This document shows, in pieces, positions 1-64,000 of a stretch of DNA of 64,000 nucleotides. The translations under genes and the position numbers were made by a program. The notes below the pieces were generated by a model, which was not told where the DNA came from, did not search any database, and saw only the letters and a program-made list of their open reading frames with translations. How positions within the stretch are numbered: the first letter of the stretch is position 1; each line of letters opens with the position of its first letter. Source of the stretch: an uncultured Candidatus Rokubacteria bacterium (GTDB taxonomy: Bacteria; Methylomirabilota; Methylomirabilia; Rokubacteriales; CSP1-6); NCBI GenBank assembly GCA_963747235.1, contig CAVVEU010000029.1, positions 96,001-160,000 on the forward strand, read 5' to 3'.

Positions 1-493
1 ATTCCCCAGGACAACCTGCCGCCGGTGCTCGCCCGCCAGCGCGCGGGCGGGTCCATCCCGGTGGACGCCTACGATCGCGAGGGCCGCACCAAGCTGGCGA
101 CCGGCGTCCTGGTCGCGGTGGACAACCAGATCGACGCCGGCGACCGGCACCGTCAAGCTCAAGGCCTCCTTCGTCAATGGCGACGGCTCGCTGTTCCCGA
201 ACCAGTTCGTCAACGCGCGCATCCTCGTGGATTCGCTCCGCGGCGCGGTGCTGGTGCCGAACGAGGCGATCCAGCGCGGCGCCCAGGGGCCCTTCGTCTA
301 CCTGGTGAAGCCGGACAAGACGGTCGAGCTGCGGAAGGTCACGCCCGGGCCCAGCGAGGGCGGCGTCACCGCGGTGCGCGACGGCGTGGCCGCGGGCGAC
401 GCCCTCATCGTGGACGGGGCCGACCGCGTGCAGGAGCGCTCGCGCGTGGAGCCCACGAGCCGCGAGCGGCCCGCCGCGCGCGCGGCTCCATGA
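1..493 (+). CDS. mdtA: RND efflux periplasmic adaptor (MdtA/MuxA family), 3' part; truncated by the window edge, one frameshift near 140
   Basis: Reads VAVDNQID...[24 protein letters not shown]...[21 protein letters not shown] across two frames. Its TGA overlaps the ATG of the next RND gene (ATGA at 490-493). Confidence 0.85.
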
Positions 494-3400
494 ACCCGTC
501 GCGCGTCTTCATCCTCCGGCCGGTCGCCACCTCGCTGCTCACCGTCGCCATCGTTCTCGCCGGGATCGTCGCCTACCGGCTGCTCGCGGTCTCGGCCCTG
601 CCCCAGGTGGACTACCCGACCATGCAGGTGCAGACGTTCTACCCGGGGGCGAGCCCGGACGTGATGGCCTCCGCGGTCACCGCGCCGCTCGAGCGCCAGT
701 TCGGGCAGATGCCCGGGCTCAAGCAGATGACCTCCACCAGCTCGAGTACCGCGTCGGTCATCACGCTGCAGTTCGACCTCAACCTGGCCCTGGACGTCGC
801 GGAGCAGCAGGTGCAGGCCGCGATCAACGCGGCCACGTCGTTCCTGCCCGGCGACCTGCCCAACCCGCCGATCTACAGCAAGGTCAATCCCGCCGACGCG
901 CCGATCCTCACCCTGGGCCTCACCTCCGCCTCCCTGCCGCTCACCACCGTGCAGGACCTGGCCGACACCCGCCTCGTGCCGAAGATCTCCCAGCTTCCCG
1001 GGGTGGGCCTGGTCAGCCTGAGCGGCGGCCAGAAGCCGGCGATCCGGATCCAGGTCAATCCCGCGCTCCTCGCCGCCAACGGGCTCACCCTCGACGACGT
1101 GCGCGGCGGCGGTGGCCGCGGCCAACGTGAACCAGGCCAAGGGCAGCCTCGACGGCAGCCGTCAGGCCTTCACCATCGGCGCCAACGACCAGCTCACGTC
1201 GAGCGATCAGTACGGGAACCTGGTGGTGGCCTATCGCAACGGCGCGCCGGTGCACCTCTCCGACGTGGCCGACACGCGTGGACGACGCGGAGAACCTGCG
1301 GCAGGCCGCGTGGATGGACGATGGAGCCCGCGGTCATCGTCAACATCCAGCGCCAGCCGGGCGCGAACCTCATCCAGGTGGTGGACCGCGTCAAGCAGCT
1401 CCTGCCCCAGCTCCAGAGCACCCTGCCCGGCTCGGTGAAGGTCGCGATCCTGACCGACCGCACCACCACCATCCGGGCCTCGGTGCACGACGTGCAGGTC
1501 GAGCTGATGCTGGCGGTGGTCCTGGTCGTCCTCGTGATCTTCCTGTTCCTGGGCAGCCCCGCCGCCACCTTCATCCCGTCGATCGCGGTGCCCGTCTCCA
1601 TCATCGGGACGTTCGCGGTCATGTATGCGCTGAACTTCAGCCTGAACAACCTCTCCCTGATGGCGCTCACCATCGCCACCGGCTTCGTGGTGGACGACGC
1701 GGTGGTCATGATCGAGAACATCGCCCGCTACCTCGAGGCGGGCGACGCGCCGCTCGAGGCCGCGCTCAAGGGCTCGGCCCAGATCGGCTTCACGATCCTC
1801 TCCCTGACCGTCTCTCTCATCGCGGTGCTGATCCCGCTCCTCTTCATGGGCGACATCGTGGGCCGGCTCTTCCGCGAGTTCGCGATCACGCTGAGCGCGG
1901 CGATCCTGGTGTCCGCCGCGGTGTCCCTGACCCTCACGCCCCATGCTCTGCGCCCGGCTCCTGCAGCACCGCGAGGAGCGAAACCCGGGCCCGTGGCCCG
2001 CGCCTCCCAGGCCGTCTTCAACCGGGTCCTCGCCCTCTACGCGCGCACCCTCCGGGTGGTGCTCGATCACCAGCCCGCGACCCTGCTGGTGGCGGTGGCG
2101 ACGCTCGGGCTCACCCTCGTCCTCTACGTGGCGGTGCCCAAGGGCCTCTTCCCGGTCCAGGACACCGGGGTGATCCTGGGCATCTCGGAGGCGCCCCAGA
2201 GCGTCTCCTTCCCGGCCATGGCCCAGCGCCAGCGCGCCCTCGCCCAGGCCATCCTGCGCGATCCGGCGGTGGCCACCCTCTCGTCGTTCATCGGGATCGA
2301 CGGCACCAACGTGACGCTCAACAGCGGGCGCCTGCTGATCACGCTCAAGCCGCTCGACGAGCGGCGGGCCTCGGTGGGCGCGATCATCGACCGCCTGCGC
2401 CCGCGCCTCGCCGAGGTGAGCGGCATCACGCTCTATCTCCAGCCGGTGCAGGACCTCACGGTGGAGGACCGGGTGAGCCGCACCCAGTACCAGTACAGCC
2501 TGGAGAACCCGAGCGTGGACGAGCTCAACACGTGGGCCCCGCGCCTGGTGGAGCGCCTGCGGGCCCTGCCCGAGCTGCGGGACGTGGCGAGCGATCAGCA
2601 GGACCAGGGGCTCGAGACGTCGATCCGCATCGACCGCAGCACCGCGTCGCGCCTCGGGATCACGCCCCAGATGATCGACGACGCGCTCTACAACGCCTTC
2701 GGCCAGCGCCAGATCTCGACGATCTTCACCCAGCTCAACCAGTACCGCGTCGTGCTCGAGGTCAAGCCCGAGTTCCGCCAGAGTCCGGACGCGCTCAGCA
2801 GATCTACCTGCGCTCGGCCGGGGCGGCCAGGTGCCGCTCTCGACGTTCACCGCCATCGAGGAGCGGGCCACCCCGCTGCTGGTCAGCCACCAGGGCCAGT
2901 TCCCGGCGGTGACCGTCTCCTTCAACCTGGCGCCCGGCGTGTCGCTCGGCGCGGCGGTGGACGTCATCGAGCGGGCCCGGCGCGATCTCAGGATGCCCGC
3001 GGGCATCGAGACGCGGCTTCCAGGGCGCCGCGCACGCCTTCCAGGCCTCGCTCGCCAACGAGCCGCTCCTGATCCTGGCCGCGGTGTTCACGGTCTACAT
3101 CGTGCTGGGCGTGCTCTACGAGAGCTGGATCCACCCGGTGACCATCCTGTCCACCCTGCCCTCGGCCGGCGTCGGCGCCCTGCTCGCCCTGATGGCGGCG
3201 CGCCTCGACCTGAGCGTGATCGCGCTGATCGGCATCATCCTGCTCATCGGCATCGTGATGAAGAACGCGATCATGATGATCGACTTCGCGCTCGACGCCC
3301 AGCGCACCGAGGGCAAGCCCGCGCCCGAGGCGATCTACCAGGCCTGCCTGCTGCGCTTCCGCCCGATCGTGATGACCACGATGGCCGCGCTGCTGGGCGG

Positions 3401-3608
3401 CGTGCCGCTGGCGCTGGGCCAGGGCGTCGGCTCCGAGCTGCGCCAGCCGCTCGGCATCGCGATCGTGGGCGGGCTCATCATGAGCCAGCTCCTCACGCTC
3501 TACACCACCCCGGTGATCTACCTCGCCTTCGACCGGCTCGCCGCGCGCGCCACCCGGCGCCGCGCCGCCCCCGCGGGCCCCCTCGCCGCCGCGGAGCCCC
3601 GCGCGTGA
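490..3608 (+). CDS. mdtB: Multidrug efflux RND permease MdtB/MuxB (several frameshifts)
   Basis: [17 protein letters not shown]...[60 protein letters not shown]. The pieces lie in ORFs 25-3072, 1112-1438, 2831- and 3084-3608. Confidence 0.9.
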
Positions 3609-6600
3609 ACCTCTCCGGCCCCTTCATCCGGCGGCCGGTCGGCACCACGCTGCTGACCGTCGCGCTGGTGCTGGCGGGCGTCATCGGCTTCCAGCTCCTG
3701 CCGGTGGCGCCGCTGCCCCAGGTGGACTTCCCCACCATCAACGTCTCCACCGGCCTGCCCGGCGCGAGCCCGCTCGACCATGGCCTCGGCGGTGGCCACC
3801 CCGCTCGAGCGCCAGTTCACCCGCATCGCCGCGGTCAGCGAGATGACCTCCACGAGCTTCCTGGGCTCGACGAGCGTGGCGCTGCAGTTCGATCTCTCGC
3901 GCGACATCAACGGCGCCGCCCGCGACGTGCAGTCGGCCATCAACGCGGCGAGCGGCCAGCTCCCCTCGAACCTCCCGAGCAATCCCACCTACCGCAAGGT
4001 CAACCCGGCCGACGCGCCGATCATGATCCTGGCGCTGACCTCCGCCACCGCGACCCCGGGCAAGCTCTACGACATGGCCTCCACGATCCTCCAGCAGAAG
4101 CTGGCCCAGCTCGAAGGCGTCGGGCAGGTCTTCGTGGGCGGCAGCTCGCTGCCCGCGGTGCGGGTGGAGCTCGAATCCCCACGCGCTCGCCCGCTACGGC
4201 ATCGGGCTCGAGGACGTGCGCGCGGTGCTGGCCAGCGCCAACGTCAACCGGCCCAAGGGCCAGATCCACGGGCCGGAGCGGGCGTGGGAGATCCGCACCA
4301 GCGACCAGATCCGCTACGCGGCGGAGTACCGCCCGCTGCTGGTGGCCTGGCGCAACGGGGCCGCGGTCCGCCTGGAGGACGTGGCCGACGTGCGCGACTC
4401 GGTCGAGGACCTGCGCTCGATCGGCCTCGCCAACGGCCAGCGCGCCGCGCTCCTCATCATCTTCCGCCAGCCCGGCGCCAACATCATCGACGCGGTGGAC
4501 CGCATCCGCGCGGCGCTGCCCGAGCTGCACGCGCTCCTGCCCGCCGACGTCGGCCCTGACCCCGGTCCTGGACCAGACCGTCACGATCCGCGCCTCGGTG
4601 GCCGACGTGGAGCACGCCCTGATGATCTCGGTGGCCCTGGTGGTGCTGCGTGGTGTTCCTGTTCCTGCGCGACTGGCGCGCCACCGCGATCCCCGGGGTG
4701 GCGGTGCCGGTGTCCCTCATCGGCACCTTCGCCTTCATGTACCTGATGGGCTACAGCATCGACAACCTGTCGCTGATGGCCCTCACGGTGGCCACCGGCT
4801 TCGTGGTGGACGACGCGATCGTGGTGGTGGAGAACGTCATGCGCCACCTCGAGGCGGGCATGCCCCCGCTCGAGGCGGCGATCACGGGCGCCCGCGAGAT
4901 CGGCTTCACCGTGCTGTCGATCAGCATCTCGCTGGTGGCGGTCTTCATCCCGATCCTCCTGATGGGCGGGCTCGATCGGGCGACTCTTCCGCGAGTTCGC
5001 GGTGGTGCTCTCGATCGCCGTCCTCGTCTCGCTGGTCGTCTCGCTCACCGTCACCCCGATGATGTGCGCGCGGCTGCTCCGCTCGCGCGAGGGCCGGCCC
5101 ACGGCCGCCTCTACCGCGGCGGCGAGCGGGTGTTCGGCTGGGTCGCCGCGGCTACGAGCGGTCGCTCGGCTGGGCCCTCCACGTACCCGCGCACCGTGCT
5201 GCTGATCGCCGGACTCGACCTGCGCGGTCAACGTGTATCTCTTCGTGGCGATCCCCAAGGGCTTCTTCCCCCAGCAGGACAACGGCCGGCTCAGCGGCGC
5301 CATCGTGGCCGCCCAGGACATCGTCGTTCCAGGCCATGCGCCGACAAGGTGACCCGCTACGCGGCGATCGTGCACGGCGATCCGGCGGTCGCCACCGTCA
5401 CCGCCTACACCGGCGGCGGGGCCCGCGGCACCACCGTCAATACCGCGCGCATGTTCATCGCGCTCAAGCCGCGCCGGGAGCGCGACGCCACCGCCGACGA
5501 GGTGATCACCCGGCTGCGCCCGAAGCTCGCGCGCGTCGCCGGGGCCACCTGCTATCTCCAGGCGGTGCAGGACATCCGGCTGGGCGGGCGCATGGGCAAC
5601 GCGCAGTACCAGTACACGCTGCAGGCCGACCGTCTGGAGGATCTGAGCGAGTGGGCCCCGCGCATGCTCCAGACCCTGCGCGCGCCTCCCCGAGCTGCGC
5701 GACGTCTCGAGCGACCAGCAGGACGCGGGGCTGCAGGTGCCGCTCACCATCGATCGGGACACCGCGGCCCGGCTCGGGGTGAGCACGCGGCTCATCGACG
5801 AGACGCTCTACAGCGCCTTCGGGCAGCGCCAGGTGTCGACCATCTACACCCAGCTCAACCAGTACCGGGTGGTGATGGAGGTGGCGCCCGAGTTCTGGCA
5901 GAGCCCCGACGCCCTCCGCAACATCCACGTCCAGTCGGAGCGCGGCGAGTCCGTCCCCCTCACCGCGCTCACCCGCTTCGAGCCGAGCGCGGCCCCGCTG
6001 CAGGTGAACCACCAGGGCCTCTTCCCGTCCGTGACGCTCTCGTTCAACCTGGCCCCCGGGGTGGCCCTCGGCGAGGCGGTCACCGCGGTGGAGGAGCGCG
6101 GCGCGCCGCATCGCGCTGCCCGCGAGCATCCGCGGCAAGTTCGCGGGCGCGGCCCAGGCCTTCCAGGCCTCGCTGTCCACCCAGCCGCTCCTGATCCTGG
6201 CCGCCCTCGTCGCGGTCTACATCGTGCTCGGCATGCTCTACGAGAGCTTCGTCCACCCGCTCACCATCCTGTCCACCCTGCCCTCGGCCGGGGTGGGCGC
6301 GCTGCTCGCGCTGCTCGCGTGCGGGATGGAGCTGTCGATCATCGCGATGATCGGCATCATCCTGCTGATCGGCATCGTGAAGAAGAACGCGATCATGGTC
6401 ATCGACGTCGCGCTCGATCTCGAGCGGCGCGAGGGCCGCGCCCCCCGCGAGGCCATCCACGAGGCCTGCCTGCGCCGGCTGCGGCCCATCCTGATGACCA
6501 CCATGGCCGCGCTGCTGGGCGCCCTGCCCCTGGCGCTCGGCACCGGCACCGGCTCCGAGCTGCGCCGCCCGCTGGGCGTCAGCATCGTGGGCGGCCTGCT

Positions 6601-6748
6601 GCTGAGCCAGCTCCTCACGCTCTACACGACGCCCGTCGTGTACCTGTTCCTCGAGCGCTGGCGCTTGCGCACGGTGAGCGGCTGGCGCAAGCTCGGCGAG
6701 CGGCTCGGCGGGCGACGGCCCATCGAGCAGATCAGCGGCGGCAAGTAA
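3605..6748 (+). CDS. mdtC: Multidrug efflux RND permease MdtC/MuxC (many frameshifts)
   Basis: GTG start overlaps the mdtB stop (GTGA). [17 protein letters not shown]...[42 protein letters not shown]. It is the second RND paralogue in tandem, as in mdtABC. Confidence 0.88.
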
Positions 6749-6781
6749 CCCCCTTCCAGTCCCGAGGAGAAGACGACCGTC

Positions 6782-7399
6782 ATGGAGCTCGATCCCCAGA
6801 CCATGAAGTCCGAGTCCACCTACAAGCTGCTGATCGGCTGCGTGGTGCCGCGGCCGATCGCGTGGGTCTCCACGGTGGGCGCGGACGGCGTGAACAACCT
6901 CGCCCCCTTCAGCTTCTTCATGGGGGTCTGCCAGGACCCGCCGACCATCGCGTTCTCGTCGGGCCCGCGCGCGAGGGATCGCAAGGACACCGTGCGGAAC
7001 GCCGAGCACACCGGCGACTTCGTGGTCAACATCGTGGACGACGACCGCGCCGAGCAGATGAACCTGACCTCGGGCGAGTACCCGCCCGAGGTGGACGAGT
7101 TCGCGCTCACCGGCCTCACCGCCGCCCCCGGCGTGCGGGTGCGCTCGCCGCGCGTGGTCCAGGCCCCGGTCAGCCTCGAGTGCCGCGTGGCCCAGATCAT
7201 CCCGGTCGGGCGCGGGCCCCACAGCCTGGTGCTGGGCGAGATCGTGTACTTCCACGTGCGCGACGACGTCTACGACGCGGCCACCGGGCGCATCGACGTG
7301 GCGCGCCTCAAGCCGGTCGGCCGCCTCGCCGGCCACCAGTACACCTACGTCCACGAGATCTTCGAGATGAAGCGCCCCAACGAGAACTACCGGGGGTAG
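6782..7399 (+). CDS. Flavin reductase family protein (FMN-binding split barrel)
   Basis: YKLLIGCVVPRPIAWVST...NNLAPFSFF...KDTVRN...FVVNIV...PVGRLAGHQY; SD GAGGAG upstream. Confidence 0.9.
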   Translation: MELDPQTMKSESTYKLLIGCVVPRPIAWVSTVGADGVNNLAPFSFFMGVCQDPPTIAFSSGPRARDRKDTVRNAEHTGDFVVNIVDDDRAEQMNLTSGEYPPEVDEFALTGLTAAPGVRVRSPRVVQAPVSLECRVAQIIPVGRGPHSLVLGEIVYFHVRDDVYDAATGRIDVARLKPVGRLAGHQYTYVHEIFEMKRPNENYRG

Positions 7400-7459
7400 C
7401 GAGCCGGCCGATCGGGCGTGGACGAGCCAGTCCTCCGGACGTGCAGGCCCCGGCGCCGA

Positions 7460-8521
7460 TCACGCCGTCTCGCGCCGGATCTCCTGGACCAGCTCGCGCA
7501 GGATGCCCTGCTCGCCGGGGGTCGCGGCGGGGATGCTGAACTCCACGTCGGTGACGAGGCCCCGGTAGCGGTCCACGAGCTTCCGGCCGATCTGCGCATA
7601 GGTCCCCACCACCGCGTAGGTGTGCAGCACCTCGTCGGTGATGCGCGGCGGCATCTCCTCCCAGCGCTGGGCCCGCGACAGCACGGCCAGCTCGGCGGCC
7701 AGGTCGCCCAGGCCGTGCACCTCGAAGGCGGCGCGGTAACCCGGGGTGGAGGCGTAGAAGGCCACCCGCGCCCGCACGTCCGGCACCCGCGCGGCGAGCG
7801 TCGCCTCGTCGGGCGCCGCGCAGATCAGCGGCTTCATCGCGACGGCGAGCGCGGGGCTGCGTCCCGCCGCCACCGCGCCCGCCCGCATCGCGGGCAGCAT
7901 GACGTCGCGGATGTAGCGCGGCGTGCACACCGGGTGCGGGCGCAGGCCGTCGGCCACCTCGCCCACGAAGCGGCACATGGTCGGATTCACCGCGGCCACG
8001 TGGATCGGGATGTCCGGGTGCTCGATCGGGCCCGGGTCGAAGAGCGGAACCATCAGGCTCAGGTTGTAGTGCGGGCTCTCGAAGGCGAGCGGCGTCCGCT
8101 GCTGCCACGCCGTCCACACCGCGCGCACCGCCCGGACGTAGTCGCGCATCCACGGGCCGGGCGGGCGATACGGCAGGCCGAAGCGCCGCGTGATGTGTCC
8201 CCGCACCTGGCTGCCCAGCCCCAGCACGAAGCGCCCGCGCGAGAGCTTCTGGATGTTCCACGCCGACATCGCGGTGATGGTGGGGCTGCGCGGGAACGCC
8301 ATCGCCACCGCGGTGGTGAGACGGAGGCGCGTGGTCGCGGCCGCGGCCAGCGCCATGACCACGTACGGGTCCACCTTGGTCTCCTCGACCGCGAGGCCGT
8401 CGTAGCCGAGCGATTCGACGAGCCGGGCGTCCTCGATCACGCGGCCGAGATCGAGCGGCGTCTCCGCGGCGCGAAGGCCGGGGTCGAGCTTGCCGAGCGG
8501 GAGGAGCGTCTCGACGCGCAT
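7460..8521 (-). CDS. LLM-class (probably F420-dependent, TIGR03617-like) oxidoreductase
   Basis: EETKVDPY...AFPRSP...LSRGRFVLGLGSQVRGHITRRFG...AFYASTPGY. Intact 353-aa ORF. Confidence 0.85.
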   Translation of the reverse strand: MRVETLLPLGKLDPGLRAAETPLDLGRVIEDARLVESLGYDGLAVEETKVDPYVVMALAAAATTRLRLTTAVAMAFPRSPTITAMSAWNIQKLSRGRFVLGLGSQVRGHITRRFGLPYRPPGPWMRDYVRAVRAVWTAWQQRTPLAFESPHYNLSLMVPLFDPGPIEHPDIPIHVAAVNPTMCRFVGEVADGLRPHPVCTPRYIRDVMLPAMRAGAVAAGRSPALAVAMKPLICAAPDEATLAARVPDVRARVAFYASTPGYRAAFEVHGLGDLAAELAVLSRAQRWEEMPPRITDEVLHTYAVVGTYAQIGRKLVDRYRGLVTDVEFSIPAATPGEQGILRELVQEIRRETA

Positions 8522-8551
8522 CGGGCGTCATGCTAGCGGATGCATTTCCAC

Positions 8552-8580
8552 CTGACAACGGCCTCGAGACGGGCTATCGT
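8552..8580 (+). promoter_or_regulatory. Putative sigma70-type promoter, probably leaderless, for the lactonase-like gene
   Basis: CTGACA (8552-8557), 17 nt, TATCGT (8575-8580); the GTG start follows 6 nt later with no SD. Confidence 0.45.
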
Positions 8581-8586
8581 ACCGCC

Positions 8587-9361
8587 GTGATCCAGACTCT
8601 TCGCGCTCTGCGGCGGCTACATCGAGCTGGACCGGGCCAGCATGCTGGACGACCTCCCGGCGGGGCAGCCGTGGACGGTCCCGGTGATGACCTTCCTGGT
8701 CGCGCATCCCCGCGGCCGGCTCCTCTTCGACACCGGCATCCACGCGCAGGCCCGCGTGGATCCGATCGGGCGCATGGGCGCGGAGCGCGCCAAGCGGCTC
8801 GTTGTGAAGTCGAAGGAAGGTGAAGACGTGGTGCCCCAGCTCGGCCTGCTCGGCCTCCGGCCCGACGAGGTCCGCTACGTGGCCAACTCGCACCTGCACT
8901 TCGACCACTGCGGCGGCAACGAGTTCTTCCCGCGCGCGACCTTCCTGGTGCAGAAGGCGGAGATGGACGCGGCGCGGCGGCCCGGCTTCGCCCCCGGCTA
9001 CAACCCGAGCCCGATCGACTTCGACCACCCCCTCGACTACCGGCTCATGGACGGCGAGCACGACGTGTTCGGCGACGGCAGCGTGATCCTCTTCCCCACC
9101 TTCGGCCACACGCCCGGGCATCAGTCGCTGCGCGTGCGCCTGGGCAAGGGCGCGGACATGGTCTGCGCCGCCGACGCCTGCTACACGCGGGAGAACATGG
9201 ATCGGGACGTGCTGCCGCGCATCCTGTGGAACGGCCCGATCATGCGCGAGTCGCTCGCCACCCTGCGGCGCCTCCGGGACCAGGCCGGCGCCACCGTCTT
9301 CTTCGGTCACGATCCCGCGCAGTGGCAGGCCACGCCCCGGGCGCCTGCCGCCATCGCCTGA
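8587..9361 (+). CDS. Metallo-beta-lactamase-fold hydrolase, N-acyl homoserine lactonase (AiiA/AttM) family; frameshift at the extreme 5' end
   Basis: LLFDTG, NSHLHFDHCGG (HxHxDH), GHTPGHQS, ADACY, GHD. Confidence 0.85.
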
Positions 9362-9374
9362 CCCGAGGCCTCCG

Positions 9375-10217
9375 GTGCTCGCCACCCTGCTCGACGGGCT
9401 GACGTTCCCCGAAGCGCCCCGCTGGCACGACGGCCGCCTCTGGTTCTCGGACTTCTACACCCAGCGCGTCGTCGCGGTGGATCCCGCCGGCCGCGCCGAG
9501 ACCATGTTGGAGGTCCCGCAGCGGCCGTCGGGCCTCGGCTGGACGCCGGACGGCGCGCTGCTCGTCGTCTCCATGCTCGACCGCCGCCTGCTCCGCGTGG
9601 AGCACGGCACGACGCGCGTGCTCGCCGATCTCTCCGCGGTCGCGACCGGGCCGTGCAACGACATGGTGGTGGACGGCCGGGGCCGGGCCTACGTCGGCAA
9701 CTTCGGCTACGACCGGCACAAGGGCGAGCCGCCGCGGACCACGTGCCTGGCGCGCGTGGACCCGGACGGCCGCGTCACCCGCGCGGCCGAGGACCTCTTC
9801 TTCCCCAACGGCACCGTCATCACCCCCGACGGCCGCACCATGATCGTCGGCGAGACGCAGGGCCATCGCCTCACCGCCTTCGACGTGGCCCCCGACGGCA
9901 CGCTGAGCAACCGGCGCGTGTGGGCCGCAGCTCGACGGACGCGTCTTCCCCGACGGCATCTGCCTCGACGCCGAGGGCGCGATCTGGGTCTCCGACGCGC
10001 GCGGCATTCGCGCTGCTGCGCGTGCGCGAAGGCGGCAAGATCGACGGCACCGTGTCCACCGGCGACCCGGTACGCCTTCGCCTGCATGCTCGGCGGCGCC
10101 GACCGCCGGACCCTGTTCGCCTGCACCAGCACCGGCAGCGGGCCGGCCATGGCCGACAAGCGCGACGGCGCGATCGAGACCGTCCGCGTGGACGTGCCCG
10201 GCGCCGGGCTCCCCTGA
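9375..10217 (+). CDS. SMP-30/gluconolactonase/LRE family protein (compensating frameshifts at ~9930-10070)
   Basis: FPEAPRWHDGRLWFSD, PSGLGW, CNDMVVD, FPNGTVITPDG, and FPDGICLDAEG in the shifted frame. Confidence 0.85.
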   Translation: MLATLLDGLTFPEAPRWHDGRLWFSDFYTQRVVAVDPAGRAETMLEVPQRPSGLGWTPDGALLVVSMLDRRLLRVEHGTTRVLADLSAVATGPCNDMVVDGRGRAYVGNFGYDRHKGEPPRTTCLARVDPDGRVTRAAEDLFFPNGTVITPDGRTMIVGETQGHRLTAFDVAPDGTLSNRRVWAAARRTRLPRRHLPRRRGRDLGLRRARHSRCCACAKAARSTAPCPPATRYAFACMLGGADRRTLFACTSTGSGPAMADKRDGAIETVRVDVPGAGLP

Positions 10218-10242
10218 CCTCCTCACGAAAGGCTGGCCTGCC

Positions 10243-11076
10243 ATGAGCACGACAACCGCAGCGACGCGGCCCGACGACGACCTGGGACTGGCGGGACGGG
10301 TGGCCATCGTCACCGGCGGCGGGGCCGTCGGCGACGGCATCGGCAACGGGCGCGCGGCCTGCATCCTGCTGGCGCGCAGCGGGACCGACGTCCTGGTCGT
10401 CGACCGCGACGAGGGCCTCGCCAAGCGCACCGTCGAGATGATCACCGGCGAAGGCGGGAAGGCCTCCGCGCTCGCGGTGGACGTCACCGACGAGGCGCAG
10501 TGCGCGACGATGGCCCGCGAGGCGGTGAGCCGCTACGGCCGGCTCGACTTCCTGATCAACAACGTGGGCATCGGCAGCAAGGGCACCGTGGTGGAGGAGA
10601 AGCCCGACACCTGGCGGCGGGTCATGCAGGTCAACGTCGAGACCATGTTCCTCGCCTCGAAGGCCGCGATCCCCGAGATGATCCGCACCGCCAAGAGCGG
10701 CGCCATCGTGAACATCTCCTCGATCTCGGCGCTGCGCCCGCGCGGGCTCACGACCTACTCGGCCTCCAAGGGCGCGGTGATCGCGCTCAGCAAAGCCATG
10801 GCGGTGGACCACGGCCCCGACGGCATCCGCGTCAACTGCATCGCCCCCGGCCCGGTGTACACGCCGATGGTCTACGCGCGCGGCATGAGCCCCGAGGCGC
10901 GCGACCAGCGGCGGCGCGCGTCCGTGCTCGCCCGCGAGGGCACCGGCTGGGACATCGGCCAGGCCGCGCGCTTCCTGCTGTCGGGCCACGCCCGCTACAT
11001 CACCGGCCACGTGCTGGTGGTGGACGGCGGCGCCACCCTCGTCGGCCCCGCCCGCGAATCCCTGACCGAGCACTGA
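10243..11076 (+). CDS. Short-chain dehydrogenase/reductase
   Basis: TGG...GIGNG, NNVG, NISS, YSASK (YxxxK), IRVNCIAPG. Confidence 0.92.
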   Translation: MSTTTAATRPDDDLGLAGRVAIVTGGGAVGDGIGNGRAACILLARSGTDVLVVDRDEGLAKRTVEMITGEGGKASALAVDVTDEAQCATMAREAVSRYGRLDFLINNVGIGSKGTVVEEKPDTWRRVMQVNVETMFLASKAAIPEMIRTAKSGAIVNISSISALRPRGLTTYSASKGAVIALSKAMAVDHGPDGIRVNCIAPGPVYTPMVYARGMSPEARDQRRRASVLAREGTGWDIGQAARFLLSGHARYITGHVLVVDGGATLVGPARESLTEH

Positions 11077-11114
11077 TCCGGATCAGCCCCCGGCACCCCT
11101 TCAAGGAGACCACG

Positions 11115-12051
11115 ATGCGCTTCGGCATGTTCACGAGCATGGGCAACCAGACGTGGCCGGCGGTTCTCGAGATGTGGAAGCACGCGGAGGCCACGAAGTG
11201 GGACGTGGCCTGCGTGACCGACCACTTCATGCCGAACACGAAGGAGCGCGAGGGCGCGATGCTGGAAGGCTGGAGCACGCTCACCGCGCTCTCCACGCTG
11301 GTGCCGCGCATCCAGGTCGGCACGATCGTGCTCGGCAACACGTATCGCCACCCGGCGGTGGTGGCCAAGATGGCCGCGCAGGTGGACATCATCTCGGGCG
11401 GGCGGCTCCTGCTCGGGCTCGGCGCGGGCTGGCAGGAGAACGAGCACGAGGCGTACGGCATCCCCTTCTACACGATGCGCGAGCGCCTCGAGCGGCTCGA
11501 CGAGGCCTGCCAGGTGATGAAGTCGCTGTGGACGCAGGACCGGAGCAACTTCAAGGGCCGCTACTACACGCTCTCGGACGCCCCGCTCCAGCCCAAGGCC
11601 GTGCAGACAGCCCCACCCCGAGCTGATGATCGGCGGCGGCGGCGAGAAGGTGACGCTCCTCACCGTGGCCCGCTACGCGGATCACTGGAACGTCTGGGGC
11701 GGACCCAAGGTGCTGGCCCACAAGGGCCGCATCCTCGACGAGCACTGCGCCAGCGTCGGGCGCGACCCCAGGACCATCCGCCACTCGGCCAACATGGCGC
11801 TGCTGATCACCGACAAGAAGGCCGAGGTGGACGCGCTGGCCGAGACGATCGGCTCCCGCATGGGGCGCCACGCCGCGGACGCGCGCGACACGTGCCTGGC
11901 CGGCACCCCGGAGCAGATCCGGGAGACGCTGGCCGAGCTGCGGGCCGCGAAGGTGGACACCCTGTTCATCCCGACCCTGTTCCGGCCCCTGCCGGAGCTG
12001 CGCCGGGACCTGGACCGCTTCATCGCGGAGATCGCTCCCGCGTTCCGCTGA
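11115..12051 (+). CDS. LLM-class (TIGR03560-like, probable F420-dependent) oxidoreductase; frameshift ~11610
   Basis: SD AAGGAG; MRFGMF...TDHFMP...NTYRHPAVVAKMAAQVDIISGGRLLLGLGAGWQENEH...MIGGGGEKVTL. Confidence 0.85.
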
Positions 12052-12084
12052 GCCTCCCGGGTAGGCTGCCCTCCGGGTAGGCTG
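12051..12084. repeat. Short tandem duplication / hairpin after a stop codon
   Basis: CCGGGTAGGCTG at 12057-12068 and 12073-12084. AGCCT-N7-AGGCT (12051-12067) can form a small hairpin. Confidence 0.5.
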
Positions 12085-12111
12085 ACGGCGGGGGCAAGGC
12101 ATACTGAGCCC

Positions 12112-15100
12112 GTGACCCGACGCCGCCTCTTCCTCACCGTCGCGGTCGCCCTGCTCGCCACGTTCGTGGTGGCGGCGACCGCGGCCTGGCTCGCGCTGCC
12201 GAGCCTGGCCCGCTGGGCCGTGGTCTGGCAGGTCGAGGCCCAGACCGGCCGCAAGCTGACGATGCGGGAGTTCGCCCTGGATCTACGCGGCGGCCACCTG
12301 CGCATCACCGGGCTCCGGCTGGACGATCGCGAGCCGGGTCCGCCACTCGCCGAGCTCGACCGCCTGGAAGTCCGCTTCCGCCCGAGCACGCTGCTGCGCG
12401 GCCACCTCTGGATCGAGGATCTGGCGCTCGACAATCCCCGCGTGCGCATCGTGCGGACCGCGCGCGGGGTCCTGAATATCTCCGACCTGCTGCGCCCGTC
12501 CAAGCCGCGCGAGGGCACCGCCGCCGTCACCCTCGATCGCTTCGCGCTGACCGGCGGCGCGATCCTGTTCGAGGACCGCGAGCTGACCCCGCCCCGCACC
12601 TGGCGGGCCGACGCGCTGGCCATCGAGGCCTCCCTGCTCTCCACGGTGAACCCGGAGCCGCGCGGCCGCGGCCGCCTCACCACCACCGTGGCCGGCGCGC
12701 CGCTGTCGGTCGAGATGTCCGACGTCCGGCTCGCCCCGATGCACGGGCGCGTGCGCGTCAACCTGAGCAACATGGACGCGACGCTCGCCAATCTCTACCT
12801 GCCGCCCGACACCGCGGTGGTGCTGGAGCGCGCCCTCGTCTCGGCCGGGCTCACCGCCACCGCGGACGCGCAGGACGGCCTCCGGCTCGACGGCCAGGCC
12901 CGGCTCGACAACCTGGTGATGCGCCGGCGCGGCGCGGACACCTCGCTGGTCACCGTGCCGTCGCTGACCTTCGCGCTGACCACCGTGAACGGAGCGGACG
13001 GGCGGCCGCGGGGCCGCGTCGAGGTCGTCGGGCGCGCCACCGTGCACGATCCGCGGCCCGGCCAGACCAATCGCTTCGAGCTGGAGCGCCTCAAGCTGGT
13101 GGTGGACGGCCTCGACGCCTCGGGCCGCGCGCCCGCCCAGGTCACCCTCACCGCGGCGCTGCCGGGCGGCGGCGCGCTCGACGTGCAGGGCACCGCGCGC
13201 TCCACCCCGCTCGGCTCGACGCTGCGCGCGCGGATCAGTCGCGTGGACCTGGCTTTCTGGGCGCCCTATCTCGATCTCCCGCTCCAGTTCAACGGCATGA
13301 TCGAGACCGATCTCACGGTGGACGTGGCCACCGCGGCCGCGGCCGGGATGCGGCACGACGGGGAGGGCGGCGGCGTCACGACGCGCGTGCGCGGGAGCGC
13401 CACGCTGAACGGCGCCACCGTCTACGGCCCGCGCGCGGCCGACGGCGCGCCGGCTCCCGGCGCCGCGTCCGGCATCGGCGCCGCGCCGGCCGCGGGCGCC
13501 GCATCGGCCGCCGCCGCGCAGAGCGAAGACCGGACGCGCGAGGGCCGGCGACGGCTCATCGCCGCCGACCGGATGGAGATGACCGGGCTCGACGCGCAGT
13601 GGCCGAAGGTGCGCGTGGAGCGGCTGCGCCTGGCCCGGCCGCGCGTGACCCTCGAGCGGGACCGCGCGGGGCGCTTCCCGATCCTCGACGTCGTCCAGTC
13701 GCTCCGGCCCACGGCGGCGCCCGCGCCGTCGGCCGCCCCCACCGCGAAGCCGGCGACCGCGACCACCGGCGCGCTCGCGCTCGAGATCGGCGAGGTCGCG
13801 GTCGAGGCCGGCCGGGTGCGCTTCGACGATGCCTCGGTCACGCCCGCCGCGCGCCTGCGGATCGAGCCGATCGCGCTCACCGCGAACGACGTCACGTGGC
13901 CGGGCCGGCAGCCCGCGCGCGTCAAGTTCTCCGCCGGCACGCCCGAGGCCGGCACGTTCGACGCCGAGGGCACCGTCGCGCTCGATCCCGTCCGCTTCGA
14001 GCTGCGCGCGCGCGTGGCGGGCGTCACGCTCGCGCCCTATCGCGCCTACGTGCCGCTGAGCGCGCGCCTGCAGGGCCGGCTCGAGGCCGACATGGCGCTG
14101 AAGGGCCAGCTCGGCGAGACCATGCAGCTCAACGCGCGCGGCACCGCCGCGCTCGGCGATCTCTCCTTCTCCGACGGCGACCGGCCCGTGCTCACCGTCG
14201 GCCGCATCGAGACGGTCGGGCTGGACTACACCTGGCCGGCCACCGCCAGCATCGAGCGCGTGCACATGAAGAAATCGTGGGTGCACATCGAGCGGCGCGC
14301 CGACGGCACCCTGCCGATCACCGCGCTGTTCGCCCCGGCACGCCCGGCGCCGGGCCCGGCCGCGCCCGCGCCCCGGCCGCCACCGCGCCATCGGCGGCTC
14401 CCGCCGCCGCCGGCGGCCGCCGACACCAGCAAGGCCACCGTGACCGTGCGCGAGGCCATCTTCGAGGACGGCAGCGCGACGATCGTGGACGCGGCGGTGA
14501 GCCCGCCCGCGCGCCTCGAGGTGGCCGGCGTGCGCCTGGCCGCGCGCGACTTCCAGTGGCCCGCGCGCGGCGCGATCCCGGTGCAGCTCGACATGTCCAC
14601 CCCGGGGTCCGGGACGCTCACCGCGAAGGGCCAGCTCGACCTCACCGCCCGCACGATCGAGGCGCAGGTCACGCCGAGCGGCGTGGATCTCTCACCGGTG
14701 CGGCCCTACCTGCCGGTGCGCGGGCGGATCGCGGGCAAGGCGAGCGGCGACCTCCAGGTCAAGGCGACGCTCGAGCCGCTCGCGATCACCGCGCGCGGCG
14801 CGGCCACGCTGGCCGATCTGGCGGTGGCGGACGGGGACCGGCCGGTGGCCACCGCCGCGCGGCTCGAGACCACCGGGATCGACTACACGTGGCCGGCGAC
14901 CGTGGTGGTCGAGGCCGCGCGGCTGCAGAAGCCGTGGGCGCAGATCGAGCGCGCGGCCGACGGGAGCTTCCCGATCGTCGCGCTGCTCACGCCGGCGCCG
15001 CCCGCCGCCGCAGGCACCGACGCGAGCCGCCGGCGGCAGCGCGCCGTCCGGCCCGGGGGCGCCGAAAGTGGCCGAGCCCAAACTAGATGTCCGCGTGCGC

Positions 15101-16875
15101 CGCGTCGCGGTCGAGGACGGCGTGATCGCGATCGTGGATGGCGCGGTGAGCCCGCCGGGACGCATCCAGCTCCAGGGCGCGAGCCTCCAGATCGAGAACA
15201 TCGCCTGGCCCGCGCGCGAGGCCTCCCAGGTGAAGCTGCGCACGGAGACCGCGACCGGCGGCCACCTCGAGGTCCAGGGGCAGCTTCGCGTGGACACCCA
15301 GGCGGTGGACATGCAGATCGCGGCCAAGCAGCTCGACCTGGCCACGATGCAGGCCTTCCTGCCGTCGCGCGGCACCATCGAGGGCAAGATGGACGCCGAC
15401 CTGCGCGTGCGCGGCACGCTGGCGCCCCTGTCCGTCGCGGCCACCGGCCGCCTCGCCTTCGACGACCCCACCTTCGGCGACGGGCAGCGCATGCTGGCCT
15501 ACATCAAGCGGGTGGACGTGGCCCGTCTCGACGCGGACTGGCCGCGCCGCGTGACGGTCGAGCGCGTGGCGATCGACAAGCCCTGGGTGCTCCTGGAGCG
15601 CGAGGCCGACGGCACGGTGCCGCTGCTCGGGCTCCTGATGGCGGGGCCGTCCGCGCCCGGCCCCGCGCGGCGCCGCGCCGCGCGACCGGGTCACGACCGC
15701 GCCGGGCGCCCCACCGGGTGCTGCCACATCACCGCCCGTCGTCAGAGTCGGCGCGCTCGCGGTGGAGGAGGGCTTCGTGCGCTTCGTGGATCGCACGACC
15801 ACGCCGGCCTTCGTCGAGGAGGCCTCCCGCATCGTGCTGAGCGGCCGCGGGCTCGGCACCGCGCCCGACAGCCGCGGCCAGGTCGCGATGAACGGGCGGC
15901 TCACCGGCGGCGCGCCGTTCGAGATCAAGGGCACGCTGGGCGCGATCGGCGGCCCGCTCAACCTCGAGCTCGACGGCAAGCTCACCGACTTCCCGCTCAC
16001 CCGCGTCAACCCGTACAGCAACAAGCTCATCGGGTGGGTCGCGCGCCGCGGCGCCTTCGGGGCCACCGTGCACTACCGCGTGGTGGACAACCGCATCGAG
16101 GCCACCAACGACCTGCTCATCGGCCAGCCCGAGTACGCGCCCTCGCGCAGCGGCGACGAGGTGCGCGATCGCGTCGGGGTGCCCTTCGGCATGCTCGTGT
16201 CCCTGCTCAAGAACGTGCGCGGGGAGATCAAGCTCTCGGTGCCCGTCTCGGGCGACCTCGCCTCGCGCCAGTTCGACCTGAGCGACGCCTTCTGGGCCGC
16301 GATGCGCGAGACCGCGATCAGCGTGATGGCGCTGCCGGTGAGCTGGGTGGGCAAGATCTTCTACACCGAGGACGCGCGGATCGAGACCGTGCGGATCTGG
16401 CCGGTCAACTTCGAGGCCGGCACCACCCGCATCGCGCGCGACTTCGAGCAGCAGGCCGAGCGGCTGGCCGGCTTCCTGCGCGACGCCCCCGGGCTGACCC
16501 TGGCCATGAAGCCCGTCCACACCGTGGAGGACATCGTGGCGCTCAAGCGCGAGGCGGTGCGCCAGCGCATCGACGCGGGCGCCCGCGAGCCGGGTCAGAC
16601 CGCGGAGGCGGTCGCGGCGCGGCTCTTCGCGGAGCGCTTCCCCGGCCAGGCGCCGCCACCGCGGGCTCGACGCGCTCGTGACCGAGCTGGTGAAGGCCGA
16701 GCCGAACCCGGAGGCGGCGGCCCGCAATCTCGCGGCCCGGCGCATGGAAACCACCCGCGCCCGCCTCCAGGCCGCCAAGGGCACCGCCAACGCCGAGCGC
16801 CTGCGCGCCACCGAGGGCGTGGTCCCGGTCGAGGCCTCCGGCCAGGGCCGCATCGAATTCGAGATCGTCCCCTAG
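12112..16875 (+). CDS. Very large DUF748 / AsmA-like envelope protein (~1580 aa after joining frameshifts at ~15050, ~15700, ~16670)
   Basis: N-terminal TM anchor followed by an AsmA-like start (QTGRKLTMREFALDL...LDNPRVRIVR...LNISDLL). Beta-strand-rich internal repeats. C-terminus LLKNVRGEIKLSVPVSGDL...VNFEAG...RIEFEI is typical of DUF748 proteins. Confidence 0.75.
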
Positions 16876-16891
16876 CCGGCGTCACCCGACG

Positions 16892-16937
16892 GGGTCAGGT
16901 CTTGCATTCCGACAATGTCGAATGTAAGACCTGACCC
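16892..16937. repeat. REP-like inverted repeat between convergent genes (possible bidirectional terminator)
   Basis: GGGTCAGGTCTTGCATTC (16892-16909) and GAATGTAAGACCTGACCC (16920-16937) form an 18-bp stem with one G-T pair. It is markedly more AT-rich than the flanking coding DNA. Confidence 0.8.
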
Positions 16938-16940
16938 GGA

Positions 16941-17538
16941 CTAGAACTTGGGATTGTCGGTGCGGTCCTCGAGGGCGGCGGGGCCTTCCGTCGGTAGCGC
17001 CTCGGCGTAGTTCTGGGCCGCGTCGATGTCGTGCTCCCAGACGTCGCGGGGCAGCTCGTACAGGACCTCGATCCCGTGGCCGTCCGGGTCCGAGATGTAC
17101 ACGCTGTGGGTCATGCCGTGGTTGATGCGCCGGTGGAACGTGACGCCCCTGGCTTGCAAGAACTCGAGCTGCTTGAGCCACGACTCGCGATCCGGCCACG
17201 CGATGGCCACGTGGTTGAGGCCGACCTTCGGCCCCATCAGGCTCCACGTCTCGGGCGATCCCTCCGCCGTCGCGGCGCCTTCCTTGCGCGGCACCTCGGC
17301 GAGCGCCACGTCGTGGTGGGAGACGATCGCCGTTGTCGGCGACGCCGCTGTAGAAGCGCATCTTCGGCCGCACCTTCCCCGGCTGGGGCTTGAGCTCCGC
17401 CACGCAGCGGAACCCCACGATCTCGGTCCAGAAGCGATGCGAGACCTCGATATCCCGCACGTTGAGCACGATGTGGTTCACGCCGCGCGGCGCCTGGGCG
17501 CTCCCGACGGCACGCACATCCGATTCGGTCTTGGCCAT
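16941..17538 (-). CDS. VOC/glyoxalase family protein (frameshift ~17320)
   Basis: PRGVNHIVLNVRDIEVSHRFWTEIVGF...HHDVAL...GLNHVAI...HSVYISDPDGHGIEV. Confidence 0.85.
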
Positions 17539-17572
17539 GGCTCTCTCCTCCGGTGGCTAGAACATCCCCCCG

Positions 17573-18025
17573 CTAGAACATTCCATTGCTGTTGGCCGCC
17601 TTCTCCGGAATCTCCTGGATCACGTCCCAGTGTTCCACGATCTTGCCGTTCTCCAGCTTGAAGATGTCCACGATCGCCGAGCCGCGGGCGCCCGGGGTGC
17701 GGACGGCGTGCACGTGCAGGATCACGTAGTCGCCCTCGGCCCACACGCGCTTGATCTCGCTTCGCGACTGGGGGAACTTCTCGCGCAGGAACCCCAGGAA
17801 GCCCTTGAAGCCCTCGATGCCGTCCGGCGCCATCGGGTTGTGCTGCACGTACCGGGGGCCGAAGAACTTCGCGGCCGCCTCGAAATCCTTGCGGTTGATC
17901 GCGGCGTCGTAGAACTCGACGACCGCCTTCTTGTTGGCCTCCTCGGTCGCGTCGGCCGCGGCAGGGATGGGGGCGGCCGGGACGAGCAGCGCGGCGGCCA
18001 GCAGCAGCACGGCGATGCGGGTCAT
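17573..18025 (-). CDS. Secreted SnoaL-like / NTF2-family protein
   Basis: Signal peptide MTRIAVLLLAAALLVPAAPIPAAA; NKKAVVEFY, YVQHNP, AEGDYVILH, DIFKLENGKIVEHWDV; SD GGGGAGG. Confidence 0.85.
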   Translation of the reverse strand: MTRIAVLLLAAALLVPAAPIPAAADATEEANKKAVVEFYDAAINRKDFEAAAKFFGPRYVQHNPMAPDGIEGFKGFLGFLREKFPQSRSEIKRVWAEGDYVILHVHAVRTPGARGSAIVDIFKLENGKIVEHWDVIQEIPEKAANSNGMF

Positions 18026-18086
18026 GGGCGCCTCCCCGGGAGCGATCACCTGCCCGCCGATGATACCGTGCCCGGGCGCCTTCGCG

Positions 18087-18968
18087 CTAGGCGCGCAGCT
18101 TGGGGTCGAGCGCGTCGCGGATGGCGTCGCCCACGAAGTTGAGGCCCACCACGGTGACGAACAGGGCGGCCCCCGGCCCGAAGACGATCCAGGGCGCCTG
18201 CTGGAGGTATCCCCGGCCGGCGTTGATCATGCTGCCCCAGGAGGCGGCCGGGGGCTGGATGCCCAGGCCCAGGAAGGACAGCGAGGCCTCGGCCAGGATC
18301 GCGAACGCCACGCTCAGCGAGGCCTGGACCACGATGGGCGCGGTGGCGTTCGGCAGCACGTGCGACCAGGCGATGCGCCAGCCGGGCGCCCCCAGGGCGC
18401 GGGCCGCGTCCACGTACTCGCGCGCGGTGATGGACAGCACCTGCCCGCGCATGAGCCGGGCGAAGGTGGGCGTGTAGACCACCCCGAGCGCGATGACCAC
18501 GCCGGTGAGCCCGGCCCCGAGCACCGCGCCCAGGGCCAGCGCCAGCACCAGCGGCGGGAACGACAGCACCGCGTCCATCACCCGCATGACCAGGTTGTCC
18601 ACCCGGCCGCCCGCGTAGCCGGCCAGCAGGCCGAGCAGCCCGCCCACGGCCACCGCGATGACCACCGAGCCGAAGCCGGCGACCAGCGAGACACGCGTGC
18701 CGAAGATCATGCGCGAGAACACGTCGCGGCCCACGTTGTCGGTGCCCATGAGATGGGTCCGGTCGGGGCGGGCCAGCGTGTTGTCGAGGTTCTGCTTCAG
18801 CGGATTGTACGGCGCCACCACCGGCGCGAGCAGCGCCACCGTGATCGCCAGCAGCATGACCGCGGCCCCGAAGGGCGCCAGGCGCGCGCGGGCGGCGCGA
18901 CGCAGGGTGCTGAAGCGTCGGTCGCGGACCGAGCGGGACGGCGCGGGCGCCGCGAGGATCGTCGCCAT
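18087..18968 (-). CDS. Peptide/nickel ABC transporter permease (DppC/OppC family)
   Basis: HLMGTDNVGRDVFSR, EYVDAARALGA (EAA loop), EASLSFLGLG, GDAIRDALDP. Confidence 0.93.
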   Translation of the reverse strand: MATILAAPAPSRSVRDRRFSTLRRAARARLAPFGAAVMLLAITVALLAPVVAPYNPLKQNLDNTLARPDRTHLMGTDNVGRDVFSRMIFGTRVSLVAGFGSVVIAVAVGGLLGLLAGYAGGRVDNLVMRVMDAVLSFPPLVLALALGAVLGAGLTGVVIALGVVYTPTFARLMRGQVLSITAREYVDAARALGAPGWRIAWSHVLPNATAPIVVQASLSVAFAILAEASLSFLGLGIQPPAASWGSMINAGRGYLQQAPWIVFGPGAALFVTVVGLNFVGDAIRDALDPKLRA

Positions 18969-18972
18969 GGCG

Positions 18973-19917
18973 TCAGCGGTGCCGGATCCGCGGGTCGATC
19001 CAGCCGTAGAGCAGATCCACCATCAGGTTGCTCAGGATGAAGCCCACCGCGATCAGCAGCACCACCCCCTGCACCAGCGGGTAGTCGCGCGCGAACACCG
19101 CGTCCACCACCAGGCGCCCGACCCCGGGCAGCGCGAACACGTACTCGGTGATGACCGCGCCCCCGATCAGGGTGCCGAGCTGCAGGCCGAGCACGGTGAC
19201 CACCGGGATCAGCGCGTTCTTGAGCGCGTGCCGGCGGATCACCGCGCCGTCGGAGAGACCCTTGGCGCGCGCGGTGCGGATGTAGTCCTCGGACAGCGCC
19301 TCCAGCATGCTCGAGCGCAGGGTGCGCGTGATCACCGCGGCCAGGGCCAGGCCGAGCGTGATCGCGGGGAGCGCGAGCGAGCGAATCCCGTCCCAGAGCT
19401 CCTCCATCGGATCCACGTAGCCCGAGATCGGCAGCCAGCGGAGGGTGACGCCGAACAGGAAGATCAGCAGCAGCGCGATCAGGAAGTTCGGCATGCAGAT
19501 GCCGAAGAGGGCGAACGAGGTGCCGAAGCGGTCGAGCGTCGAGTTGCGACGCGCGGCCGAGAGGATGCCGATCGGGGTGGCCACCAGCAGCGAGATGGCC
19601 ATCGCGAAGCCCGCGAGCTGGAGGCTCGGCTTGATCCGCCGGCCCACGTTCTCGATCACCGGCTCTTGATTGCGGATCGAGCGGCCGAGGTCGCCCTGGA
19701 GCAGGCGGCCCATCCACGTCGCGTACTGCAGGTGGAGCGGCCGGTCGAGGCCCAGGTCGCTCCGGAGCTGCCGCTTGACGCTGTCGTCCACCGACTCCGC
19801 CATCATGGCGTCGATCGGGTCGCCGGGCGTGAGATGGATGAGCGCGAAGACCCCGGCGGTGACCAGCAGCAGCACCGGGATCGTCGCGATCAGGCGGCGC
19901 AGGATCAGCAGGCCCAC
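18973..19917 (-). CDS. Peptide/nickel ABC transporter permease (DppB/OppB family)
   Basis: LIHLTPGDP, GDLGRS, DYIRTARAKGL, RHALKNAL, RDYPLVQG, DPRIR. Confidence 0.93.
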   Translation of the reverse strand: MGLLILRRLIATIPVLLLVTAGVFALIHLTPGDPIDAMMAESVDDSVKRQLRSDLGLDRPLHLQYATWMGRLLQGDLGRSIRNQEPVIENVGRRIKPSLQLAGFAMAISLLVATPIGILSAARRNSTLDRFGTSFALFGICMPNFLIALLLIFLFGVTLRWLPISGYVDPMEELWDGIRSLALPAITLGLALAAVITRTLRSSMLEALSEDYIRTARAKGLSDGAVIRRHALKNALIPVVTVLGLQLGTLIGGAVITEYVFALPGVGRLVVDAVFARDYPLVQGVVLLIAVGFILSNLMVDLLYGWIDPRIRHR

Positions 19918-19933
19918 CGCGGTCGCCGCGGAG

Positions 19934-21508
19934 CTACTTCAGCCAGACGTCCTTGAAGCGCATCATCCCGTCCGGGATCGGGTCGTAGCCCTGCACCTTC
20001 GGGCTGAAGGCCTTGGGCTCGATCGGGTGGACGATGAAGATCATCGGCAGCTCGTCCTGCAGGATCCGCACGAGCTGGCTGAAGAGCTTCTTGCGCTCGG
20101 CCTGGCTCGAGAGCTCGCGTGACTTGTCGAGCAGGGCGTCGATCTGCGGGTTGGAGATGCCCGACCAGTTGAGCGAGGTGCCCGGCGTGGTCCGGTAGAA
20201 CTGGAAGGTGTTGCCGTCCGGATCCGGCCGCCCGCTCCACTGGTAGCTGACCATCTCGTAGTTCTTGCTGTTGCCGTCCGAGAGCAGCGTCGCCGAGTCC
20301 ACCAGCTTGATCTTCATGGTGATCCCGGCCTCCGCGAGCTGGGCCTGCATCACCTCGGCTTCCTGGATGTTGATCGGGATGTTGTTGGTGGTCACCGTGA
20401 AGGTGAAGCCGCCGGGCTTGCCGCCCTCCGCGAGCTTGGCCTTGACCTTGGCGAGGTCGCGCTTCATGAACGGGATCGAGCGGTCGTAGGCCCAGCTCGT
20501 CGGCGGGATCGGCCCGTTGGCGGGCACGCCCACGTTGAGCCACACGCCCTTGACGATCTGCTCGAGATCGAGCGAGTAGGCCACCGCCTGCCGCAGGGCC
20601 TTGTTGTCGAACGGCGGCCTGGTGTGGTTGAGCTGGTAGGCGAAGTCGGCCAGCGAGGGCACGTCGAGCACCACCACGTTCTTGTCCGCCTTCACCGCGG
20701 CGACGTCGCGCGGGGCCACGTAGTCCATCACGTGGATCTCGCCCGCCTGGAGGCTCTGGAGCTTCACGGTGTCGTCCGGGATGGGCCGGTAGCGGATCTG
20801 CTCGAGGTAGGGCCCGCCCTGCTTGTTCCAGTAGTTGTCGTTGCGCCGGATGATGAGGCGGTCGTCCTTCACCCACTCCACGAACACGAAGGGGCCGGTG
20901 CCCGCGCCCTTGGCGTTGCGCTCGAGCTCGGCCCCGCGCTCCTGCGCGGTCTTGGGCGAGACCATCATGCCCGCGCGGTCGGTCAGGGTGGCGAGCAGCG
21001 CCGCGTCGGGCCGCTTGAGGTTGAGCCGCACGGTGTAGGCGTCCACCACGTCCACCGTGTCGATGCTGGCGGTCTCACCCTTGCGCACCGACTTGGGCTC
21101 GGTCTTCATGCGGTTGAAGTTCCACTTCACCGCCTCCGCGTTGAAGTCGGTGCCGTCGTGGAACTTCACCCCGCGACGCAGCTTGAAGATGAGGGTCTTG
21201 GGCTCGGGCTGCTGCCAGGACTCGGCCAGCCCCGGCTTGATGCCGAGGTTGGCGTCGAGCACCACGAGCGGCTCGTAGATGTTGTGGTAGATCTGCCGGT
21301 CGATCTTGCTCCCCGACAGATGCGGGTCCATGGTGGCCGCTTCGACGTAGAAGCCCACGCGCAGGGTGCCGCCCTTCTTGGGCGTCTCCTGGGCCCACGC
21401 GCGCCCGGCGGCCGGCACGAGCGCGCTCGACGCCCCCGCGAGCGCGGCGAGCCGGAGAAAGTCGCGGCGAGATTCCGAGTGGGTCGCGTCGGGCTGGGTG
21501 GCCGCCAT
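19934..21508 (-). CDS. Family 5 (peptide/nickel) ABC solute-binding protein with Tat signal
   Basis: SD GGAGG; SRRDFLRLAALAG Tat motif; PGLAESW, KLRRGVKFHDGTDFNAEAV, GTGPF. Confidence 0.92.
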   Translation of the reverse strand: MAATQPDATHSESRRDFLRLAALAGASSALVPAAGRAWAQETPKKGGTLRVGFYVEAATMDPHLSGSKIDRQIYHNIYEPLVVLDANLGIKPGLAESWQQPEPKTLIFKLRRGVKFHDGTDFNAEAVKWNFNRMKTEPKSVRKGETASIDTVDVVDAYTVRLNLKRPDAALLATLTDRAGMMVSPKTAQERGAELERNAKGAGTGPFVFVEWVKDDRLIIRRNDNYWNKQGGPYLEQIRYRPIPDDTVKLQSLQAGEIHVMDYVAPRDVAAVKADKNVVVLDVPSLADFAYQLNHTRPPFDNKALRQAVAYSLDLEQIVKGVWLNVGVPANGPIPPTSWAYDRSIPFMKRDLAKVKAKLAEGGKPGGFTFTVTTNNIPINIQEAEVMQAQLAEAGITMKIKLVDSATLLSDGNSKNYEMVSYQWSGRPDPDGNTFQFYRTTPGTSLNWSGISNPQIDALLDKSRELSSQAERKKLFSQLVRILQDELPMIFIVHPIEPKAFSPKVQGYDPIPDGMMRFKDVWLK

Positions 21509-21564
21509 TCCGTGTCCTCCTAAGAGTGGGCTGATACCGGGGTGATGTCGGACTGACGTCGGAG

Positions 21565-22719
21565 CTACAGCCGGCTCTCGTCGATCTTGAGGCCGAGCCA
21601 GTGGCGGCCGACCAGCTCGTAGTGGGCCAGGCGGGCCTGCAGGTGCTGGCTCATCACGTGGACGTCCTGGAAATGGCGCTGGATGGGGCTCGACTCGTAG
21701 GCCGCGGTGGCGCCCGCCATGTTGTAGACCATGTCCACGACCGAGACCGCGGTGCGGATGCCGTCGGTGGTGGCCAGGCGGAGCACCGCGCGCTGCTCGA
21801 GCGTGACCGCGCCGTTGGCGACTACCGCGTCCCAGATCCCGCGCACCGCCTCCCGGAGAAAGGCGAGGCCGGAGCGCAGCCGCGCCTCGGCCCGGCCCAC
21901 CTCGTTCTGGATCATGGGCTGATCGCGCAGCAGCGCGTCCATGGCCCGCGGGGTCTTGGTGGTGGCCAGCTCCATGAACGCGTCCAGGCAGCTCCGCGCG
22001 GTGCCGAGGGCGACCGCGGCATCCCCGGAGGCGAAGACCAGCGTGCGCGGCAGCCGGTAGAGCGGGCCCCGCTCGACCAGGGGCGCGGTCACCGACTTCA
22101 CGGTGCGGGCTTCCGGCACGAACACGTCGTCCACCTGGAAGTGATTCGTGCCGGTGCCGCGCATGCCGCGGACCTGCCAGGTGTCGAGGATCTGGGCCTC
22201 CGCGCGCGGCACGAAGCAGTAGCGCATCTCGGGCTGGCCGTCGTCGAGGCGGGGCCGGCCCTGCTCGGTGACGGTGGTGTGGGCGGCCAGCCACGAGGCG
22301 TGCCGGCTGCCGGTGCTGAAGCCCTGGCGGCCGGTGACCCGGTACCCGCCGGGCACCACGATGGCCTGCGCGTTGGCCTGCGGCGTGTTGGCCACCACCG
22401 AGCGCGGGGTGTCGATCCAGATGGCGCGCGCCGCCGCGGTCTCCATGCGCGCCGCGTAGGTCGCGAAGATGGATACCTGGTTGGTCACCCACGCGGTGCT
22501 CGCGTCGGCCCGCCCGATCTCCTCGATCACCTCGATGTAGCTCGGCAGGTCCATCTCGAAACCGCCGAGCGTCCGCGGCAGCGCGAGCCGGAAAAGGCCC
22601 GCGTCGGCCATCGCCTCGAAGAGCGGACGCGGCAGCTCGCGCAGCGCGTCCGTCTCCGGGGCCGACGACCGGATCAGCGGCGCGAGCGTCCGCGCCGTCT
22701 CGAGCGGCGACGGGGTCAC
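21565..22719 (-). CDS. Acyl-CoA dehydrogenase-fold flavin-dependent monooxygenase (HsaA/C2-hydroxylase-like)
   Basis: LFRLALPRTLGG, GRADASTAW, GGYRVTGRQGFSTG, DTWQVRGMRGTGT, IQRHFQDVHVMSQH; GTG start overlaps the NIPSNAP stop. Confidence 0.85.
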   Translation of the reverse strand: MTPSPLETARTLAPLIRSSAPETDALRELPRPLFEAMADAGLFRLALPRTLGGFEMDLPSYIEVIEEIGRADASTAWVTNQVSIFATYAARMETAAARAIWIDTPRSVVANTPQANAQAIVVPGGYRVTGRQGFSTGSRHASWLAAHTTVTEQGRPRLDDGQPEMRYCFVPRAEAQILDTWQVRGMRGTGTNHFQVDDVFVPEARTVKSVTAPLVERGPLYRLPRTLVFASGDAAVALGTARSCLDAFMELATTKTPRAMDALLRDQPMIQNEVGRAEARLRSGLAFLREAVRGIWDAVVANGAVTLEQRAVLRLATTDGIRTAVSVVDMVYNMAGATAAYESSPIQRHFQDVHVMSQHLQARLAHYELVGRHWLGLKIDESRL

Positions 22720-23036
22720 TGGATCGGCGAGCGCGGCGTCGCGGTCAGGCGCGTCACCTTGATCTGCTCGCGGTCGATCATGGTGCCGACCCGCGCGGAG
22801 ATCTCGTTCTTCCAGTAGTCGGTCTGGTAGACCGCGTCGTAGAGCCGCTTGCGCTCCGCCTCGCTCTCGAAGCGGCGGATCCAGACGTAGACGGACTGGT
22901 CCTCCTCGCCCACGAAGCTGCCGAGGATGACCATGCCCATCTTGACCTGGAACGGGATGATCTCCTCTTCCATGCACTTCACCCACTTCTCCTGCTGTCC
23001 GGGACGGATGTGGTACTGCCTGAGCTCGAAGAACAT
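22716..23036 (-). CDS. NIPSNAP family protein
   Basis: MFFELRQYHIRPG...YVWIRRFESEAER...LTATPRSPIQ; SD AGGAGG. Confidence 0.88.
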   Translation of the reverse strand: MFFELRQYHIRPGQQEKWVKCMEEEIIPFQVKMGMVILGSFVGEEDQSVYVWIRRFESEAERKRLYDAVYQTDYWKNEISARVGTMIDREQIKVTRLTATPRSPIQ

Positions 23037-23135
23037 GCCGACCTCCTGGGTTCGGGTAGGCTGCCGGGGCAGCATACCGCGAATCGCCCCCGCGGGGGTA
23101 CACGGCACCGGCCGGAGCGTGTATCATCCCCTGCG

Positions 23136-24176
23136 ATGGCCCCTCTCGGGTTTGGCTGCTGCCACGTGCCCGCGGTCGCCCCGGTCCCTCTCGCAGCCGC
23201 CCGCGGGGCACGGCGCGCGCCGGATGGAGCGCATGGCCGGGTCGGCGGCGGGACGCGCGAGACCGGGCGCGCCGCCGCCAACCCCGGCGTGCAGGGCTAC
23301 TCCCCGCCCCCGCCGCCGGTCAGCCCGATCAAGGGGCTGATCGACTTCCACACCCACGCGGCCCCCGACATCTTCGGCCGCGCGCTGGACGACGACGAGC
23401 TGGCCACGCTGGCCGCCACGCGCCAGATGGAGGCGGTGGTCTTCAAGAATCACGTGACCCACACCGCCGACCGGGCCTTCCTCGTCCGCAAGCACGTGCC
23501 GGGCATCAAGGTGTTCGGCGGCATCACGCTGAACCACGCGGTGGGCGGGCTCAATCCGCAGGCCGTCGAGTGGATGTGGCGGATGCAGGGCGGCTTCGGC
23601 CGCGTGGTCTGGTTCCCCACCTTCGACGCCGATAACCACGTCAAGCGCGCGGGCACCGCGCCGGCCGGGATCCGCGTGCTGGACGAGCGCGGCCAGGTCC
23701 TGCCCGCCGCGCGCGCGGTGCTGAAGATCTGCGCGGCGCAGCGCCTGGTGGTGCAGACCGGCCACGCCTCGCCCGACGAGGCGCTCGCCCTCATCGCGGC
23801 GGCGCGCGAGGAAGGCTGCGAGCGCATCGTGGTCACCCACGCCCAGTTCGACGTGGTGGGCATGAGCCTGGCCCACATGAAGAAGGCGGCCGCCCTCGGC
23901 GCCAAGCTCGAGCTCTGCGCGCTCCTGATGCTGGCGGGCCCGACCTCTCCGCTGGAGTTCATGCACCACACCGCGCGCGTCGAGGTCTCGGACACCGCGG
24001 CGCGCATCAAGGCGGTGGGCGCCCAGCACTTCGTGCTCGGCACCGACCTGGGCCAGGCGGGCAATCCCACCCCGGCCGATGGCCTCCAGATGCTGGTGGC
24101 CGGCCTCATGAAGGAAGGCATCACCCGCGATCAGATCCAGACCATGGGCCGTGAGATTCCCGGCCCGCTCCTCTGA
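23136..24176 (+). CDS. Amidohydrolase-fold (DUF6282-like) protein; 5' end uncertain
   Basis: IDFHTHAAPD, FKNH, GGITLN..VGGLNP, VWFPT, TGH, VTH, LGTDLGQ. A TATCAT -10-like box lies 8 nt before ATG 23136. Confidence 0.7.
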   Translation: MAPLGFGCCHVPAVAPVPLAAARGARRAPDGAHGRVGGGTRETGRAAANPGVQGYSPPPPPVSPIKGLIDFHTHAAPDIFGRALDDDELATLAATRQMEAVVFKNHVTHTADRAFLVRKHVPGIKVFGGITLNHAVGGLNPQAVEWMWRMQGGFGRVVWFPTFDADNHVKRAGTAPAGIRVLDERGQVLPAARAVLKICAAQRLVVQTGHASPDEALALIAAAREEGCERIVVTHAQFDVVGMSLAHMKKAAALGAKLELCALLMLAGPTSPLEFMHHTARVEVSDTAARIKAVGAQHFVLGTDLGQAGNPTPADGLQMLVAGLMKEGITRDQIQTMGREIPGPLL

Positions 24177-24204
24177 TGGGCTGACGGAGACCGCGGGCTG
24201 CGCC

Positions 24205-25485
24205 ATGGCGTTGCGCATCGAGGTGATTTGCACGGGGGACGAGGTGCTGACCGGGCAAGATCGTCAACACCAACTTCAGCTACATCACCCAGAAGCTGGA
24301 GGACGTCGGGCTCTCCGTGCAGTGGGAGACCACGGTCGGCGACGACCGGGAGAACCTGCTGCGCGCCTTCCAGCTCGCGGGCGAGCGCGCCGACGCGGTC
24401 ATCGTCAACGGCGGGCTCGGGCCCACCGTGGACGACCTCTCGCAGGAGATCGCGGCCAAGGCCGCCGGCGTCCCGCTCGCGCTCAACGAGGACTGGCTCA
24501 AGCGCATGGAGGACTTCTTCCAGCGCCGGAGCCGGGTGATGCCGCCCAACAACCGCAAGCAGGCCATGCTGCCCGTCACCTCGGAGGTCATCGACAACCC
24601 GATCGGCACCGCGTGCGGCTTCGCGGTGGACATCGGCCGGGCGCGCTTCTACTTCACGCCCGGCGTGCCGCGCGAGCTGCGCCGCATGCTGGAGGAGCAG
24701 ATCGTCCCGCGCCTGCTCGCCAAGGCCGGCCTGCCCGGGGCCATCTTCCTCAAGCGCTTCCACTCCTACGGCCTCGGCGAATCGCACGTGGACTCGCTGC
24801 TCGCCGGCGTGGAAGACCTCGTGCCGGACGGCAGCGTGAAGCTCGGCTTCCGCGCCCACTACCCGCAGCTCGAGACCAAGCTGACCGCGCGCGGCCGGGA
24901 CATGGACGACATCCGCCGCAAGCTCGAGCCGGTGGAGCGCGAGGTGCGCAAGCGCGTCGGCAACTTCATCCTGGCCGAGGACGACCAGACCCTCGAGGGC
25001 GTCATCCTGAAGGAGCTCCAGGCGCCAGGCGGGCACGCTCTCGCTGGTCGAGACGTTCACGAGCGGGCAGATGGCGTCGCGGCTCGCCCACCTGCCCGGC
25101 GCGGACGCGGTCTTCCGTCGCGGCGTCGATCGCGCGCGCCCTGCCGGAAGTGTGGGCCGCGGTCGGGCTCACGGGCGCCGCGCCGGACGGCCCGCTGACG
25201 CCGCAGATCGCGGAGACGGTGGCGCGCGCGGCGCGCAGCCAGACCGGCGCCACCCACGCCCTCGCGGTGCTGATCGATCTCGACGACGGCCCCGATCGCA
25301 TCGAGTTCGGCGGCACCATCTGCCTCGCGATCGCCACCGAGGGCGACGTGGCCTCGCGCAAGGCGCGCATCCTGGGCGGGCGCGACTGGGTCCGCCTGGG
25401 CGCGGTCGAGATGGGCCTCGACTGCCTGCGCCGCTACCTGCAGAAGCTGCCGGTGTACGAGCGGATCGACTTCGAGAAGGCGTAG
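24205..25485 (+). CDS. CinA-like protein (molybdopterin-binding domain plus divergent CinA C-terminal domain); frameshifts
   Basis: IEVICTGDEVLTG, TTVGDD, VNGGLGPTVDD, NPIGTACG, PGVPRE, GLGES, RLGAVEMGLDCLRRYL. Confidence 0.8.
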   Translation: MALRIEVICTGDEVLTGQDRQHQLQLHHPEAGGRRALRAVGDHGRRRPGEPAARLPARGRARRRGHRQRRARAHRGRPLAGDRGQGRRRPARAQRGLAQAHGGLLPAPEPGDAAQQPQAGHAARHLGGHRQPDRHRVRLRGGHRPGALLLHARRAARAAPHAGGADRPAPARQGRPARGHLPQALPLLRPRRIARGLAARRRGRPRAGRQREARLPRPLPAARDQADRARPGHGRHPPQARAGGARGAQARRQLHPGRGRPDPRGRHPEGAPGARRARSRWSRRSRAGRWRRGSPTCPARTRSSVAASIARALPEVWAAVGLTGAAPDGPLTPQIAETVARAARSQTGATHALAVLIDLDDGPDRIEFGGTICLAIATEGDVASRKARILGGRDWVRLGAVEMGLDCLRRYLQKLPVYERIDFEKA

Positions 25486-25497
25486 GAGGCGTCCCTC

Positions 25498-26333
25498 ATG
25501 AAGACTCCCCAGGAGAAGGCGGCCGCCTTCCGCGCGCTGCACGAGCGGCCCGGCGCGTTCGTGATCCCGAACCCGTGGGACGCGGGCACCGCGCGGCTGC
25601 TCGCCTCCCTGGGCTTCGAGGCGCTCGCCACCACCAGCCTCGGCCTCGCCAACTCGCTCGGGCGCGTGGACGGCACCAACGGGGTGAGCCGCGCCCAGGT
25701 GATCGAGAACTGCCGGGTGATCGCGGCGGCCACCGACCTGCCGGTGAACGCGGATCTGGAGAACGGCTACGCCCACGAGCCGCGCGCCGCCGCCGAGATC
25801 ATCCGGCTCGCCGCGGCCGCCGGCATCTCGGGGGGCTCCATCGAGGACGCCACCGGCGAGCCCGAGAAGCCCATCTACGACTTCGCGCTCGCGGTCGAGC
25901 GGGTGCAGGCCGCGGTCGAGGTGGCGCGCGCCCTGCCCGTCCCGTTCATGCTGACCGCGCGCGCCGAGAACCTCCTGCACGGCCGCCCCGACCTCGACGA
26001 CACGATCCGGCGCCTGCAGGCCTTCGAGCAGGCGGGCGCCGACGTGCTCTACGCGCCCGGCGTCCGGGACCTCGCCACGATCCAGACCGTGGTGTCGGCG
26101 GTGGGCAAGCCGGTCAACGTGGTGATGAGCGCGGCGGATCCGGATCTCACCGTGGCCCAGCTCGCCGGGGTCGGGGTGAAGCGCATCAGCGTGGGCGGCG
26201 CGCTCTCCCGCCTGGCCCTCGCCGCGTTCATGAAGGGCGCCCGCGAGATGGCGGAGCGCGGCGGGCTTCACCTGGATGCGCGACACCGTGCCGAGCAAGG
26301 ACCTCAAGGACGTCTTCCGGCAGGTGGCCGTAG
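25498..26333 (+). CDS. Isocitrate lyase/PEP mutase family protein (frameshift near the 3' end)
   Basis: FVIPNPWDAGTARLL, ALATTS, PVNADLENGY, GGSIED, TARAEN, AGADVLYAPG, KRISVGG; SD AGGAGG. Confidence 0.88.
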
Positions 26334-26344
26334 GCCCGTCCTCG

Positions 26345-29032
26345 ATGCGGCTGCGCAGTCATCTGGTTGCCCTCGTCCTGGCCGCGCTGGTGCCGGTGCT
26401 GGGGTTCGCCGCGCTCGTGATGCGGGAGAACGCGCGGCTGCAGCTCGCGGCCACCGAGCGCGGCATGCGCGACACCGCCTTCGCGGTCGCGCGCACGGTG
26501 GACAAGGAGCTCGAGACCGCCATCACCGCGCTCGAGGCCATCGCCCAGTCCGAGCACCTCGACACCGTGAACCTGCCGCCCTTCTACGAGCTCTGCAACC
26601 GGGTGACCCGCTCGCAGGGATGGGTGAACATCCTCCTGTTCGAGGCCGACGGGCGCGCCCTCATGCAGACGTCCGGGCCGATGGGGACATCGCGGCCGCC
26701 CACCCGGCGGCCCGAGCTCTTCGCCGAGCTCCGCGAGCAGCGCCGGCCCGCCGTCTCCAACCTCTTCGACGGATCGAGCGAGCGGAACATCGTGGCGGTC
26801 TACGTCCCGGTGGTGCGCGACAACGCGGTGCGCTTCGTCCTGACCGTCGGGCTGCGCGCCGGCACCTTCGGCGAGCTCCTCCGCTCCCAGAAGTTCGCCC
26901 CCGACACGATCGCGGTGCTGCAGGACCGCGAGGCCACCATCATCGCCCGCACCCAGGGCGAAGCCGAGCTGGTCGGCCGGAAAGTCCAGAACACCGCGCC
27001 GGGGCGCGAGGGCTGGGTGAAGAGCCGGATCCTCGAGGGGACCGAGGTCTACGCCGCCTATGCCACCGCGCCGCTCTCCGGCTGGCGCGTCGTGCTCACG
27101 TCCCCGGTCGCGGCGGTGGAAGCGCCGCTCCGCCGTGGAGCCTGGCAGCTCATGCTGGGGGCCGCGGTCGCCTCGGCGCTGGCCGCGGGCCTCGCGTTCG
27201 TCTTCGGCCGTCGCATCGCGGACGCGGTCGGCGGCCTCGTGCGCATCGCCCGCGCGGTCGAGCGCGGCGAGCCCGCGGAGCCGCTGCGGAGCGGCGTGAC
27301 CGAGGTGAACGAGGTGGCCGACCAGCTTGCCACCGCGGCGGAGCTGGCCCGCAGCCGTGAACACGACACCACGCTGCGGGAACGGCAGGCCCGGGCGATC
27401 GCCGACGTCGCGCACGCCCTCGCCGCCTCGCCGGACCTGGACACGGTGCTCCGCACCGCGGTGAACGCGGTGCGCGGCCTCGTCCGCGCGGACAGCGCCC
27501 GGATCGCGCTGGTGGACGAGGCCGAGCGCCTCATCGTGCGGTACTCCACCGTCGTCTCCTCCCTGATGCCGCAGGGCTTCGAGATCACGAAGGGCCAGGG
27601 CGTGGGCGGCCTCGCCTGGTCCACCGGCCGGCCGATGCGCACCGACGACTTCGCCCGCGATCCCCGCTTCCAGGACAGCCCCTACCTGCCGATCGCCCAC
27701 GGCGACGGCATCGTGTCCTGCATGACGGTGCCGATCATCTCCTCGGGAGTGGTGGTGGGCGTGATGTACGCCAACAACTTCACGCGCCGGCCGTTCACGG
27801 ATGAGGAGCAGGCCGCGCTCGTCACCCTCGCCGACCACGCGGCGGTGGCGGTGGAGAAGGCGCGGCTCCTCGCCGCCGAGCACGCCGCGCGCGCGGAGGC
27901 GGAGTCGGCCAGCCGGGGCAAGGACGAGCTGCTCGCGATGCTCGGCCACGAGCTGCGCAATCCGCTCTCCGCGATCGCCACCGCCATCCACGTGCTCGAG
28001 ACGGGGGAGCGCTCCGAGGAGCTGACCCGCCGCGCCCACGAGATCATCGCCCGGCAGAACGCGCACCTGGCCCACCTGGTGGACGATCTTCTCGACGTGG
28101 CCCGCGTGACCTCGGGCAAGATCGCCCTGGTGCGCCGGCCGCTCGAGCTCGGCCAGGCGGTGCGCCACAGCCTGGCCGCCCTGGCCGCGAGCGGCAAGAC
28201 CGAGCGGCACCGGGTCGCCATGGACCTGGAGCCGGTCTGGGCCGACGTGGACGAGACGCGCTTCGAGCAGATCGTCAACAACCTCGTCGGCAACGCGCTC
28301 CGCTTCACGCCCGCCGCCGGCCGCATCGAGATCAGCCTGCGCGGCGAGGACGGCGGCGCGGTCCTGCGCGTGCGGGACACCGGGGTGGGGATCGCGCCGG
28401 AGATGCTCTCCCGCGTCTTCGATCTCTTCGCCCAGGGCGAGCGCGGGCCGGACCGCGGCGCGGGCGGCCTGGGCCTCGGCCTCACCCTGGTCCGCCGCAT
28501 CACCGAGCTGCACGGCGGCCGCGTGGACGCGGCGAGCGCGGGCGCGGGACACGGCAGCACGTTCACGGTGCGCCTGCCCGCGCTCGCCGCGCCGCCCGCC
28601 CCCGCGCCCCGGGTGGCGGCGACGGCCCCGTCGAACGGCACCGCGCGCCGCATTCTCGTCGTGGAGGACAATACGGACGCGCGCGAGATGCTGCGCCACC
28701 TGCTGAACCTGGCCGGTCACGAGGTCCACGAGGCCGGGGACGGGCCCGGCGGGCTCGAAGCCGCGCTGCGCCTCCGCCCCGACATCGCCCTGGTGGATGT
28801 GGGGTTACCCGGCTTCGACGGCTATCAGCTCGCCCGGCGCGTGCGCGGGACCCCCGGCGCGTCCGTCTATCTGGTCGCCCTCACCGGCTACGGGCAGCCC
28901 GACGACCGTCGCCAGGCCATGGAAGCGGGCTTCGACGCGCACCTGGTCAAGCCGGTGAATCCGGATGCCCTGCTGGCCGCCATCCAGATGGCCGCGCAGA
29001 CGGCGGGGCACACCGCCACGGGAGACGCCTGA
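26345..29032 (+). CDS. Membrane hybrid sensor histidine kinase (Cache-HAMP-GAF-HisKA-HATPase-REC)
   Basis: Two TM segments; GAF (GQGVGG...DPRF...MTVPII); H-box GHELRNPL; NLVGNA, DTGVGI, GLGLGL; receiver VEDN...VDVGLPG...LTGYG...KPV. Confidence 0.92.
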   Translation: MRLRSHLVALVLAALVPVLGFAALVMRENARLQLAATERGMRDTAFAVARTVDKELETAITALEAIAQSEHLDTVNLPPFYELCNRVTRSQGWVNILLFEADGRALMQTSGPMGTSRPPTRRPELFAELREQRRPAVSNLFDGSSERNIVAVYVPVVRDNAVRFVLTVGLRAGTFGELLRSQKFAPDTIAVLQDREATIIARTQGEAELVGRKVQNTAPGREGWVKSRILEGTEVYAAYATAPLSGWRVVLTSPVAAVEAPLRRGAWQLMLGAAVASALAAGLAFVFGRRIADAVGGLVRIARAVERGEPAEPLRSGVTEVNEVADQLATAAELARSREHDTTLRERQARAIADVAHALAASPDLDTVLRTAVNAVRGLVRADSARIALVDEAERLIVRYSTVVSSLMPQGFEITKGQGVGGLAWSTGRPMRTDDFARDPRFQDSPYLPIAHGDGIVSCMTVPIISSGVVVGVMYANNFTRRPFTDEEQAALVTLADHAAVAVEKARLLAAEHAARAEAESASRGKDELLAMLGHELRNPLSAIATAIHVLETGERSEELTRRAHEIIARQNAHLAHLVDDLLDVARVTSGKIALVRRPLELGQAVRHSLAALAASGKTERHRVAMDLEPVWADVDETRFEQIVNNLVGNALRFTPAAGRIEISLRGEDGGAVLRVRDTGVGIAPEMLSRVFDLFAQGERGPDRGAGGLGLGLTLVRRITELHGGRVDAASAGAGHGSTFTVRLPALAAPPAPAPRVAATAPSNGTARRILVVEDNTDAREMLRHLLNLAGHEVHEAGDGPGGLEAALRLRPDIALVDVGLPGFDGYQLARRVRGTPGASVYLVALTGYGQPDDRRQAMEAGFDAHLVKPVNPDALLAAIQMAAQTAGHTATGDA

Positions 29033-29033
29033 C

Positions 29034-29900
29034 ATGCCGATCACGGTGACGCGCCTCAGCCCCTCCTTCGCCGCGCGCGTCGACGGCGCCGACATCAGCC
29101 GCCCGCTCGACGAGGCCACCTGGACCGCAATTCGCGCCGCGTTCGACGAGCACTCGGTGCTGCTCTTCCGCGGCGCCGGGCTCGACGACGAGACGCAGGT
29201 CGCCTTCAGCCGGCGCTTCGGCGCGCTCGAGGTCACCCGCAGCATGAACCCGGCCGCGGGCACCCCGTTCGCGCGCCAGTCGAACCTCGACATCAAGACC
29301 GGCCAGGTCATCCCCGCCGAGGACCGGCGGATGGTCTATCAGCTCGCGAACATGCTCTGGCACAGCGACAGCTCCTTCAAGCCGGTGCCCTCGCTCTGCT
29401 CGCTCCTCACCGGACGCATCGTGCCGCCCGAGGGCGGCGCCACCGAGTTCGCGAGCGCGCGCGCCGCCTACCCCTCGCTGCCGGAGGCGCTCCGGCGCCG
29501 CGCGGAGCACGCGGTCGTGGTCCACGATTTCTCCTGGTCGCGCGACCAGGTCCGGCCCGGCTTCTTCACCGCCGAGGAGCGCGCGGTGTACCCGCCGGTG
29601 CGCCATCGCCTCGTGCGCGCCAATCCGGCGAACGGGCGCCGCGCCCTGTTCCTGGGCGCGCACGCCTCCCACGTGGAGGGCCTGCCGGTGGACGAGGGCC
29701 GCGCGCTGCTGCGGACCCTGCTCGATCACGTGACCCAGCCCGAGTTCACGTACCGGCACGAGTGGCAGGCGGGCGATCTCGTGATCTGGGACAACCGCTG
29801 CGTCCTCCATCGCGCCACCCCGTTCGACACCGCCCGCCACCAGCGCCTCATGCAGCGGACCACCATCGCGGGCGATCCCGCGGAGCCGGTGGCGCGATGA
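29034..29900 (+). CDS. TauD/TfdA family Fe(II)/2-oxoglutarate dioxygenase (TfdA/SdpA-like)
   Basis: NMLWHSDSSF (HxD), PPEGGATEF, IWDNRCVLHRA, RTT. Confidence 0.9.
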   Translation: MPITVTRLSPSFAARVDGADISRPLDEATWTAIRAAFDEHSVLLFRGAGLDDETQVAFSRRFGALEVTRSMNPAAGTPFARQSNLDIKTGQVIPAEDRRMVYQLANMLWHSDSSFKPVPSLCSLLTGRIVPPEGGATEFASARAAYPSLPEALRRRAEHAVVVHDFSWSRDQVRPGFFTAEERAVYPPVRHRLVRANPANGRRALFLGAHASHVEGLPVDEGRALLRTLLDHVTQPEFTYRHEWQAGDLVIWDNRCVLHRATPFDTARHQRLMQRTTIAGDPAEPVAR

Positions 29901-30875
29901 AGCAGGTCCTGCTCGAGCGCTACGGGGCCCCCGCCGAGGCGGTCCGCTGCGTGGAGGTCCCGGACGTCGGCGCGCCCGCGGCGGGCGAGGTCGTCTTCGA
30001 CGTGCTCGCCTTCCCGATCAATCCCGCCGATCTCTCCATGTGCCGCGGGACGTATCGCTTGCGGCCCACCCTGCCGGCCGGCATCGGCGCCGAGTGCGTC
30101 GGGCGCGTGGCCGCGGTCGGCGCCGGCGTCACCCACGTCGAGCCGGGCGATCGCGTGATCAACCTGCAGCGCGAGAACTGGACGCAGCGGCGCCGCGTGA
30201 AGGGCGACGACGTGATCCCGGTGCCCGCGGGCCTGGACGATCTCCAGGCCGCCATGCTCCGCATCAACCCGCCCACCGCGCTGCTGCTGCTCACCGACAT
30301 CGTCGCGCTGCAGGCCGGGCGACTGGATCATCCAGAACGTGGCCAACTCGGCGGTCGGCCGCTTCGTGATCCGGCTGGCGCGGGCGCGCGGCATCCGGAC
30401 CGTGAACGTGGTGCGGCGCGAGTCGCTGTTCGGCGAGCTGACCGCGCTGGGCGCGGACGTCTGCGTGGTCGACGGCCCGGAGCTGGCCGACGTCGTGAAG
30501 GCGCGGACCGGCGGCGCGTCCATCCGCCTCGGCCTCGACGCGGTGTCGGGCCGCGCCACCGCGCGGATCTCGGCCTGCCTCGGCGAGGGCGGCGTGGTCT
30601 GCAACTACGGCTCGATGAGCGGCGAGGATCCGGTGATGCCGCGCGGCAAGCTGGTCGGCGACGGGCAGACCCTGGTCGGCTTCATCCTCGGGCGCGCGCT
30701 CGCCACCCGCTCGCTGGCCGAGATCCGGGCGATCTACGCGGAGCTCGGCGAGCAGGTCCGGCAGGGCCTCCTCACCGCCCCGGTCGAGAAGGTCTACACG
30801 ATCGACGAGATCAGGGCCGCGGTGGCGCACGCCGAGCACGGCGAGCGCGCCGGCAAGATCCTGGTCGCCCCGTAG
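29897..30875 (+). CDS. MDR-superfamily trans-2-enoyl-thioester reductase-like (MECR/Etr1-like) protein; frameshift ~30315
   Basis: FPINPADL, GAECVG, AAMLRINPPTA, IIQNVANSAVG, TVNVVRR, NYGSMSG. Confidence 0.82.
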
Positions 30876-30877
30876 GG

Positions 30878-31719
30878 TCAGCCGCGCATCGCGGCCGCGT
30901 AGGCGTCGAGCCGCGGCAGCACCGTCGTCGCGGGGCCCGCGCGGCAGGCCGAAGATGGCGCGCTGCACCCCCGCCGCCGCGAGCGCGTCGAGCGACTCCC
31001 GCTTGGGCGGCGCGAAGAAGATGGAGACCGGCACCGACTTCGGATCGCGGCCCGCCGCCTTCAGCCGCTCGCGCAGCGCGGGGATCTTCTCCACCGGGTT
31101 GGCGTGCGGGCGCAGGATCGGCATCCAGCCGTCGCCGAACTCCACCACGCGGTCGAAGGTGCTGCTCCCCATCGCCGCCGATGATGATCGGCGGGTGCGG
31201 CTTCTGCAGCGGCTTGGGATCGGACCAGATCTTCTCGAAACGGACGAACTCGCCCTGGTAGCTCGCCTCGCGCTCCGTCCAGATCTTCTTCATCGCGAGC
31301 ACCCGCTCGCGCAGCAGCCGCCAGCGGCTCTTCCACGCGGTGCCGTGGTTCTCCATCTCCTCGGCGTTCCAGCCGCCGCCGATGCCGAAGAGCACGCGGC
31401 CGCCCGAGAGCCGGTCGAGCGTGGCCACCTCCTTGGCGGTGACGATCGGATCGCGCTCGATCACGAGGCAGATGCCGGTGCCGAGCTTGAGGCGCTTCGT
31501 CGCGCCGGCCGCCGCCATCAGCGCGACGAACGGATCGTAGGCCGACCAGTAGTCGCGCGGCAGCTCGCCCCCGCCCGGCCACGGGCTCTTGCGGCTCGCC
31601 GGGATGTGCGTGTGCTCGGGAAACCACACCGATTCGAAGCCGCGCTCCTCGAGGGCGCGCGCCAGCTCGTCCGGGGCGATCGAGTACTCGGTGGGGAACA
31701 TGACGACGCCGTAGTCCAT
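30878..31719 (-). CDS. LLM-class probable F420-dependent oxidoreductase (Rv2161c-like); frameshifts
   Basis: GFESVWFPEHTHIP, DPFVAL, RDPIVTAKEVATLDRLSGGR, GGGWNAEEM, PKPLQKPHPPI. Confidence 0.85.
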
Positions 31720-31811
31720 GAGAAGCCCTCCTTCTCGTGCGTTGGCGATCAGCCTGGCGATTGGGCTGGGGGTTCGCGGGGGATTGTACTACCCTGTGCG
31801 GCGGACCGGCC

Positions 31812-32909
31812 ATGACCTCTCCTCGGCACGTCATCGTCTGCGGCGCCGGCGTGATGGGCGCCGCGGTGGCCTACTACCTGGCCCGGCGCGGCGTCGCGGT
31901 CACGGTGGTGGAGCGCTCCGGCGTGGCCTGCGCGGCCTCCGGCAAGTCCGGCGGGTTCCTCGCGCTCGACTGGTGCGACAACACGGAGGTGGGCCCGCTC
32001 GCCCGGCTGAGCTTCGCGCTGCACGCGGAGCTGGCGCGCGAGATCCCCACCGACTACGGCTATCGCCGGATGGACACCTACATGCTGGCCGCGCGGGAGA
32101 AGGGCGCGGTGGCGGGCGGGCACCGGATTCCCGCGCCGCGCTGGATCGATGGCCCCGCCGTCGTGGCGGGCGCGCTCGGCTCGACCGAGACGACGGCCCA
32201 GGTCCACCCCGCGCGCTTCACCACCGCGCTGATCGACGCGGCCCGTGAGCGCGGGGCCGAGCTCCGCAAGGGCGTCGTCCAGGCCGTGACCACGCGCGGC
32301 CGCGCGGTGAGCGGCGTCACGGTGGACGGCGAGACGCTCGAGGCCGACGCGGTCGTCCTCGCGATGGGCCCGTGGACGGGGCGCGTGAAGGGCCTCGCCC
32401 TGCCGGCGATCCACGGGCTCAAGGGCTACAGCGTGACGCTCACCGCCGCCGACGTGCCCGCGCACGCGCTCTTCATGGACTACCGCCTGGCCGACGGCCG
32501 CGCGCTCGAGCCCGAGATCATCCCGCGCCCCGACGGCACCGTCTACGTGTGCGGGATGGCCGATCGCCAGCCGCTGCCGGAGTCCGCGGAGGGCGTGGAG
32601 GTGAGCGACGCCGGCTGCGCCACGCTGGCCCGCGCGGCCGGGCGAGTGTCCGCCGCGCTGGCCGCCGCGCCCATCGAGCGCCGCCAGGCCTGCTACCGCC
32701 CGATCGCGGAGGACGGCATCCCGCTGATCGGCCGCGTCGGCGGCGCGGCGGGCGCGTACGTGGCGACCGGCCACGGGCCGTGGGGCATGCTGAACGCGCC
32801 CGGCACCGGCCTGGCGCTGGCCGAGCTCATCACGGACGGCCGCGCCACGTCGCTCGATCTCGAGGCCTTCGACCCCGCCCGGCTGCCCGCCGGGCCGGTG
32901 TACCATTAG
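31812..32909 (+). CDS. FAD-dependent oxidoreductase, DAO family (Tda3-like subfamily)
   Basis: ICGAGVMG, ACAASGKSGGFLALDW, TTAQVHP, AMGPW, QACYRP, ATGHGPWGMLNAPGTG. Confidence 0.85.
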   Translation: MTSPRHVIVCGAGVMGAAVAYYLARRGVAVTVVERSGVACAASGKSGGFLALDWCDNTEVGPLARLSFALHAELAREIPTDYGYRRMDTYMLAAREKGAVAGGHRIPAPRWIDGPAVVAGALGSTETTAQVHPARFTTALIDAARERGAELRKGVVQAVTTRGRAVSGVTVDGETLEADAVVLAMGPWTGRVKGLALPAIHGLKGYSVTLTAADVPAHALFMDYRLADGRALEPEIIPRPDGTVYVCGMADRQPLPESAEGVEVSDAGCATLARAAGRVSAALAAAPIERRQACYRPIAEDGIPLIGRVGGAAGAYVATGHGPWGMLNAPGTGLALAELITDGRATSLDLEAFDPARLPAGPVYH

Positions 32910-32936
32910 CCGACCGAACGGACCGGAGGTGTCACG

Positions 32937-34485
32937 GTGAGACCTGTCCTCCTTCGTCGCGCGCTCATTGCCGTCATCGCCCTGCTCCTGATCCCCGCGC
33001 TCCGCGCGCCCGCCGCCGCGGCGCCCGAGGGCACGCTCACGTGGGGGCTCCACGTCACGCTGGCCACCAAGTGGCTCGACCCGAGCGACACCGAGGCGTT
33101 CATCAACCCGTTCATGGTGCTCTACGCCGTGCACGACGCGCTGGTGAAGCCGATGCCGGGCGGGGAGAACACCCCGAGCCTGGCCGAGTCCTGGACGGTC
33201 TCCAGGGACGGGCTCGTCTACGAGTTCGTCCTGCGCAAGACCGCGAAGTTCCACAACGGCGATCCGGTGACCGCGGACGACGTGAAGTTCTCCTTCGAGC
33301 GCTACAAGGGCGCCGCCGCCAAGCTGCTCAAGGACCGTGTGCGCGACGTCGAGATCGTGGACGCCGGGCGCGTGCGCTTCCACCTCCGGGAGGCGTGGCC
33401 GGACTTCATGACCTTCTACGGCACGTCCGCCACCGGCGCGGCGTGGATCGTGCCCACGCAAGTACGTGGAGAAGGTGGGCGACGACGGCTTCAAGAAGGC
33501 GCCGATCGGCGCGGGCCCGTACCGGGTGGTGAGCTTCAACCCGGGCATCGATCTGGTGATGGAAGCGTTCGAGGGCTACTGGCGAAAAGTCCCCTCGGTC
33601 AAGCGCCTCGTCTTCCGCAGCATGCCCGACGAGACCACGCGCGCCGCCGCGCTCAAGGCGGGCGACGTGGACATCGTCTATCTCCTGAGCGGTCCCAACG
33701 CCCAGGAGGTCAAGCGCACGCCGGGCCTGCGGCTCGCCGCCGCCATGCCGCCCGGCGTGATCTTCCTCGACCTGCCCGAGCAGTGGGATCCGAAGTCGCC
33801 GTGGCACGACCGGCGCGTCCGGCTGGCCGCGAGCCATGCCCTCGACCGCGACGGGCTCAACCAGGCGGAGACGCTCGGCCTCTCGCATCCCACCGGCGGC
33901 CTCATCCCGCGCGTCCTCGATTTCGCGCGGGCGTACCCGCCGCCCGCCTACGACCCCGCCCGGGCCAAGAAGCTTCTCGCCGAGGCCGGCTATCCCAACG
34001 GCTTCGACGCGGGCGACCTCACCCCGTTCCCGCCATTCTTCTCGCTGGCCGAGGCGATCGGCGGCTATCTCCAGGCCGTGGGCATCCGCACGCGCCTGCG
34101 CACCATGGAGCGCGCCGCCTTCCTCACCGCGTGGCGCGAGCACAAGATCCGGGGCGTGATCATGGGCCTGGGCGCGCCCGCGGGCAACGCGGCCACGCGC
34201 ATCGAGGTCTACGTGACCAAGAACGGCATCTATTCGTCGGGGGTGGTCCCGGAGATCGAGACGCTCTTCGAGCGGCAGGCCCGCGAGCTGGACCGCAAGA
34301 AGCGCGAGGGCATGCTCCATCAGATCCAGCAGATCATGCAGGACCGGGCGATGTACGTGCCCATTTACGAGCTCGCGTTCCTCTGGGGCATCGGCCCGCG
34401 GGTGGAGGAGGCGTGCGTGGACCACATCAAGGGCTTCTCGTACTCGGCGCCGTACGAGGATCTCCGGCTCAAGGCCCCGCGGTAA
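32937..34485 (+). CDS. Family 5 ABC solute-binding protein (frameshift ~33455)
   Basis: Signal peptide; LAESW, KFHNGDPVTADDVKFS, PIGAGPY, DRRVRLA; SD GGAGG. Confidence 0.88.
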
Positions 34486-34509
34486 CTCCGCTCCCACAGG
34501 AGAGACCCC

Positions 34510-35353
34510 ATGGATATCGTCGACTCGCAGGTGCATCTCTGGGCCGCGGAGAGCCCCAGCCGGCCGTGGCCGGCCGGGCGCGCGGCGGAAGCGCAGAAGC
34601 CGTACCAGATCCTCAAGGAGACGCTGCTCTTCCAGATGGATCTGGCCGGCGTGCGCCGGATGGTCCTGGTGCCGCCCTCGTGGGAAGGCGATCGCAACGA
34701 CATGGCGCTCGAGGCCGCGCGCAGCTACCCGGACCGGTTCGCGGTCATGGGACGCCTCGCGCTGCAAGATCCGGCGAGCCGCGCGCTCGTGGCCGACTGG
34801 CGGAAGCAGCCGGGCATGCTCGGCATGCGCTTCACCTTCCACAACGAGCACTACCGCCACCTGCTCACCGACGGCTCCGCCGACTGGCTCTGGGCCGCCG
34901 CCGAGAAGGCGGGCATCCCGCTTGATGGTCCTGGTGCCGGGCGCGCTCGATCACCTCGATCGCATCGCCACCCGGCATCCCGGCCTCAAGCTCGTGATCG
35001 ACCACGTGGGCATCAGCGTGCGCGGCAAGGCGCCCAAGGTCTTCGAGGAGCTGCCCGCGGTCTGCGCGCTGGCCAAGCACCCGAACGTGTCGGTGAAGGC
35101 CTCGGGCATGGTGTCGCTCTCGGCCCAGCCCTACCCGTTCCCGGACCTGCACGACGGCATCCGCCGGCTGGTGGACGCCTTCGGGCCCAGGCGCACGTTC
35201 TGGGGCACCGATCTCACCCGCATGCCGTGCACCTACTACGAGTGCATCACGCTCTTCACCCAGCACCTGCCGTGGCTCAAGGGCGAGGATCTGGACTACG
35301 TGATGGGACGCGGCGTCTGCGAGTGGCTCGGCTGGCCGCTCGCGCGCGCCTGA
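34510..35353 (+). CDS. Amidohydrolase_2 family protein (frameshift ~34922)
   Basis: IVDSQVHLW, LVPPSWEG, GMRF, LVIDHVG, PNVSVKASG, FGPRRTFWGTD. Confidence 0.85.
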
Positions 35354-35366
35354 GGGCCCGCGCGCG

Positions 35367-36417
35367 ATGCGATTCGGCCTCTTCTTCCAGGCGTCGGAGC
35401 GGGCCGGCGAGAGCCACGCCCAGCGCTTCACCGAGATGCTCGAGCTGGCCACGCTCGCCGACTCGCTCGGCTTCGACGTGGCCTGGCTCGCCGAGATCCA
35501 CTTCGGCGCCGCCTTCTCGCTGCTCTCCACCCCGCTCATGGCGGTGCCCGCGATCGCCCAGCGCACGAAGCGCATCCGCGTCGGCACCGCGGTGACGCTG
35601 CTGCCGCTGCACCACCCGCTCGCCTGCGCGGAGCAGGCGGCCACCGCGGACATCCTCTCGGGCGGCCGCCTCGAGTTCGGGGTGGGCCGCGGCTCCATTC
35701 CCACCCAGTTCCACGGCTTCCGGGTGCCCGTCTCGGAGAATCGCGCGCGCTTCGCGGAGTGCCTCGACATCATCCGCCTGGCCTGGACGAAGGACCGCTT
35801 CAGCTACGACGGGACGTTCTACCAGATCGAGAACCTCTCGGTGGTGCCGAAGCCGCTCCAGCGCCCGCACCCGCCCATCCGGGTGGCCGTGCACACGCCG
35901 GAGAGCTTCGCCCACATCGCGGAGCTGGGCGTGCCCATCTACTCGGGCACGACGACCACCCCGCTGCCGCTGCTGCGCGAGTGCATGGCCGCGTACCGGG
36001 AGAAGCTCGCCGCGGCCGGGCACGCGTGGGGCCCCGAGCAGATGGCGCTGATGCAGCCGCTGCACATCGGGGCCACCTCCGCGGCGGCGCGCGACGCGAT
36101 GCGGCCGGGGGTGATGCAGTACTACAAGAACCTGGAGACGATCTTCTCGAGCCTGCCCGACTCCTACGCGCGATCACCTGCCCCGGCTCAAGTACATCCG
36201 GGAGACGATCGCCGATCTGCCCTACGAGAAGTTCTGCCGCGACCAGGCCGTGTTCGGCGACGCCGCGGAGGTGGTGGACCGGCTGCAGCGCGCGAAGGAA
36301 GAGTTCGGCCTCTCGCAGATCATCGGCTGGTTCGACCAGGGCGCGATGCTGCCGCGCGCCGAGGTCGAGCGCGCGATGCGCACCTTCGCCGAGCAGGTGA
36401 TGCCGAAGCTCGGCTAG
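35367..36417 (+). CDS. LLM-class flavin-dependent oxidoreductase (frameshift ~36170)
   Basis: MRFGLF, WLAEIHF, IRVGTAV..LPLHHP, DILSGGRLEFGVGRG, PKPLQRPHPP, FAEQVMPKL. Its stop overlaps the stop of the convergent gene (CTAG). Confidence 0.85.
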
Positions 36418-37679
36418 CCCGCGTAGATCTTCTTCATCTCGCCGGTCGCCCAGGCGACCGCGTCCTCCGCCTTCATGCCCTGGATGCTCTTGGCGAACAT
36501 GTCGACCAGGATGTACTTCGACAGCGCTTCCGTCGCCTTGCGCCCGGGAGGCCCGGCGAAGCCGACCTGTCGCGCGTACTGCAGGGTCTCGGGAAACACC
36601 GCCGTCTTCGGGTCCTTCTTCCACAGGGCGTGGTCGCGGTAGCTCTTGGTGCCGGGGATGCCGAACGTGTCCATGATCTCGAAGTACTTGTCGTACTGCG
36701 CGCGGTCCATGTACCAGCGCACGAAGTCCTTCGCGACCTTCTGGTTCTTCGAGTACTTCATCACGCAGGAGTTGTAGCAGGGCAGGAAGTAGAAGCGGCC
36801 CGCGGGGCCGGGCGGATAGTGGCCGTGGTTCGTGCCCTTGTAGACGTCGGGGAACTTGGCCCGCGCCGCGATGTAGATCGACGGCGCATTGCCGGTGAGC
36901 GAGATCTCCGAGGAGAGAAACGCGCGGTTGTTGTTGCTGTCGTCCCACGCGAGCCCGCCCTCGTCGAAGCAGTCCTTCCACGCCGCCAGCGTGAACTTCA
37001 CGGCCTCGACCGTGTTCTTGCTGTTCAGCACGACCGTCTGGCCGTCCTTCCCGACTTCCATCCCGCCCCACATCCAGACGATCGGGTACGCCCAGGCGTT
37101 GGGATCGTTGAGGCTGTGCCCGAACGCCTGGCCGAACGGCCGGCCCTTCGCCTTCATGGCGCGGCCCACCTTGCGGAAGTCGTCCCAGGTCTTCGGATAC
37201 TCGAGGCCCGCTTCCTTGAACCAGTCTTCCCGGTAGTTGACCGCCCACGAGATGATGAAGTACGGAACGCCGACCCAGCGCCCGCCACTCGTCAGGCAGT
37301 TGCTCTTGGGGAGGTCGTACCACCCACCCTGCTGGCCGCCGATCGCCTCGGCGACGTCGGTCATGTCGACGAGGCTGTTCTCGTAGAGGAGCGGATGATT
37401 GTTCGCGATGGTCACGATGTCGGCGCCGCTCCCGCTCTGGATCGCGGCGGTGACGCGGGCCTGGATGTCGTTCTGATTGATGCGCTCGGCGACGACCTCG
37501 ACGCCCGCCTGCTTGCCGAACTCCTTCGCCTGCTGGTCGAAGAGCTGATCCGCCGCGGGGACGAAGTGCGCCCACTGGAGGACGTGGAGCCGCGTGCCCT
37601 GCGCGAAGGCGGGCGGGTGATGCGCGGCGAGCATGGTGGAGAGGGCGGCGCTGCCGGCGATGAAGCGTCGACGGTTCAT
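36414..37679 (-). CDS. Family 1 (carbohydrate-type) extracellular solute-binding protein with Tat signal
   Basis: MNRRRFIAG Tat motif; LQWAHFVPAAD, NYREDWF, PKTWDD, AWDDSNNNRAFL. Confidence 0.88.
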   Translation of the reverse strand: MNRRRFIAGSAALSTMLAAHHPPAFAQGTRLHVLQWAHFVPAADQLFDQQAKEFGKQAGVEVVAERINQNDIQARVTAAIQSGSGADIVTIANNHPLLYENSLVDMTDVAEAIGGQQGGWYDLPKSNCLTSGGRWVGVPYFIISWAVNYREDWFKEAGLEYPKTWDDFRKVGRAMKAKGRPFGQAFGHSLNDPNAWAYPIVWMWGGMEVGKDGQTVVLNSKNTVEAVKFTLAAWKDCFDEGGLAWDDSNNNRAFLSSEISLTGNAPSIYIAARAKFPDVYKGTNHGHYPPGPAGRFYFLPCYNSCVMKYSKNQKVAKDFVRWYMDRAQYDKYFEIMDTFGIPGTKSYRDHALWKKDPKTAVFPETLQYARQVGFAGPPGRKATEALSKYILVDMFAKSIQGMKAEDAVAWATGEMKKIYAG

Positions 37680-37695
37680 GGCGGATCCTCCGGTC

Positions 37696-38403
37696 TCAGG
37701 TGTCCAGAAGGGCGAGCACCTCGTCGGCTCTCCGCACCCGGCCGAACGGACCCTGGAACGAGAGCAGGGTGGCCTCGTGGATCTCGGGTGAGAAGGCGGC
37801 GCACCCGTCGTCGAGCAGCACCACCTCGTAGCCGCGATCGGCGGCGTCGCGCGCGGTGGTCTCCACGCAGACGTTCGTCACGACGCCGCCCACGATCAGG
37901 GACGTGATGCCCATCGAGCGCAGGGCGTGATCGAGCCCCGTCGAGTTGAACGTGCCGTAGGTCGTCTTGTTCACCACGAGCTCGTCCGGCCGCGGCTCGA
38001 GGCTCGCGACGATGCGAGCCCAGGCGTCGCCGCGCGGGGGGATGGCGGCGTCACCGACCGCCGCCCGGTTGGCCGCGTTCCGTTGCTGGAAGATCGGCAT
38101 CAGGTCGCGGCCATCGGGCAGCTCCGAGGCCACGGTGGTGTAGACGACGCGTAGCCCATGGGCCCGGAAGAAGTCGAGCAGCCGACGGAGCGACGGCTCG
38201 ACGACGCCCCGACCGCGCTCCTGGAAGTGGCTCATCACGCCCGGAACGATGGCCTCGCAGGCCCGCGAGAACGGCGAGGCCGGGTTCACGAAGTACTCCT
38301 GCATGTCGATGATCACGAGCGCGGTGGTGCGGGGATCGAGCGCCAGGGGCCCCGCATTGCGGTGGCGCTGAAGGGCCGTGTACTTATCGTGCGCGGTGCT
38401 CAC
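37696..38403 (-). CDS. Cysteine hydrolase (isochorismatase family)
   Basis: TALVIIDMQ (Asp), VNKTTYGTF (Lys), GVVTNVCVETTARDAADRGY (Cys). Confidence 0.9.
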   Translation of the reverse strand: MSTAHDKYTALQRHRNAGPLALDPRTTALVIIDMQEYFVNPASPFSRACEAIVPGVMSHFQERGRGVVEPSLRRLLDFFRAHGLRVVYTTVASELPDGRDLMPIFQQRNAANRAAVGDAAIPPRGDAWARIVASLEPRPDELVVNKTTYGTFNSTGLDHALRSMGITSLIVGGVVTNVCVETTARDAADRGYEVVLLDDGCAAFSPEIHEATLLSFQGPFGRVRRADEVLALLDT

Positions 38404-38425
38404 TATCCTGTCCCCCGTGCCCGGG

Positions 38426-38455
38426 ATACTGCTCCCGGCCCCGGCGACGTGTCAA
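38426..38455 (-). promoter_or_regulatory. Putative sigma70-type promoter for the cysteine hydrolase / SBP genes
   Basis: Minus strand TTGACA (38455-38450), 18 nt, CAGTAT (38431-38426), upstream of the GTG at 38403. Confidence 0.4.
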
Positions 38456-38481
38456 GAAGAGGAGTACAGTGGGGAGCCAGG

Positions 38482-39745
38482 ATGGACACCCCAGCGCAGA
38501 TCGCTCCTGACAGCTCCAAGCTCGCGGTGGTGATGGTCGGCCTGCCCGGCCCGCGGGAAGAGCTACACCGCGCGCCGCATCGAGCGCTACCTCTCGTGGC
38601 TCGGCTACCGCACCGGCGTCTTCAACGTCGGCGAGTACCGGCGCGCGCGCGTCGGCGCCCAGATGCCGCACAGCTTCTTCGATCCCGACAACGCGCCGGG
38701 CGAGGAGGCGCGCCGGGCGGCCGCGATGGCGGCGCTCGACGACATGGTGGCGTGGCTCACCGACGACGGGCAGGTCGCGATCTACGACGCCACCAACACC
38801 ACGCGCGCGCGCCGCGCGATGGTGCGCGCGCGCTGCGAGCAGGCCGGCTTCCAGGTGCTGTTCATCGAGATCCGTTGTGATGACCCGCACTTCATCGAGG
38901 CCAACATCCGCGACACCAAGCTGTCGTCGCCCGATTACGAGGGCACCGATCCCGACGCGGCGGTGACCGACTTCCGGGCCCGCATCGCGCACTACGAGCG
39001 CGTGTACCAGCCGCTCGACGACGACGAAGGCGCGTACCTGCGCGTCACCGGCTCCGGACGCGACGTCACCGTGAGCAACGTCAACGGCTACCTGGCCGCG
39101 CGCCTCGTGTTCTTCCTGATGAACCTGCACCTGACCGCGCGGCCGATCTGGCTCACCCGCCACGGCGAGAGCGTGTTCAATGTCGCCGGGGTGCTCGGCG
39201 GCGATCCCGACCTGACCCCCGCCGGCCACCGCTACGCCCGATCACTCGCCGAGTTCCTCGACCGGCGCGACCCGGATCGCGACGGCGTGGTGGTCTGGAC
39301 GAGCTCGCTCCGGCGCGCGGTACAGACCGCGGCGCCGCTCGATCGCACGCGGTGGCCGTGGCGCGCGCTCGACGAGATCGACGGCGGCGTCTGCGACAGC
39401 ATGAGCCACGCCCAGATCCAGGAGCGCCTGCCCGAGGAGTACGCGGCGCGCAAGCGCGACAAGTTCACCTATCGCTATCCACGCGGCGAGTCGTACCAGG
39501 ACGTGATCCTGCGCCTCGACCCGGTGGTCATCGAGCTCGAGCGCACGCGCAAGCCGGTGCTGGTCATCGCCCACAACGCGGTGCTCCGCGCGCTCTACGC
39601 GTACTTCCAGGGCCTGCCGCGCGAGCGCTGCCCGTACCTGCCCATTCCGCTGCACACCGTGATCGAGCTGACGCCGCACGCGTACGGCTGCCACGAGACG
39701 CAGATTCCGCTCGAGCCGCGGCTCGACTCGCGCGACGCGCGGTAG
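38482..39745 (+). CDS. Bifunctional 6-phosphofructo-2-kinase/fructose-2,6-bisphosphatase (PFKFB type), ~420 aa; single extra base near 38549
   Basis: Removing one G restores VMVGLPARGKSY (Walker A). Kinase motifs FNVGEYRR, YDATNTT, KLSSPDY, DFRARI. Phosphatase motifs RHGES, VWTS, LDEIDGG, YRYPRGESYQD, IAHNAVLR, PLHTVIELTP.AYGC. Confidence 0.9.
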
Positions 39746-39961
39746 CCCGACCGGCCCGCAGGTTCGGGCACGGCACACGGCCGGATCGGGCAGAAAGTCG
39801 CCCGAGCGGCAGCCACTCCTTCCGAAAGGTCCGTCATGTCGAGATAGTGGGCGGTGGCATGCCCCTTGCCCCAAGGCTCAGAGACGCCCGGCGCGGCCCC
39901 CAAGCGTCGGGCCGGGCGTTCGCCCCTCGTCCAACGGACCACGACTTGGAGGAACGCGATC

Positions 39962-40951
39962 ATGGGCGCGACGAGACGCAGACTGAGCTGGTGGTGGAGC
40001 ATCCTGGCCCTGCCCGGCATCCTGTGGCTTCCGGCGGTCGCCGGAAGCGCGGCGCGGGAGGTGGCCGGCATCATCACCGAGATCCACCCCGGGCGCGGGC
40101 AGGTCGAGGTCAGGTCGGCTGAAGGCGACCGCCGGCGCGCCGCGACACCTCTCCTTGCCCTGAGGAGCGGTGACGAGGTGAGCACGACCGAGGATGCGTG
40201 GGTGATCATCGTGCTGTCCGGCGGGCGTGGAAGCGCGAGAGTCGACGAGGCCCATTCCCCGTTCACGGTTCCCGCCCCGCCGGTCGGGCGCAGCCTGCTT
40301 CACAAGGGACTGCGGGTCCTCGAAGCGAGCTTCGACTTCCTGGGGACGACGACCCCGAGCGATCCGACGTTCGGGCCCCTGGGCACTCGATCAGGGGCGA
40401 AGCCGCCCGTGATCTTGACCCCTCACAATGGCCTCGTGCTCCCCGATTCCCTGACCTTCGAGTGGCGCGGGAGCCCGTCTTCGGCGTACCGCATTCGCAT
40501 CAGCGGGCCCGATGGCCTGGTGTTCGAGCGCACGAATCTCGCCGCGACCCGATTCCAGTACCCTCGGAACGCGCCACCACTCACCGCGGGCGTCCGATAC
40601 GGGTTCCAGCTCCTCCCGCCCTGGGGCCCGCCCCAGGACGTGTGGTTCGAGCTGGTCGACCCGGACCGCGCCCAGACGATCCTCCATGAGCTGCACGACC
40701 TGGAAGATGCGTTCGCCCCTGCCCTGTCACCCGCTTCTCTGGTGACGCTCCGGGCCGGGTTTCTGGCGGGCAACGGTCTGCTGCACGATGCCCGTCGGAC
40801 CCTCATGGAGGAGCTTGCCCGGCAGCCCGATGAGCCCACCCTGCACTTCCTCCTGGGCAACCTCTATGCGCGGCAGGGTCTTCGCTCGGAGGCAATGGAG
40901 TCATTCGCGGAGTCGAGATTTCTCATGAGTGCTGTTGCCAACCCCCGGTAG
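39962..40951 (+). CDS. Secreted hypothetical protein (FecR-like N-terminus, DUF928-like middle, TPR-like C-terminus)
   Basis: SD GGAGG; signal peptide; ALRSGDEVST; LGTRSG...LTP..G....TFEW; C-terminal helix LHFLLGNLYARQGLRSEAMESF. Domain labels are from motif resemblance only. Confidence 0.55.
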   Translation: MGATRRRLSWWWSILALPGILWLPAVAGSAAREVAGIITEIHPGRGQVEVRSAEGDRRRAATPLLALRSGDEVSTTEDAWVIIVLSGGRGSARVDEAHSPFTVPAPPVGRSLLHKGLRVLEASFDFLGTTTPSDPTFGPLGTRSGAKPPVILTPHNGLVLPDSLTFEWRGSPSSAYRIRISGPDGLVFERTNLAATRFQYPRNAPPLTAGVRYGFQLLPPWGPPQDVWFELVDPDRAQTILHELHDLEDAFAPALSPASLVTLRAGFLAGNGLLHDARRTLMEELARQPDEPTLHFLLGNLYARQGLRSEAMESFAESRFLMSAVANPR

Positions 40952-40962
40952 CGCGGCCGGGT

Positions 40963-42103
40963 CTACCGGCTGCCCGGCGTGACGCGGAGGAGGCGGCCGT
41001 TGGGGCTGTCGTCGGTCAGGAGATAGATGGCGCCGTCCGGGCCCTCGCGCACGTCGCGGATGCGCTCGCGGAGCTCCGCCAGGTAGCGCTCCTCCCGCAC
41101 CACGCGGCCGTTCGCGAGCCGCAGCCGCACGAGCCCGCCCGGGGTGAGCGAGCCGACCAGGAGGTCGCCCTTCCAGTCCGCGAACGCGCGGCCCGAGTAG
41201 AAGGTCGCGCCGGACGGCGCGATGACCGGATCCCAGTAGTAGACGGGCTGCTCCATGCCCGGCTTCGCGGTGCCGATCCCGATGCGCGCGCCCGAGTAGT
41301 CCACCCCGTAGGTGATGACCGGCCAGCCGTAGTTCTTGCCCGGCTGCGGGTTGTTGAGCTCGTCGCCGCCGCGCGCGCCGTGCTCCACCGTCCACAGCTC
41401 GCCGCGGGCGTCGAGCGCCGCCGCCTGGACATTGCGATGGCCGTAGGACCAGATCTCCGGCAGCGCGCCGGCGCGACCGACGAACGGATTGTCGCGTGGC
41501 ACCGAGCCGTCCGCGTTGATGCGCACGACCTTGCCGAGCGTCGTCGAGAGATCCTGCGCGCGGTCGCGATGGCCGATAGCGGTCGCCGATCGTGACGAAG
41601 AGCGTGCCGTCCGCGCGGAAGACGAGGCGCGAGCCCCAGTGATTGGGCCCGTCCACCTTCGGCTGCTGGCGCCAGATCACCTGGGTGCCCTCGAGGCCGC
41701 GCTCGCCGAGCCGCCCGCGCGCCACCGCGGTGCCCGCGCCGCCCGGGCCCGGCTCCGAGAACGAGAGGTAGACGAGCTTGTCCTGCGCGAAGCCGGGGCT
41801 GAGCGCCACGTCGAGCAGACCGCCCTGCCCGCGCGCATACACCTCGGGCACGCCGATCAGGGGCGCCGAGAGGCGCCCATCACGGTCGACGATACGCAGG
41901 CGCCCCGGCCGCTCGGTCACGAGGAAGCGCCCGTCGGGCAGCAGCGCCACGCCCCAGGGATGCTCGAGCCCGCGCGCGACGTCGGTGACGGTCGCGGCCA
42001 GCTTGACCGCGGCGGGCGTCGGCGAGCGCGGCGCCTCCTGCGCGAGCGCGGGCAGGACGAGGAGGGCGAGCGCCGGCAGGACGGCCGCGACGCGCCCCGG
42101 CAC
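40963..42103 (-). CDS. PQQ-dependent soluble sugar dehydrogenase (YliI/Asd family); frameshift ~41575
   Basis: [60 protein letters not shown]. Confidence 0.9.
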
Positions 42104-43299
42104 TAGAAGCTGACCGGCAGCGCCTGCAACCCGCGTAGCGTCAGGCTCTGGCGGAACTGGGGCTGGTCGGTGGCCAGGGCCAGCTTCGGCAGCCGCGCGA
42201 GCAGCGTGTTGATCGCGATCTGCCCCTCCATGCGCGCGAGCGGCGCGCCGAGGCAGAAGTGGATGCCCATGCCGAACGCGATGTGCCGGTTGTCGGCGCG
42301 CGTGATGTCGAGGCGATCCGGATCGGGGAACTGGGCGGGGTCGCGGTCGGCCGCGCCCAGGAACGGCATCACCATCTCGCCCTTGGGGATGGTCCGGCCG
42401 CCGATCGTGAGGTCCTCGCTCGGGATGCGCGCGGTGCGCTGCACGGGCCCGTCGAAGCGCAGCAGCTCCTCGACCGCGGTGACGATGAGGCCGGGGTTCT
42501 CGCGCAGCTTCTGGAGCTGGTCGGGATGGCGCAGCAGCGCCAGCGTGCCGTTGCCGATCAGGTTCACGGTGGTCTCGTGGCCGGCCACCAGCAGCAGGAT
42601 GCAGGTGGCGAGCAGCTCTTCCTCGTTGAGCTTGTCGCCGGCCTCCTCCGCCGCGATGAGGGCGGAGAGCATGTCGTCGCGCGGAGCTGCCCGCCGCTCC
42701 GCGATCAGCTCGCGGAAATACTCGGCGAGGGCCCGCCGGCCGGCGACGCTGCGCTGGCCCACCTCCGAATCGGCCGGCAGCATGATCGCGTCGAGCCCAC
42801 GGGCGATGTCGAGGCCCCAGGCCTTGAAGCGCTCGTGGTCTCGCACCGGAACGCCCAGCATCTCGCAGATGACGCGCACCGGGAGCGGATACGCGAACTC
42901 CTCGATCAGGTCCATCTGGCCCGCCCCGGCGGCATCGGCCAGCAGCTCATCCACGATCGTCTGGATGTGGGGGCGCAGGCTCTCGAGCGCCTTCGGCGTG
43001 AAGGCCTTGCTGACCAGGCCGCGCAGGCGCGTATGGTCCGGCGGGTCGCGGTCCAGCATGGAGAGCCCCAGGCCCGGCGGCGGGACCGCCATGCCGAAGC
43101 GCGCGGCCACGAAGGCGGCGATGGGCTCCTTGGTGAGGCGCGGGTCGCGCAGCATGGTCATCACGTCCGGGTAGCGCGTCAGCACCCAGAACCCGAGCGG
43201 GCTGTGGTGGACGGGATCCTCGGCCCGCAGGCGATGGTAGGTCGGGTACGGGTCCGCCACGAACGCGGGATCCATCGGGTTGAACTGGACGTCGGCCAT
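42103..43299 (-). CDS. Cytochrome P450
   Basis: DPPDHTRLR, AGHETT (I-helix), EELLRFD (ExxR), HIAFGMGIHFCLGA (haem Cys). Confidence 0.95.
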   Translation of the reverse strand: MADVQFNPMDPAFVADPYPTYHRLRAEDPVHHSPLGFWVLTRYPDVMTMLRDPRLTKEPIAAFVAARFGMAVPPPGLGLSMLDRDPPDHTRLRGLVSKAFTPKALESLRPHIQTIVDELLADAAGAGQMDLIEEFAYPLPVRVICEMLGVPVRDHERFKAWGLDIARGLDAIMLPADSEVGQRSVAGRRALAEYFRELIAERRAAPRDDMLSALIAAEEAGDKLNEEELLATCILLLVAGHETTVNLIGNGTLALLRHPDQLQKLRENPGLIVTAVEELLRFDGPVQRTARIPSEDLTIGGRTIPKGEMVMPFLGAADRDPAQFPDPDRLDITRADNRHIAFGMGIHFCLGAPLARMEGQIAINTLLARLPKLALATDQPQFRQSLTLRGLQALPVSF

Positions 43300-43381
43300 T
43301 GAGCGCTTCCCTCCCGCGCCCATCATACATCTGCTATCTTCTCGGCAACCCCCTCACCGGCAAGCACGGAAAGGACAGGCC

Positions 43382-45029
43382 ATGGCCACGATCACGGGAT
43401 CGGAAGTGCTGGCGCAGGCGCTCAGGTCGCAGGGCGTGGACACGATGTTCTATCTCATGGGCGGCCCCATGCTCGAGACCGAGGCGGCCTGCATCAAGCT
43501 CGGCATCCGCGCCATCGACACGCGCCACGAGCAGGCCGCGGCCCTGGCCGCGCATGCCTGGACGCGCGTGACGCGGCGCCCCGGCGTGGCCATGGGCTGC
43601 TCGGGCCCCGGCGCCATCAACCTGGCCACCGGCGTGGCGAACGCCTTCACCGACTGCGCCCCGCTGATCGCCATCGGCGGGTCGAGCCCGCGCGTGTTCC
43701 TCGGCATGGAGGCCTTCCAGGAGATCGACCAGGTCGCCCTGATGAAGCCCATCACCAAGTGGACGGAGCGCATCTACGACGCCAAGCGCATCCCCGACGT
43801 GGTGGACACCGCGTTCCGCCAGGCGACCACCGGCCGGCCCGGCCCCGTGTACATCGACATGCCGGGCGACATCCTGGGCGAGAAGATCGAGGAGGACCAG
43901 CTCCACTACCCCGGTCCGTGGAAGCCGGCGCCGCGCAGCCTGGGCGATCCGAACGCGGTGCGCGAGGCCATCGCGCTGCTCGCGCAAGGCCGAGCGCCCG
44001 GTGGTCATCGCGGGCAGCGGCGTGTGGTGGTCCGACGGCGCCGCCCAGCTCCAGGCCTTCGTGGAGGCCACCGGCATCCCGTTCTACACCACGCCGATCT
44101 CCCGCGGCCTCATCCCGGAGGATCACGAGCTCGCGTTCCTGAACGCGCGCAGCACGGCCTTCACCGAGGCCGACGTGGTGCTGGTGGTCGGCACGCGGTT
44201 CAACTGGGTGATCCAGTTCGGCCGCCCGCCGCGCTTCGCCGCCGATCTCAAGGTGATCCACGTGGACATCAACCCGACCCAGCTCGGCCACAACCGTGAA
44301 GTGGATGTTCCCATCGTCGGCGACGCGCGCGCGGTGCTGGAGCAGCTCCGCGCGGAGGCCGAGGGCAAGATCACGCCCAAGCGCTACGCGGCCTGGACCG
44401 GCAAGCTGCGCACGCTCGACGCCGAGAAGGGCGCCGAGCAGGACAAGGCCATGAGCCGCGAGGAGACGCCGATCCACCCGCTGCGGCTCTGCAAGGAGAT
44501 CCGCGACTTCATGCGGCGCGACGGCATCCTGGTGGTGGACGGCCAGGAGATCCTGAACTTCGGCCGCCAGGCCATCCCGACCTACGTCGCCGGCCACCGG
44601 CTGAACTCGGGCGCGTTCGGCACGATGGGCGTTGGCCTGCCCTTCGGCGTGGGCGCGAAGGTCGCCAAGCCCGACGCGCAGGTGCTGGTGCTGCACGGCG
44701 ACGGCTCCTACGGCATCAACGCGATGGAGATCGACACCGCGGTGCGACACAAGATCCCGGTGGTCGTCGTCATCAGCAACAACGGCGGCTGGACCGCGGA
44801 CGCGCCGTGGACGCGCCCTCTGCCCAAGCCCGGGCGCAACCTCGGCCACACCCGCTACGACCGCGTGGCGCAGGAGCTGGGCGCGCACGGTGAGTACGTG
44901 GAGAAGCCGCACGACATCCGCCCCGCGCTCGAGCGCGCGTTCGCCTCGGGCAAGCCGGCGGTGGTCAACGTCATCACCGATTCCAAGGCGCGCGCGACGA
45001 CGGTGCGGTTCTCGGCGTACACGACGTAG
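43382..45029 (+). CDS. ThDP-dependent enzyme of the oxalyl-CoA decarboxylase / 2-hydroxyacyl-CoA lyase clade (frameshift ~43985)
   Basis: RHEQAA, SGPG, AFQEIDQ, GRPGPVYIDMPGD, LNSGAFGTMGVG, GDGSYG...NNGG, TRYD. Confidence 0.85.
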
Positions 45030-45045
45030 CGGGAGACCCTCGATC

Positions 45046-46242
45046 ATGGCCCAGGCCCTCGACGGGATTCGTGTCCTCGACCTGACCCAGTACGAAGCGG
45101 GCCCGAGCTGCACCCAGATGCTGGCGTGGCTCGGGGCGGAGGTCATCAAGATCGAGCCGCCCACCGGCGAGCCCGGCCGCACCGCGCTGTCCGACAAGCG
45201 CGGCGAGGACGCGTGGTTCTTCCTGCTGCTCAACTCGTGCAAGAAGGGCGTCACGCTCAATCTGAAGTCGGAGCGCGGGCACGCCATGTTCCTCGACCTG
45301 GTGAAGACCGCCGACGTACTGGTCGAGAACATGGGGCCGGGCGCGATGGATCGGCTCGGCCTGGGCTGGGAGGCGCTGCACCAGCTCAACCCGCGGCTGA
45401 TCGCGGCCTCCGTGAAGGGCTTCGGCGGCGGCGGGCCCTACGCCGACTACAAGAGCTTCGAGTGGATCGCCCAGGCCATGGGCGGCGCCATGAGCATGAC
45501 CGGCTCGCCCGACGGCCCGCCGACCAAGGCCATCGGCGGCCTCGCCGACACCGGCGCGGGACTGCACACCGCGATCGGGATCCTGGCCGCCATCATCCAG
45601 CGCCAGGCCACCGGCGTGGGGCAGCAGGTGGAAGTCGCCCAGCAGGAGTCGGTGGTGAACCTCCTCCGCATCCATCTGCGCGAGAGCTACGCCACCGGCA
45701 AGCCGGCCCCGCGCCAGGGCAATCGTTCCGCCGCCGCCGCGCCGTCCAACATCTACCGCTGCCAGCCCGGCGGGCCCAACGACTACGTGTTCATCCACTG
45801 CGCCACCGTGGACATGTGGAAGGCGCTGACGAAGATCGTCGGCCGTCCCGAGATGGCCGACGACACGCGCTACCACGACCGGCGCGACCGCGTGCAGATC
45901 GTGGACGAGATCGACGCGATGATCGAGGCGTGGACCGAGACGCGGACGAAATTCGAGGTGATGGAGATCATGGCCGGCGCCGGCGTCCCCTGCGGCGCGG
46001 TGCTCGACTCCACCGAGATCCTGGCCGACCCGCACATGCGCAAGCGCCGCTTCATCGTGGATCTGGAGCACCCGCGGCGCGGCCCCTATCCGATGCCGGG
46101 CAACCCGGTGCGCCTCTCCGACTCCCCCACCGAGGTCGGCCGCTCGCCTCTTCTGGGCGAGCACAACGCCGACGTCTACGGCCGCCTCCTCGGCTACAAG
46201 CCCGAGGCCGTCGACCAGCTGAAGCGCGACGGCATCATCTAA
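45046..46242 (+). CDS. Family III (CaiB/BaiF) CoA transferase, formyl-CoA transferase-like
   Basis: IRVLDLTQ, GPSCTQMLAWLGAEVIKIE, ADVLVEN, LNPRLI, AQAMGG, catalytic Asp in GLADTGAG, PLLGEH. Confidence 0.9.
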   Translation: MAQALDGIRVLDLTQYEAGPSCTQMLAWLGAEVIKIEPPTGEPGRTALSDKRGEDAWFFLLLNSCKKGVTLNLKSERGHAMFLDLVKTADVLVENMGPGAMDRLGLGWEALHQLNPRLIAASVKGFGGGGPYADYKSFEWIAQAMGGAMSMTGSPDGPPTKAIGGLADTGAGLHTAIGILAAIIQRQATGVGQQVEVAQQESVVNLLRIHLRESYATGKPAPRQGNRSAAAAPSNIYRCQPGGPNDYVFIHCATVDMWKALTKIVGRPEMADDTRYHDRRDRVQIVDEIDAMIEAWTETRTKFEVMEIMAGAGVPCGAVLDSTEILADPHMRKRRFIVDLEHPRRGPYPMPGNPVRLSDSPTEVGRSPLLGEHNADVYGRLLGYKPEAVDQLKRDGII

Positions 46243-46254
46243 CCCGCACCTCCA

Positions 46255-46289
46255 CCCTCTCCCCTCAGGGGAGAGGGCAGGGTGAGGGG
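46255..46289. repeat. Palindromic extragenic repeat, copy 1
   Basis: CCCTCTCCCC-TCA-GGGGAGAGGG (46255-46277) followed by CAGGGTGAGGGG. Confidence 0.8.
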
Positions 46290-46309
46290 TGGTCTACAGG
46301 AGAACACCC

Positions 46310-47245
46310 ATGAGCGACAACCGCGCCGTCGTCGTCGACCCCGCCGCCCCCGGCCGCCTCGTCATCCGCGCCGTCCCCGACCCGGTCCCCGATCGCGGCG
46401 AGGCCATCGTTCGCGTACGCGCGATCTCCCTGAATCGCGGCGAGGTCCGCCGCTCCACCATGGCCGCCGCCGGCTGGCGCCCCGGCTGGGACCTGGCCGG
46501 CCACGTGGAGCGCGCCGCCGCCGACGGCACCGGGCCCCAGGTCGGCGCGCGCGTGGTCGGAATCCTGCCGGAAGGCGCCTGGGCCGAGCGCGTGGCCGTG
46601 CCCACGCACGCGCTGGCCGAGCTGCCCGAGAAGGTGACGTTCTCGCAGGCCGCCACCTTCCCGGTGGCCGGCCTCACCGCCCTGCACGCGCTCGGCAAGA
46701 ACGGCCCGCTTCTCGCCCGCCGCGTGCTGGTGACCGGCGCGACCGGCGGGGTCGGCGACTTCGCGGTGCAGCTCGCGCGCCTGGGCGGCGCCCACGTGAC
46801 CGCCAGCGCCCGTCGCGCCGATCAGGTTCCCGCGCTCCGCCAGCTCGGCGCGCACGAGGTGACGGTGGGCGACGAGATCCCGCCCTCGCCCAAGTACGAT
46901 CTGATCGTCGAGTCGGTGGGCGGGCGCACCCTCGGCACCGCGCTGGCGGCGCTGCAGCGCGGCGGCGTCTGCGTCACGCTGGGCGTCTCCGCCTCCGCGG
47001 ATGTCACCTTCGACGCGCGCACGTTCTTCGCCACCGGGCGCAGCACGCTCTACGGGCTCTATCTCTTCAGCGAGCTCGGCGCCGAGCCCGCGTCGATCGG
47101 CCTGCGCCGCCTCGCCGACCTGGTGGCCGCGGGCCAGCTCGCGCCGCACGTCAGCGTGGAGCGCCCGTGGAGCGAGATCGCCCAGGTGGCCGCGGATCTC
47201 ATCGCGCGGAAGTACCCGGGCAAGGCCGTGCTCACGCTCGCCTGA
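46310..47245 (+). CDS. MDR-superfamily (quinone-reductase-like) NAD(P)H oxidoreductase
   Basis: SLNRGE, GWDLAG, AATFPVAGLTA, LVTGATGGVG, GKAVL; SD AGGAG. Confidence 0.88.
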   Translation: MSDNRAVVVDPAAPGRLVIRAVPDPVPDRGEAIVRVRAISLNRGEVRRSTMAAAGWRPGWDLAGHVERAAADGTGPQVGARVVGILPEGAWAERVAVPTHALAELPEKVTFSQAATFPVAGLTALHALGKNGPLLARRVLVTGATGGVGDFAVQLARLGGAHVTASARRADQVPALRQLGAHEVTVGDEIPPSPKYDLIVESVGGRTLGTALAALQRGGVCVTLGVSASADVTFDARTFFATGRSTLYGLYLFSELGAEPASIGLRRLADLVAAGQLAPHVSVERPWSEIAQVAADLIARKYPGKAVLTLA

Positions 47246-47249
47246 TCCG

Positions 47250-48443
47250 ATGCCGCGCCTCGACCGGCTGCCGCCGCTCAACCGCAACAACCTGCTGCTG
47301 CTGCCCGTACAGGTGAACGATACCGCGCCGTTCACGCATCTGGCCCGGCCGCTGTCCGAGTCACGGCTCGCCATCGTCACCACCGCCGGCCTCCACCGCC
47401 GTGGCGACCGGCCGTTCGGGCCGGGCGAGCAAGGCTATCGCGTGATCCCCTCGGACACGCCGGCCGCCGAGATCGTCCAGAGCCACACCAGCCTCGGCTT
47501 CGATCGCGTGCCGACGATGCGCGACCTGAACATCTCGTTCCCGGCGGACCGGCTCCGCGAGCTGGTCACGCGCGGCGAGCTCGGGGCGATGGCGCCGAGC
47601 CACTACTCGTTCATGGGCGCGCTGCGGGATCTCGGGCACATCCAGGACGCGACGGGGCCCGAGGTCGGCCGCCGGCTTCGGGCCGAGGGCGTGGACGCGG
47701 TCCTGATCACGCCCACCTGACCCTTCTGCACGCACACCGGAGGTGTGCTGGCCCGCGCGCTCGAGACCACCGGCCTCGCCACCACGTCCATCAGCATGGT
47801 GCGCGAGCACACCGAGAAGGTGAAGCCCCCGCGCGCGCTCTTCGTGCCGTTCCCCTTCGGCCACGCCCTGGGCCGCCCGGACGATCCGGCCCTCCAGCAT
47901 CGCGTCCTCCGCGCCGCCCTGGATCTCCTTGGCGAGCCGGCCGGCCCGGTGCTCCGCGACTTCCCCGACGACGCGGAGCCGGGCGATCAGCCGGCCGCGC
48001 CCACCCAGGCCTCCGGGATCACGCCCGCGGCAACCATCTCGGAGGATCCCGCGCTCGAGACCGCGCGGATGCGCCAGTACCACGAGCAATGGCTGGCGCG
48101 CAGCGGCGGGCGCACCGCCTTCGGGTTGAGCGGCGTGCCCGCCACGCGCTTCCGCGGTGTGGTGCGCTTTCTCCAGGCCTTCGCGGCCGGCGAGGACGCT
48201 AATCTGGAGGAGCGCCCGACGGAGGTCCCGCTCCCGAACTTCCTCCGCTACTGCGCGGACGACTGGAAGGCGCTCTACTTCGAGGGCCGCATGGTCATGA
48301 AGCCGGGCGCGAGCGGTGACGACGTCGCGCGGTGGTTCTGGGGGGAGACGGCGGCGGCCCAGGTGCTCCGCCGCGTCGGCAAACGGCTGGAGACCTCCGA
48401 GGACCCGCGCTGGAAGGCCGCCGCCTTCGGCGTGGCGCGGTAG
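47250..48443 (+). CDS. Selenoprotein: PrdB/GrdB-like reductase B subunit with C-terminal extension, 397 aa, Sec at codon 157 (TGA 47718-47720)
   Basis: ORFs 47001-47720 and 47745-48443 are in the same frame, separated only by the TGA: ...GVDAVLITPT-U-PFCTHTGGVLARALETTGLATTSIS...KPPRALFVPFPFGHALG. The N-terminal part has RLAIVTTAG, YRVIP, DLNISFPADRLREL, HYSFMG, typical of the PrdB family. A SECIS-like hairpin follows the TGA. Confidence 0.9.
47732..47748 (+). promoter_or_regulatory. Bacterial SECIS-like stem-loop
   Basis: GCACACC-GGA-GGTGTGC: perfect 7-bp stem with a G-led apical loop, starting 11 nt after the in-frame TGA. Confidence 0.8.
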
Positions 48444-48448
48444 GGTCT

Positions 48449-48480
48449 CCTCACCTACCCTCTCCCCCGAGGGGAGAGGG
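48449..48480. repeat. Palindromic extragenic repeat, copy 2 (inverted relative to copy 1)
   Basis: CCTCACC-TA-CCCTCTCCCC-CGA-GGGGAGAGGG; lies between convergent genes. Confidence 0.8.
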
Positions 48481-48499
48481 AGAGCTTGGGCCTACCGCG

Positions 48500-50101
48500 C
48501 TACTCGCTCAACCACACCCCGTCGAGCTGGCAGTTCAGGAAGTGGCTCGGTGTGATCGTCCAGCCGCGCACCTTGGAGAGGTGCGGCACAATGCGGTTCC
48601 ACTGGAACGTCATGATGAAGTGGACCTCGTCGTCGTAGAGCCGCTTCTCGAAGGTGCGCAGGATCTTCCGGCGCTCCTCGGGGTCGATGGCGCGCGACTG
48701 TCGCGCGTAGAGATCGTCCATCACCGTGTCCTTGTGGCGGCTGAAGTTCACGGGTGAGGTCGTGAGGAACCAGTGCAGGTCCATGTCGGGCTCGACGATG
48801 GAGTTGCACGGAGCGTTGGTGGACACCTCGAAGTCGCCGCTCTTCTGCGCCTGCAGCCACGCGGCGGACTCGAGGGTCACCTGCTTGACGTTGAGACCGA
48901 CCTGGCGCCACTGGTCGATCAGCCAGATGCCCACCGGCTCGTAAGGCTGTGGGACCGCGCGGTTCGTCAGGGTGAAGGACAGGCCCTCCTGGCCGGCCTC
49001 CTTGAGCAGGCGCCGGGCCTCGGCGCGCGCGGCGTTGATGTCGGTCCCGTAGCCCGCCAACTTGGCCAGCTCGTCGGGTGGGGTGGCCCAGGGCGTGCCC
49101 GGCACCTGGATGCCGGCCACATCCTTGACCAGCGCGATGCGGGAGAGGGCCTTCGAGCCCGCGTACCGGTCCAGCGCCAGCGAGAGCGCCCGGCGCACGC
49201 GCTTGTCCTGGAACGGCTTCTTCTCCTGGTTCATCGCCACCTGGATCGAGCAGTTCCAGGGGCTCTCCTGCACGTTGATCTTGTTGCCGAGCGCCTGGAC
49301 CAGGCCATCGCGCTGCGCCGGGGTGAAGCCGCGGAACTGGATCATCGCCCGCTCACCGCGGATGGCCGCCACCTGGGCCCCCGCGTCCTGGATGAAGATG
49401 GCGCGGTAGCCGTCGAGATAGGGCTTGCCCTTGTCCCAGTAGTCGGGGTTCTTCTTGCCCACCCAGTGCGAGCCCCGCACGTATTCCACGAACTTGAAGG
49501 GCCCGGTGCCCATGATGTTCTTCTCGTACCAGTGCGGGTCCTTGGCCAGGATCTCGGCTTTGTAGATGTAGTTCCACGGGGAAGACACGTTGGCGATGAA
49601 CGAGGCCTCCGGGGCCTTCAGCCGGAACACCACCGTGTCGGGGTTCGGGGCCTCCACCGATTCCACGCCCCGGTAGGCCGCCTTGCGGCTCGACACGAGC
49701 CCCGGCCCCGGGAAGATGATCTTGTCGTAGGAGGCCTTCACGTCGGCGGAGGTCATCAGGCTGCCGTCGTGGAACTTCACGCCGCGGCGGATCTTGAACG
49801 TGTAGACGCGCTTATCCGGCGAGACCGTCCAGGACTCGGCGAGGTCGCCGATGAACTTGGTGCCGGTCCGGTCGGTGGGATCCACCCGCATCAGGGTGTT
49901 GTAGTGGGGCCCGGTCGGGTGAAGCATGGCGAACGTTTCTTCGCGATGCCCATCGAAACCGGGCGGCTCGGCCGCGACCACGAAGATCAGCTCGCCGCCG
50001 GAACGGGGTTGCTCCTGTGCAACGGCCGGCGCGGGGGCGCCGAGAGAGAGGACGAGGCCGAGGCAGCCGAGGACCGTCAGTGATCGCGAGAACCGGATCA
50101 T
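48500..50101 (-). CDS. Family 5 ABC solute-binding protein
   Basis: SD GGAGG; signal peptide; GDLAESW, KIRRGVKFHDG, MGTGPFKF, DKRVRRAL. Confidence 0.92.
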   Translation of the reverse strand: MIRFSRSLTVLGCLGLVLSLGAPAPAVAQEQPRSGGELIFVVAAEPPGFDGHREETFAMLHPTGPHYNTLMRVDPTDRTGTKFIGDLAESWTVSPDKRVYTFKIRRGVKFHDGSLMTSADVKASYDKIIFPGPGLVSSRKAAYRGVESVEAPNPDTVVFRLKAPEASFIANVSSPWNYIYKAEILAKDPHWYEKNIMGTGPFKFVEYVRGSHWVGKKNPDYWDKGKPYLDGYRAIFIQDAGAQVAAIRGERAMIQFRGFTPAQRDGLVQALGNKINVQESPWNCSIQVAMNQEKKPFQDKRVRRALSLALDRYAGSKALSRIALVKDVAGIQVPGTPWATPPDELAKLAGYGTDINAARAEARRLLKEAGQEGLSFTLTNRAVPQPYEPVGIWLIDQWRQVGLNVKQVTLESAAWLQAQKSGDFEVSTNAPCNSIVEPDMDLHWFLTTSPVNFSRHKDTVMDDLYARQSRAIDPEERRKILRTFEKRLYDDEVHFIMTFQWNRIVPHLSKVRGWTITPSHFLNCQLDGVWLSE

Positions 50102-50110
50102 GTCCACCTC

Positions 50111-50156
50111 CGATGGTGGGTTGGCGATGGTGGGTTGGCGATGGTGGGTTGGCGAT
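50111..50156. repeat. Perfect 14-bp tandem repeat x3 filling an intergenic spacer
   Basis: CGATGGTGGGTTGG at 50111, 50125 and 50139, plus a partial CGAT. Confidence 0.9.
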
Positions 50157-51101
50157 CTACCGCTTGAGGCGGGGCAGCAGGCGAGCGGCCGCTTCGTCCA
50201 CCTGGGCGAGCTGATCGCCGCCCGCGAAGCGCAGCGCCAGGTGCCGGGCGCCCGCGTCGATCCAGCGCTGGAGCCACTCCACCGCGCCCTCGATGGGGCC
50301 GGCATACGTGGCCTGGCGTGCCTTGATCGCTCGCGCGGGCGCGGCGTAATAGTGCTCGAGGAACGCGTCGAGCCGCTTCTCCGCCGCCGCCGCGCTGGGA
50401 TCGAGCGCGAGCGTGAGGTAGGCCGCGCCGGTCACCGCGTCGGGGGCGCGGCCGGCCGCGCGCGCCGCCGCCTGCACGCCGGGGAACTTCTCGGCGAAGA
50501 ACTCGACGCCGGGCCCGGTGGGAAACCACGCGTCGAAGCGCGCGGCCTCGCGGAGCGCGGTGGGCCCGTTGCCGCCGATCCAGATCGGCGGGCCGCCCGG
50601 CCGGTGCGGCTTGGGCTCCACGGTGGCGCCGTCGAGCGTGAAGTGCTTGCCCGCGAAGCTCACGTTGTCGCGCTGCCAGAGCGCGCGGCAGATCTCGATG
50701 GTCTCGAGGAAGCGGCCCACGCGGCGCTCCCACGGAACGCCCAGGTGGGTGAACTCCTTCCGGCTGGCCGGGTTGTCGCCCACGATGCCGACGCCCAGGA
50801 TCACCCGTCCCTCGGCCAGGCGATCCACGGTCGCGATCAGGTGCGCCAGCACCACCGGGCGGCGTAGCGCGGGCAGCAGCACGCCGGTGCCGATGCGCAC
50901 CCGCCGGGTCCGCGCCGCGATGGCGGCCATCAGGGTCAGCGGCTCGTGCCGCGGCTTGGCGGTGATCGAGTCGCCGATCCAGACCGAGTCGAAGCCCGCG
51001 GCCTCCGCGCGCTCGGCCATGGCCAGCAGCGGGCCCGTCTCCGGGCGGTCCGACATGATCGCCTCGCGGGTGGGAATCAGTACGCCGAATTCGACCGGCA
51101 T
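50157..51101 (-). CDS. LLM-class flavin-dependent oxidoreductase
   Basis: SD AGGAGG; GFDSVWIGDS, RVRIGTGVLL, DRLAEGRVILGVG, PKPHRPGGPPIWIGG. Confidence 0.88.
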   Translation of the reverse strand: MPVEFGVLIPTREAIMSDRPETGPLLAMAERAEAAGFDSVWIGDSITAKPRHEPLTLMAAIAARTRRVRIGTGVLLPALRRPVVLAHLIATVDRLAEGRVILGVGIVGDNPASRKEFTHLGVPWERRVGRFLETIEICRALWQRDNVSFAGKHFTLDGATVEPKPHRPGGPPIWIGGNGPTALREAARFDAWFPTGPGVEFFAEKFPGVQAAARAAGRAPDAVTGAAYLTLALDPSAAAAEKRLDAFLEHYYAAPARAIKARQATYAGPIEGAVEWLQRWIDAGARHLALRFAGGDQLAQVDEAAARLLPRLKR

Positions 51102-51103
51102 CG

Positions 51104-54100
51104 CTACCTCCTGGCCAGATCCTCGACTTCTCGAATGAGGGGCGACGACTCGAGCCCCGCCCGTAGGCCGGGATCCCGGGTTGCCGCCCGTAGCCGGGTG
51201 ATGATAGCCCAGGCCGTGCGGTAGCGCCCGAGCGCCTCCTCCCGTCGCCCCCGCGCCGCATCGAGCCGGCCGAGTGCGACCTGGCTCACCCAGGTCTGGC
51301 GCGGCTGGCCGATCGCCTCCGCGATGGTCAGCGCGCGCCGCAGCGCATCGTGCGCCTCGTCCCAGGCGTGGCGCGCGGTCGCACTCTCTCCCTTGATGCG
51401 CCACGCCCAGCTCTCGAACTTCCGCGACCGGGTCGGCACGCCGATCTCGAGGCTCTGATCGGCGAGCCGCCGGGCCCGCTCGGGATCGCCCTGGAGCAGC
51501 GCGAGCTGCCCCAGGCCCGCGTAGCACTGCGTCGCGTAGCGCCAGGTCATCCAGCGCGAGGGCGGCGGATGGCGGACCACATGATGCGACTCTTCGAGCG
51601 CCTCGGCGGCCGCGGCGAGATCTCCCTGCGCCATCCAGGCCTCGGCCTCGTTGTTGCGGATGAACGCGCGGCGCTCGGCGCCGGTGCCGTGGCCGGCCCG
51701 CGACGAGCGTCCGGTGGCCTCGTACGATTGCTCCGAGAGCTCGACCCCGGTCGGATAGTCGCCGCACTCGATTCGCAGCCAGCCGATCGTGTTGAGAAAT
51801 CGCGGAATATACGCGTCGTCGCCGATCTTCTCCGCGAGCGCAAACCCCTCGCCGAGGGCCGCAAGCGCCCGGTCGTACTCTCCCACGTCATTGGCCGCCA
51901 CCCCCTCGTTCCACAGGCAGCGGAGCAGCGGGACGACGAGCCGATGTTCGCGGGCGATCCGAGCACCTTCCGCGCTGAGCTCGAGGCTCGGCCCATACTC
52001 CCCCTGCCAGCTCCGATGCAACGAGAGGAAATGGAGTGCGAGCGCCTGGCGATTCGGATCACCCACCGCCCGGCCGATGGTCAGGGCCCGCCCGACGTCC
52101 GCTTCCGCGTCGTCGAGGCGCCCAGAGACCGCGTGCATGTAGCCCCGGATGTACAGGCCGAAGCCCAGCGGGGCCTGGGCCCCGACGCTCTCGGCGATCT
52201 CGATCGCCTCTCGCACCCGCTCGAACGCGGGCGGGAAATCCTCGGCCCACTGGAGCGCCTGGGCGACCTGCACCAGCGCCACCGCCTCCGCGACGCGATC
52301 GCCGGCGCGGCGGGCCAGGTCCACGAGGGCCTCGGCCGCCTCGCGGGAGCGGACGAAGTCGCCGATGCCAAAGAAGAGGTCGGCCCGCGCGCGATGAATC
52401 GCCATGAGCGTGGCCACGGGCGCCGACTGGCGCCGCCGGGCCGCAACCACGAGCGCCTCGGCATACAGCTCGATGGCCTGCCGCAGGCCGAACGCCTGGG
52501 TCGCCTTCTCGGCGGCCTTGAGCAAGTAGTCGAGCGCCCGGTCCCAGTCCTCGGCATGCGAGAAGTGGTGGGCGAGCATCTCGAAGTGCTCGGCGAGCCG
52601 ATCGGCGTACAGCTCCTCGATGGCCCGCCCGATGAGCCCGTGCAGCTCCTTGCGCCGTCGCACGAGGAGGGAGGCGTAGGTCACATCCTGGGTCAAGGCG
52701 TGCTTGAACATGTACGCCAGCTCGGGGAAGCGGCGGCGCTCGTGGATCAGCTCGAGCGCGGTGAGCTCACGGAGGTTGTCCTCGGTGCTCTCCCGGATCT
52801 CGGCCAGGCGGTCCACGAGCCGTCGGGTGAACTCGCGCCCGATCACCGACGCGAGCTGCAGCGTCTGCTTGGGCGCTTCGGCCAGCCGGTCGATCCGGGC
52901 CGCGATCACGTCCTGGATGGTGCTGGGAATGTCGGACGCGGTCACCGGCCGGGCCAGGTCGAGCCGGCCGTTCGCCCGCCGCAGGACTCCGCCTTCCTCC
53001 AGCGACTTGACCAGCTCCTCGACGTAGAACGGGTTGCCCTCGGCCTTCGTGGCGACGAGCGCCCGCAGCTCGGCCGGCAGGGTGTCGGTGGCGAGGACCG
53101 CCGCCGCCATGCGGACGCTGTCGTCGGCCGACAGCGGCGCCGGCACGATGCGGGTGAAGTAGCTGCGATCGCCGAAGGGACTCGGGTATCCCGGTCGATA
53201 GGTGAACACGAGCAGCGCCCGGACCGCCGGCACGCTGTCCACCAGGGACGCGAGGAACTGCTCGCTCGCACTGTCGATCCAATGCAGGTCCTCGATGACC
53301 AGGATCTGGGATTGCCGCTCGGCCGCGCGGACCAGGAGGCGACGGAGCGCGTCGAGGATCTCGCCGCGGCGTTCCGCGGGGCTCATGGCCCGCACCGCCT
53401 CATCGCCCGGGTCGACGGACAGCAAGGCCCGGAGATACGAGGAGACGGGCCCGAGGTCCGCACCGATCTGCGCGACCCCCCGCTCGAGCTTCGCGGTGAT
53501 GGCCGCGTCGCCGTCACTCTCCTCGACGCCGAACCAGCGCCGGATCAGGTCGACCAGCGGATGAAAGGCCATCGCCTTCCCGAACGAGAGACAGTGGCCT
53601 TCGTGCCAGTCGCCGGCGGCGCCGACCCGGCGGCGAAGCTCGAGGAGCAATCGTGACTTTCCGATCCCGGGCTCGCCCACGACGAATACCACCTGTCCCT
53701 CGCCGGACTGGGCGCGGGCGAAGGCATCGAGCAGCTGGCCCAGCTCGCGCTCGCGCCCCACCAGCGGGGTGAGCCCGTGCTCCACCTCGACGTCGAGGCG
53801 CGTGCGCGCCTCGCGGGCGGTCACCACTTCCCAGGCGGGCATCGGCTCGACCTTGCCCTTCAGCTGCTTCTCGCCCAGCGAGCGCGTCTCGAAGTAGCCG
53901 TGCACGAGCCGATGGGTCGCCTCCGAGATCGTCACCCGACCAGGCTCGCCCACCTGCTGCATGCGCGCCGCCACGTTGGTGGTATCGCCGACCGCGGTGT
54001 AGTCCATGCGCAGGTCGCTGCCGATGCTGCCCACCACCACGAGGCCGGTATTGAGGCCCTGGCGGACGCGGAAGGTGATGCCGCGCGGCCGGAGCTCGGC

Positions 54101-54628
54101 CTGGTAGGCGTCGAGCGCGCGGGCGATGCCGAGCGCCGCGTGGACGGCCCGCCGCGCGTGGTCCTCGTGCGCGATGGGCGCCCCGAAGAGCGCCATGATG
54201 CCGTCACCGAGGAACTGGTTCACCGTGCCCTCGAAGCGGTGCACCTCGGCCAGCATGAGATCGAAGGCGCGGCTCATGAGCCGGTGAACTTCCTCGGGAT
54301 CGAGGCCGGCGGACAGGGCCGTGAAGCCGGAGACATCCACGAAGAGTACCGTCACCTGCTTGCGCTCGCCCTTGAGCGCCCCCGCGGTGGTGAGGATCTT
54401 CTCGGCCAGATGCTTCGGGGTGTAGACGGTCGGCGAGGCGAACTGATCGGGAGCTGCCTGCGCGGGCTCACGCTTCGGCGCGAGGGCGGCACCACACTGG
54501 TGGCAGAAGCGGTTGCCCGGCGGGTTCTCCGTCTGGCACGCGGGACAGGCCACGACCAGGCGCGCGCCGCATCCGCCGCAGAACTGGGCGGCGGCCGGAT
54601 TCGCGTGGCCGCAGCCAGTGCAGGTCAT
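51104..54628 (-). CDS. STAND-type signalling protein: double zinc ribbon, class III nucleotide cyclase, P-loop NTPase, TPR region
   Basis: Four CxxC pairs; GERKQVTVLFVDVSGFT, FLGDGIMALFG, YTAVGDTTNVAAR; GRERE, GEPGIGKS, ILVIEDLHW, GNPFY, FKHAL; TPR-like helices. Confidence 0.92.
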   Translation of the reverse strand: MTCTGCGHANPAAAQFCGGCGARLVVACPACQTENPPGNRFCHQCGAALAPKREPAQAAPDQFASPTVYTPKHLAEKILTTAGALKGERKQVTVLFVDVSGFTALSAGLDPEEVHRLMSRAFDLMLAEVHRFEGTVNQFLGDGIMALFGAPIAHEDHARRAVHAALGIARALDAYQAELRPRGITFRVRQGLNTGLVVVGSIGSDLRMDYTAVGDTTNVAARMQQVGEPGRVTISEATHRLVHGYFETRSLGEKQLKGKVEPMPAWEVVTAREARTRLDVEVEHGLTPLVGRERELGQLLDAFARAQSGEGQVVFVVGEPGIGKSRLLLELRRRVGAAGDWHEGHCLSFGKAMAFHPLVDLIRRWFGVEESDGDAAITAKLERGVAQIGADLGPVSSYLRALLSVDPGDEAVRAMSPAERRGEILDALRRLLVRAAERQSQILVIEDLHWIDSASEQFLASLVDSVPAVRALLVFTYRPGYPSPFGDRSYFTRIVPAPLSADDSVRMAAAVLATDTLPAELRALVATKAEGNPFYVEELVKSLEEGGVLRRANGRLDLARPVTASDIPSTIQDVIAARIDRLAEAPKQTLQLASVIGREFTRRLVDRLAEIRESTEDNLRELTALELIHERRRFPELAYMFKHALTQDVTYASLLVRRRKELHGLIGRAIEELYADRLAEHFEMLAHHFSHAEDWDRALDYLLKAAEKATQAFGLRQAIELYAEALVVAARRRQSAPVATLMAIHRARADLFFGIGDFVRSREAAEALVDLARRAGDRVAEAVALVQVAQALQWAEDFPPAFERVREAIEIAESVGAQAPLGFGLYIRGYMHAVSGRLDDAEADVGRALTIGRAVGDPNRQALALHFLSLHRSWQGEYGPSLELSAEGARIAREHRLVVPLLRCLWNEGVAANDVGEYDRALAALGEGFALAEKIGDDAYIPRFLNTIGWLRIECGDYPTGVELSEQSYEATGRSSRAGHGTGAERRAFIRNNEAEAWMAQGDLAAAAEALEESHHVVRHPPPSRWMTWRYATQCYAGLGQLALLQGDPERARRLADQSLEIGVPTRSRKFESWAWRIKGESATARHAWDEAHDALRRALTIAEAIGQPRQTWVSQVALGRLDAARGRREEALGRYRTAWAIITRLRAATRDPGLRAGLESSPLIREVEDLARR

Positions 54629-54644
54629 GCGCCGACCGTCGGGT

Positions 54645-55613
54645 CTAGCTCTCGCGCCACGCGCCGGCCTGATCGAGCGCGGCCGTCGCCTCGGCGTCCA
54701 GCTTGAGCTCGATCCCGGCCGCGAGCTCCTTGACCTGCACCGCCGACGTGGCGCTCGCGATCGGCGCGGTGATGCCCGGCCGGTGCGCCAGCCACGAGAG
54801 CGACACCTGCGCGGGCGTGGCGTTGACGGCCGCCGCGACCTTCTCGACCGCGGCCAGCACGCGGAAGCCGCGCTCGTTCATGTAGGTCTTCTCGACGCCC
54901 GCCGCGCGCGCGGTCTTGGGCATCGGCTCGCCCGAGCGGTACTTGCCGGAGAGGAACCCGCTCGCCAGCGAGAAGTACGGGATCACGCCGATCGTCTGCT
55001 CCAGGCAGAGCGGCTCGAGCTCGCGCTCGTACTCGTCGCGGATCACCAGGTTGTACTTGGGCTGCAGGCACTCGTAGCGCGCGTAGCGGTTTCGCTCGCT
55101 CTCCCAGAGCGCGCGGGTGAGCCGCCACGCGGAATAGTTCGAGGCGCCGATGTAGCGCACCTTGCCCTGGCGCACCAGGTCGTCGAAGGCGCGCAGCGTC
55201 TCCTCGAGCGGCGTCTCCTTGTCGTCCCAGTGCGCCTGGTAGAGGTCGATGTAGTCGGTCTGCAGCCGACGCAGCGAGGCCTCGACGCCGTCCATGATGT
55301 GCGCCCGGGAGAGGCCCTTGTCGTTCGGGCCCGACCCCATCGGCCCGCAGACCTTGGTGGCGATCAGCACCGACGCGCGATTCTTCCGCGCGGCCACCCA
55401 CGCGCCGAGCGCGGTCTCGGACTCGCCGCCCTTGTTGCCGGGGACCCAGCTCGAGTAGATGTCGGCGGTGTCGATGAAGTTACCGCCCGCCTCGACGTAG
55501 GCGTCCAGCACCGCCTCGGAGGCCTTCTGATCCGTCGTCCACCCGAACGTGTTGCCGCCCAGGCACAGCGCGGACACCTTGAGCCCGGTTCGCCCCAGCT
55601 TGCGCATCAGCAT
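54645..55613 (-). CDS. Aldo/keto reductase
   Basis: LGRTGLKVSALCLG, NFIDTADIY, IATK, SLRRLQTDYIDLYQAH, GKVRYIGASN, QPKYNL. Confidence 0.93.
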   Translation of the reverse strand: MLMRKLGRTGLKVSALCLGGNTFGWTTDQKASEAVLDAYVEAGGNFIDTADIYSSWVPGNKGGESETALGAWVAARKNRASVLIATKVCGPMGSGPNDKGLSRAHIMDGVEASLRRLQTDYIDLYQAHWDDKETPLEETLRAFDDLVRQGKVRYIGASNYSAWRLTRALWESERNRYARYECLQPKYNLVIRDEYERELEPLCLEQTIGVIPYFSLASGFLSGKYRSGEPMPKTARAAGVEKTYMNERGFRVLAAVEKVAAAVNATPAQVSLSWLAHRPGITAPIASATSAVQVKELAAGIELKLDAEATAALDQAGAWRES

Positions 55614-55623
55614 GATGAGTCTC

Positions 55624-56763
55624 CTATTTCCAGAGTTGGCCGGACGCCAGCCGCGCGCCCTCGGTCATGGATGTGAGCTTGGCCCAGACGATCTCGGGCT
55701 CGACCAGCGGCTGCGAGCGCGCGAACGTCGCGAAGCCGCAGTCGCTGCCCGCGATCACCCGCTCGCGCCCCACCGCCTCCGCGTAACGGACGAGGCGCTG
55801 CGCGACCAGCTCCGGGTGCTCGATGAAGTTGGTGGTGGTGTCGAGCACGCCCGGGATCAGCACCTTGTCGTCGGGCAGCTTGATCTCGCGGAACACGACC
55901 CACTCGTGGGCGTGGCGCGGGTTGGCGCCCTCGAAGGAGAGCCCCTGCGGGCGCGCCTTGAGCACCACCGGCAGGATCTCGCGCAGCGGGATGTCGCGGT
56001 GGTGCGGGCCCTCGTAGTTGCCCCAGCAGAGGTGCAGGCGCATCCGATCGGGCGGGATGTCGCGGAGCGCGTGATTGAGCGCCTCCACGTTGCCCTCCGC
56101 GAGCTTCACGAACGCCGCGTTGCTCAGGTCGGGGAACGCCAGGTGCCGGCTCATGGCCAGGTCCGGGCAATCCACCTGGAGCACGAAGCCGGCGCGGTGG
56201 ATGGCGTCGTACTCCTCCTTCATCACGTCCACCAGCCGGGCCAGGTAGGCCTCGCGGCTCGGGTAGTGGGTGTTCTGGAGGAAGTGGGCGATGACGCCCG
56301 GCGACGCGGCGGTCATGAAGGCCTCGGTGGGCGCGGCGCCGTCCACCGCCGCGCGCAGGTTGGCCACGTCCTTCCCGACCGCGGTGCGGTCCTTCCAGTC
56401 GATGGGGCCGTTGCAGGCGGGGCGCATGATCGCGGCGCGGCGCTCGCCCCGGGCCGCCGCCTCGGGGAAATCGGCCCAGTCGGCCCGCTTCGCGGCCCCG
56501 CTCTGACCGTCGAAGCCGGTGAGCCGGTGGCGCACGTAGGTCGAGTAGCCCACCTTGCCCTGCTCGCCGTCGCTGACGATGTCCACGCCGGCGGCCACCT
56601 GCTGGCGCACGATGTCAGCCACCGCGCGGCGGACGCGGGCCTCGAGCGCGCCCGGGTCGGTGCCGCCACCGGTATCGAGGGCGTCGAGCATCCCGGCCAA
56701 GTCGGGCGGCCGGGGCAGGCTACCGGTGTGCGTGGTCAGGATCCGGTCCGTGCTTCGCTTCAT
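55624..56763 (-). CDS. Cobalamin-independent methionine synthase II family (MetE C-terminal-only / XecA-like) zinc enzyme
   Basis: ILTTHTGSLPRP, VSDGEQGK, LQVDCPDL, HLCWGNYEGPH, PGVLD, SDCGF. Confidence 0.88.
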   Translation of the reverse strand: MKRSTDRILTTHTGSLPRPPDLAGMLDALDTGGGTDPGALEARVRRAVADIVRQQVAAGVDIVSDGEQGKVGYSTYVRHRLTGFDGQSGAAKRADWADFPEAAARGERRAAIMRPACNGPIDWKDRTAVGKDVANLRAAVDGAAPTEAFMTAASPGVIAHFLQNTHYPSREAYLARLVDVMKEEYDAIHRAGFVLQVDCPDLAMSRHLAFPDLSNAAFVKLAEGNVEALNHALRDIPPDRMRLHLCWGNYEGPHHRDIPLREILPVVLKARPQGLSFEGANPRHAHEWVVFREIKLPDDKVLIPGVLDTTTNFIEHPELVAQRLVRYAEAVGRERVIAGSDCGFATFARSQPLVEPEIVWAKLTSMTEGARLASGQLWK

Positions 56764-56836
56764 GGGGGCGAGCGAATCTGACTCCACTCGCGAGCGATTG
56801 TCAAGAATGCTCGGCCCGGAGGGTCCTAAGGCGTCA

Positions 56837-57625
56837 CTATCGTTGGCCGCTACCGAAGAGAACATCCGCCTGCATCTCCAGTTCACCGTGTACGAGGAAC
56901 GGCGCCATCCGTTTTCGCACATCTTCGCGCACGGCCTGCCGTGCAGCGCCGGGGAGTCTCAGGAACAATTGCCCGTGGCGTCCCCCGCCGGCCTCGAACG
57001 GCTGCCAATACTCCTCGAACGATGTGAATCGATGGGCGCGGGTCTCCCGCGTGAGGCGAATCGCGTTCAACCCCGCTCCAGCCAGCAATCGCTCGAGCGT
57101 GTCGCCATCGGCCAAGGCCGACGGCTGATACAGGACGGCTCGCTGATCCGGGAAGTAGCGACTGAGTTCGTCCATGAGGATGCCAAAGAGCGGCACCTGC
57201 TCGGGTGCAGCCCAGACGCACACGGCAAGTCGTGCGCCGCCACGTAGAACGCGCATCCATTCCCGGAGAGCGGTCGCTGGATCAGGCAGGAACATGAGCC
57301 CGAGTTGACACACGACCGCATCGAAGCTCTCGTCCCTGAACGCCAGCGTTTGCCCATCCATCAGAACCAGCGACACTGGCTGCTTCGCTACCTTCGACGC
57401 CGCGATGCGCAGCATTGGCGCCGACACATCGATCCCAATGACCCTCCCGGTCGTCCCAACGCGAGACCCGGCGAGCGTGGCCGCTTCACCAGTTCCCGTC
57501 GCCACGTCGAGAACTCGATGGCCGGTGGCCAGACCGGCCTCGGCCAGCAGGGTCGGCACGTAGAGCCGAGACCATCGTCCGGAGAGCAAATCATAAGAGG
57601 CCGCGCCGGCATCGTAAGAGATCAT
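56837..57625 (-). CDS. Class I SAM-dependent methyltransferase
   Basis: RVLDVATGTG, GIDVSAPML, FDAVVCQLGLMFLPD, RVLRGG. Codon usage is less GC-biased than its neighbours. Confidence 0.85.
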   Translation of the reverse strand: MISYDAGAASYDLLSGRWSRLYVPTLLAEAGLATGHRVLDVATGTGEAATLAGSRVGTTGRVIGIDVSAPMLRIAASKVAKQPVSLVLMDGQTLAFRDESFDAVVCQLGLMFLPDPATALREWMRVLRGGARLAVCVWAAPEQVPLFGILMDELSRYFPDQRAVLYQPSALADGDTLERLLAGAGLNAIRLTRETRAHRFTSFEEYWQPFEAGGGRHGQLFLRLPGAARQAVREDVRKRMAPFLVHGELEMQADVLFGSGQR

Positions 57626-57753
57626 CCCGCGCTCAACTCGGGTCGCGTGCACCGCGTCCATCGGGGCAAGTTGCGGATGCAGGAGCAGGTGATGAGCCAG
57701 ACCCCCATGAAGGCGCGGCGCGGCATCTCGGGCGAGCAGATTGTGGTGTCCAT
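57622..57753 (-). other. Small 43-aa ORF or relic of an exported-protein gene start, coupled to the methyltransferase
   Basis: MDTTICSPEMPRRAFMGVWLITCSCIRNLPRWTRCTRPELSAG*; SD-like GGGGA; TG-G-TAGACT -10-like box at ~57780-57788; its stop overlaps the methyltransferase ATG (ATGA). Confidence 0.35.
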
Positions 57754-57877
57754 ACGGTCCCCCGTGGGGTCTGGCCGCGAGTCTACCAGTGTCGGCCCGC
57801 GCGCGTGCGGGCGGCAGACAAGAATGCTACAGTCTCAGCCGACCCGGCCCTGATCTCCCACCACGAGGAGGATCGCC

Positions 57878-58999
57878 ATGGGACGCCCGTACAACGTCAT
57901 CGACGCCGACGGCCACGTGCTCGAACCGGTGGACATCTGGGACAAGTACATCGACCCGAGCTTTCGCGAGCGGGCGCCCCGGATCGTCATCGACACCGAC
58001 GGCAAGGAGCGCCTGCTCGTCGAGGGACAGGTCCTGGGCAGCCAGAAGGGCTTCGGCGTCATCGGGGCCATCGGGTCCCGGCAGGGTGAGGTGGCCGCCG
58101 AAGCCACGATGAAGTACGTGGAAGGGCGGCCCGGCGGGTTCGACCCGCACGCCCGCATCCCGGACATGGACCTGGACGGCATCGACGCCGCCTTCCTCTA
58201 CCCGAGCGTGGGCCTCTTCGCGGGCGCGGTGCAGGAGCCGGGGCTCGCGGCCGGGATGTGCCGCGCCTACAATCGCTGGCTCGCGGACTACTGCCAGCCC
58301 TATCCCGATCGGCTGTTCGGGGTGGCGATGCTGCCGATGCAGTCGATCGACCTGGCCATCCAGGAGATGCGCTACGCGCGGAAGGAGCTGGGCATGCGCG
58401 CCGGCTTCCTCCGCCCCAACCCCTACAACGGCAAGATGCTGCACCACCCGGACTACGCGCCCTTCTGGGAGGAAGTCCAGGAGCTGGACATGGCGATCGG
58501 GATCCACGAGGGCGCGAGCGGCGGCATGCCGCAGGTCGGGGTGGACCGGTTCGAGACGCGCGGGGCCCGGCACATCATCTCGCACACCATGGAGATGATG
58601 CTGGCCGCGATGAGCGTGATCTGGAGCGGGGTCTGCGACCGCTACCCGCGCGTGCGGATCGGCTTCATGGAGTCGGGCGGCGGGTGGATCGCGCCGTGGC
58701 TCGACCGGATGGATCGCCACTTCGACGATCAGGGCTTCAACGACTCGGGCCTCTCCATGCGGCCGACCGAGCTGTTCCGGCGCAACTGCTGGATCTCGTT
58801 CGAGCCGGTCGAGGGCTGCCTGAGCGCCCTGGCCGACTACATCGGCCCGCACAAGATCCTGTGGGCGACCGACTACCCGCATCCCGACGGCTTCTTCCCC
58901 GGCGCCCCGCAGCTCATCGCGAACCGGCCCGAGCTGTCGGACGCGACGAAGCGCGAGATCCTGGGCGGGGGCGCCCGGCGCTTCTACGGTCTGGCCTAG
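57878..58999 (+). CDS. Amidohydrolase_2 family protein
   Basis: SD GAGGAGG; VIDADGHVLEP, DMDLDGIDAAFLYPS, AYNRWL, GIH, ESGGGW, WATDYPHPD. Confidence 0.92.
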   Translation: MGRPYNVIDADGHVLEPVDIWDKYIDPSFRERAPRIVIDTDGKERLLVEGQVLGSQKGFGVIGAIGSRQGEVAAEATMKYVEGRPGGFDPHARIPDMDLDGIDAAFLYPSVGLFAGAVQEPGLAAGMCRAYNRWLADYCQPYPDRLFGVAMLPMQSIDLAIQEMRYARKELGMRAGFLRPNPYNGKMLHHPDYAPFWEEVQELDMAIGIHEGASGGMPQVGVDRFETRGARHIISHTMEMMLAAMSVIWSGVCDRYPRVRIGFMESGGGWIAPWLDRMDRHFDDQGFNDSGLSMRPTELFRRNCWISFEPVEGCLSALADYIGPHKILWATDYPHPDGFFPGAPQLIANRPELSDATKREILGGGARRFYGLA

Positions 59000-59997
59000 C
59001 CGCGGCCGAGTGCTGCCTTCCCGAAGGTAGTCGACGGGTCCTCGAAGCGAAGCCGCTGGGCCAGCCGGTGCCCCGGCAGCGCATCGAAGATGTGCCGGAC
59101 CCGACCGGCAACCGTCGAGGCGGCGGCATCGGTCCGGATGCCGAGCGAGAGGTACGGTCGGCGCATCGATCGAAGCTCCTGCTCGACGACGTCCCAGAAG
59201 ACGTCCCCGGACGACCAGCCGGCGGTCGGATAGAGCATCTCTACCGATCTGGAAGCGGGGCGGCGCAGAATGCGGCGGGCCGCCCGGCGCCACAGCGGGC
59301 GTGGCGGGACGCGAGAACGCGTCGTGAGCGGCACCATCACGAGCCGCCGGCCCCGGCGGCCCCCGTCGATCCGGAAGTCGTGGCGCGCCGGGCGGTATGG
59401 CAACCGCGGGGCGCTCGCGCAGTCGGTGTACGATCCCACGATGGGCGACGCGTCCACCCCGGACGGCACCTCCGTGGCGTGCACGCCCCAGCCCGTGATC
59501 GGCTCCAGCGTGAGATCGACCTCGACGCCGGCCCCCTCCGCGGCGGCCACGATCTGGTTCGTGAGAAAGCCGGCGCCCGACCGAAAGAGCCGAGCGGGAC
59601 CTCCGGCCCACTGCGCATAGGCCTCGAGGGCAAACCGGGTGGCATACCCCTGCCAGTCCCCGTCTTCGAACTCGTGCACCCACAGGCCCCGGTCCGCGGC
59701 CCAGCGGATCGAGTGCGCGTGCACGCCGAGGTAGTCACCGGCGGCCTGCAGCCGCGCGGTTCGATCGGGAAAGGCCACGAGCCCATGATCGGCCCGCCCA
59801 TGGATCTCCGCGATCTGCGGGTCGGTCCGGAAATACCAGCCGAACTTCGGCGCGGCACCGGTTCGTTCGGCCAGCCTCGTTCGGAGCCGCTCGGCATACT
59901 CGACCATTGCCGCGTACCCGGCCCACGGCGGGGGATCGCGCCGGTCGAGCTGGAAGCCCTCGGGCTCGACGTCGACGCTCAGAAAGGCGGGAATCAT
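58996..59997 (-). CDS. Hypothetical protein, polysaccharide-deacetylase-like fold
   Basis: FLSVDVEP, LGVHAH, FRSGAGF, VDLT; these resemble CE4/NodB-like metal and substrate motifs. Atypical codon usage. Confidence 0.55.
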   Translation of the reverse strand: MIPAFLSVDVEPEGFQLDRRDPPPWAGYAAMVEYAERLRTRLAERTGAAPKFGWYFRTDPQIAEIHGRADHGLVAFPDRTARLQAAGDYLGVHAHSIRWAADRGLWVHEFEDGDWQGYATRFALEAYAQWAGGPARLFRSGAGFLTNQIVAAAEGAGVEVDLTLEPITGWGVHATEVPSGVDASPIVGSYTDCASAPRLPYRPARHDFRIDGGRRGRRLVMVPLTTRSRVPPRPLWRRAARRILRRPASRSVEMLYPTAGWSSGDVFWDVVEQELRSMRRPYLSLGIRTDAAASTVAGRVRHIFDALPGHRLAQRLRFEDPSTTFGKAALGRG

Positions 59998-60085
59998 CAG
60001 CCAGGGTGAACCGTGACCACGGATCCTAGCATGAACGCGGCGGGCCGGGGTGCGGTAGGATGCGATGCGAGAGGACCGGACGATC

Positions 60086-61295
60086 ATGAGCGAGCGCGCG
60101 CTGACCGGCATCCGCATCCTGGACCTCACCCAGTTCGAGGCGGGCACCTCCTGCACCCAGCTCCTGGGCTGGCTCGGCGCCGACGTCATCAAGATCGAGC
60201 CGCCCGGCGGCGAGCAGTCGCGCCGGAACCGCCCGGAGGTGCCGGGGCTCGACGCGATGTTCTTCCTGCTCTTCAACTCCAACAAGCGCAGCGTCACCAT
60301 CGATCTGAAGAAGCCGGACGGTCACGCGCTGTTCCTCAAGCTGGCCGAGCGCGCGGACGTGGTGGTCGAGAACTTCGCGCCCGGCCTCATGGAGCGGCTG
60401 GGCCTCGATTTCGACCGGCTCCGCGCGGTGAACCCGCGGATCATCCTCGCGCGCCTGAAGGGCTTCGGGCTCTCCGGCCCGTATCACGAGTTCAAGAGCT
60501 TCGACATGATCGCGCAGGCGATGGGCGGCGTGATGAGCGTCACCGGCTTCCCGGACCGCGAGCCCGTGCTCTGCGGCGCCAACATCGGCGACAGCGGCGC
60601 GGGCGTGCACATGGCGGCCGGCATCCTGGCCGCGGTCATCGAGCGGCAGCGGACGGGCCTGGGCCAGGTCGTGGAGGTCTCCATGCAGGAGGCGGTGGCG
60701 AACCTGATCCGCCAGCGCTACGTCGTCCACTACCGGGACCGCAAGCCCACGCCGCGCCGGGGCAACGGGGCGCCGCCCGGCGCGGTGCCCGACGGCCTCT
60801 ACGCGTGCGCGCCGGGCGGCCCCAACGACTACGTCTACATCTACGTGCAGCCGATGAACCAGGGCATGTGGCAGGACTTCGCCCGCGCGATCGGCCGCGA
60901 GGACTGGCTCGCCGACCCGCGCTGCGTGGACGCGGCTACCAGATGGGCTCACCGGGACGCGCTGAACGGCATCGCGCGGGCCTGGACGGGCGCGCGCTCC
61001 AAGCAGGAGGTGCTCGAGACGCTCGGCAAGGCGGGCGTGCCGTGCGGCGCGGTCCTCGACACGCAGGAGGTGCTGGACGACCCGCACATGAACGCGCGCG
61101 GCGCCATCGAGACCATCGATCACGCGACGCGCGGCCGCTTCCGGGTGCCCGGGTGTCCGATCCGCCTGTCCTCATCCGAGGCGGTGACCACGCCGCCCCC
61201 GCTGGCCGGCCAGCACACCGGCGAGGTCCTGGCGGAGGTGCTCGGGCCTGTCGCCGCAGGCGGTCGAGGAGCTGCGGGCGCGCGCGGTGATCTGA
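60086..61295 (+). CDS. Family III (CaiB/BaiF) CoA transferase, second formyl-CoA transferase-like paralogue (frameshift ~61245 hides the stop in the ORF track)
   Basis: IRILDLTQFEAGTSCTQLLGWLGADVIKIE, NSNKRS, ADVVVENF, AQAMGG, NIGDSGAG, PLAGQHT; ends ...EELRARAVI* in the shifted frame. Confidence 0.88.
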
Positions 61296-61360
61296 CGCGT
61301 GCTCTTCGAGCTCCGAGCCTGAGCCAGCGCCCGCCCGCCGTTCCCAGCGTCCGCTCCATC

Positions 61361-62010
61361 GTGGCGCTCTCCCTGCCCGCGGCCGCAGCGGTCGCGGTGT
61401 TCGGCACCCTCTACGGCGCCGCGGCGCGCGTGTATCTCGGGGTTCCGCTCACGCTCGCCTCGTCGCTGCTCGTCTACTCGGGCGCGCTCCAGTTCGCGGT
61501 CGTGGCCCTGCTCGGCGCGGGCGCCTCCACGCTGCCCCTCCTGCTGACCGCGGGCGTGCTCAATCTCCGCCACCTGGTGCTCGGCGCCGCGCTGCGCTCC
61601 CGATTCGAGAGCGGGCCGCGGCGCCGGGCGCTGCTGGCCTTCTTCCTGGTGGACGAGACCTTCGGCTTCGCCATCGCGGCCGGCAATGCCGCCGAGCCAC
61701 GGGCGGTGGGCGCGGCCACCGAGCGGACGCTGCTCTACTCCGGGCTGACGCTCTACGTCGCGTGGATCGTGGGCACGGTGGTCGGGGTGCTGTTCGGCGG
61801 GCTCGCGGCGGTCGAGGGCCTGGCCGGCGCGCTCTTCCCCGTCCTCTTCATCGGCCTGGCCGCCCTCGCGGTCAGGCGGCGCTCTCACGTGGTGCGCGCG
61901 CTGGCCGCGGCGCTCCTCACCGCCGCGGTGGCCGTACTGCTGCCGGACCTGCGCATGATCGCGCCGGTCGTCGCGGGCGTGGTCGTGGCGCTGCCGGAGC
62001 GGACTGATGA
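61361..62010 (+). CDS. AzlC family branched-chain amino acid export permease (ends approximate)
   Basis: FGTLYG, SLLVYSGALQF, LNLRHLVLG, FFLVDETFG, WIVGTVVG, FPVLFIGL. Confidence 0.82.
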
Positions 62011-62300
62011 GCGCGCTGGTGCTCGTCGCGATCGCGCTCATCACGTACGGCAGCCGCGCCACCGCGGTGGTGCTGCTCCCGCGCCCCGGCCCGCGCGTCG
62101 AGACGATCCTGTCGCGCATCCCGGCCGCGATCTTCGCGAGCCTCGCGACCGCCACGCTCCTCGGCGACGGCGGGGCGCCGGGGAGCGGCCCGACCCTGGC
62201 CGCCGCGGCGGGCGCGCTCCTGCTCAGCCCCGCTCGCTCGCTGCTGCTGTGCCTGATCGGCGGCGCCGTCGGCTACACGACCGCCGCCTGGCTGGGGTGA
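62007..62300 (+). CDS. AzlD domain protein
   Basis: ALITYGSR...LSRIPAAIFASL; small hydrophobic ORF directly after azlC. Confidence 0.75.
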   Translation: MSALVLVAIALITYGSRATAVVLLPRPGPRVETILSRIPAAIFASLATATLLGDGGAPGSGPTLAAAAGALLLSPARSLLLCLIGGAVGYTTAAWLG

Positions 62301-62309
62301 CGCGCGCCC

Positions 62310-62788
62310 TCAGCGCTTCGCCGGCCACGCCCCCATGACCTGCCGGAGGATCGCCAGCTCGCCGATGTGGTAGGTGTTGTGCTCGGAGACGATCAGCAGC
62401 TCGCGGATGTAGGTGTGCTTGGGCGCGTACGGCAATGGCGCCCCCAGGGCCACGCGGGCGCTGGCCGCGATCTTCTCGAGCGCGGCGCGATCCTTCCGGA
62501 ACTGGGCGATCGTCTTCTTCCAGGTCTTCGCGTCCGCCTCGGCGTCCGACCTGGGCCAGTAGTCGGCGGGCCAGCTCGGGTGGTGATAGTCCTCGTCCTG
62601 GATGTACTCGAGGATGTCGCGCTGGGCGATCCGCATGTGCTCGAGCAGGTGCCACGGCGTGTACGTCACGTTCGGCGGGCGGGTATTGATGTGCTTCACG
62701 GGAAGTCGGCCACCACGTCGTCGAAGGTCATGTACGACGGGCCGTGAACCAGGTTCCGCACCTCGGCGCGCACCGCGTCTTTCTTCAT
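62310..62788 (-). CDS. DinB family protein (frameshift ~62700)
   Basis: MTFDDVVADFP, TPWHLLEHMRIAQRDILEY, WPADYWP, SEHNTYHIGE; SD GAGGAG. Confidence 0.85.
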
Positions 62789-62810
62789 TGGGCTCCTCAC
62801 CGGGGGCTCC

Positions 62811-63116
62811 TCACGGGGACCACGTCGGCCAGGTCGGGACGGGTGGAAACGTCTTCAGCGCCTCCTTGAACGCGGTCCACAGGAACACGCTCTTCCCCAT
62901 GCCCGGTCCGATCAGGTGCGGGCCGGAGATGCCGAGCTGCCTGGTGGCTACCTTCGACGCCTCCGAGACGTCCTCGACGAGGCTGAAGGTGCCATCGGCC
63001 TGCCGGCGACTGAGGATCGGCGTCGGCACCGGCCGGGTGCCCGCGAACCCGAGCAGGTACTCGGCGCCGTCGCTGCCTTCGAAGAGAATGCCCTTCACGG
63101 TTCCCTGTGCTTTCAT
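62811..63116 (-). CDS. Small hypothetical protein (101 aa)
   Basis: Strong SD GAGGAGG, ATG start and gene-like codon usage; no recognisable family. Confidence 0.65.
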   Translation of the reverse strand: MKAQGTVKGILFEGSDGAEYLLGFAGTRPVPTPILSRRQADGTFSLVEDVSEASKVATRQLGISGPHLIGPGMGKSVFLWTAFKEALKTFPPVPTWPTWSP

Positions 63117-63160
63117 CGCGCCCCTCCTCTTCTGGAGAGACTACGCGCGCGGCATCGCGG

Positions 63161-63188
63161 TTGACAAGGTCGGCTCCAGGTCTAGACT
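63161..63188 (+). promoter_or_regulatory. Sigma70-type promoter
   Basis: TTGACA (63161-63166), 16 nt, TAGACT (63183-63188), followed by SD AGGAGG and ATG 63213. Confidence 0.7.
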
Positions 63189-63212
63189 CGGGCCCCAGGA
63201 GGTCGCCGCCAC

Positions 63213-64000
63213 ATGACGAACGGGAACCCCTACGCCTTCCACGTCCGGCCCGACATGCGGCAGGGCCTGGCGTCCGAGCTGCCCTTGCCGACCCGGCTCG
63301 TCTCCAATGAGGAGTTCCCGCCCCTGCCCGCAGACGGCCGCACAGCGCCGGGTCGAGCACCGCATCCTCGCCGACGCGGCGCGGCTCGCTCCACGGCTCG
63401 GGCTGAGCCGCCGCGACTTCCTGCGCACGAGCGGCGGGATGGCGACGTCGCTGCTGGCCATGAACGCGGTGTTCGGGCGCTTCTTCGACGTGCTGCCGGT
63501 CGAGGCCGCCGAGCCCTCCGCGTTCAAGGCGCGCACGGGCGATCGCGTTCTTCATCTTCGACGTGCAGCTCCACTACGTGGGCGCGGGCTACGATCCGAG
63601 CAATGAAGAGGCCGCGCGCCGGGGCGTGTCGAAGACCGCGCTGCTCGGGCTCCGCCAGAACTCGCGGCGGCTCAACCCGAAGCTGGCCTCGGACCAGGGC
63701 ACGCTCGCCGATCTGGCCTGGGCCAACATGGTCAAGGAAGTGTTCCTCGACAGCGAGACCGACATCGGGCTGATCTCGACGCCGCCGGGCCCGTATCCGC
63801 AGGAAGCCGTCGTGCCGCCCAGGGAGATGACCCACATCCGCGACGAGATCAACCGGGTCACCCAGTCGCGCCGGATGCTGGCCCACGGGCTCATCACGCC
63901 GCAGCTCGGCCAGGCCGATCTCGACTTCATGGACCAGCAGGCCGCCACGCTGAAGGTGGACGCCTGGAAGGGCTACACCGGCGCCGCGCCCAAGGGCTTC
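63213..64000 (+). CDS. Amidohydrolase-family protein with internal twin-arginine motif; frameshifts; truncated by the window edge
   Basis: PTRLVSNEEFPP...LGLSRRDFLRTSGGMA...FIFDVQLHYV...KEVFLDSETD...AWKGYTG. Confidence 0.75.

Follow-up and report, generated by a model that had tools for sequence, protein, structure and literature searches.

The window analysed in this work, by which we mean the whole 64,000-nucleotide stretch of contig CAVVEU010000029.1 from an uncultured Candidatus Rokubacteria bacterium, encodes at positions 38482-39745 (+) a 6PF2K + His_Phos_1 protein of 420 aa, whose gene is interrupted by one extra C. Our data suggest that a genus of the Methylomirabilota acquired PFK-2/FBPase-2 (PFKFB) secondarily, and that the gene is bacterial and probably intact. 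The complete explanation that we propose is one in which we place good confidence: the gene would be an intact-type member of a bacterial PFKFB branch, derived from Polyangiales, inherited within the genus and carrying a frameshift that is an artefact.

Throughout the literature searched, Fru-2,6-P2 is treated as eukaryotic, with a single bacterial exception mentioned in passing. This exception is the homologue of Desulfovibrio desulfuricans noted by Rider et al. 2004, as cited in PMC9721465; it represents another bacterial occurrence of the PFKFB system. The same searches, which covered mostly literature outside subscription journals, returned no biochemical study or measured activity of a bacterial member, and nothing relevant was retrieved for Sorangium combined with 6-phosphofructo-2-kinase or for myxobacteria combined with fructose-2,6-bisphosphate.

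Gene structure and domain content

Without the extra C, the gene consists of 420 codons and a stop. A Shine-Dalgarno-like GGGGAG, inferred by reading the sequence, is located at 38471..38476 (+), 5 nt 5' of the ATG, and the start codon with the N-terminal 22 codons (MDTPAQIAPDSSKLAVVMVGLP...) occupies 38482..38548 (+), within the ORF 38158..38880, where the encoded peptide aligns with the N-termini of nine relatives. The frame of the ATG at 38482 reads MDTPAQIAPDSSKLAVVMVGLP and then turns into unrelated residues; the main frame (38534-39742 (+), 403 codons open) corresponds to the protein P0001 and is followed by the stop codon TAG, read from the sequence at 39743..39745 (+). The Walker A motif is split by the change of frame, with MVGLP in the ATG-38482 frame and ARGKS in the main frame, and because the earliest start codon of the main frame is at 38663 the motif is missing from the ORF list, as had been remarked in a first-pass annotation made from the sequence alone.

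The Pfam search recommended in that annotation matched both expected domains in P0001: 6PF2K (PF01591, 1.1e-69) at residues 5-201, which places the 6-phosphofructo-2-kinase domain at 38546..39136 (+), and His_Phos_1 (PF00300, 2.1e-38) at residues 205-386, which places the fructose-2,6-bisphosphatase (histidine phosphatase) domain at 39146..39691 (+). Both are found on one chain, 6PF2K N-terminal and His_Phos_1 C-terminal, an order shared with vertebrate PFKFB1-4 (human PFKFB3, PDB 2AXN and 6IBY; rat testis enzyme, 1BIF and 3BIF). None of the NCBIfam models matched P0001 at cut-off. Among solved structures, human PFKFB3 chain 6iby was matched with E 9.5e-114, colinearly over query residues 4-392, and the top matches comprised human PFKFB3, human PFKFB2 and the rat testis and liver enzymes (E 9.5e-114 to 1.8e-108). 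The domain and structure matches together bear out the original claim that removal of one base yields a protein of about 420 aa with the PFKFB core, and every motif listed at that time can be read in the sequence: FNVGEYRR, YDATNTT, KLSSPDY, RHGES, LDEIDGG, YRYPRGESY and AHNAV, in addition to the Walker A motif across two frames.

Identity to vertebrate PFKFB3- and PFKFB2-like representatives is 47% and 45%, respectively. With 420 aa, compared with 520 aa for chain 2axn_A, the window protein is a core-only enzyme without N- or C-terminal regulatory tails, as first described. The absence of introns also stood up to comparison, the largest gap in the alignment of P0001 with the PFKFB structures being 4 residues and nothing intron-like being seen against PFKFB3. 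The G+C content of the PFKFB region (0.70-0.71) equals that of its surroundings and GC3 of the main frame is 0.95, in line with the host-like, high-GC codon usage noted earlier. Two G+C-rich hairpins without a U run are predicted 3' of the stop at 39739..39810 (+) (fold -38.1 kcal/mol, z -2.49; 2 of 200 shuffles equally stable) and are possibly a terminator or boundary element.

The frameshift and the quality of the assembly

The frameshift site is the CCC run at 38545..38547 (+). Here the window reads CTGCCCGGCCCGC and 9 of the 9 aligned same-genus loci read CTG-CCGGC..., so that the window has one surplus C (CCC vs CC). Contigs from soil-metagenome runs, compared at a likeness of at least 88%, also lack a base at 38545: two contigs of run X1 (depth 13.8 of 17.1), one of run X3 (9.4 of 9.4) and one of run X2 (5.06 of 5.06), X15 being a run whose contigs do not span the position. 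The remaining depth of X1 at 38545 (3.3 of 17.1) is without the deletion, and may come from the same strain, from the same data as the assembly or from a contig ending beside the site. The share of sampled words found in any single run was at most 0.34.

Extra bases of this kind are frequent in the window. Pfam was run on 121 of its stop-to-stop ORFs, which had been selected for their third-position G+C. At least eight further genes proved to be broken into pieces that lie in different frames of the same strand and match successive ranges of one profile: one ACR_tran gene (1-3605) and a second one in at least six pieces (about 3620-6745), Bac_luciferase (10218-12048), DUF748 (12052-16931), ADH (29033-30872), SBP_bac_5 (32910-34482), GSDH (42946-40966) and a TPP enzyme (43241-45026). 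The host gene for an ATP-type PFK, on contig C39, is likewise split across frames. Comparison with colinear DNA of two many-contig relatives, G015 and G020, revealed 27 indel events in 15,106 bases (22 of them not multiples of three) and 36 events in 12,033 bases (31 not multiples of three), respectively. Six isolated single-base events were common to both comparisons (30924, 31161-3, 34923-4, 36169, 41576-7 and 43985-7), and all six are a surplus base in the window. We therefore read the window's own assembly (G000; 42 contigs, 5.57 Mb, 88% complete) as insertion-prone, and frameshifted genes in it are accordingly not to be read as pseudogenes. Two other few-contig genomes of the genus also have a disrupted PFKFB gene, which in G013 lies in two frames and in G008 has lost its stop.

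Since the nine orthologues lack the base and many other single-base insertions split genes of the window, the one-base frameshift in the PFKFB gene is most probably an assembly artefact. If it is an insertion error of the assembly, the whole protein is probably made by the organism. Programmed frameshifting was considered as well and rejected, all nine orthologues being read straight through.

The first-pass annotation had named a real frameshift as a finding that would undo its reading, and the extra C is indeed present in the assembly, the one copy of this strain that was read. A real frameshift would make the gene a recent pseudogene of this strain, or leave as its only product a 360-aa protein from the ATG at 38663, which would be devoid of the P-loop and retain the phosphatase domain. 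Besides the CCC of the assembly and the fraction of X1 depth without the deletion, this alternative can draw on the open ORF 38663..39745 and on the lack of a strong copy in 7 of 20 genomes of the genus, which indicates that gene loss happens. We nevertheless consider it unlikely: the relatives have CC, gene-splitting extra bases are frequent in the window and recur against two independent relatives, a pattern into which this base fits, no second disabling change is found in 1.26 kb, and the divergence from relatives is that of purifying selection.

The runs X2 and X15 are labelled as RNA, and their contigs match portions of the gene with 88-99% likeness. Contigs cannot show transcription, and these libraries may contain DNA.

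Active sites, selection and predicted chemistry

Residue conservation was assessed in an alignment of 7 eukaryotic and 78 distinct bacterial rows. The bacterial ones are what remained of 86 extracted genes once duplicates and any row outside the range of 380-520 aa had been removed; three minus-strand loci had been skipped beforehand. The kinase residues kept in the window protein are K9, S10, R36, R37, R60, D85, N88, R93, K129, R150 and Y154, which, N88 aside, we take to be K51, T52, R78/R79, R102, D128, R136, K172, R193 and Y197 in rat testis numbering. With the exception of S10, they are matched in 52-78 of the 78 bacterial and in 6-7 of the 7 eukaryotic rows. Position 10 is T in 59 and S in 19 of the bacterial rows and T in vertebrates, and R60 is replaced by L in 26 of the 78 bacterial rows.

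In the phosphatase domain, R209, H210, N216, R261, E281, R306, K310, R314, H347 and R352 are kept, and R209-H210-G211, E281 and H347 are each invariant in all 78 bacterial and all 7 eukaryotic rows. Every catalytic residue checked is kept in the window protein and in 70-78 of the 78 bacterial rows; the catalytic residues of vertebrate PFKFBs are identical to those of the window protein, and the vertebrate, amoebozoan and plant rows have the same kept residues, with one plant exception at K129 and T10 in vertebrates. Both active sites are preserved in the window protein, in agreement with the early motif reading. Partly by offsets to the rat testis chain, we assume that the kept residues are the ligands of ATP, Fru-6-P and Fru-2,6-P2 together with the phospho-histidine triad.

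Two positions distinguish the window protein from vertebrate PFKFBs. Y292H is a rare substitution (Y in 76 and H in 2 of the 78 bacterial rows) common to the two nearest relatives, L002 and L003, and at Q348N the bacterial rows have Q in 66 and N in 11 cases. The tyrosine equivalent to position 292 presumably contacts the 6-phosphate in the rat enzyme; in PFKFBs the 6-phosphate of Fru-2,6-P2 is bound by a Tyr, an Arg and a Lys from the ...TY..I / R...K...RY block. Of this 6-phosphate block, R306, K310 and R314 are kept in the window protein and the tyrosine is H292, a change that could alter the affinity of the phosphatase.

Against 12 orthologous loci, dN/dS was 0.24-0.36 and similar in both domains; these values, in which dS is probably deflated by strong codon bias, indicate purifying selection.

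As the catalytic and most of the substrate-binding residues are kept, the chemistry is likely to be synthesis and hydrolysis of Fru-2,6-P2. The N-terminal P-loop kinase would phosphorylate fructose-6-phosphate at C-2 with ATP, and the C-terminal domain would hydrolyse Fru-2,6-P2 via a phospho-histidine on H210, with assistance from E281 and H347. A PFKFB fold acting on another sugar phosphate, or one of which only a single activity matters, so that Fru-2,6-P2 is not a regulator in these bacteria, seems to us rather improbable. Such a divergence could be read from the location of Y292H and Q348N in the sugar-phosphate pocket of the phosphatase, from the loss of R60 in a third of the bacterial rows (26 of 78), from a host without a PFK bearing the eukaryote-type Fru-2,6-P2 site and from the generic phosphatase/kinase name under which JGI lists many members. 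It is opposed by the retention in the window protein of R36, R37, R60, R93, K129, R150 and Y154 of the kinase and of the complete set of ten phosphatase residues given above, from R209 to R352, the same residues being present in the vertebrate, amoebozoan and plant rows apart from K129 in one plant.

Occurrence in bacteria

Of 20 further genomes of the genus, 13 gave a strong match (E <1e-80) to the window protein, with identities of 81-91%. No such match came from 20 genomes representing other genera of its family and order, which yielded only weak histidine-phosphatase hits. At the level of the phylum, 16 of 251 genomes scored above the 6PF2K cut-off; 14 of these belong to the genus, the window's own genome included, and the other two hits are marginal and partial (28.6 and 32.4 bits).

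Outside the phylum the family is large. Of 8000 candidates scored in a protein search, 2752 passed E 1e-3; the top 120 are all two-domain proteins of 308-467 aa with identities of 69-92%. A library clustered at 50% identity contains 1185 representatives at E 1e-30 or better. In prokaryote contigs representing one genome per species, at least 599 stretches matched the search pattern and at least 562 of them encode a relative. The best 80 of these include the complete genomes of Sorangium cellulosum So ce56 and So0157-2 and of Minicystis rosea DSM 24000, as well as other Sorangium strains, Polyangium isolates and Byssovorax MAGs, the named isolates and MAGs being 55-61% identical to the window protein. 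In a sample of Myxococcota around Sorangium, 82 of 401 genomes have a strong 6PF2K match (E 1e-30 or better). Thermodesulfobacteriota two-domain clusters with 339 and 182 members in the ESM Atlas are recorded as a lead only.

The Polyangiales 6PF2K/F26BPase proteins (Sorangium, Minicystis, Polyangium, Byssovorax) have about 410-425 aa, the same architecture as the window protein and, like it, no tails. Named Polyangiales proteins are 55-61% identical to it and those of uncultured Polyangiales/Myxococcales MAGs 64-75%, in hosts of a phylum different from that of the window. Several members are named 6-phosphofructo-2-kinase/fructose-2,6-bisphosphatase by NCBI, among them a Methylomirabilota MAG protein with 84% identity, and many are named only 'broad specificity phosphatase PhoE/predicted kinase' by JGI. 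The description of bacterial homologues as sporadic, with which the window was first annotated, is not supported as it stands, in view of the 562 or more prokaryote stretches, the 82 of 401 Myxococcota genomes and the existing NCBI annotation. The gene is ordinary for its family: already annotated, widespread in Polyangiales and common in soil myxobacteria.

Phylogenetic origin

A quick IQ-TREE analysis of 76 rows placed the window sequence with three rows of its genus (support 99) inside a 9-row clade (100), the remainder of which consists of four Polyangiales/Myxococcales MAG rows and one MAG labelled Burkholderiales. In a 38-row tree with bootstraps and eukaryotic outgroups, the genus clade (100/100) was contained in larger clades of 18 and 20 rows (100/98); apart from one MAG labelled Burkholderiales, their other named rows all belong to Polyangiales/Myxococcales MAGs. 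Taxon names of MAGs are record titles that may carry binning errors and most tree representatives bear no taxon label; rows were chosen by hand, with fragments and the frame-broken representatives P0139, P0213 and P0215 left out. Because the clade of the genus nests inside Polyangiales-type sequences, the tree points to transfer from bacterium to bacterium, and the most economical reading would be that the ancestor of the genus received the gene from a donor of the Polyangiales type.

It had initially been supposed that the gene reached this lineage by ancient transfer or descends from a relative of the ancestral enzyme. Within the phylum, strong matches are confined to one genus, and its clade lies within Polyangiales/Myxococcales sequences; direct eukaryotic descent and an ancestral relic are both contradicted, for this lineage, by this nesting and by the single-genus occurrence.

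The relation between the domains is less well resolved. The split between bacteria and the seven eukaryotic rows received support of 63/55 in the 38-row tree, and in the 76-row tree the bacterial groups fall in a weakly supported set with long, probably fungal proteins. Amoebozoan PFKFBs (Acytostelium, Dictyostelium, Balamuthia, Planoprotostelium) have N-terminal extensions of about 130-180 aa and form a clade of their own (98 in the 76-row tree, 96/91 in the 38-row tree), with no supported sister relation to bacteria in these trees; the core of the Acytostelium protein is 57-60% identical to Polyangiales proteins, a level similar to its identity with other Amoebozoa. Given a support of only 63/55 for the deep split, we claim neither a direction nor a partner for the original inter-domain transfer.

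Genomic context

The PFKFB gene is located in a variable segment (37698..40954, no strand assigned) together with an isochorismatase gene identified by Pfam (37696-38403 (-)) and a 365-aa ORF to which the Pfam run assigned no family (39854-40951 (+)). The segment is missing from the colinear locus of G015, whose contig C843 is 92% identical to window positions 28000-37697 and 40955-46288, with 73 bp between the two blocks. Contig C57 of G020 is colinear with the window at 89-90%, and there 78 bp replace 36415-40963.

These data agree with the bacterial neighbours noted at the outset and with a genuinely bacterial contig, the flanks being colinear with two same-genus genomes at 89-92%. A eukaryotic contaminant or a chimeric join, which the first-pass annotation had listed among the possible refutations, might be suspected from the fact that the top solved-structure matches are all animal PFKFBs. 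It is extremely improbable, given that G+C and GC3 equal those of the host, that introns are absent, that the flanks are colinear with two same-genus genomes, that 13 of 20 genomes of the genus contain an orthologue (81-91% identity), and that cultured Sorangium and Minicystis, whose genomes are complete, encode relatives at 58-61%. The contig is bacterial and not eukaryotic contamination.

Five relatives (G015, G020, G019, G011 and G004) carry the PFKFB gene on other contigs. DNA similarity to the window at these loci starts at 38479-38496 and ends at 39745-39774, and thus comprises essentially the ORF alone. Nucleotide identity to the five relatives is 87-92% for the gene and 84-95% for the flanks. 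As the gene falls in the range of the flanks, the pattern agrees with inheritance within the genus, with a divergence close to that of the genome as a whole and with apparent movement of the gene between chromosomal sites, rather than with recent exchange; a recent spread within the genus was considered and rejected on the same values.

No fixed site was found in the genus of the window, whereas the Sorangium copies are located about 46-55 kb from the record start, in surroundings conserved in about 15 genomes. When the flanking ORFs of 80 named loci were clustered, shared neighbours were seen in Sorangium genomes only (a Ser/Thr kinase, a PBP1A-like protein, an RpoN-like protein and two unknowns), and neither a metabolic operon nor conserved neighbours indicative of a pathway appeared among these ORFs.

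Candidate targets of Fru-2,6-P2

The window's own genome encodes two PFKs. A PPi-type enzyme on contig C2 (424-aa open frame, GGDD...PKTIDND) adjoins a gene whose sequence resembles that of a class I aldolase, and the frameshift-split ATP-type gene on contig C39 is of the GGDG type with a 350-aa open frame. According to PMC12203962, eukaryotic PFK owes its Fru-2,6-P2 site to a duplicated half that is absent from bacterial enzymes, and the bacterial PPi-PFKs characterised so far are all reported to be non-allosteric. With loci of 350 and 424 aa, no PFK-1 with a duplicated C-terminal half was encountered in this genome; at 350-424 aa the host PFKs are too short to include that half, in which the eukaryotic Fru-2,6-P2 site resides, and this sets them apart from the vertebrate system with its effector half.

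A class I FBPase is encoded on contig C40 (PF00316, 1.6e-47), and GlpX was not found in this genome, which is 88% complete. All five other holder genomes tested also encode a class I FBPase, an observation that does not discriminate between the readings. Fru-2,6-P2 inhibits class I FBPase at the active site as a substrate analogue, and the E. coli FBPase is among the enzymes inhibited by it. Because Fru-2,6-P2 is an active-site analogue there, the host class I FBPase is the simplest candidate target; by this analogy our guess is that it might be the one used, the host PFKs being less likely.

A minimal, tail-less PFK-2/FBPase-2 would then set the level of Fru-2,6-P2 and so gate class I FBPase (or PPi-PFK). 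Since the enzyme is without phosphorylation tails, its own control would be exerted via substrates or possibly by Ser/Thr kinases, which are abundant in myxobacteria. That some bacteria, namely Polyangiales and, by transfer, this soil Methylomirabilota genus, use Fru-2,6-P2 as a functioning metabolic signal is a proposal that we put forward tentatively and rate at somewhat less than even.

Conclusion

If true, this proposal would provide a prokaryotic version of the Fru-2,6-P2 circuit that is held to be eukaryotic. Both intact active sites are encoded by 82 of 401 Myxococcota genomes, cultured Sorangium included, which makes Sorangium a practical organism for testing the use of Fru-2,6-P2 in bacteria.

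Genomic context of the PFKFB gene

The PFKFB gene lies in a variable spot (window 36415-40963) with a luciferase-like monooxygenase gene on one side and a PQQ-type sugar dehydrogenase gene on the other. At this site the congeneric genome G020 has 78 bp, and in G015, another relative of the same genus, window 37698-40954 is replaced by 73 bp. The four window genes of the spot are scattered to separate places in the relatives, and the order of the solute-binding protein gene and a 365-aa ORF differs between the window and a third congener, G011. This ORF (39854-40951, plus strand) has a high third-position G+C content and an 83% DNA match in G011; no Pfam family was found for it at 1e-5.

Frameshifts in the assembly

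Many genes in window 1-46300 are split across frames by frequent single-base insertions in the assembly, for example at 30924, 31161, 34923, 36169, 41576 and 43985, the regions with frame-split genes being 1-6745, 10218-16931, 29033-34482 and 40966-45026. Where isolated single-base events recur against two relatives, it is always the window that has the extra base. A frameshift in this genome should thus not be equated with a pseudogene unless the reads are checked. Longer insertions, one of 24 bases relative to both G015 and G020 and one of 11 bases relative to G015, were observed within 31758-31792, close to where a minus-strand luciferase-like gene begins.

PFKFB homologues and the phosphatase pocket

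Position 292 of the main-frame protein (codon 39355-39357) is His in the window PFKFB as well as in L002 and L003, the two relatives closest to it, whereas Tyr is kept there in 76 of the 78 bacterial and all seven eukaryotic rows of the alignment. Judged from these sequences, the Tyr-to-His replacement is a lineage-specific change in the predicted phosphatase pocket.

Close homologues also occur in MAGs whose labels read Nitrosopumilus, Burkholderiales, Rickettsiales, Alphaproteobacteria and "archaeon" (loci L027, L024, L062 and L049, and protein P0307), which represent either further transfers or binning errors. Three other loci (L015, L017 and L026) match the window's genus in sequence, yet their record titles name other phyla. 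In about 15 Sorangium genomes (L033-L051) the gene occupies one constant place early in the chromosome record, at approximately 46-55 kb, with a Ser/Thr kinase, a PBP1A-like protein and an RpoN-like protein encoded as neighbours.

Upper glycolysis

Elsewhere in the same genome, locus L012 (G000:C2:106791-110741) encodes on its minus strand a PPi-type phosphofructokinase with GGDD and PKTIDND motifs (1225-2499), which overlaps the end of a gene on that same strand reading like a class I fructose-bisphosphate aldolase (2468-3871). This pair suggests that the organism has a reversible, PPi-based upper glycolysis.

Follow-up and report, generated by a model that had tools for sequence, protein, structure and literature searches.

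We identified a gene in an uncultured Candidatus Rokubacteria bacterium (positions 47250 to 48443, forward strand) which, judging from the conservation of its codons and reading frame, encodes a genuine 397-residue selenoprotein through the reading of one UGA as selenocysteine (Sec). The window analyzed was a 64,000-nt stretch of one contig, and all positions refer to it. Within the PrdB/GrdB superfamily, the encoded protein is part of a distinct long-form branch, in which a Rossmann-like domain is followed by a family-specific helical domain; the family is widespread in soil and marine bacteria and is related to the proline reductase subunit that carries selenium. As the best explanation of the observations as a whole, we propose that this selenoprotein is a PrdA-independent reductase in which Sec157 and Cys160 form a redox pair, a reading that we would give a probability of roughly 0.6.

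From the ATG at 47250 to the TAG at 48441 to 48443, the gene is, as an earlier sequence-only reading of this DNA had described, a single frame of 397 codons plus stop whose only internal stop is the TGA at 47718 to 47720 (codon 157); the context is T-P-T-U-P-F-C-T-H-T-G-G. ORF calling with table 11 splits the gene in two (47001 to 47720 and 47745 to 48443), and the expectation that standard pipelines would generally do so was borne out: 117 of the best 120 database relatives are fragments of 222 to 239 aa, the named ones being labeled “hypothetical protein,” and the post-TGA ORF matched only unnamed “hypothetical protein” clusters in the ESM Atlas. The start of the gene is conserved as M-P-R/K-L, with M1 and P2 invariant in 30 sequences, and full-length homologs that have Cys in place of Sec (394 to 396 aa) align over the entire length.

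Codon 157, part of the motif T-P-T-U-P-x-C, was found to be TGA in 79 of 80 homologous loci, which come from at least six phyla, and TGC in the one other, a Streptomyces genome record (L085); the part downstream of the codon remains in frame across the loci. The U-P-x-C motif was present in all 78 of the loci listed, and Cys occupies the Sec column in three proteins (P0017, P0068, and P0118) in the form T-P-[TAS]-C-P-x-C. Between the TGA and the next potential start codon, eight codons show conservation at the protein level, and P158 and C160 are invariant among 30 diverse sequences, the latter (codon 47727 to 47729, forward strand) being the putative resolving Cys of U-x-x-C. In the sample taken from the phylum, each listed match that spans residue 157 contains one in-frame TGA. 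The conservation of the TGA, the continuity of the Cys forms, and the presence of Sec machinery (see below) together support the earlier proposal that UGA recoding yields a 397-aa Sec protein.

A SECIS-type hairpin with a 7-bp stem and a GGA loop (47732 to 47748, forward strand) was confirmed where it had been pointed out, with 11 nt separating the TGA from its first base. Its stem, formed by GCACACC (47732 to 47738) and GGTGTGC (47742 to 47748) around the loop (47739 to 47741), is perfect, and a possible 2-bp lower stem would pair 47728-47729 with 47751-47752. On its own, the hairpin could have arisen by chance, because the local DNA has a G+C content of 70.7% and the 91-nt stretch does not surpass its shuffles in folding energy (z = +1.41; 183 of 200 equal or exceed it); in addition, no SECIS-like Rfam family was matched between 46000 and 49000 at an E value of ≤10. 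The significance of the hairpin comes from conservation and covariation across homologs rather than from folding energy. Pairing is kept in 94.0% of 666 cells, compared with a mean of 87.9% for shuffles and 21 to 54% for slid partners; four stem pairs change on both sides (32 cells), and the observed score was not reached in any of 500 shuffles. In the loop, the G at the first position is conserved at 90% or more. Only 27 of the 398 codons of the gene end in A or T, GGA164 and GGT165 among them.

The machinery for Sec insertion was sought in the source genome, which is 88% complete, and selA, selB, selD, and tRNA-Sec were all present. The selA (578 bits) and selB (365 bits) genes are neighbors on contig C14, which also carries a tRNA-SeC with the anticodon tca near selA, and selD scored 228 bits; all three protein matches are above their cutoffs. 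The other Sec-form genomes tested had selA above the cutoff in four of four cases, and the Cys-form Streptomyces genome had no selA above the cutoff; the Sec and Cys forms track the Sec machinery. Within the phylum, selA was detected in 137 of 151 genomes (a tally that includes the unpublished genome G101), and its co-occurrence with the gene is uninformative there because selA is nearly universal. No selA was detected in four genomes, 77 to 92% complete, that have a PrdB-like gene with a TGA.

Residues 1 to 240 (47250 to 47969, forward strand) make up a PrdB/GrdB-like alpha/beta domain, as supported by TIGR04483, Pfam GRDB, and an AF2 model. TIGR04483 (PrdB; 238 profile positions) was the best-scoring family, matching residues 21 to 227 with an E value of 9e-41, in agreement with the earlier description of a PrdB-like part of about 240 aa followed by extra C-terminal residues; the score of 139.9 bits did not reach the equivalog cutoff of 300 bits. 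Pfam GRDB (PF07355) scored 29.3 bits against a gathering score of 22, covering only profile positions 217 to 347 of 347, and the NCBIfam Grd models were all below their cutoffs (e.g., TIGR01918, 39.4 versus 65.45 bits). The U-x-x-C motif is common to our protein and to PrdB of C. difficile and C. sticklandii, with the Sec at a similar position in each (U157 in the present protein, U151 in that of C. difficile; PMC11229817). UxxC is the motif listed for PrdB (PMC9312934), and UxxC PrdB has been placed among the thiol-dependent redox selenoproteins (PMC1088965). Canonical PrdB uses its Sec for nucleophilic attack on the substrate carbon, and a U151C variant is inactive (PMC11229817). GrdB, GrdF, and GrdH also have a Sec/Cys redox motif in common with the present protein, although GrdB has UxxCxxC and works with GrdA and GrdE (PMC13188914), whereas only UxxC occurs here. 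Further, PrdB is a single domain of about 240 residues, whereas a helical domain is added in the 397-aa protein.

The AF2 model of the whole protein (pLDDT, 89; pTM, 0.89) places Sec157 between a strand (residues 150 to 154) and a helix (residues 160 to 172), so that U157-x-x-C160 is predicted to sit at the helix start of the Rossmann-like domain. This domain is joined by a linker of variable sequence and length (residues 241 to 266; 47970 to 48047, forward strand), where the pLDDT drops to 61 in the block 241 to 250 and where indels between homologs are located, to the family-specific all-helical C-terminal domain (residues 267 to 397; 48048 to 48440, forward strand), recognized by its conservation and in the AF2 model. 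The conserved residues of the latter are W281, R300, R302, R333, D337, D338, K340, E345, W362, W364, and T367. Modeled alone, it is predicted with a pLDDT of 95, consistent with a confident helical domain; no Pfam family matched the C-terminal 130 to 150 or so residues even at an E value of ≤10, and Foldseek gave no structural match (best E value, 0.36). Among the relatives examined, this domain occurs only behind a PrdB-like domain, and the extra 130 or so residues are retained throughout the long-form family. The best VIA match of the C-terminal domain was a TetR-family repressor (Z, 4.9; rmsd, 4.5 over 95 residues), a Z score in the noise range for helical proteins. The whole model gave nothing at an E value of ≤0.001 in Foldseek and only generic Rossmann, LacI-type, and SDR folds over residues 33 to 250 in VIA (best Z, 8.4; rmsd, 3.7 over 140 residues). 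A sequence search of the PDB returned no relative; its best hit, a thioesterase (E value, 0.54), is a chance match.

Within the limits set by incomplete genomes, the protein works without a PrdA/GrdE pyruvoyl subunit and without a conserved neighboring partner. An alternative that we consider improbable takes it for the B subunit of an ordinary D-proline (or glycine/betaine-type) reductase whose PrdA/GrdE pyruvoyl subunit is encoded elsewhere in the genome. PrdB being the best family and UxxC being its motif fit this alternative, and a prdA-like gene could sit in the missing part of the source genome, given its completeness; the score far under the equivalog cutoff and the extra 130-residue domain kept throughout the family speak against it. 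PF09338 (PrdA/GrdE) was not found in the source genome or in four of five other carrier genomes, in keeping with the lack of a nearby PrdA or Grd partner noted in the sequence-only reading. The fifth carrier genome (G152) contains three PF09338 genes, which would suit an ordinary reductase and which show that the search can detect its target; they lie at least 0.95 Mb from the selenoprotein gene. The search for GrdA (PF04723) gave no match in the source genome and is weak evidence, as the control genomes had no match either. Among 128 neighboring ORFs in 27 loci, the PrdA/GrdE, GrdA, and thioredoxin families had no match. PrdB normally has PrdA encoded next to it and is found in Stickland fermenters, whereas the gene studied here lies among aerobic catabolic genes rather than in a prd or grd operon, and the family is hosted by bacteria of soil and sea whose gene sets are aerobic. 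The O2-dependent enzymes said to be in the window are indeed there, namely, a cytochrome P450 (42103 to 43326) and a luciferase-like monooxygenase (50157 to 51767).

The sequence-only reading had suggested a possible pairing with the NAD(P)H-dependent MDR reductase encoded upstream; such a dedicated two-component redox system is not supported, and we think it very unlikely. The MDR/zinc-ADH-type gene (46289 to 47245) does encode ADH_N and ADH_zinc_N domains, and its TGA stop does lie 4 nt before the selenoprotein gene on the same strand, as had been stated; direct adjacency is also seen in six close relatives (L018, L020, L021, L024, L027, and L094). However, only 8 of 79 homologous loci have the MDR gene upstream; these are all close relatives, with MDR genes that are 84 to 91% identical. 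Another close relative, L019, lacks it, and in L022 and L059 it lies about 1.2 kb away. A tblastn search with the window neighbors and de novo clustering of neighboring ORFs both revealed no conserved partner, no neighbor family in the clustering recurring in more than 15 of 80 loci, and a Pfam scan of the 128 neighboring ORFs revealed heterogeneous contexts with no consistent substrate hint.

Comparably unlikely is a role in corrinoid (vitamin B12) metabolism, at least in Chloroflexota, for example, as a reductase or corrinoid-handling protein. In 4 of the 27 sampled loci (L063, L067, L079, and L086), the gene lies, in two arrangements, beside genes for a CobQ/CobB-type amidase, CobU, CobA, CobT, a CobC-like phosphatase, or a GHMP kinase, and such neighbors are common to 10 or 11 of 80 loci; these loci are close kin, though, and thus represent few independent events, and no such context was seen in Methylomirabilota, in Entotheonella, or in the present window. 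The Foldseek matches to B12-binding photocobilin proteins that would favor this role are weak (E values, 0.014 to 0.02; probabilities, 0.6 to 0.69) and below significance, with TM-scores of 0.24 to 0.30. Finally, it is hardly credible that the TGA is a true stop, leaving two genes or a decayed gene and a hairpin that is a by-product of coding sequence: the two called ORFs, the ordinary folding energy, and the lack of an Rfam match would fit, but the TGA kept at one codon across several phyla with the frame preserved behind it, the protein-like conservation of the following eight codons, the continuous Cys homologs, and two-sided stem-pair changes that include otherwise rare T-ending codons would not.

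The comparative evidence shows how the protein is made: SelB with Sec-tRNA(Sec) binds the hairpin while the ribosome is on the UGA, Sec is inserted at position 157, and translation continues to the TAG. If the gene product is a PrdA-independent selenium reductase, as we prefer, the Sec157 selenolate may attack an electrophilic substrate, Cys160 may resolve the adduct to give a selenenylsulfide, and a general cellular dithiol, e.g., thioredoxin, could re-reduce it; this reductant is only assumed, because no thioredoxin or thioredoxin reductase gene was linked to the family among the neighboring ORFs of the 27 loci. The helical domain, with an invariant flexible loop (Q77 to R86), would form the substrate pocket, a part played by PrdA in proline reductase. 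To our knowledge, every characterized PrdB/GrdB relative needs a pyruvoyl partner for substrate activation, and a partner-free mechanism would therefore be without precedent in the superfamily. We offer more tentatively, as a possibility with the odds against it, that the long form is a self-contained selenium enzyme that performs PrdB-type reductive bond cleavage without a pyruvoyl subunit, in which the helical domain replaces the substrate-holding function of PrdA and the substrates are small electrophilic metabolites of aerobic soil and marine bacteria. As a separate observation, the Streptomyces Cys form is encoded inside a catechol/chlorocatechol-type ortho-cleavage cluster, a hint toward electrophilic metabolites.

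The novelty of the protein had been overstated in the sequence-only reading, as UxxC “PrdB” selenoproteins have been known from oxic metagenomes since 2005 (PMC1088965). In the Sargasso Sea data, UxxC “proline reductase PrdB” was the third most abundant selenoprotein family, with 42 sequences (Zhang, Fomenko, and Gladyshev, 2005; PMC1088965), and 235 Sec and 110 Cys forms were reported from the GOS data (Zhang and Gladyshev, 2008; PMC2398784). These environmental sets are characterized by pfam07355, by UxxC, by an excess of Sec over Cys forms, and by abundance in oxic waters (PMC1088965, PMC2398784). Compared by description, the present protein has both of their sequence traits, a pfam07355 match and a UxxC Sec motif, and the SAR202 and other Dehalococcoidia members of its family are marine. 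The portions of the two papers that treat this group class them under proline reductase and are silent on architecture and partners (PMC1088965, PMC2398784), and in the accessible parts of the literature on PrdB-like, SAR202, or Rokubacteria selenoproteins we found nothing on the long-form architecture. If the long form is indeed self-contained, this would explain the abundance since 2005 of “proline reductase” in oxic oceans, where Stickland fermentation is not expected.

Systematic misannotation makes a whole selenoenzyme family invisible in MAG-based metabolic reconstructions, and the groups affected include Methylomirabilota/Rokubacteria, SAR202 and other Dehalococcoidia, Entotheonella, and others. 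The old puzzle of what a PrdB-type selenoprotein does in oxygen-exposed habitats without PrdA gains a defined, foldable, and expressible target, for which the Streptomyces protein provides a natural Cys form. As the C-terminal domain is without a detectable relative of known structure, a solved structure would provide a new domain and a view of how the Sec site is completed.

Short stand-alone PrdB-like selenoproteins also occur in the same phylum, including a paralog in the source genome (contig C8) and an example in genome G008. These proteins of about 250 to 270 aa are 34 to 48% identical to the long form over residues 20 to 230 or so and are without the C-terminal helical domain, and they likewise have one in-frame TGA in every listed match spanning the site. 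Hairpins read by eye are at the same offset in the two examples (CAGACC-GUG-GGUCUG in one and CAGUCC-GUG-GGACUG in the other), and the motif of the short form is V-P-[SV]-U-x-x-C-H-Q, compared with T-P-T-U-P-x-C-T-H in the long form.

The long-form gene, encoding a PrdB-like protein with an extra C-terminal helical domain, runs on the forward strand from an ATG at 47250 to a TAG at 48441-48443, a single frame of 397 codons whose sole internal stop is the TGA at 47718-47720 (context T-P-T-U-P-F-C-T-H-T-G-G). Under translation table 11 the locus appears as two ORFs, 47001..47720 and 47745..48443, and the GC3 of the two halves (0.93 and 0.94; genome, 70.7% G+C) is that of a real gene. A hairpin on the same strand, consisting of GCACACC (47732-47738), GGA, and GGTGTGC (47742-47748), starts 11 nt past the TGA; only 27 of the 398 codons have A or T in the third position, and two of these (GGA164 and GGT165) lie inside it. 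The stop of an MDR/zinc-ADH-type gene (46289-47245) falls 4 nt before the long-form start. The sequence-only reading had described this frame, TGA, hairpin, spacing, and MDR gap, correctly wherever we checked.

Judged from comparative genomics, the TGA reads as a selenocysteine codon, backed by four independent lines (conservation, Cys homologues, hairpin covariation, and machinery), and we put the probability that the gene encodes a real selenoprotein at about 0.95. A homologue scan of one genome per species gave 127 relatives, with 80 loci retained: by record title, 31 Methylomirabilota/Rokubacteria, 31 Chloroflexota (Dehalococcoidia, SAR202, and Limnocylindria), 7 Entotheonella/Tectimicrobiota, 4 Actinomycetota, 3 Acidobacteriota, 2 Binatia, 1 Deferrimicrobiaceae, and 1 unclassified, some of these MAG labels possibly reflecting binning errors. 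The homologous codon is TGA within T-P-T-U-P-x-C in 79 of the 80 loci and TGC in one, L085, on a Streptomyces chromosome. In L052, which has a frameshift upstream, the TGA was verified separately, and the second stop in L094 is frameshift derived. Three database homologues (P0017, P0068, and P0118; 394 to 396 aa, 50 to 55% identity) are continuous, with Cys in the Sec157 column.

Across 79 hairpin sequences (74 distinct), 94.0% of cells were paired, versus 87.9% for shuffled and 21 to 54% for slid partners. Double-sided changes were found at four pairs (32 cells), and the observed covariation score was reached by 0 of 500 shuffles. At alignment columns 25/33, A-U is replaced by G-C in 15 sequences, a Thr-to-Ala change being coupled with a synonymous GGT-to-GGC change; inspection of the Cys-form sequence of L085 revealed that C stands in place of the paired T there, which breaks the pair. 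At least 90% of sequences have G as the first base of the loop. The local 91-nt folding energy was no better than that of shuffles and Rfam contained no matching SECIS family, and neither result counts against the comparative evidence for Sec.

All the Sec machinery genes searched for are present in the same genome: selB, selA, and tRNA-SeC (selC) cluster within 5 kb on the minus strand of contig C14 (40679-45481), with selA (578 bits) and selB (365 bits) adjacent and tRNA-SeC near selA, and selD (228 bits) is on contig C27. Among five other carrier genomes, selA scored above the cut-off in the four with the TGA form and not in the TGC-form Streptomyces genome. The selA tally for a 151-genome phylum sample includes one genome flagged as unpublished (G101), on which no other claim depends. 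With the TGA conserved, the Cys forms continuous, the hairpin covarying, and the Sec machinery present, the earlier finding is real, and its core inference of UGA recoding to selenocysteine is right.

Residues 21-227 match the NCBIfam PrdB equivalog TIGR04483 (E = 9e-41; 139.9 bits), far under its cut-off of 300, and all Grd models scored under their own cut-offs; Pfam GRDB passed its threshold (29.3 versus 22 bits) with a match confined to the final third of the profile. A confident AlphaFold2 model (30-sequence alignment; pLDDT 89, pTM 0.89) has three parts: an alpha/beta domain to about residue 240, with Sec157 flanked by strand 150-154 and helix 160-172; a linker (241-266) that varies; and a domain made up entirely of helices (267-395). 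For the alpha/beta domain, the only matches were to Rossmann-like folds of a generic kind (best Z, 8.4), the whole model had no Foldseek match at E ≤ 0.001, and a sequence search of the PDB returned no related entry. The helical domain, modelled alone at pLDDT 95, matched no Pfam family even at E ≤ 10 and had no structural match (Foldseek best E, 0.36; VIA best Z, 4.9); its conserved polar and aromatic residues are W281, R300, R302, R333, D337, D338, K340, E345, W362, W364, and T367. Searching 1.84 billion representatives with this domain returned 257 proteins at E ≤ 0.001, of which 31 were compared against the full long form. Two of the 31 (P0126 and P0139) are full-length Cys forms of 394 to 396 aa, those longer than 220 aa mostly start at residue ~165-171, right after the Sec site, and in two the N-terminal part is unrelated or deleted. 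Since none of the 31 joins the helical domain to a different partner domain, it is, on this comparison, a fixed extension of this PrdB/GrdB-superfamily branch.

In line with the sequence-only reading, which had seen no Stickland partner nearby, PF09338 (the PrdA/GrdE pyruvoyl family) was not found in the genome (88% complete). GrdA was likewise unmatched, but in a search run without a positive control. Of the five other carrier genomes, four also gave no PF09338 match. The exception is an Entotheonella chromosome (G152, contig C1), which has three GrdE/PrdA-type copies at 1.93, 2.03, and 2.09 Mb, at least 0.95 Mb from the long-form gene; hence, the search is able to detect the family, and this organism may have true glycine, betaine, or proline reductases as well. 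Upstream of the long-form gene, a TPP-dependent enzyme, a family III CoA-transferase, and the MDR gene follow one another on the forward strand. These neighbors recur at 9 (TPP enzyme), 13 (CoA-transferase), and 8 (MDR) of 79 loci, in close relatives only, and when neighboring ORFs were clustered de novo, no family exceeded 15 of 80 loci. Scanned against Pfam, 128 neighboring ORFs from 27 diverse loci revealed heterogeneous contexts (luciferase-like monooxygenases, dioxygenases, TauD, Rieske proteins, transporters, ETF, and cobalamin genes), with no PrdA/GrdE, GrdA, or thioredoxin families among them. A dedicated pairing with the MDR reductase, which the sequence-only reading had raised as a possibility, is therefore unsupported, and the behavior of the long-form gene is that of a cistron standing alone.

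The TPP-dependent enzyme gene (43280-45029, forward strand) is split over two frames, with its N domain in ORF 43280..44299 and its M and C domains in ORF 44001..45029; the split is caused by one extra C near 43985 relative to three relatives with an intact gene, and the gene is either misassembled or has recently become a pseudogene.

The combined comparisons show that SECIS-directed Sec insertion at codon 157 yields a 397-residue two-domain protein, independent of PrdA/GrdE within the limits set by incomplete genomes. In Clostridioides difficile PrdB, Sec (U151) attacks the substrate carbon on the PrdA pyruvoyl group, and U151C is inactive (PMC11229817). In the long form, Sec157 would be the attacking nucleophile, and Cys160, which sits in the opening turn of the next helix, would resolve the adduct to a selenenylsulfide that a general dithiol system might re-reduce. 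The helical domain and loop 77-86, which is invariant yet poorly ordered (AlphaFold2 pLDDT < 50 for residues 81-86), may complete the substrate site. The statement as a whole, with the redox-pair mechanism and the independence from a partner counted in, we consider moderately probable.

The novelty implied by the sequence-only reading holds in part. UxxC selenoproteins of the PrdB type were already known from non-Stickland organisms: "proline reductase PrdB" was the third most abundant selenoprotein family reported from the Sargasso Sea (42 sequences; PMC1088965), and the GOS data (PMC2398784) list PrdB with pfam07355 in 235 Sec and 110 Cys forms. Reviews of 2022 and 2026 (PMC9312934 and PMC13188914) still present PrdB solely as a subunit of the D-proline reductase of clostridia. 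Our literature search returned no description of the long form, the helical domain, or PrdA absence, a point on which the supplementary sequence lists of PMC1088965 and PMC2398784 could bear; the long-form architecture, its cross-phylum breadth, and the missing PrdA partner appear undescribed in the literature searched.

PrdB-like matches at E ≤ 1e-30 occur in 85 of the 151 sampled phylum genomes. The full-length long form is present in 22, each with exactly one TGA, and as partial copies in six more; the other matches are short forms covering residues ~20-230 only, and among the matches listed, every one spanning residue 157 has a single TGA in frame. Stand-alone PrdB-like TGA genes of the short form are common in the phylum. 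The same Rokubacteria genome has a short paralogue without the helical domain on contig C8 (~470.9-471.7 kb, or ~1450-2190 of locus L099), with an in-frame TGA in the motif V-P-S-U-P-V-C. Another, of ~267 aa with V-P-V-U-Q-L-C, follows immediately after clpB in a 2.75-Mb closed genome from the same class (G008:C1; L100, ~6076-6876). By eye, both have a hairpin at the long-form offset, CAGACC-GUG-GGUCUG and CAGUCC-GUG-GGACUG, respectively, differing at one pair that is changed on both sides.

The sole Cys-form locus among the 80 lies within a cluster (L085, 1927-10125) resembling a catechol/chlorocatechol ortho-cleavage pathway, with a LysR regulator, CoA-transferase subunit, MR_MLE cycloisomerase, the Cys-form gene, intradiol dioxygenase, dienelactone hydrolase, and Fe-ADH. 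In four Chloroflexota loci (L063, L067, L079, and L086), the gene adjoins those for a CobQ/CobB-type amidase, CobU, CobA, CobT, a CobC-like phosphatase, and a GHMP kinase, in two differing arrangements; such cobalamin neighbors are common to 10 to 11 of 80 loci by neighbor clustering, all close kin. As substrate hints for the long form, the two settings are weak and mutually inconsistent. Elsewhere in the window, on the reverse strand, 51104-54628 encodes a 1174-aa protein combining a double zinc ribbon, an adenylate/guanylate cyclase domain, an AAA_16 ATPase, and TPR repeats.
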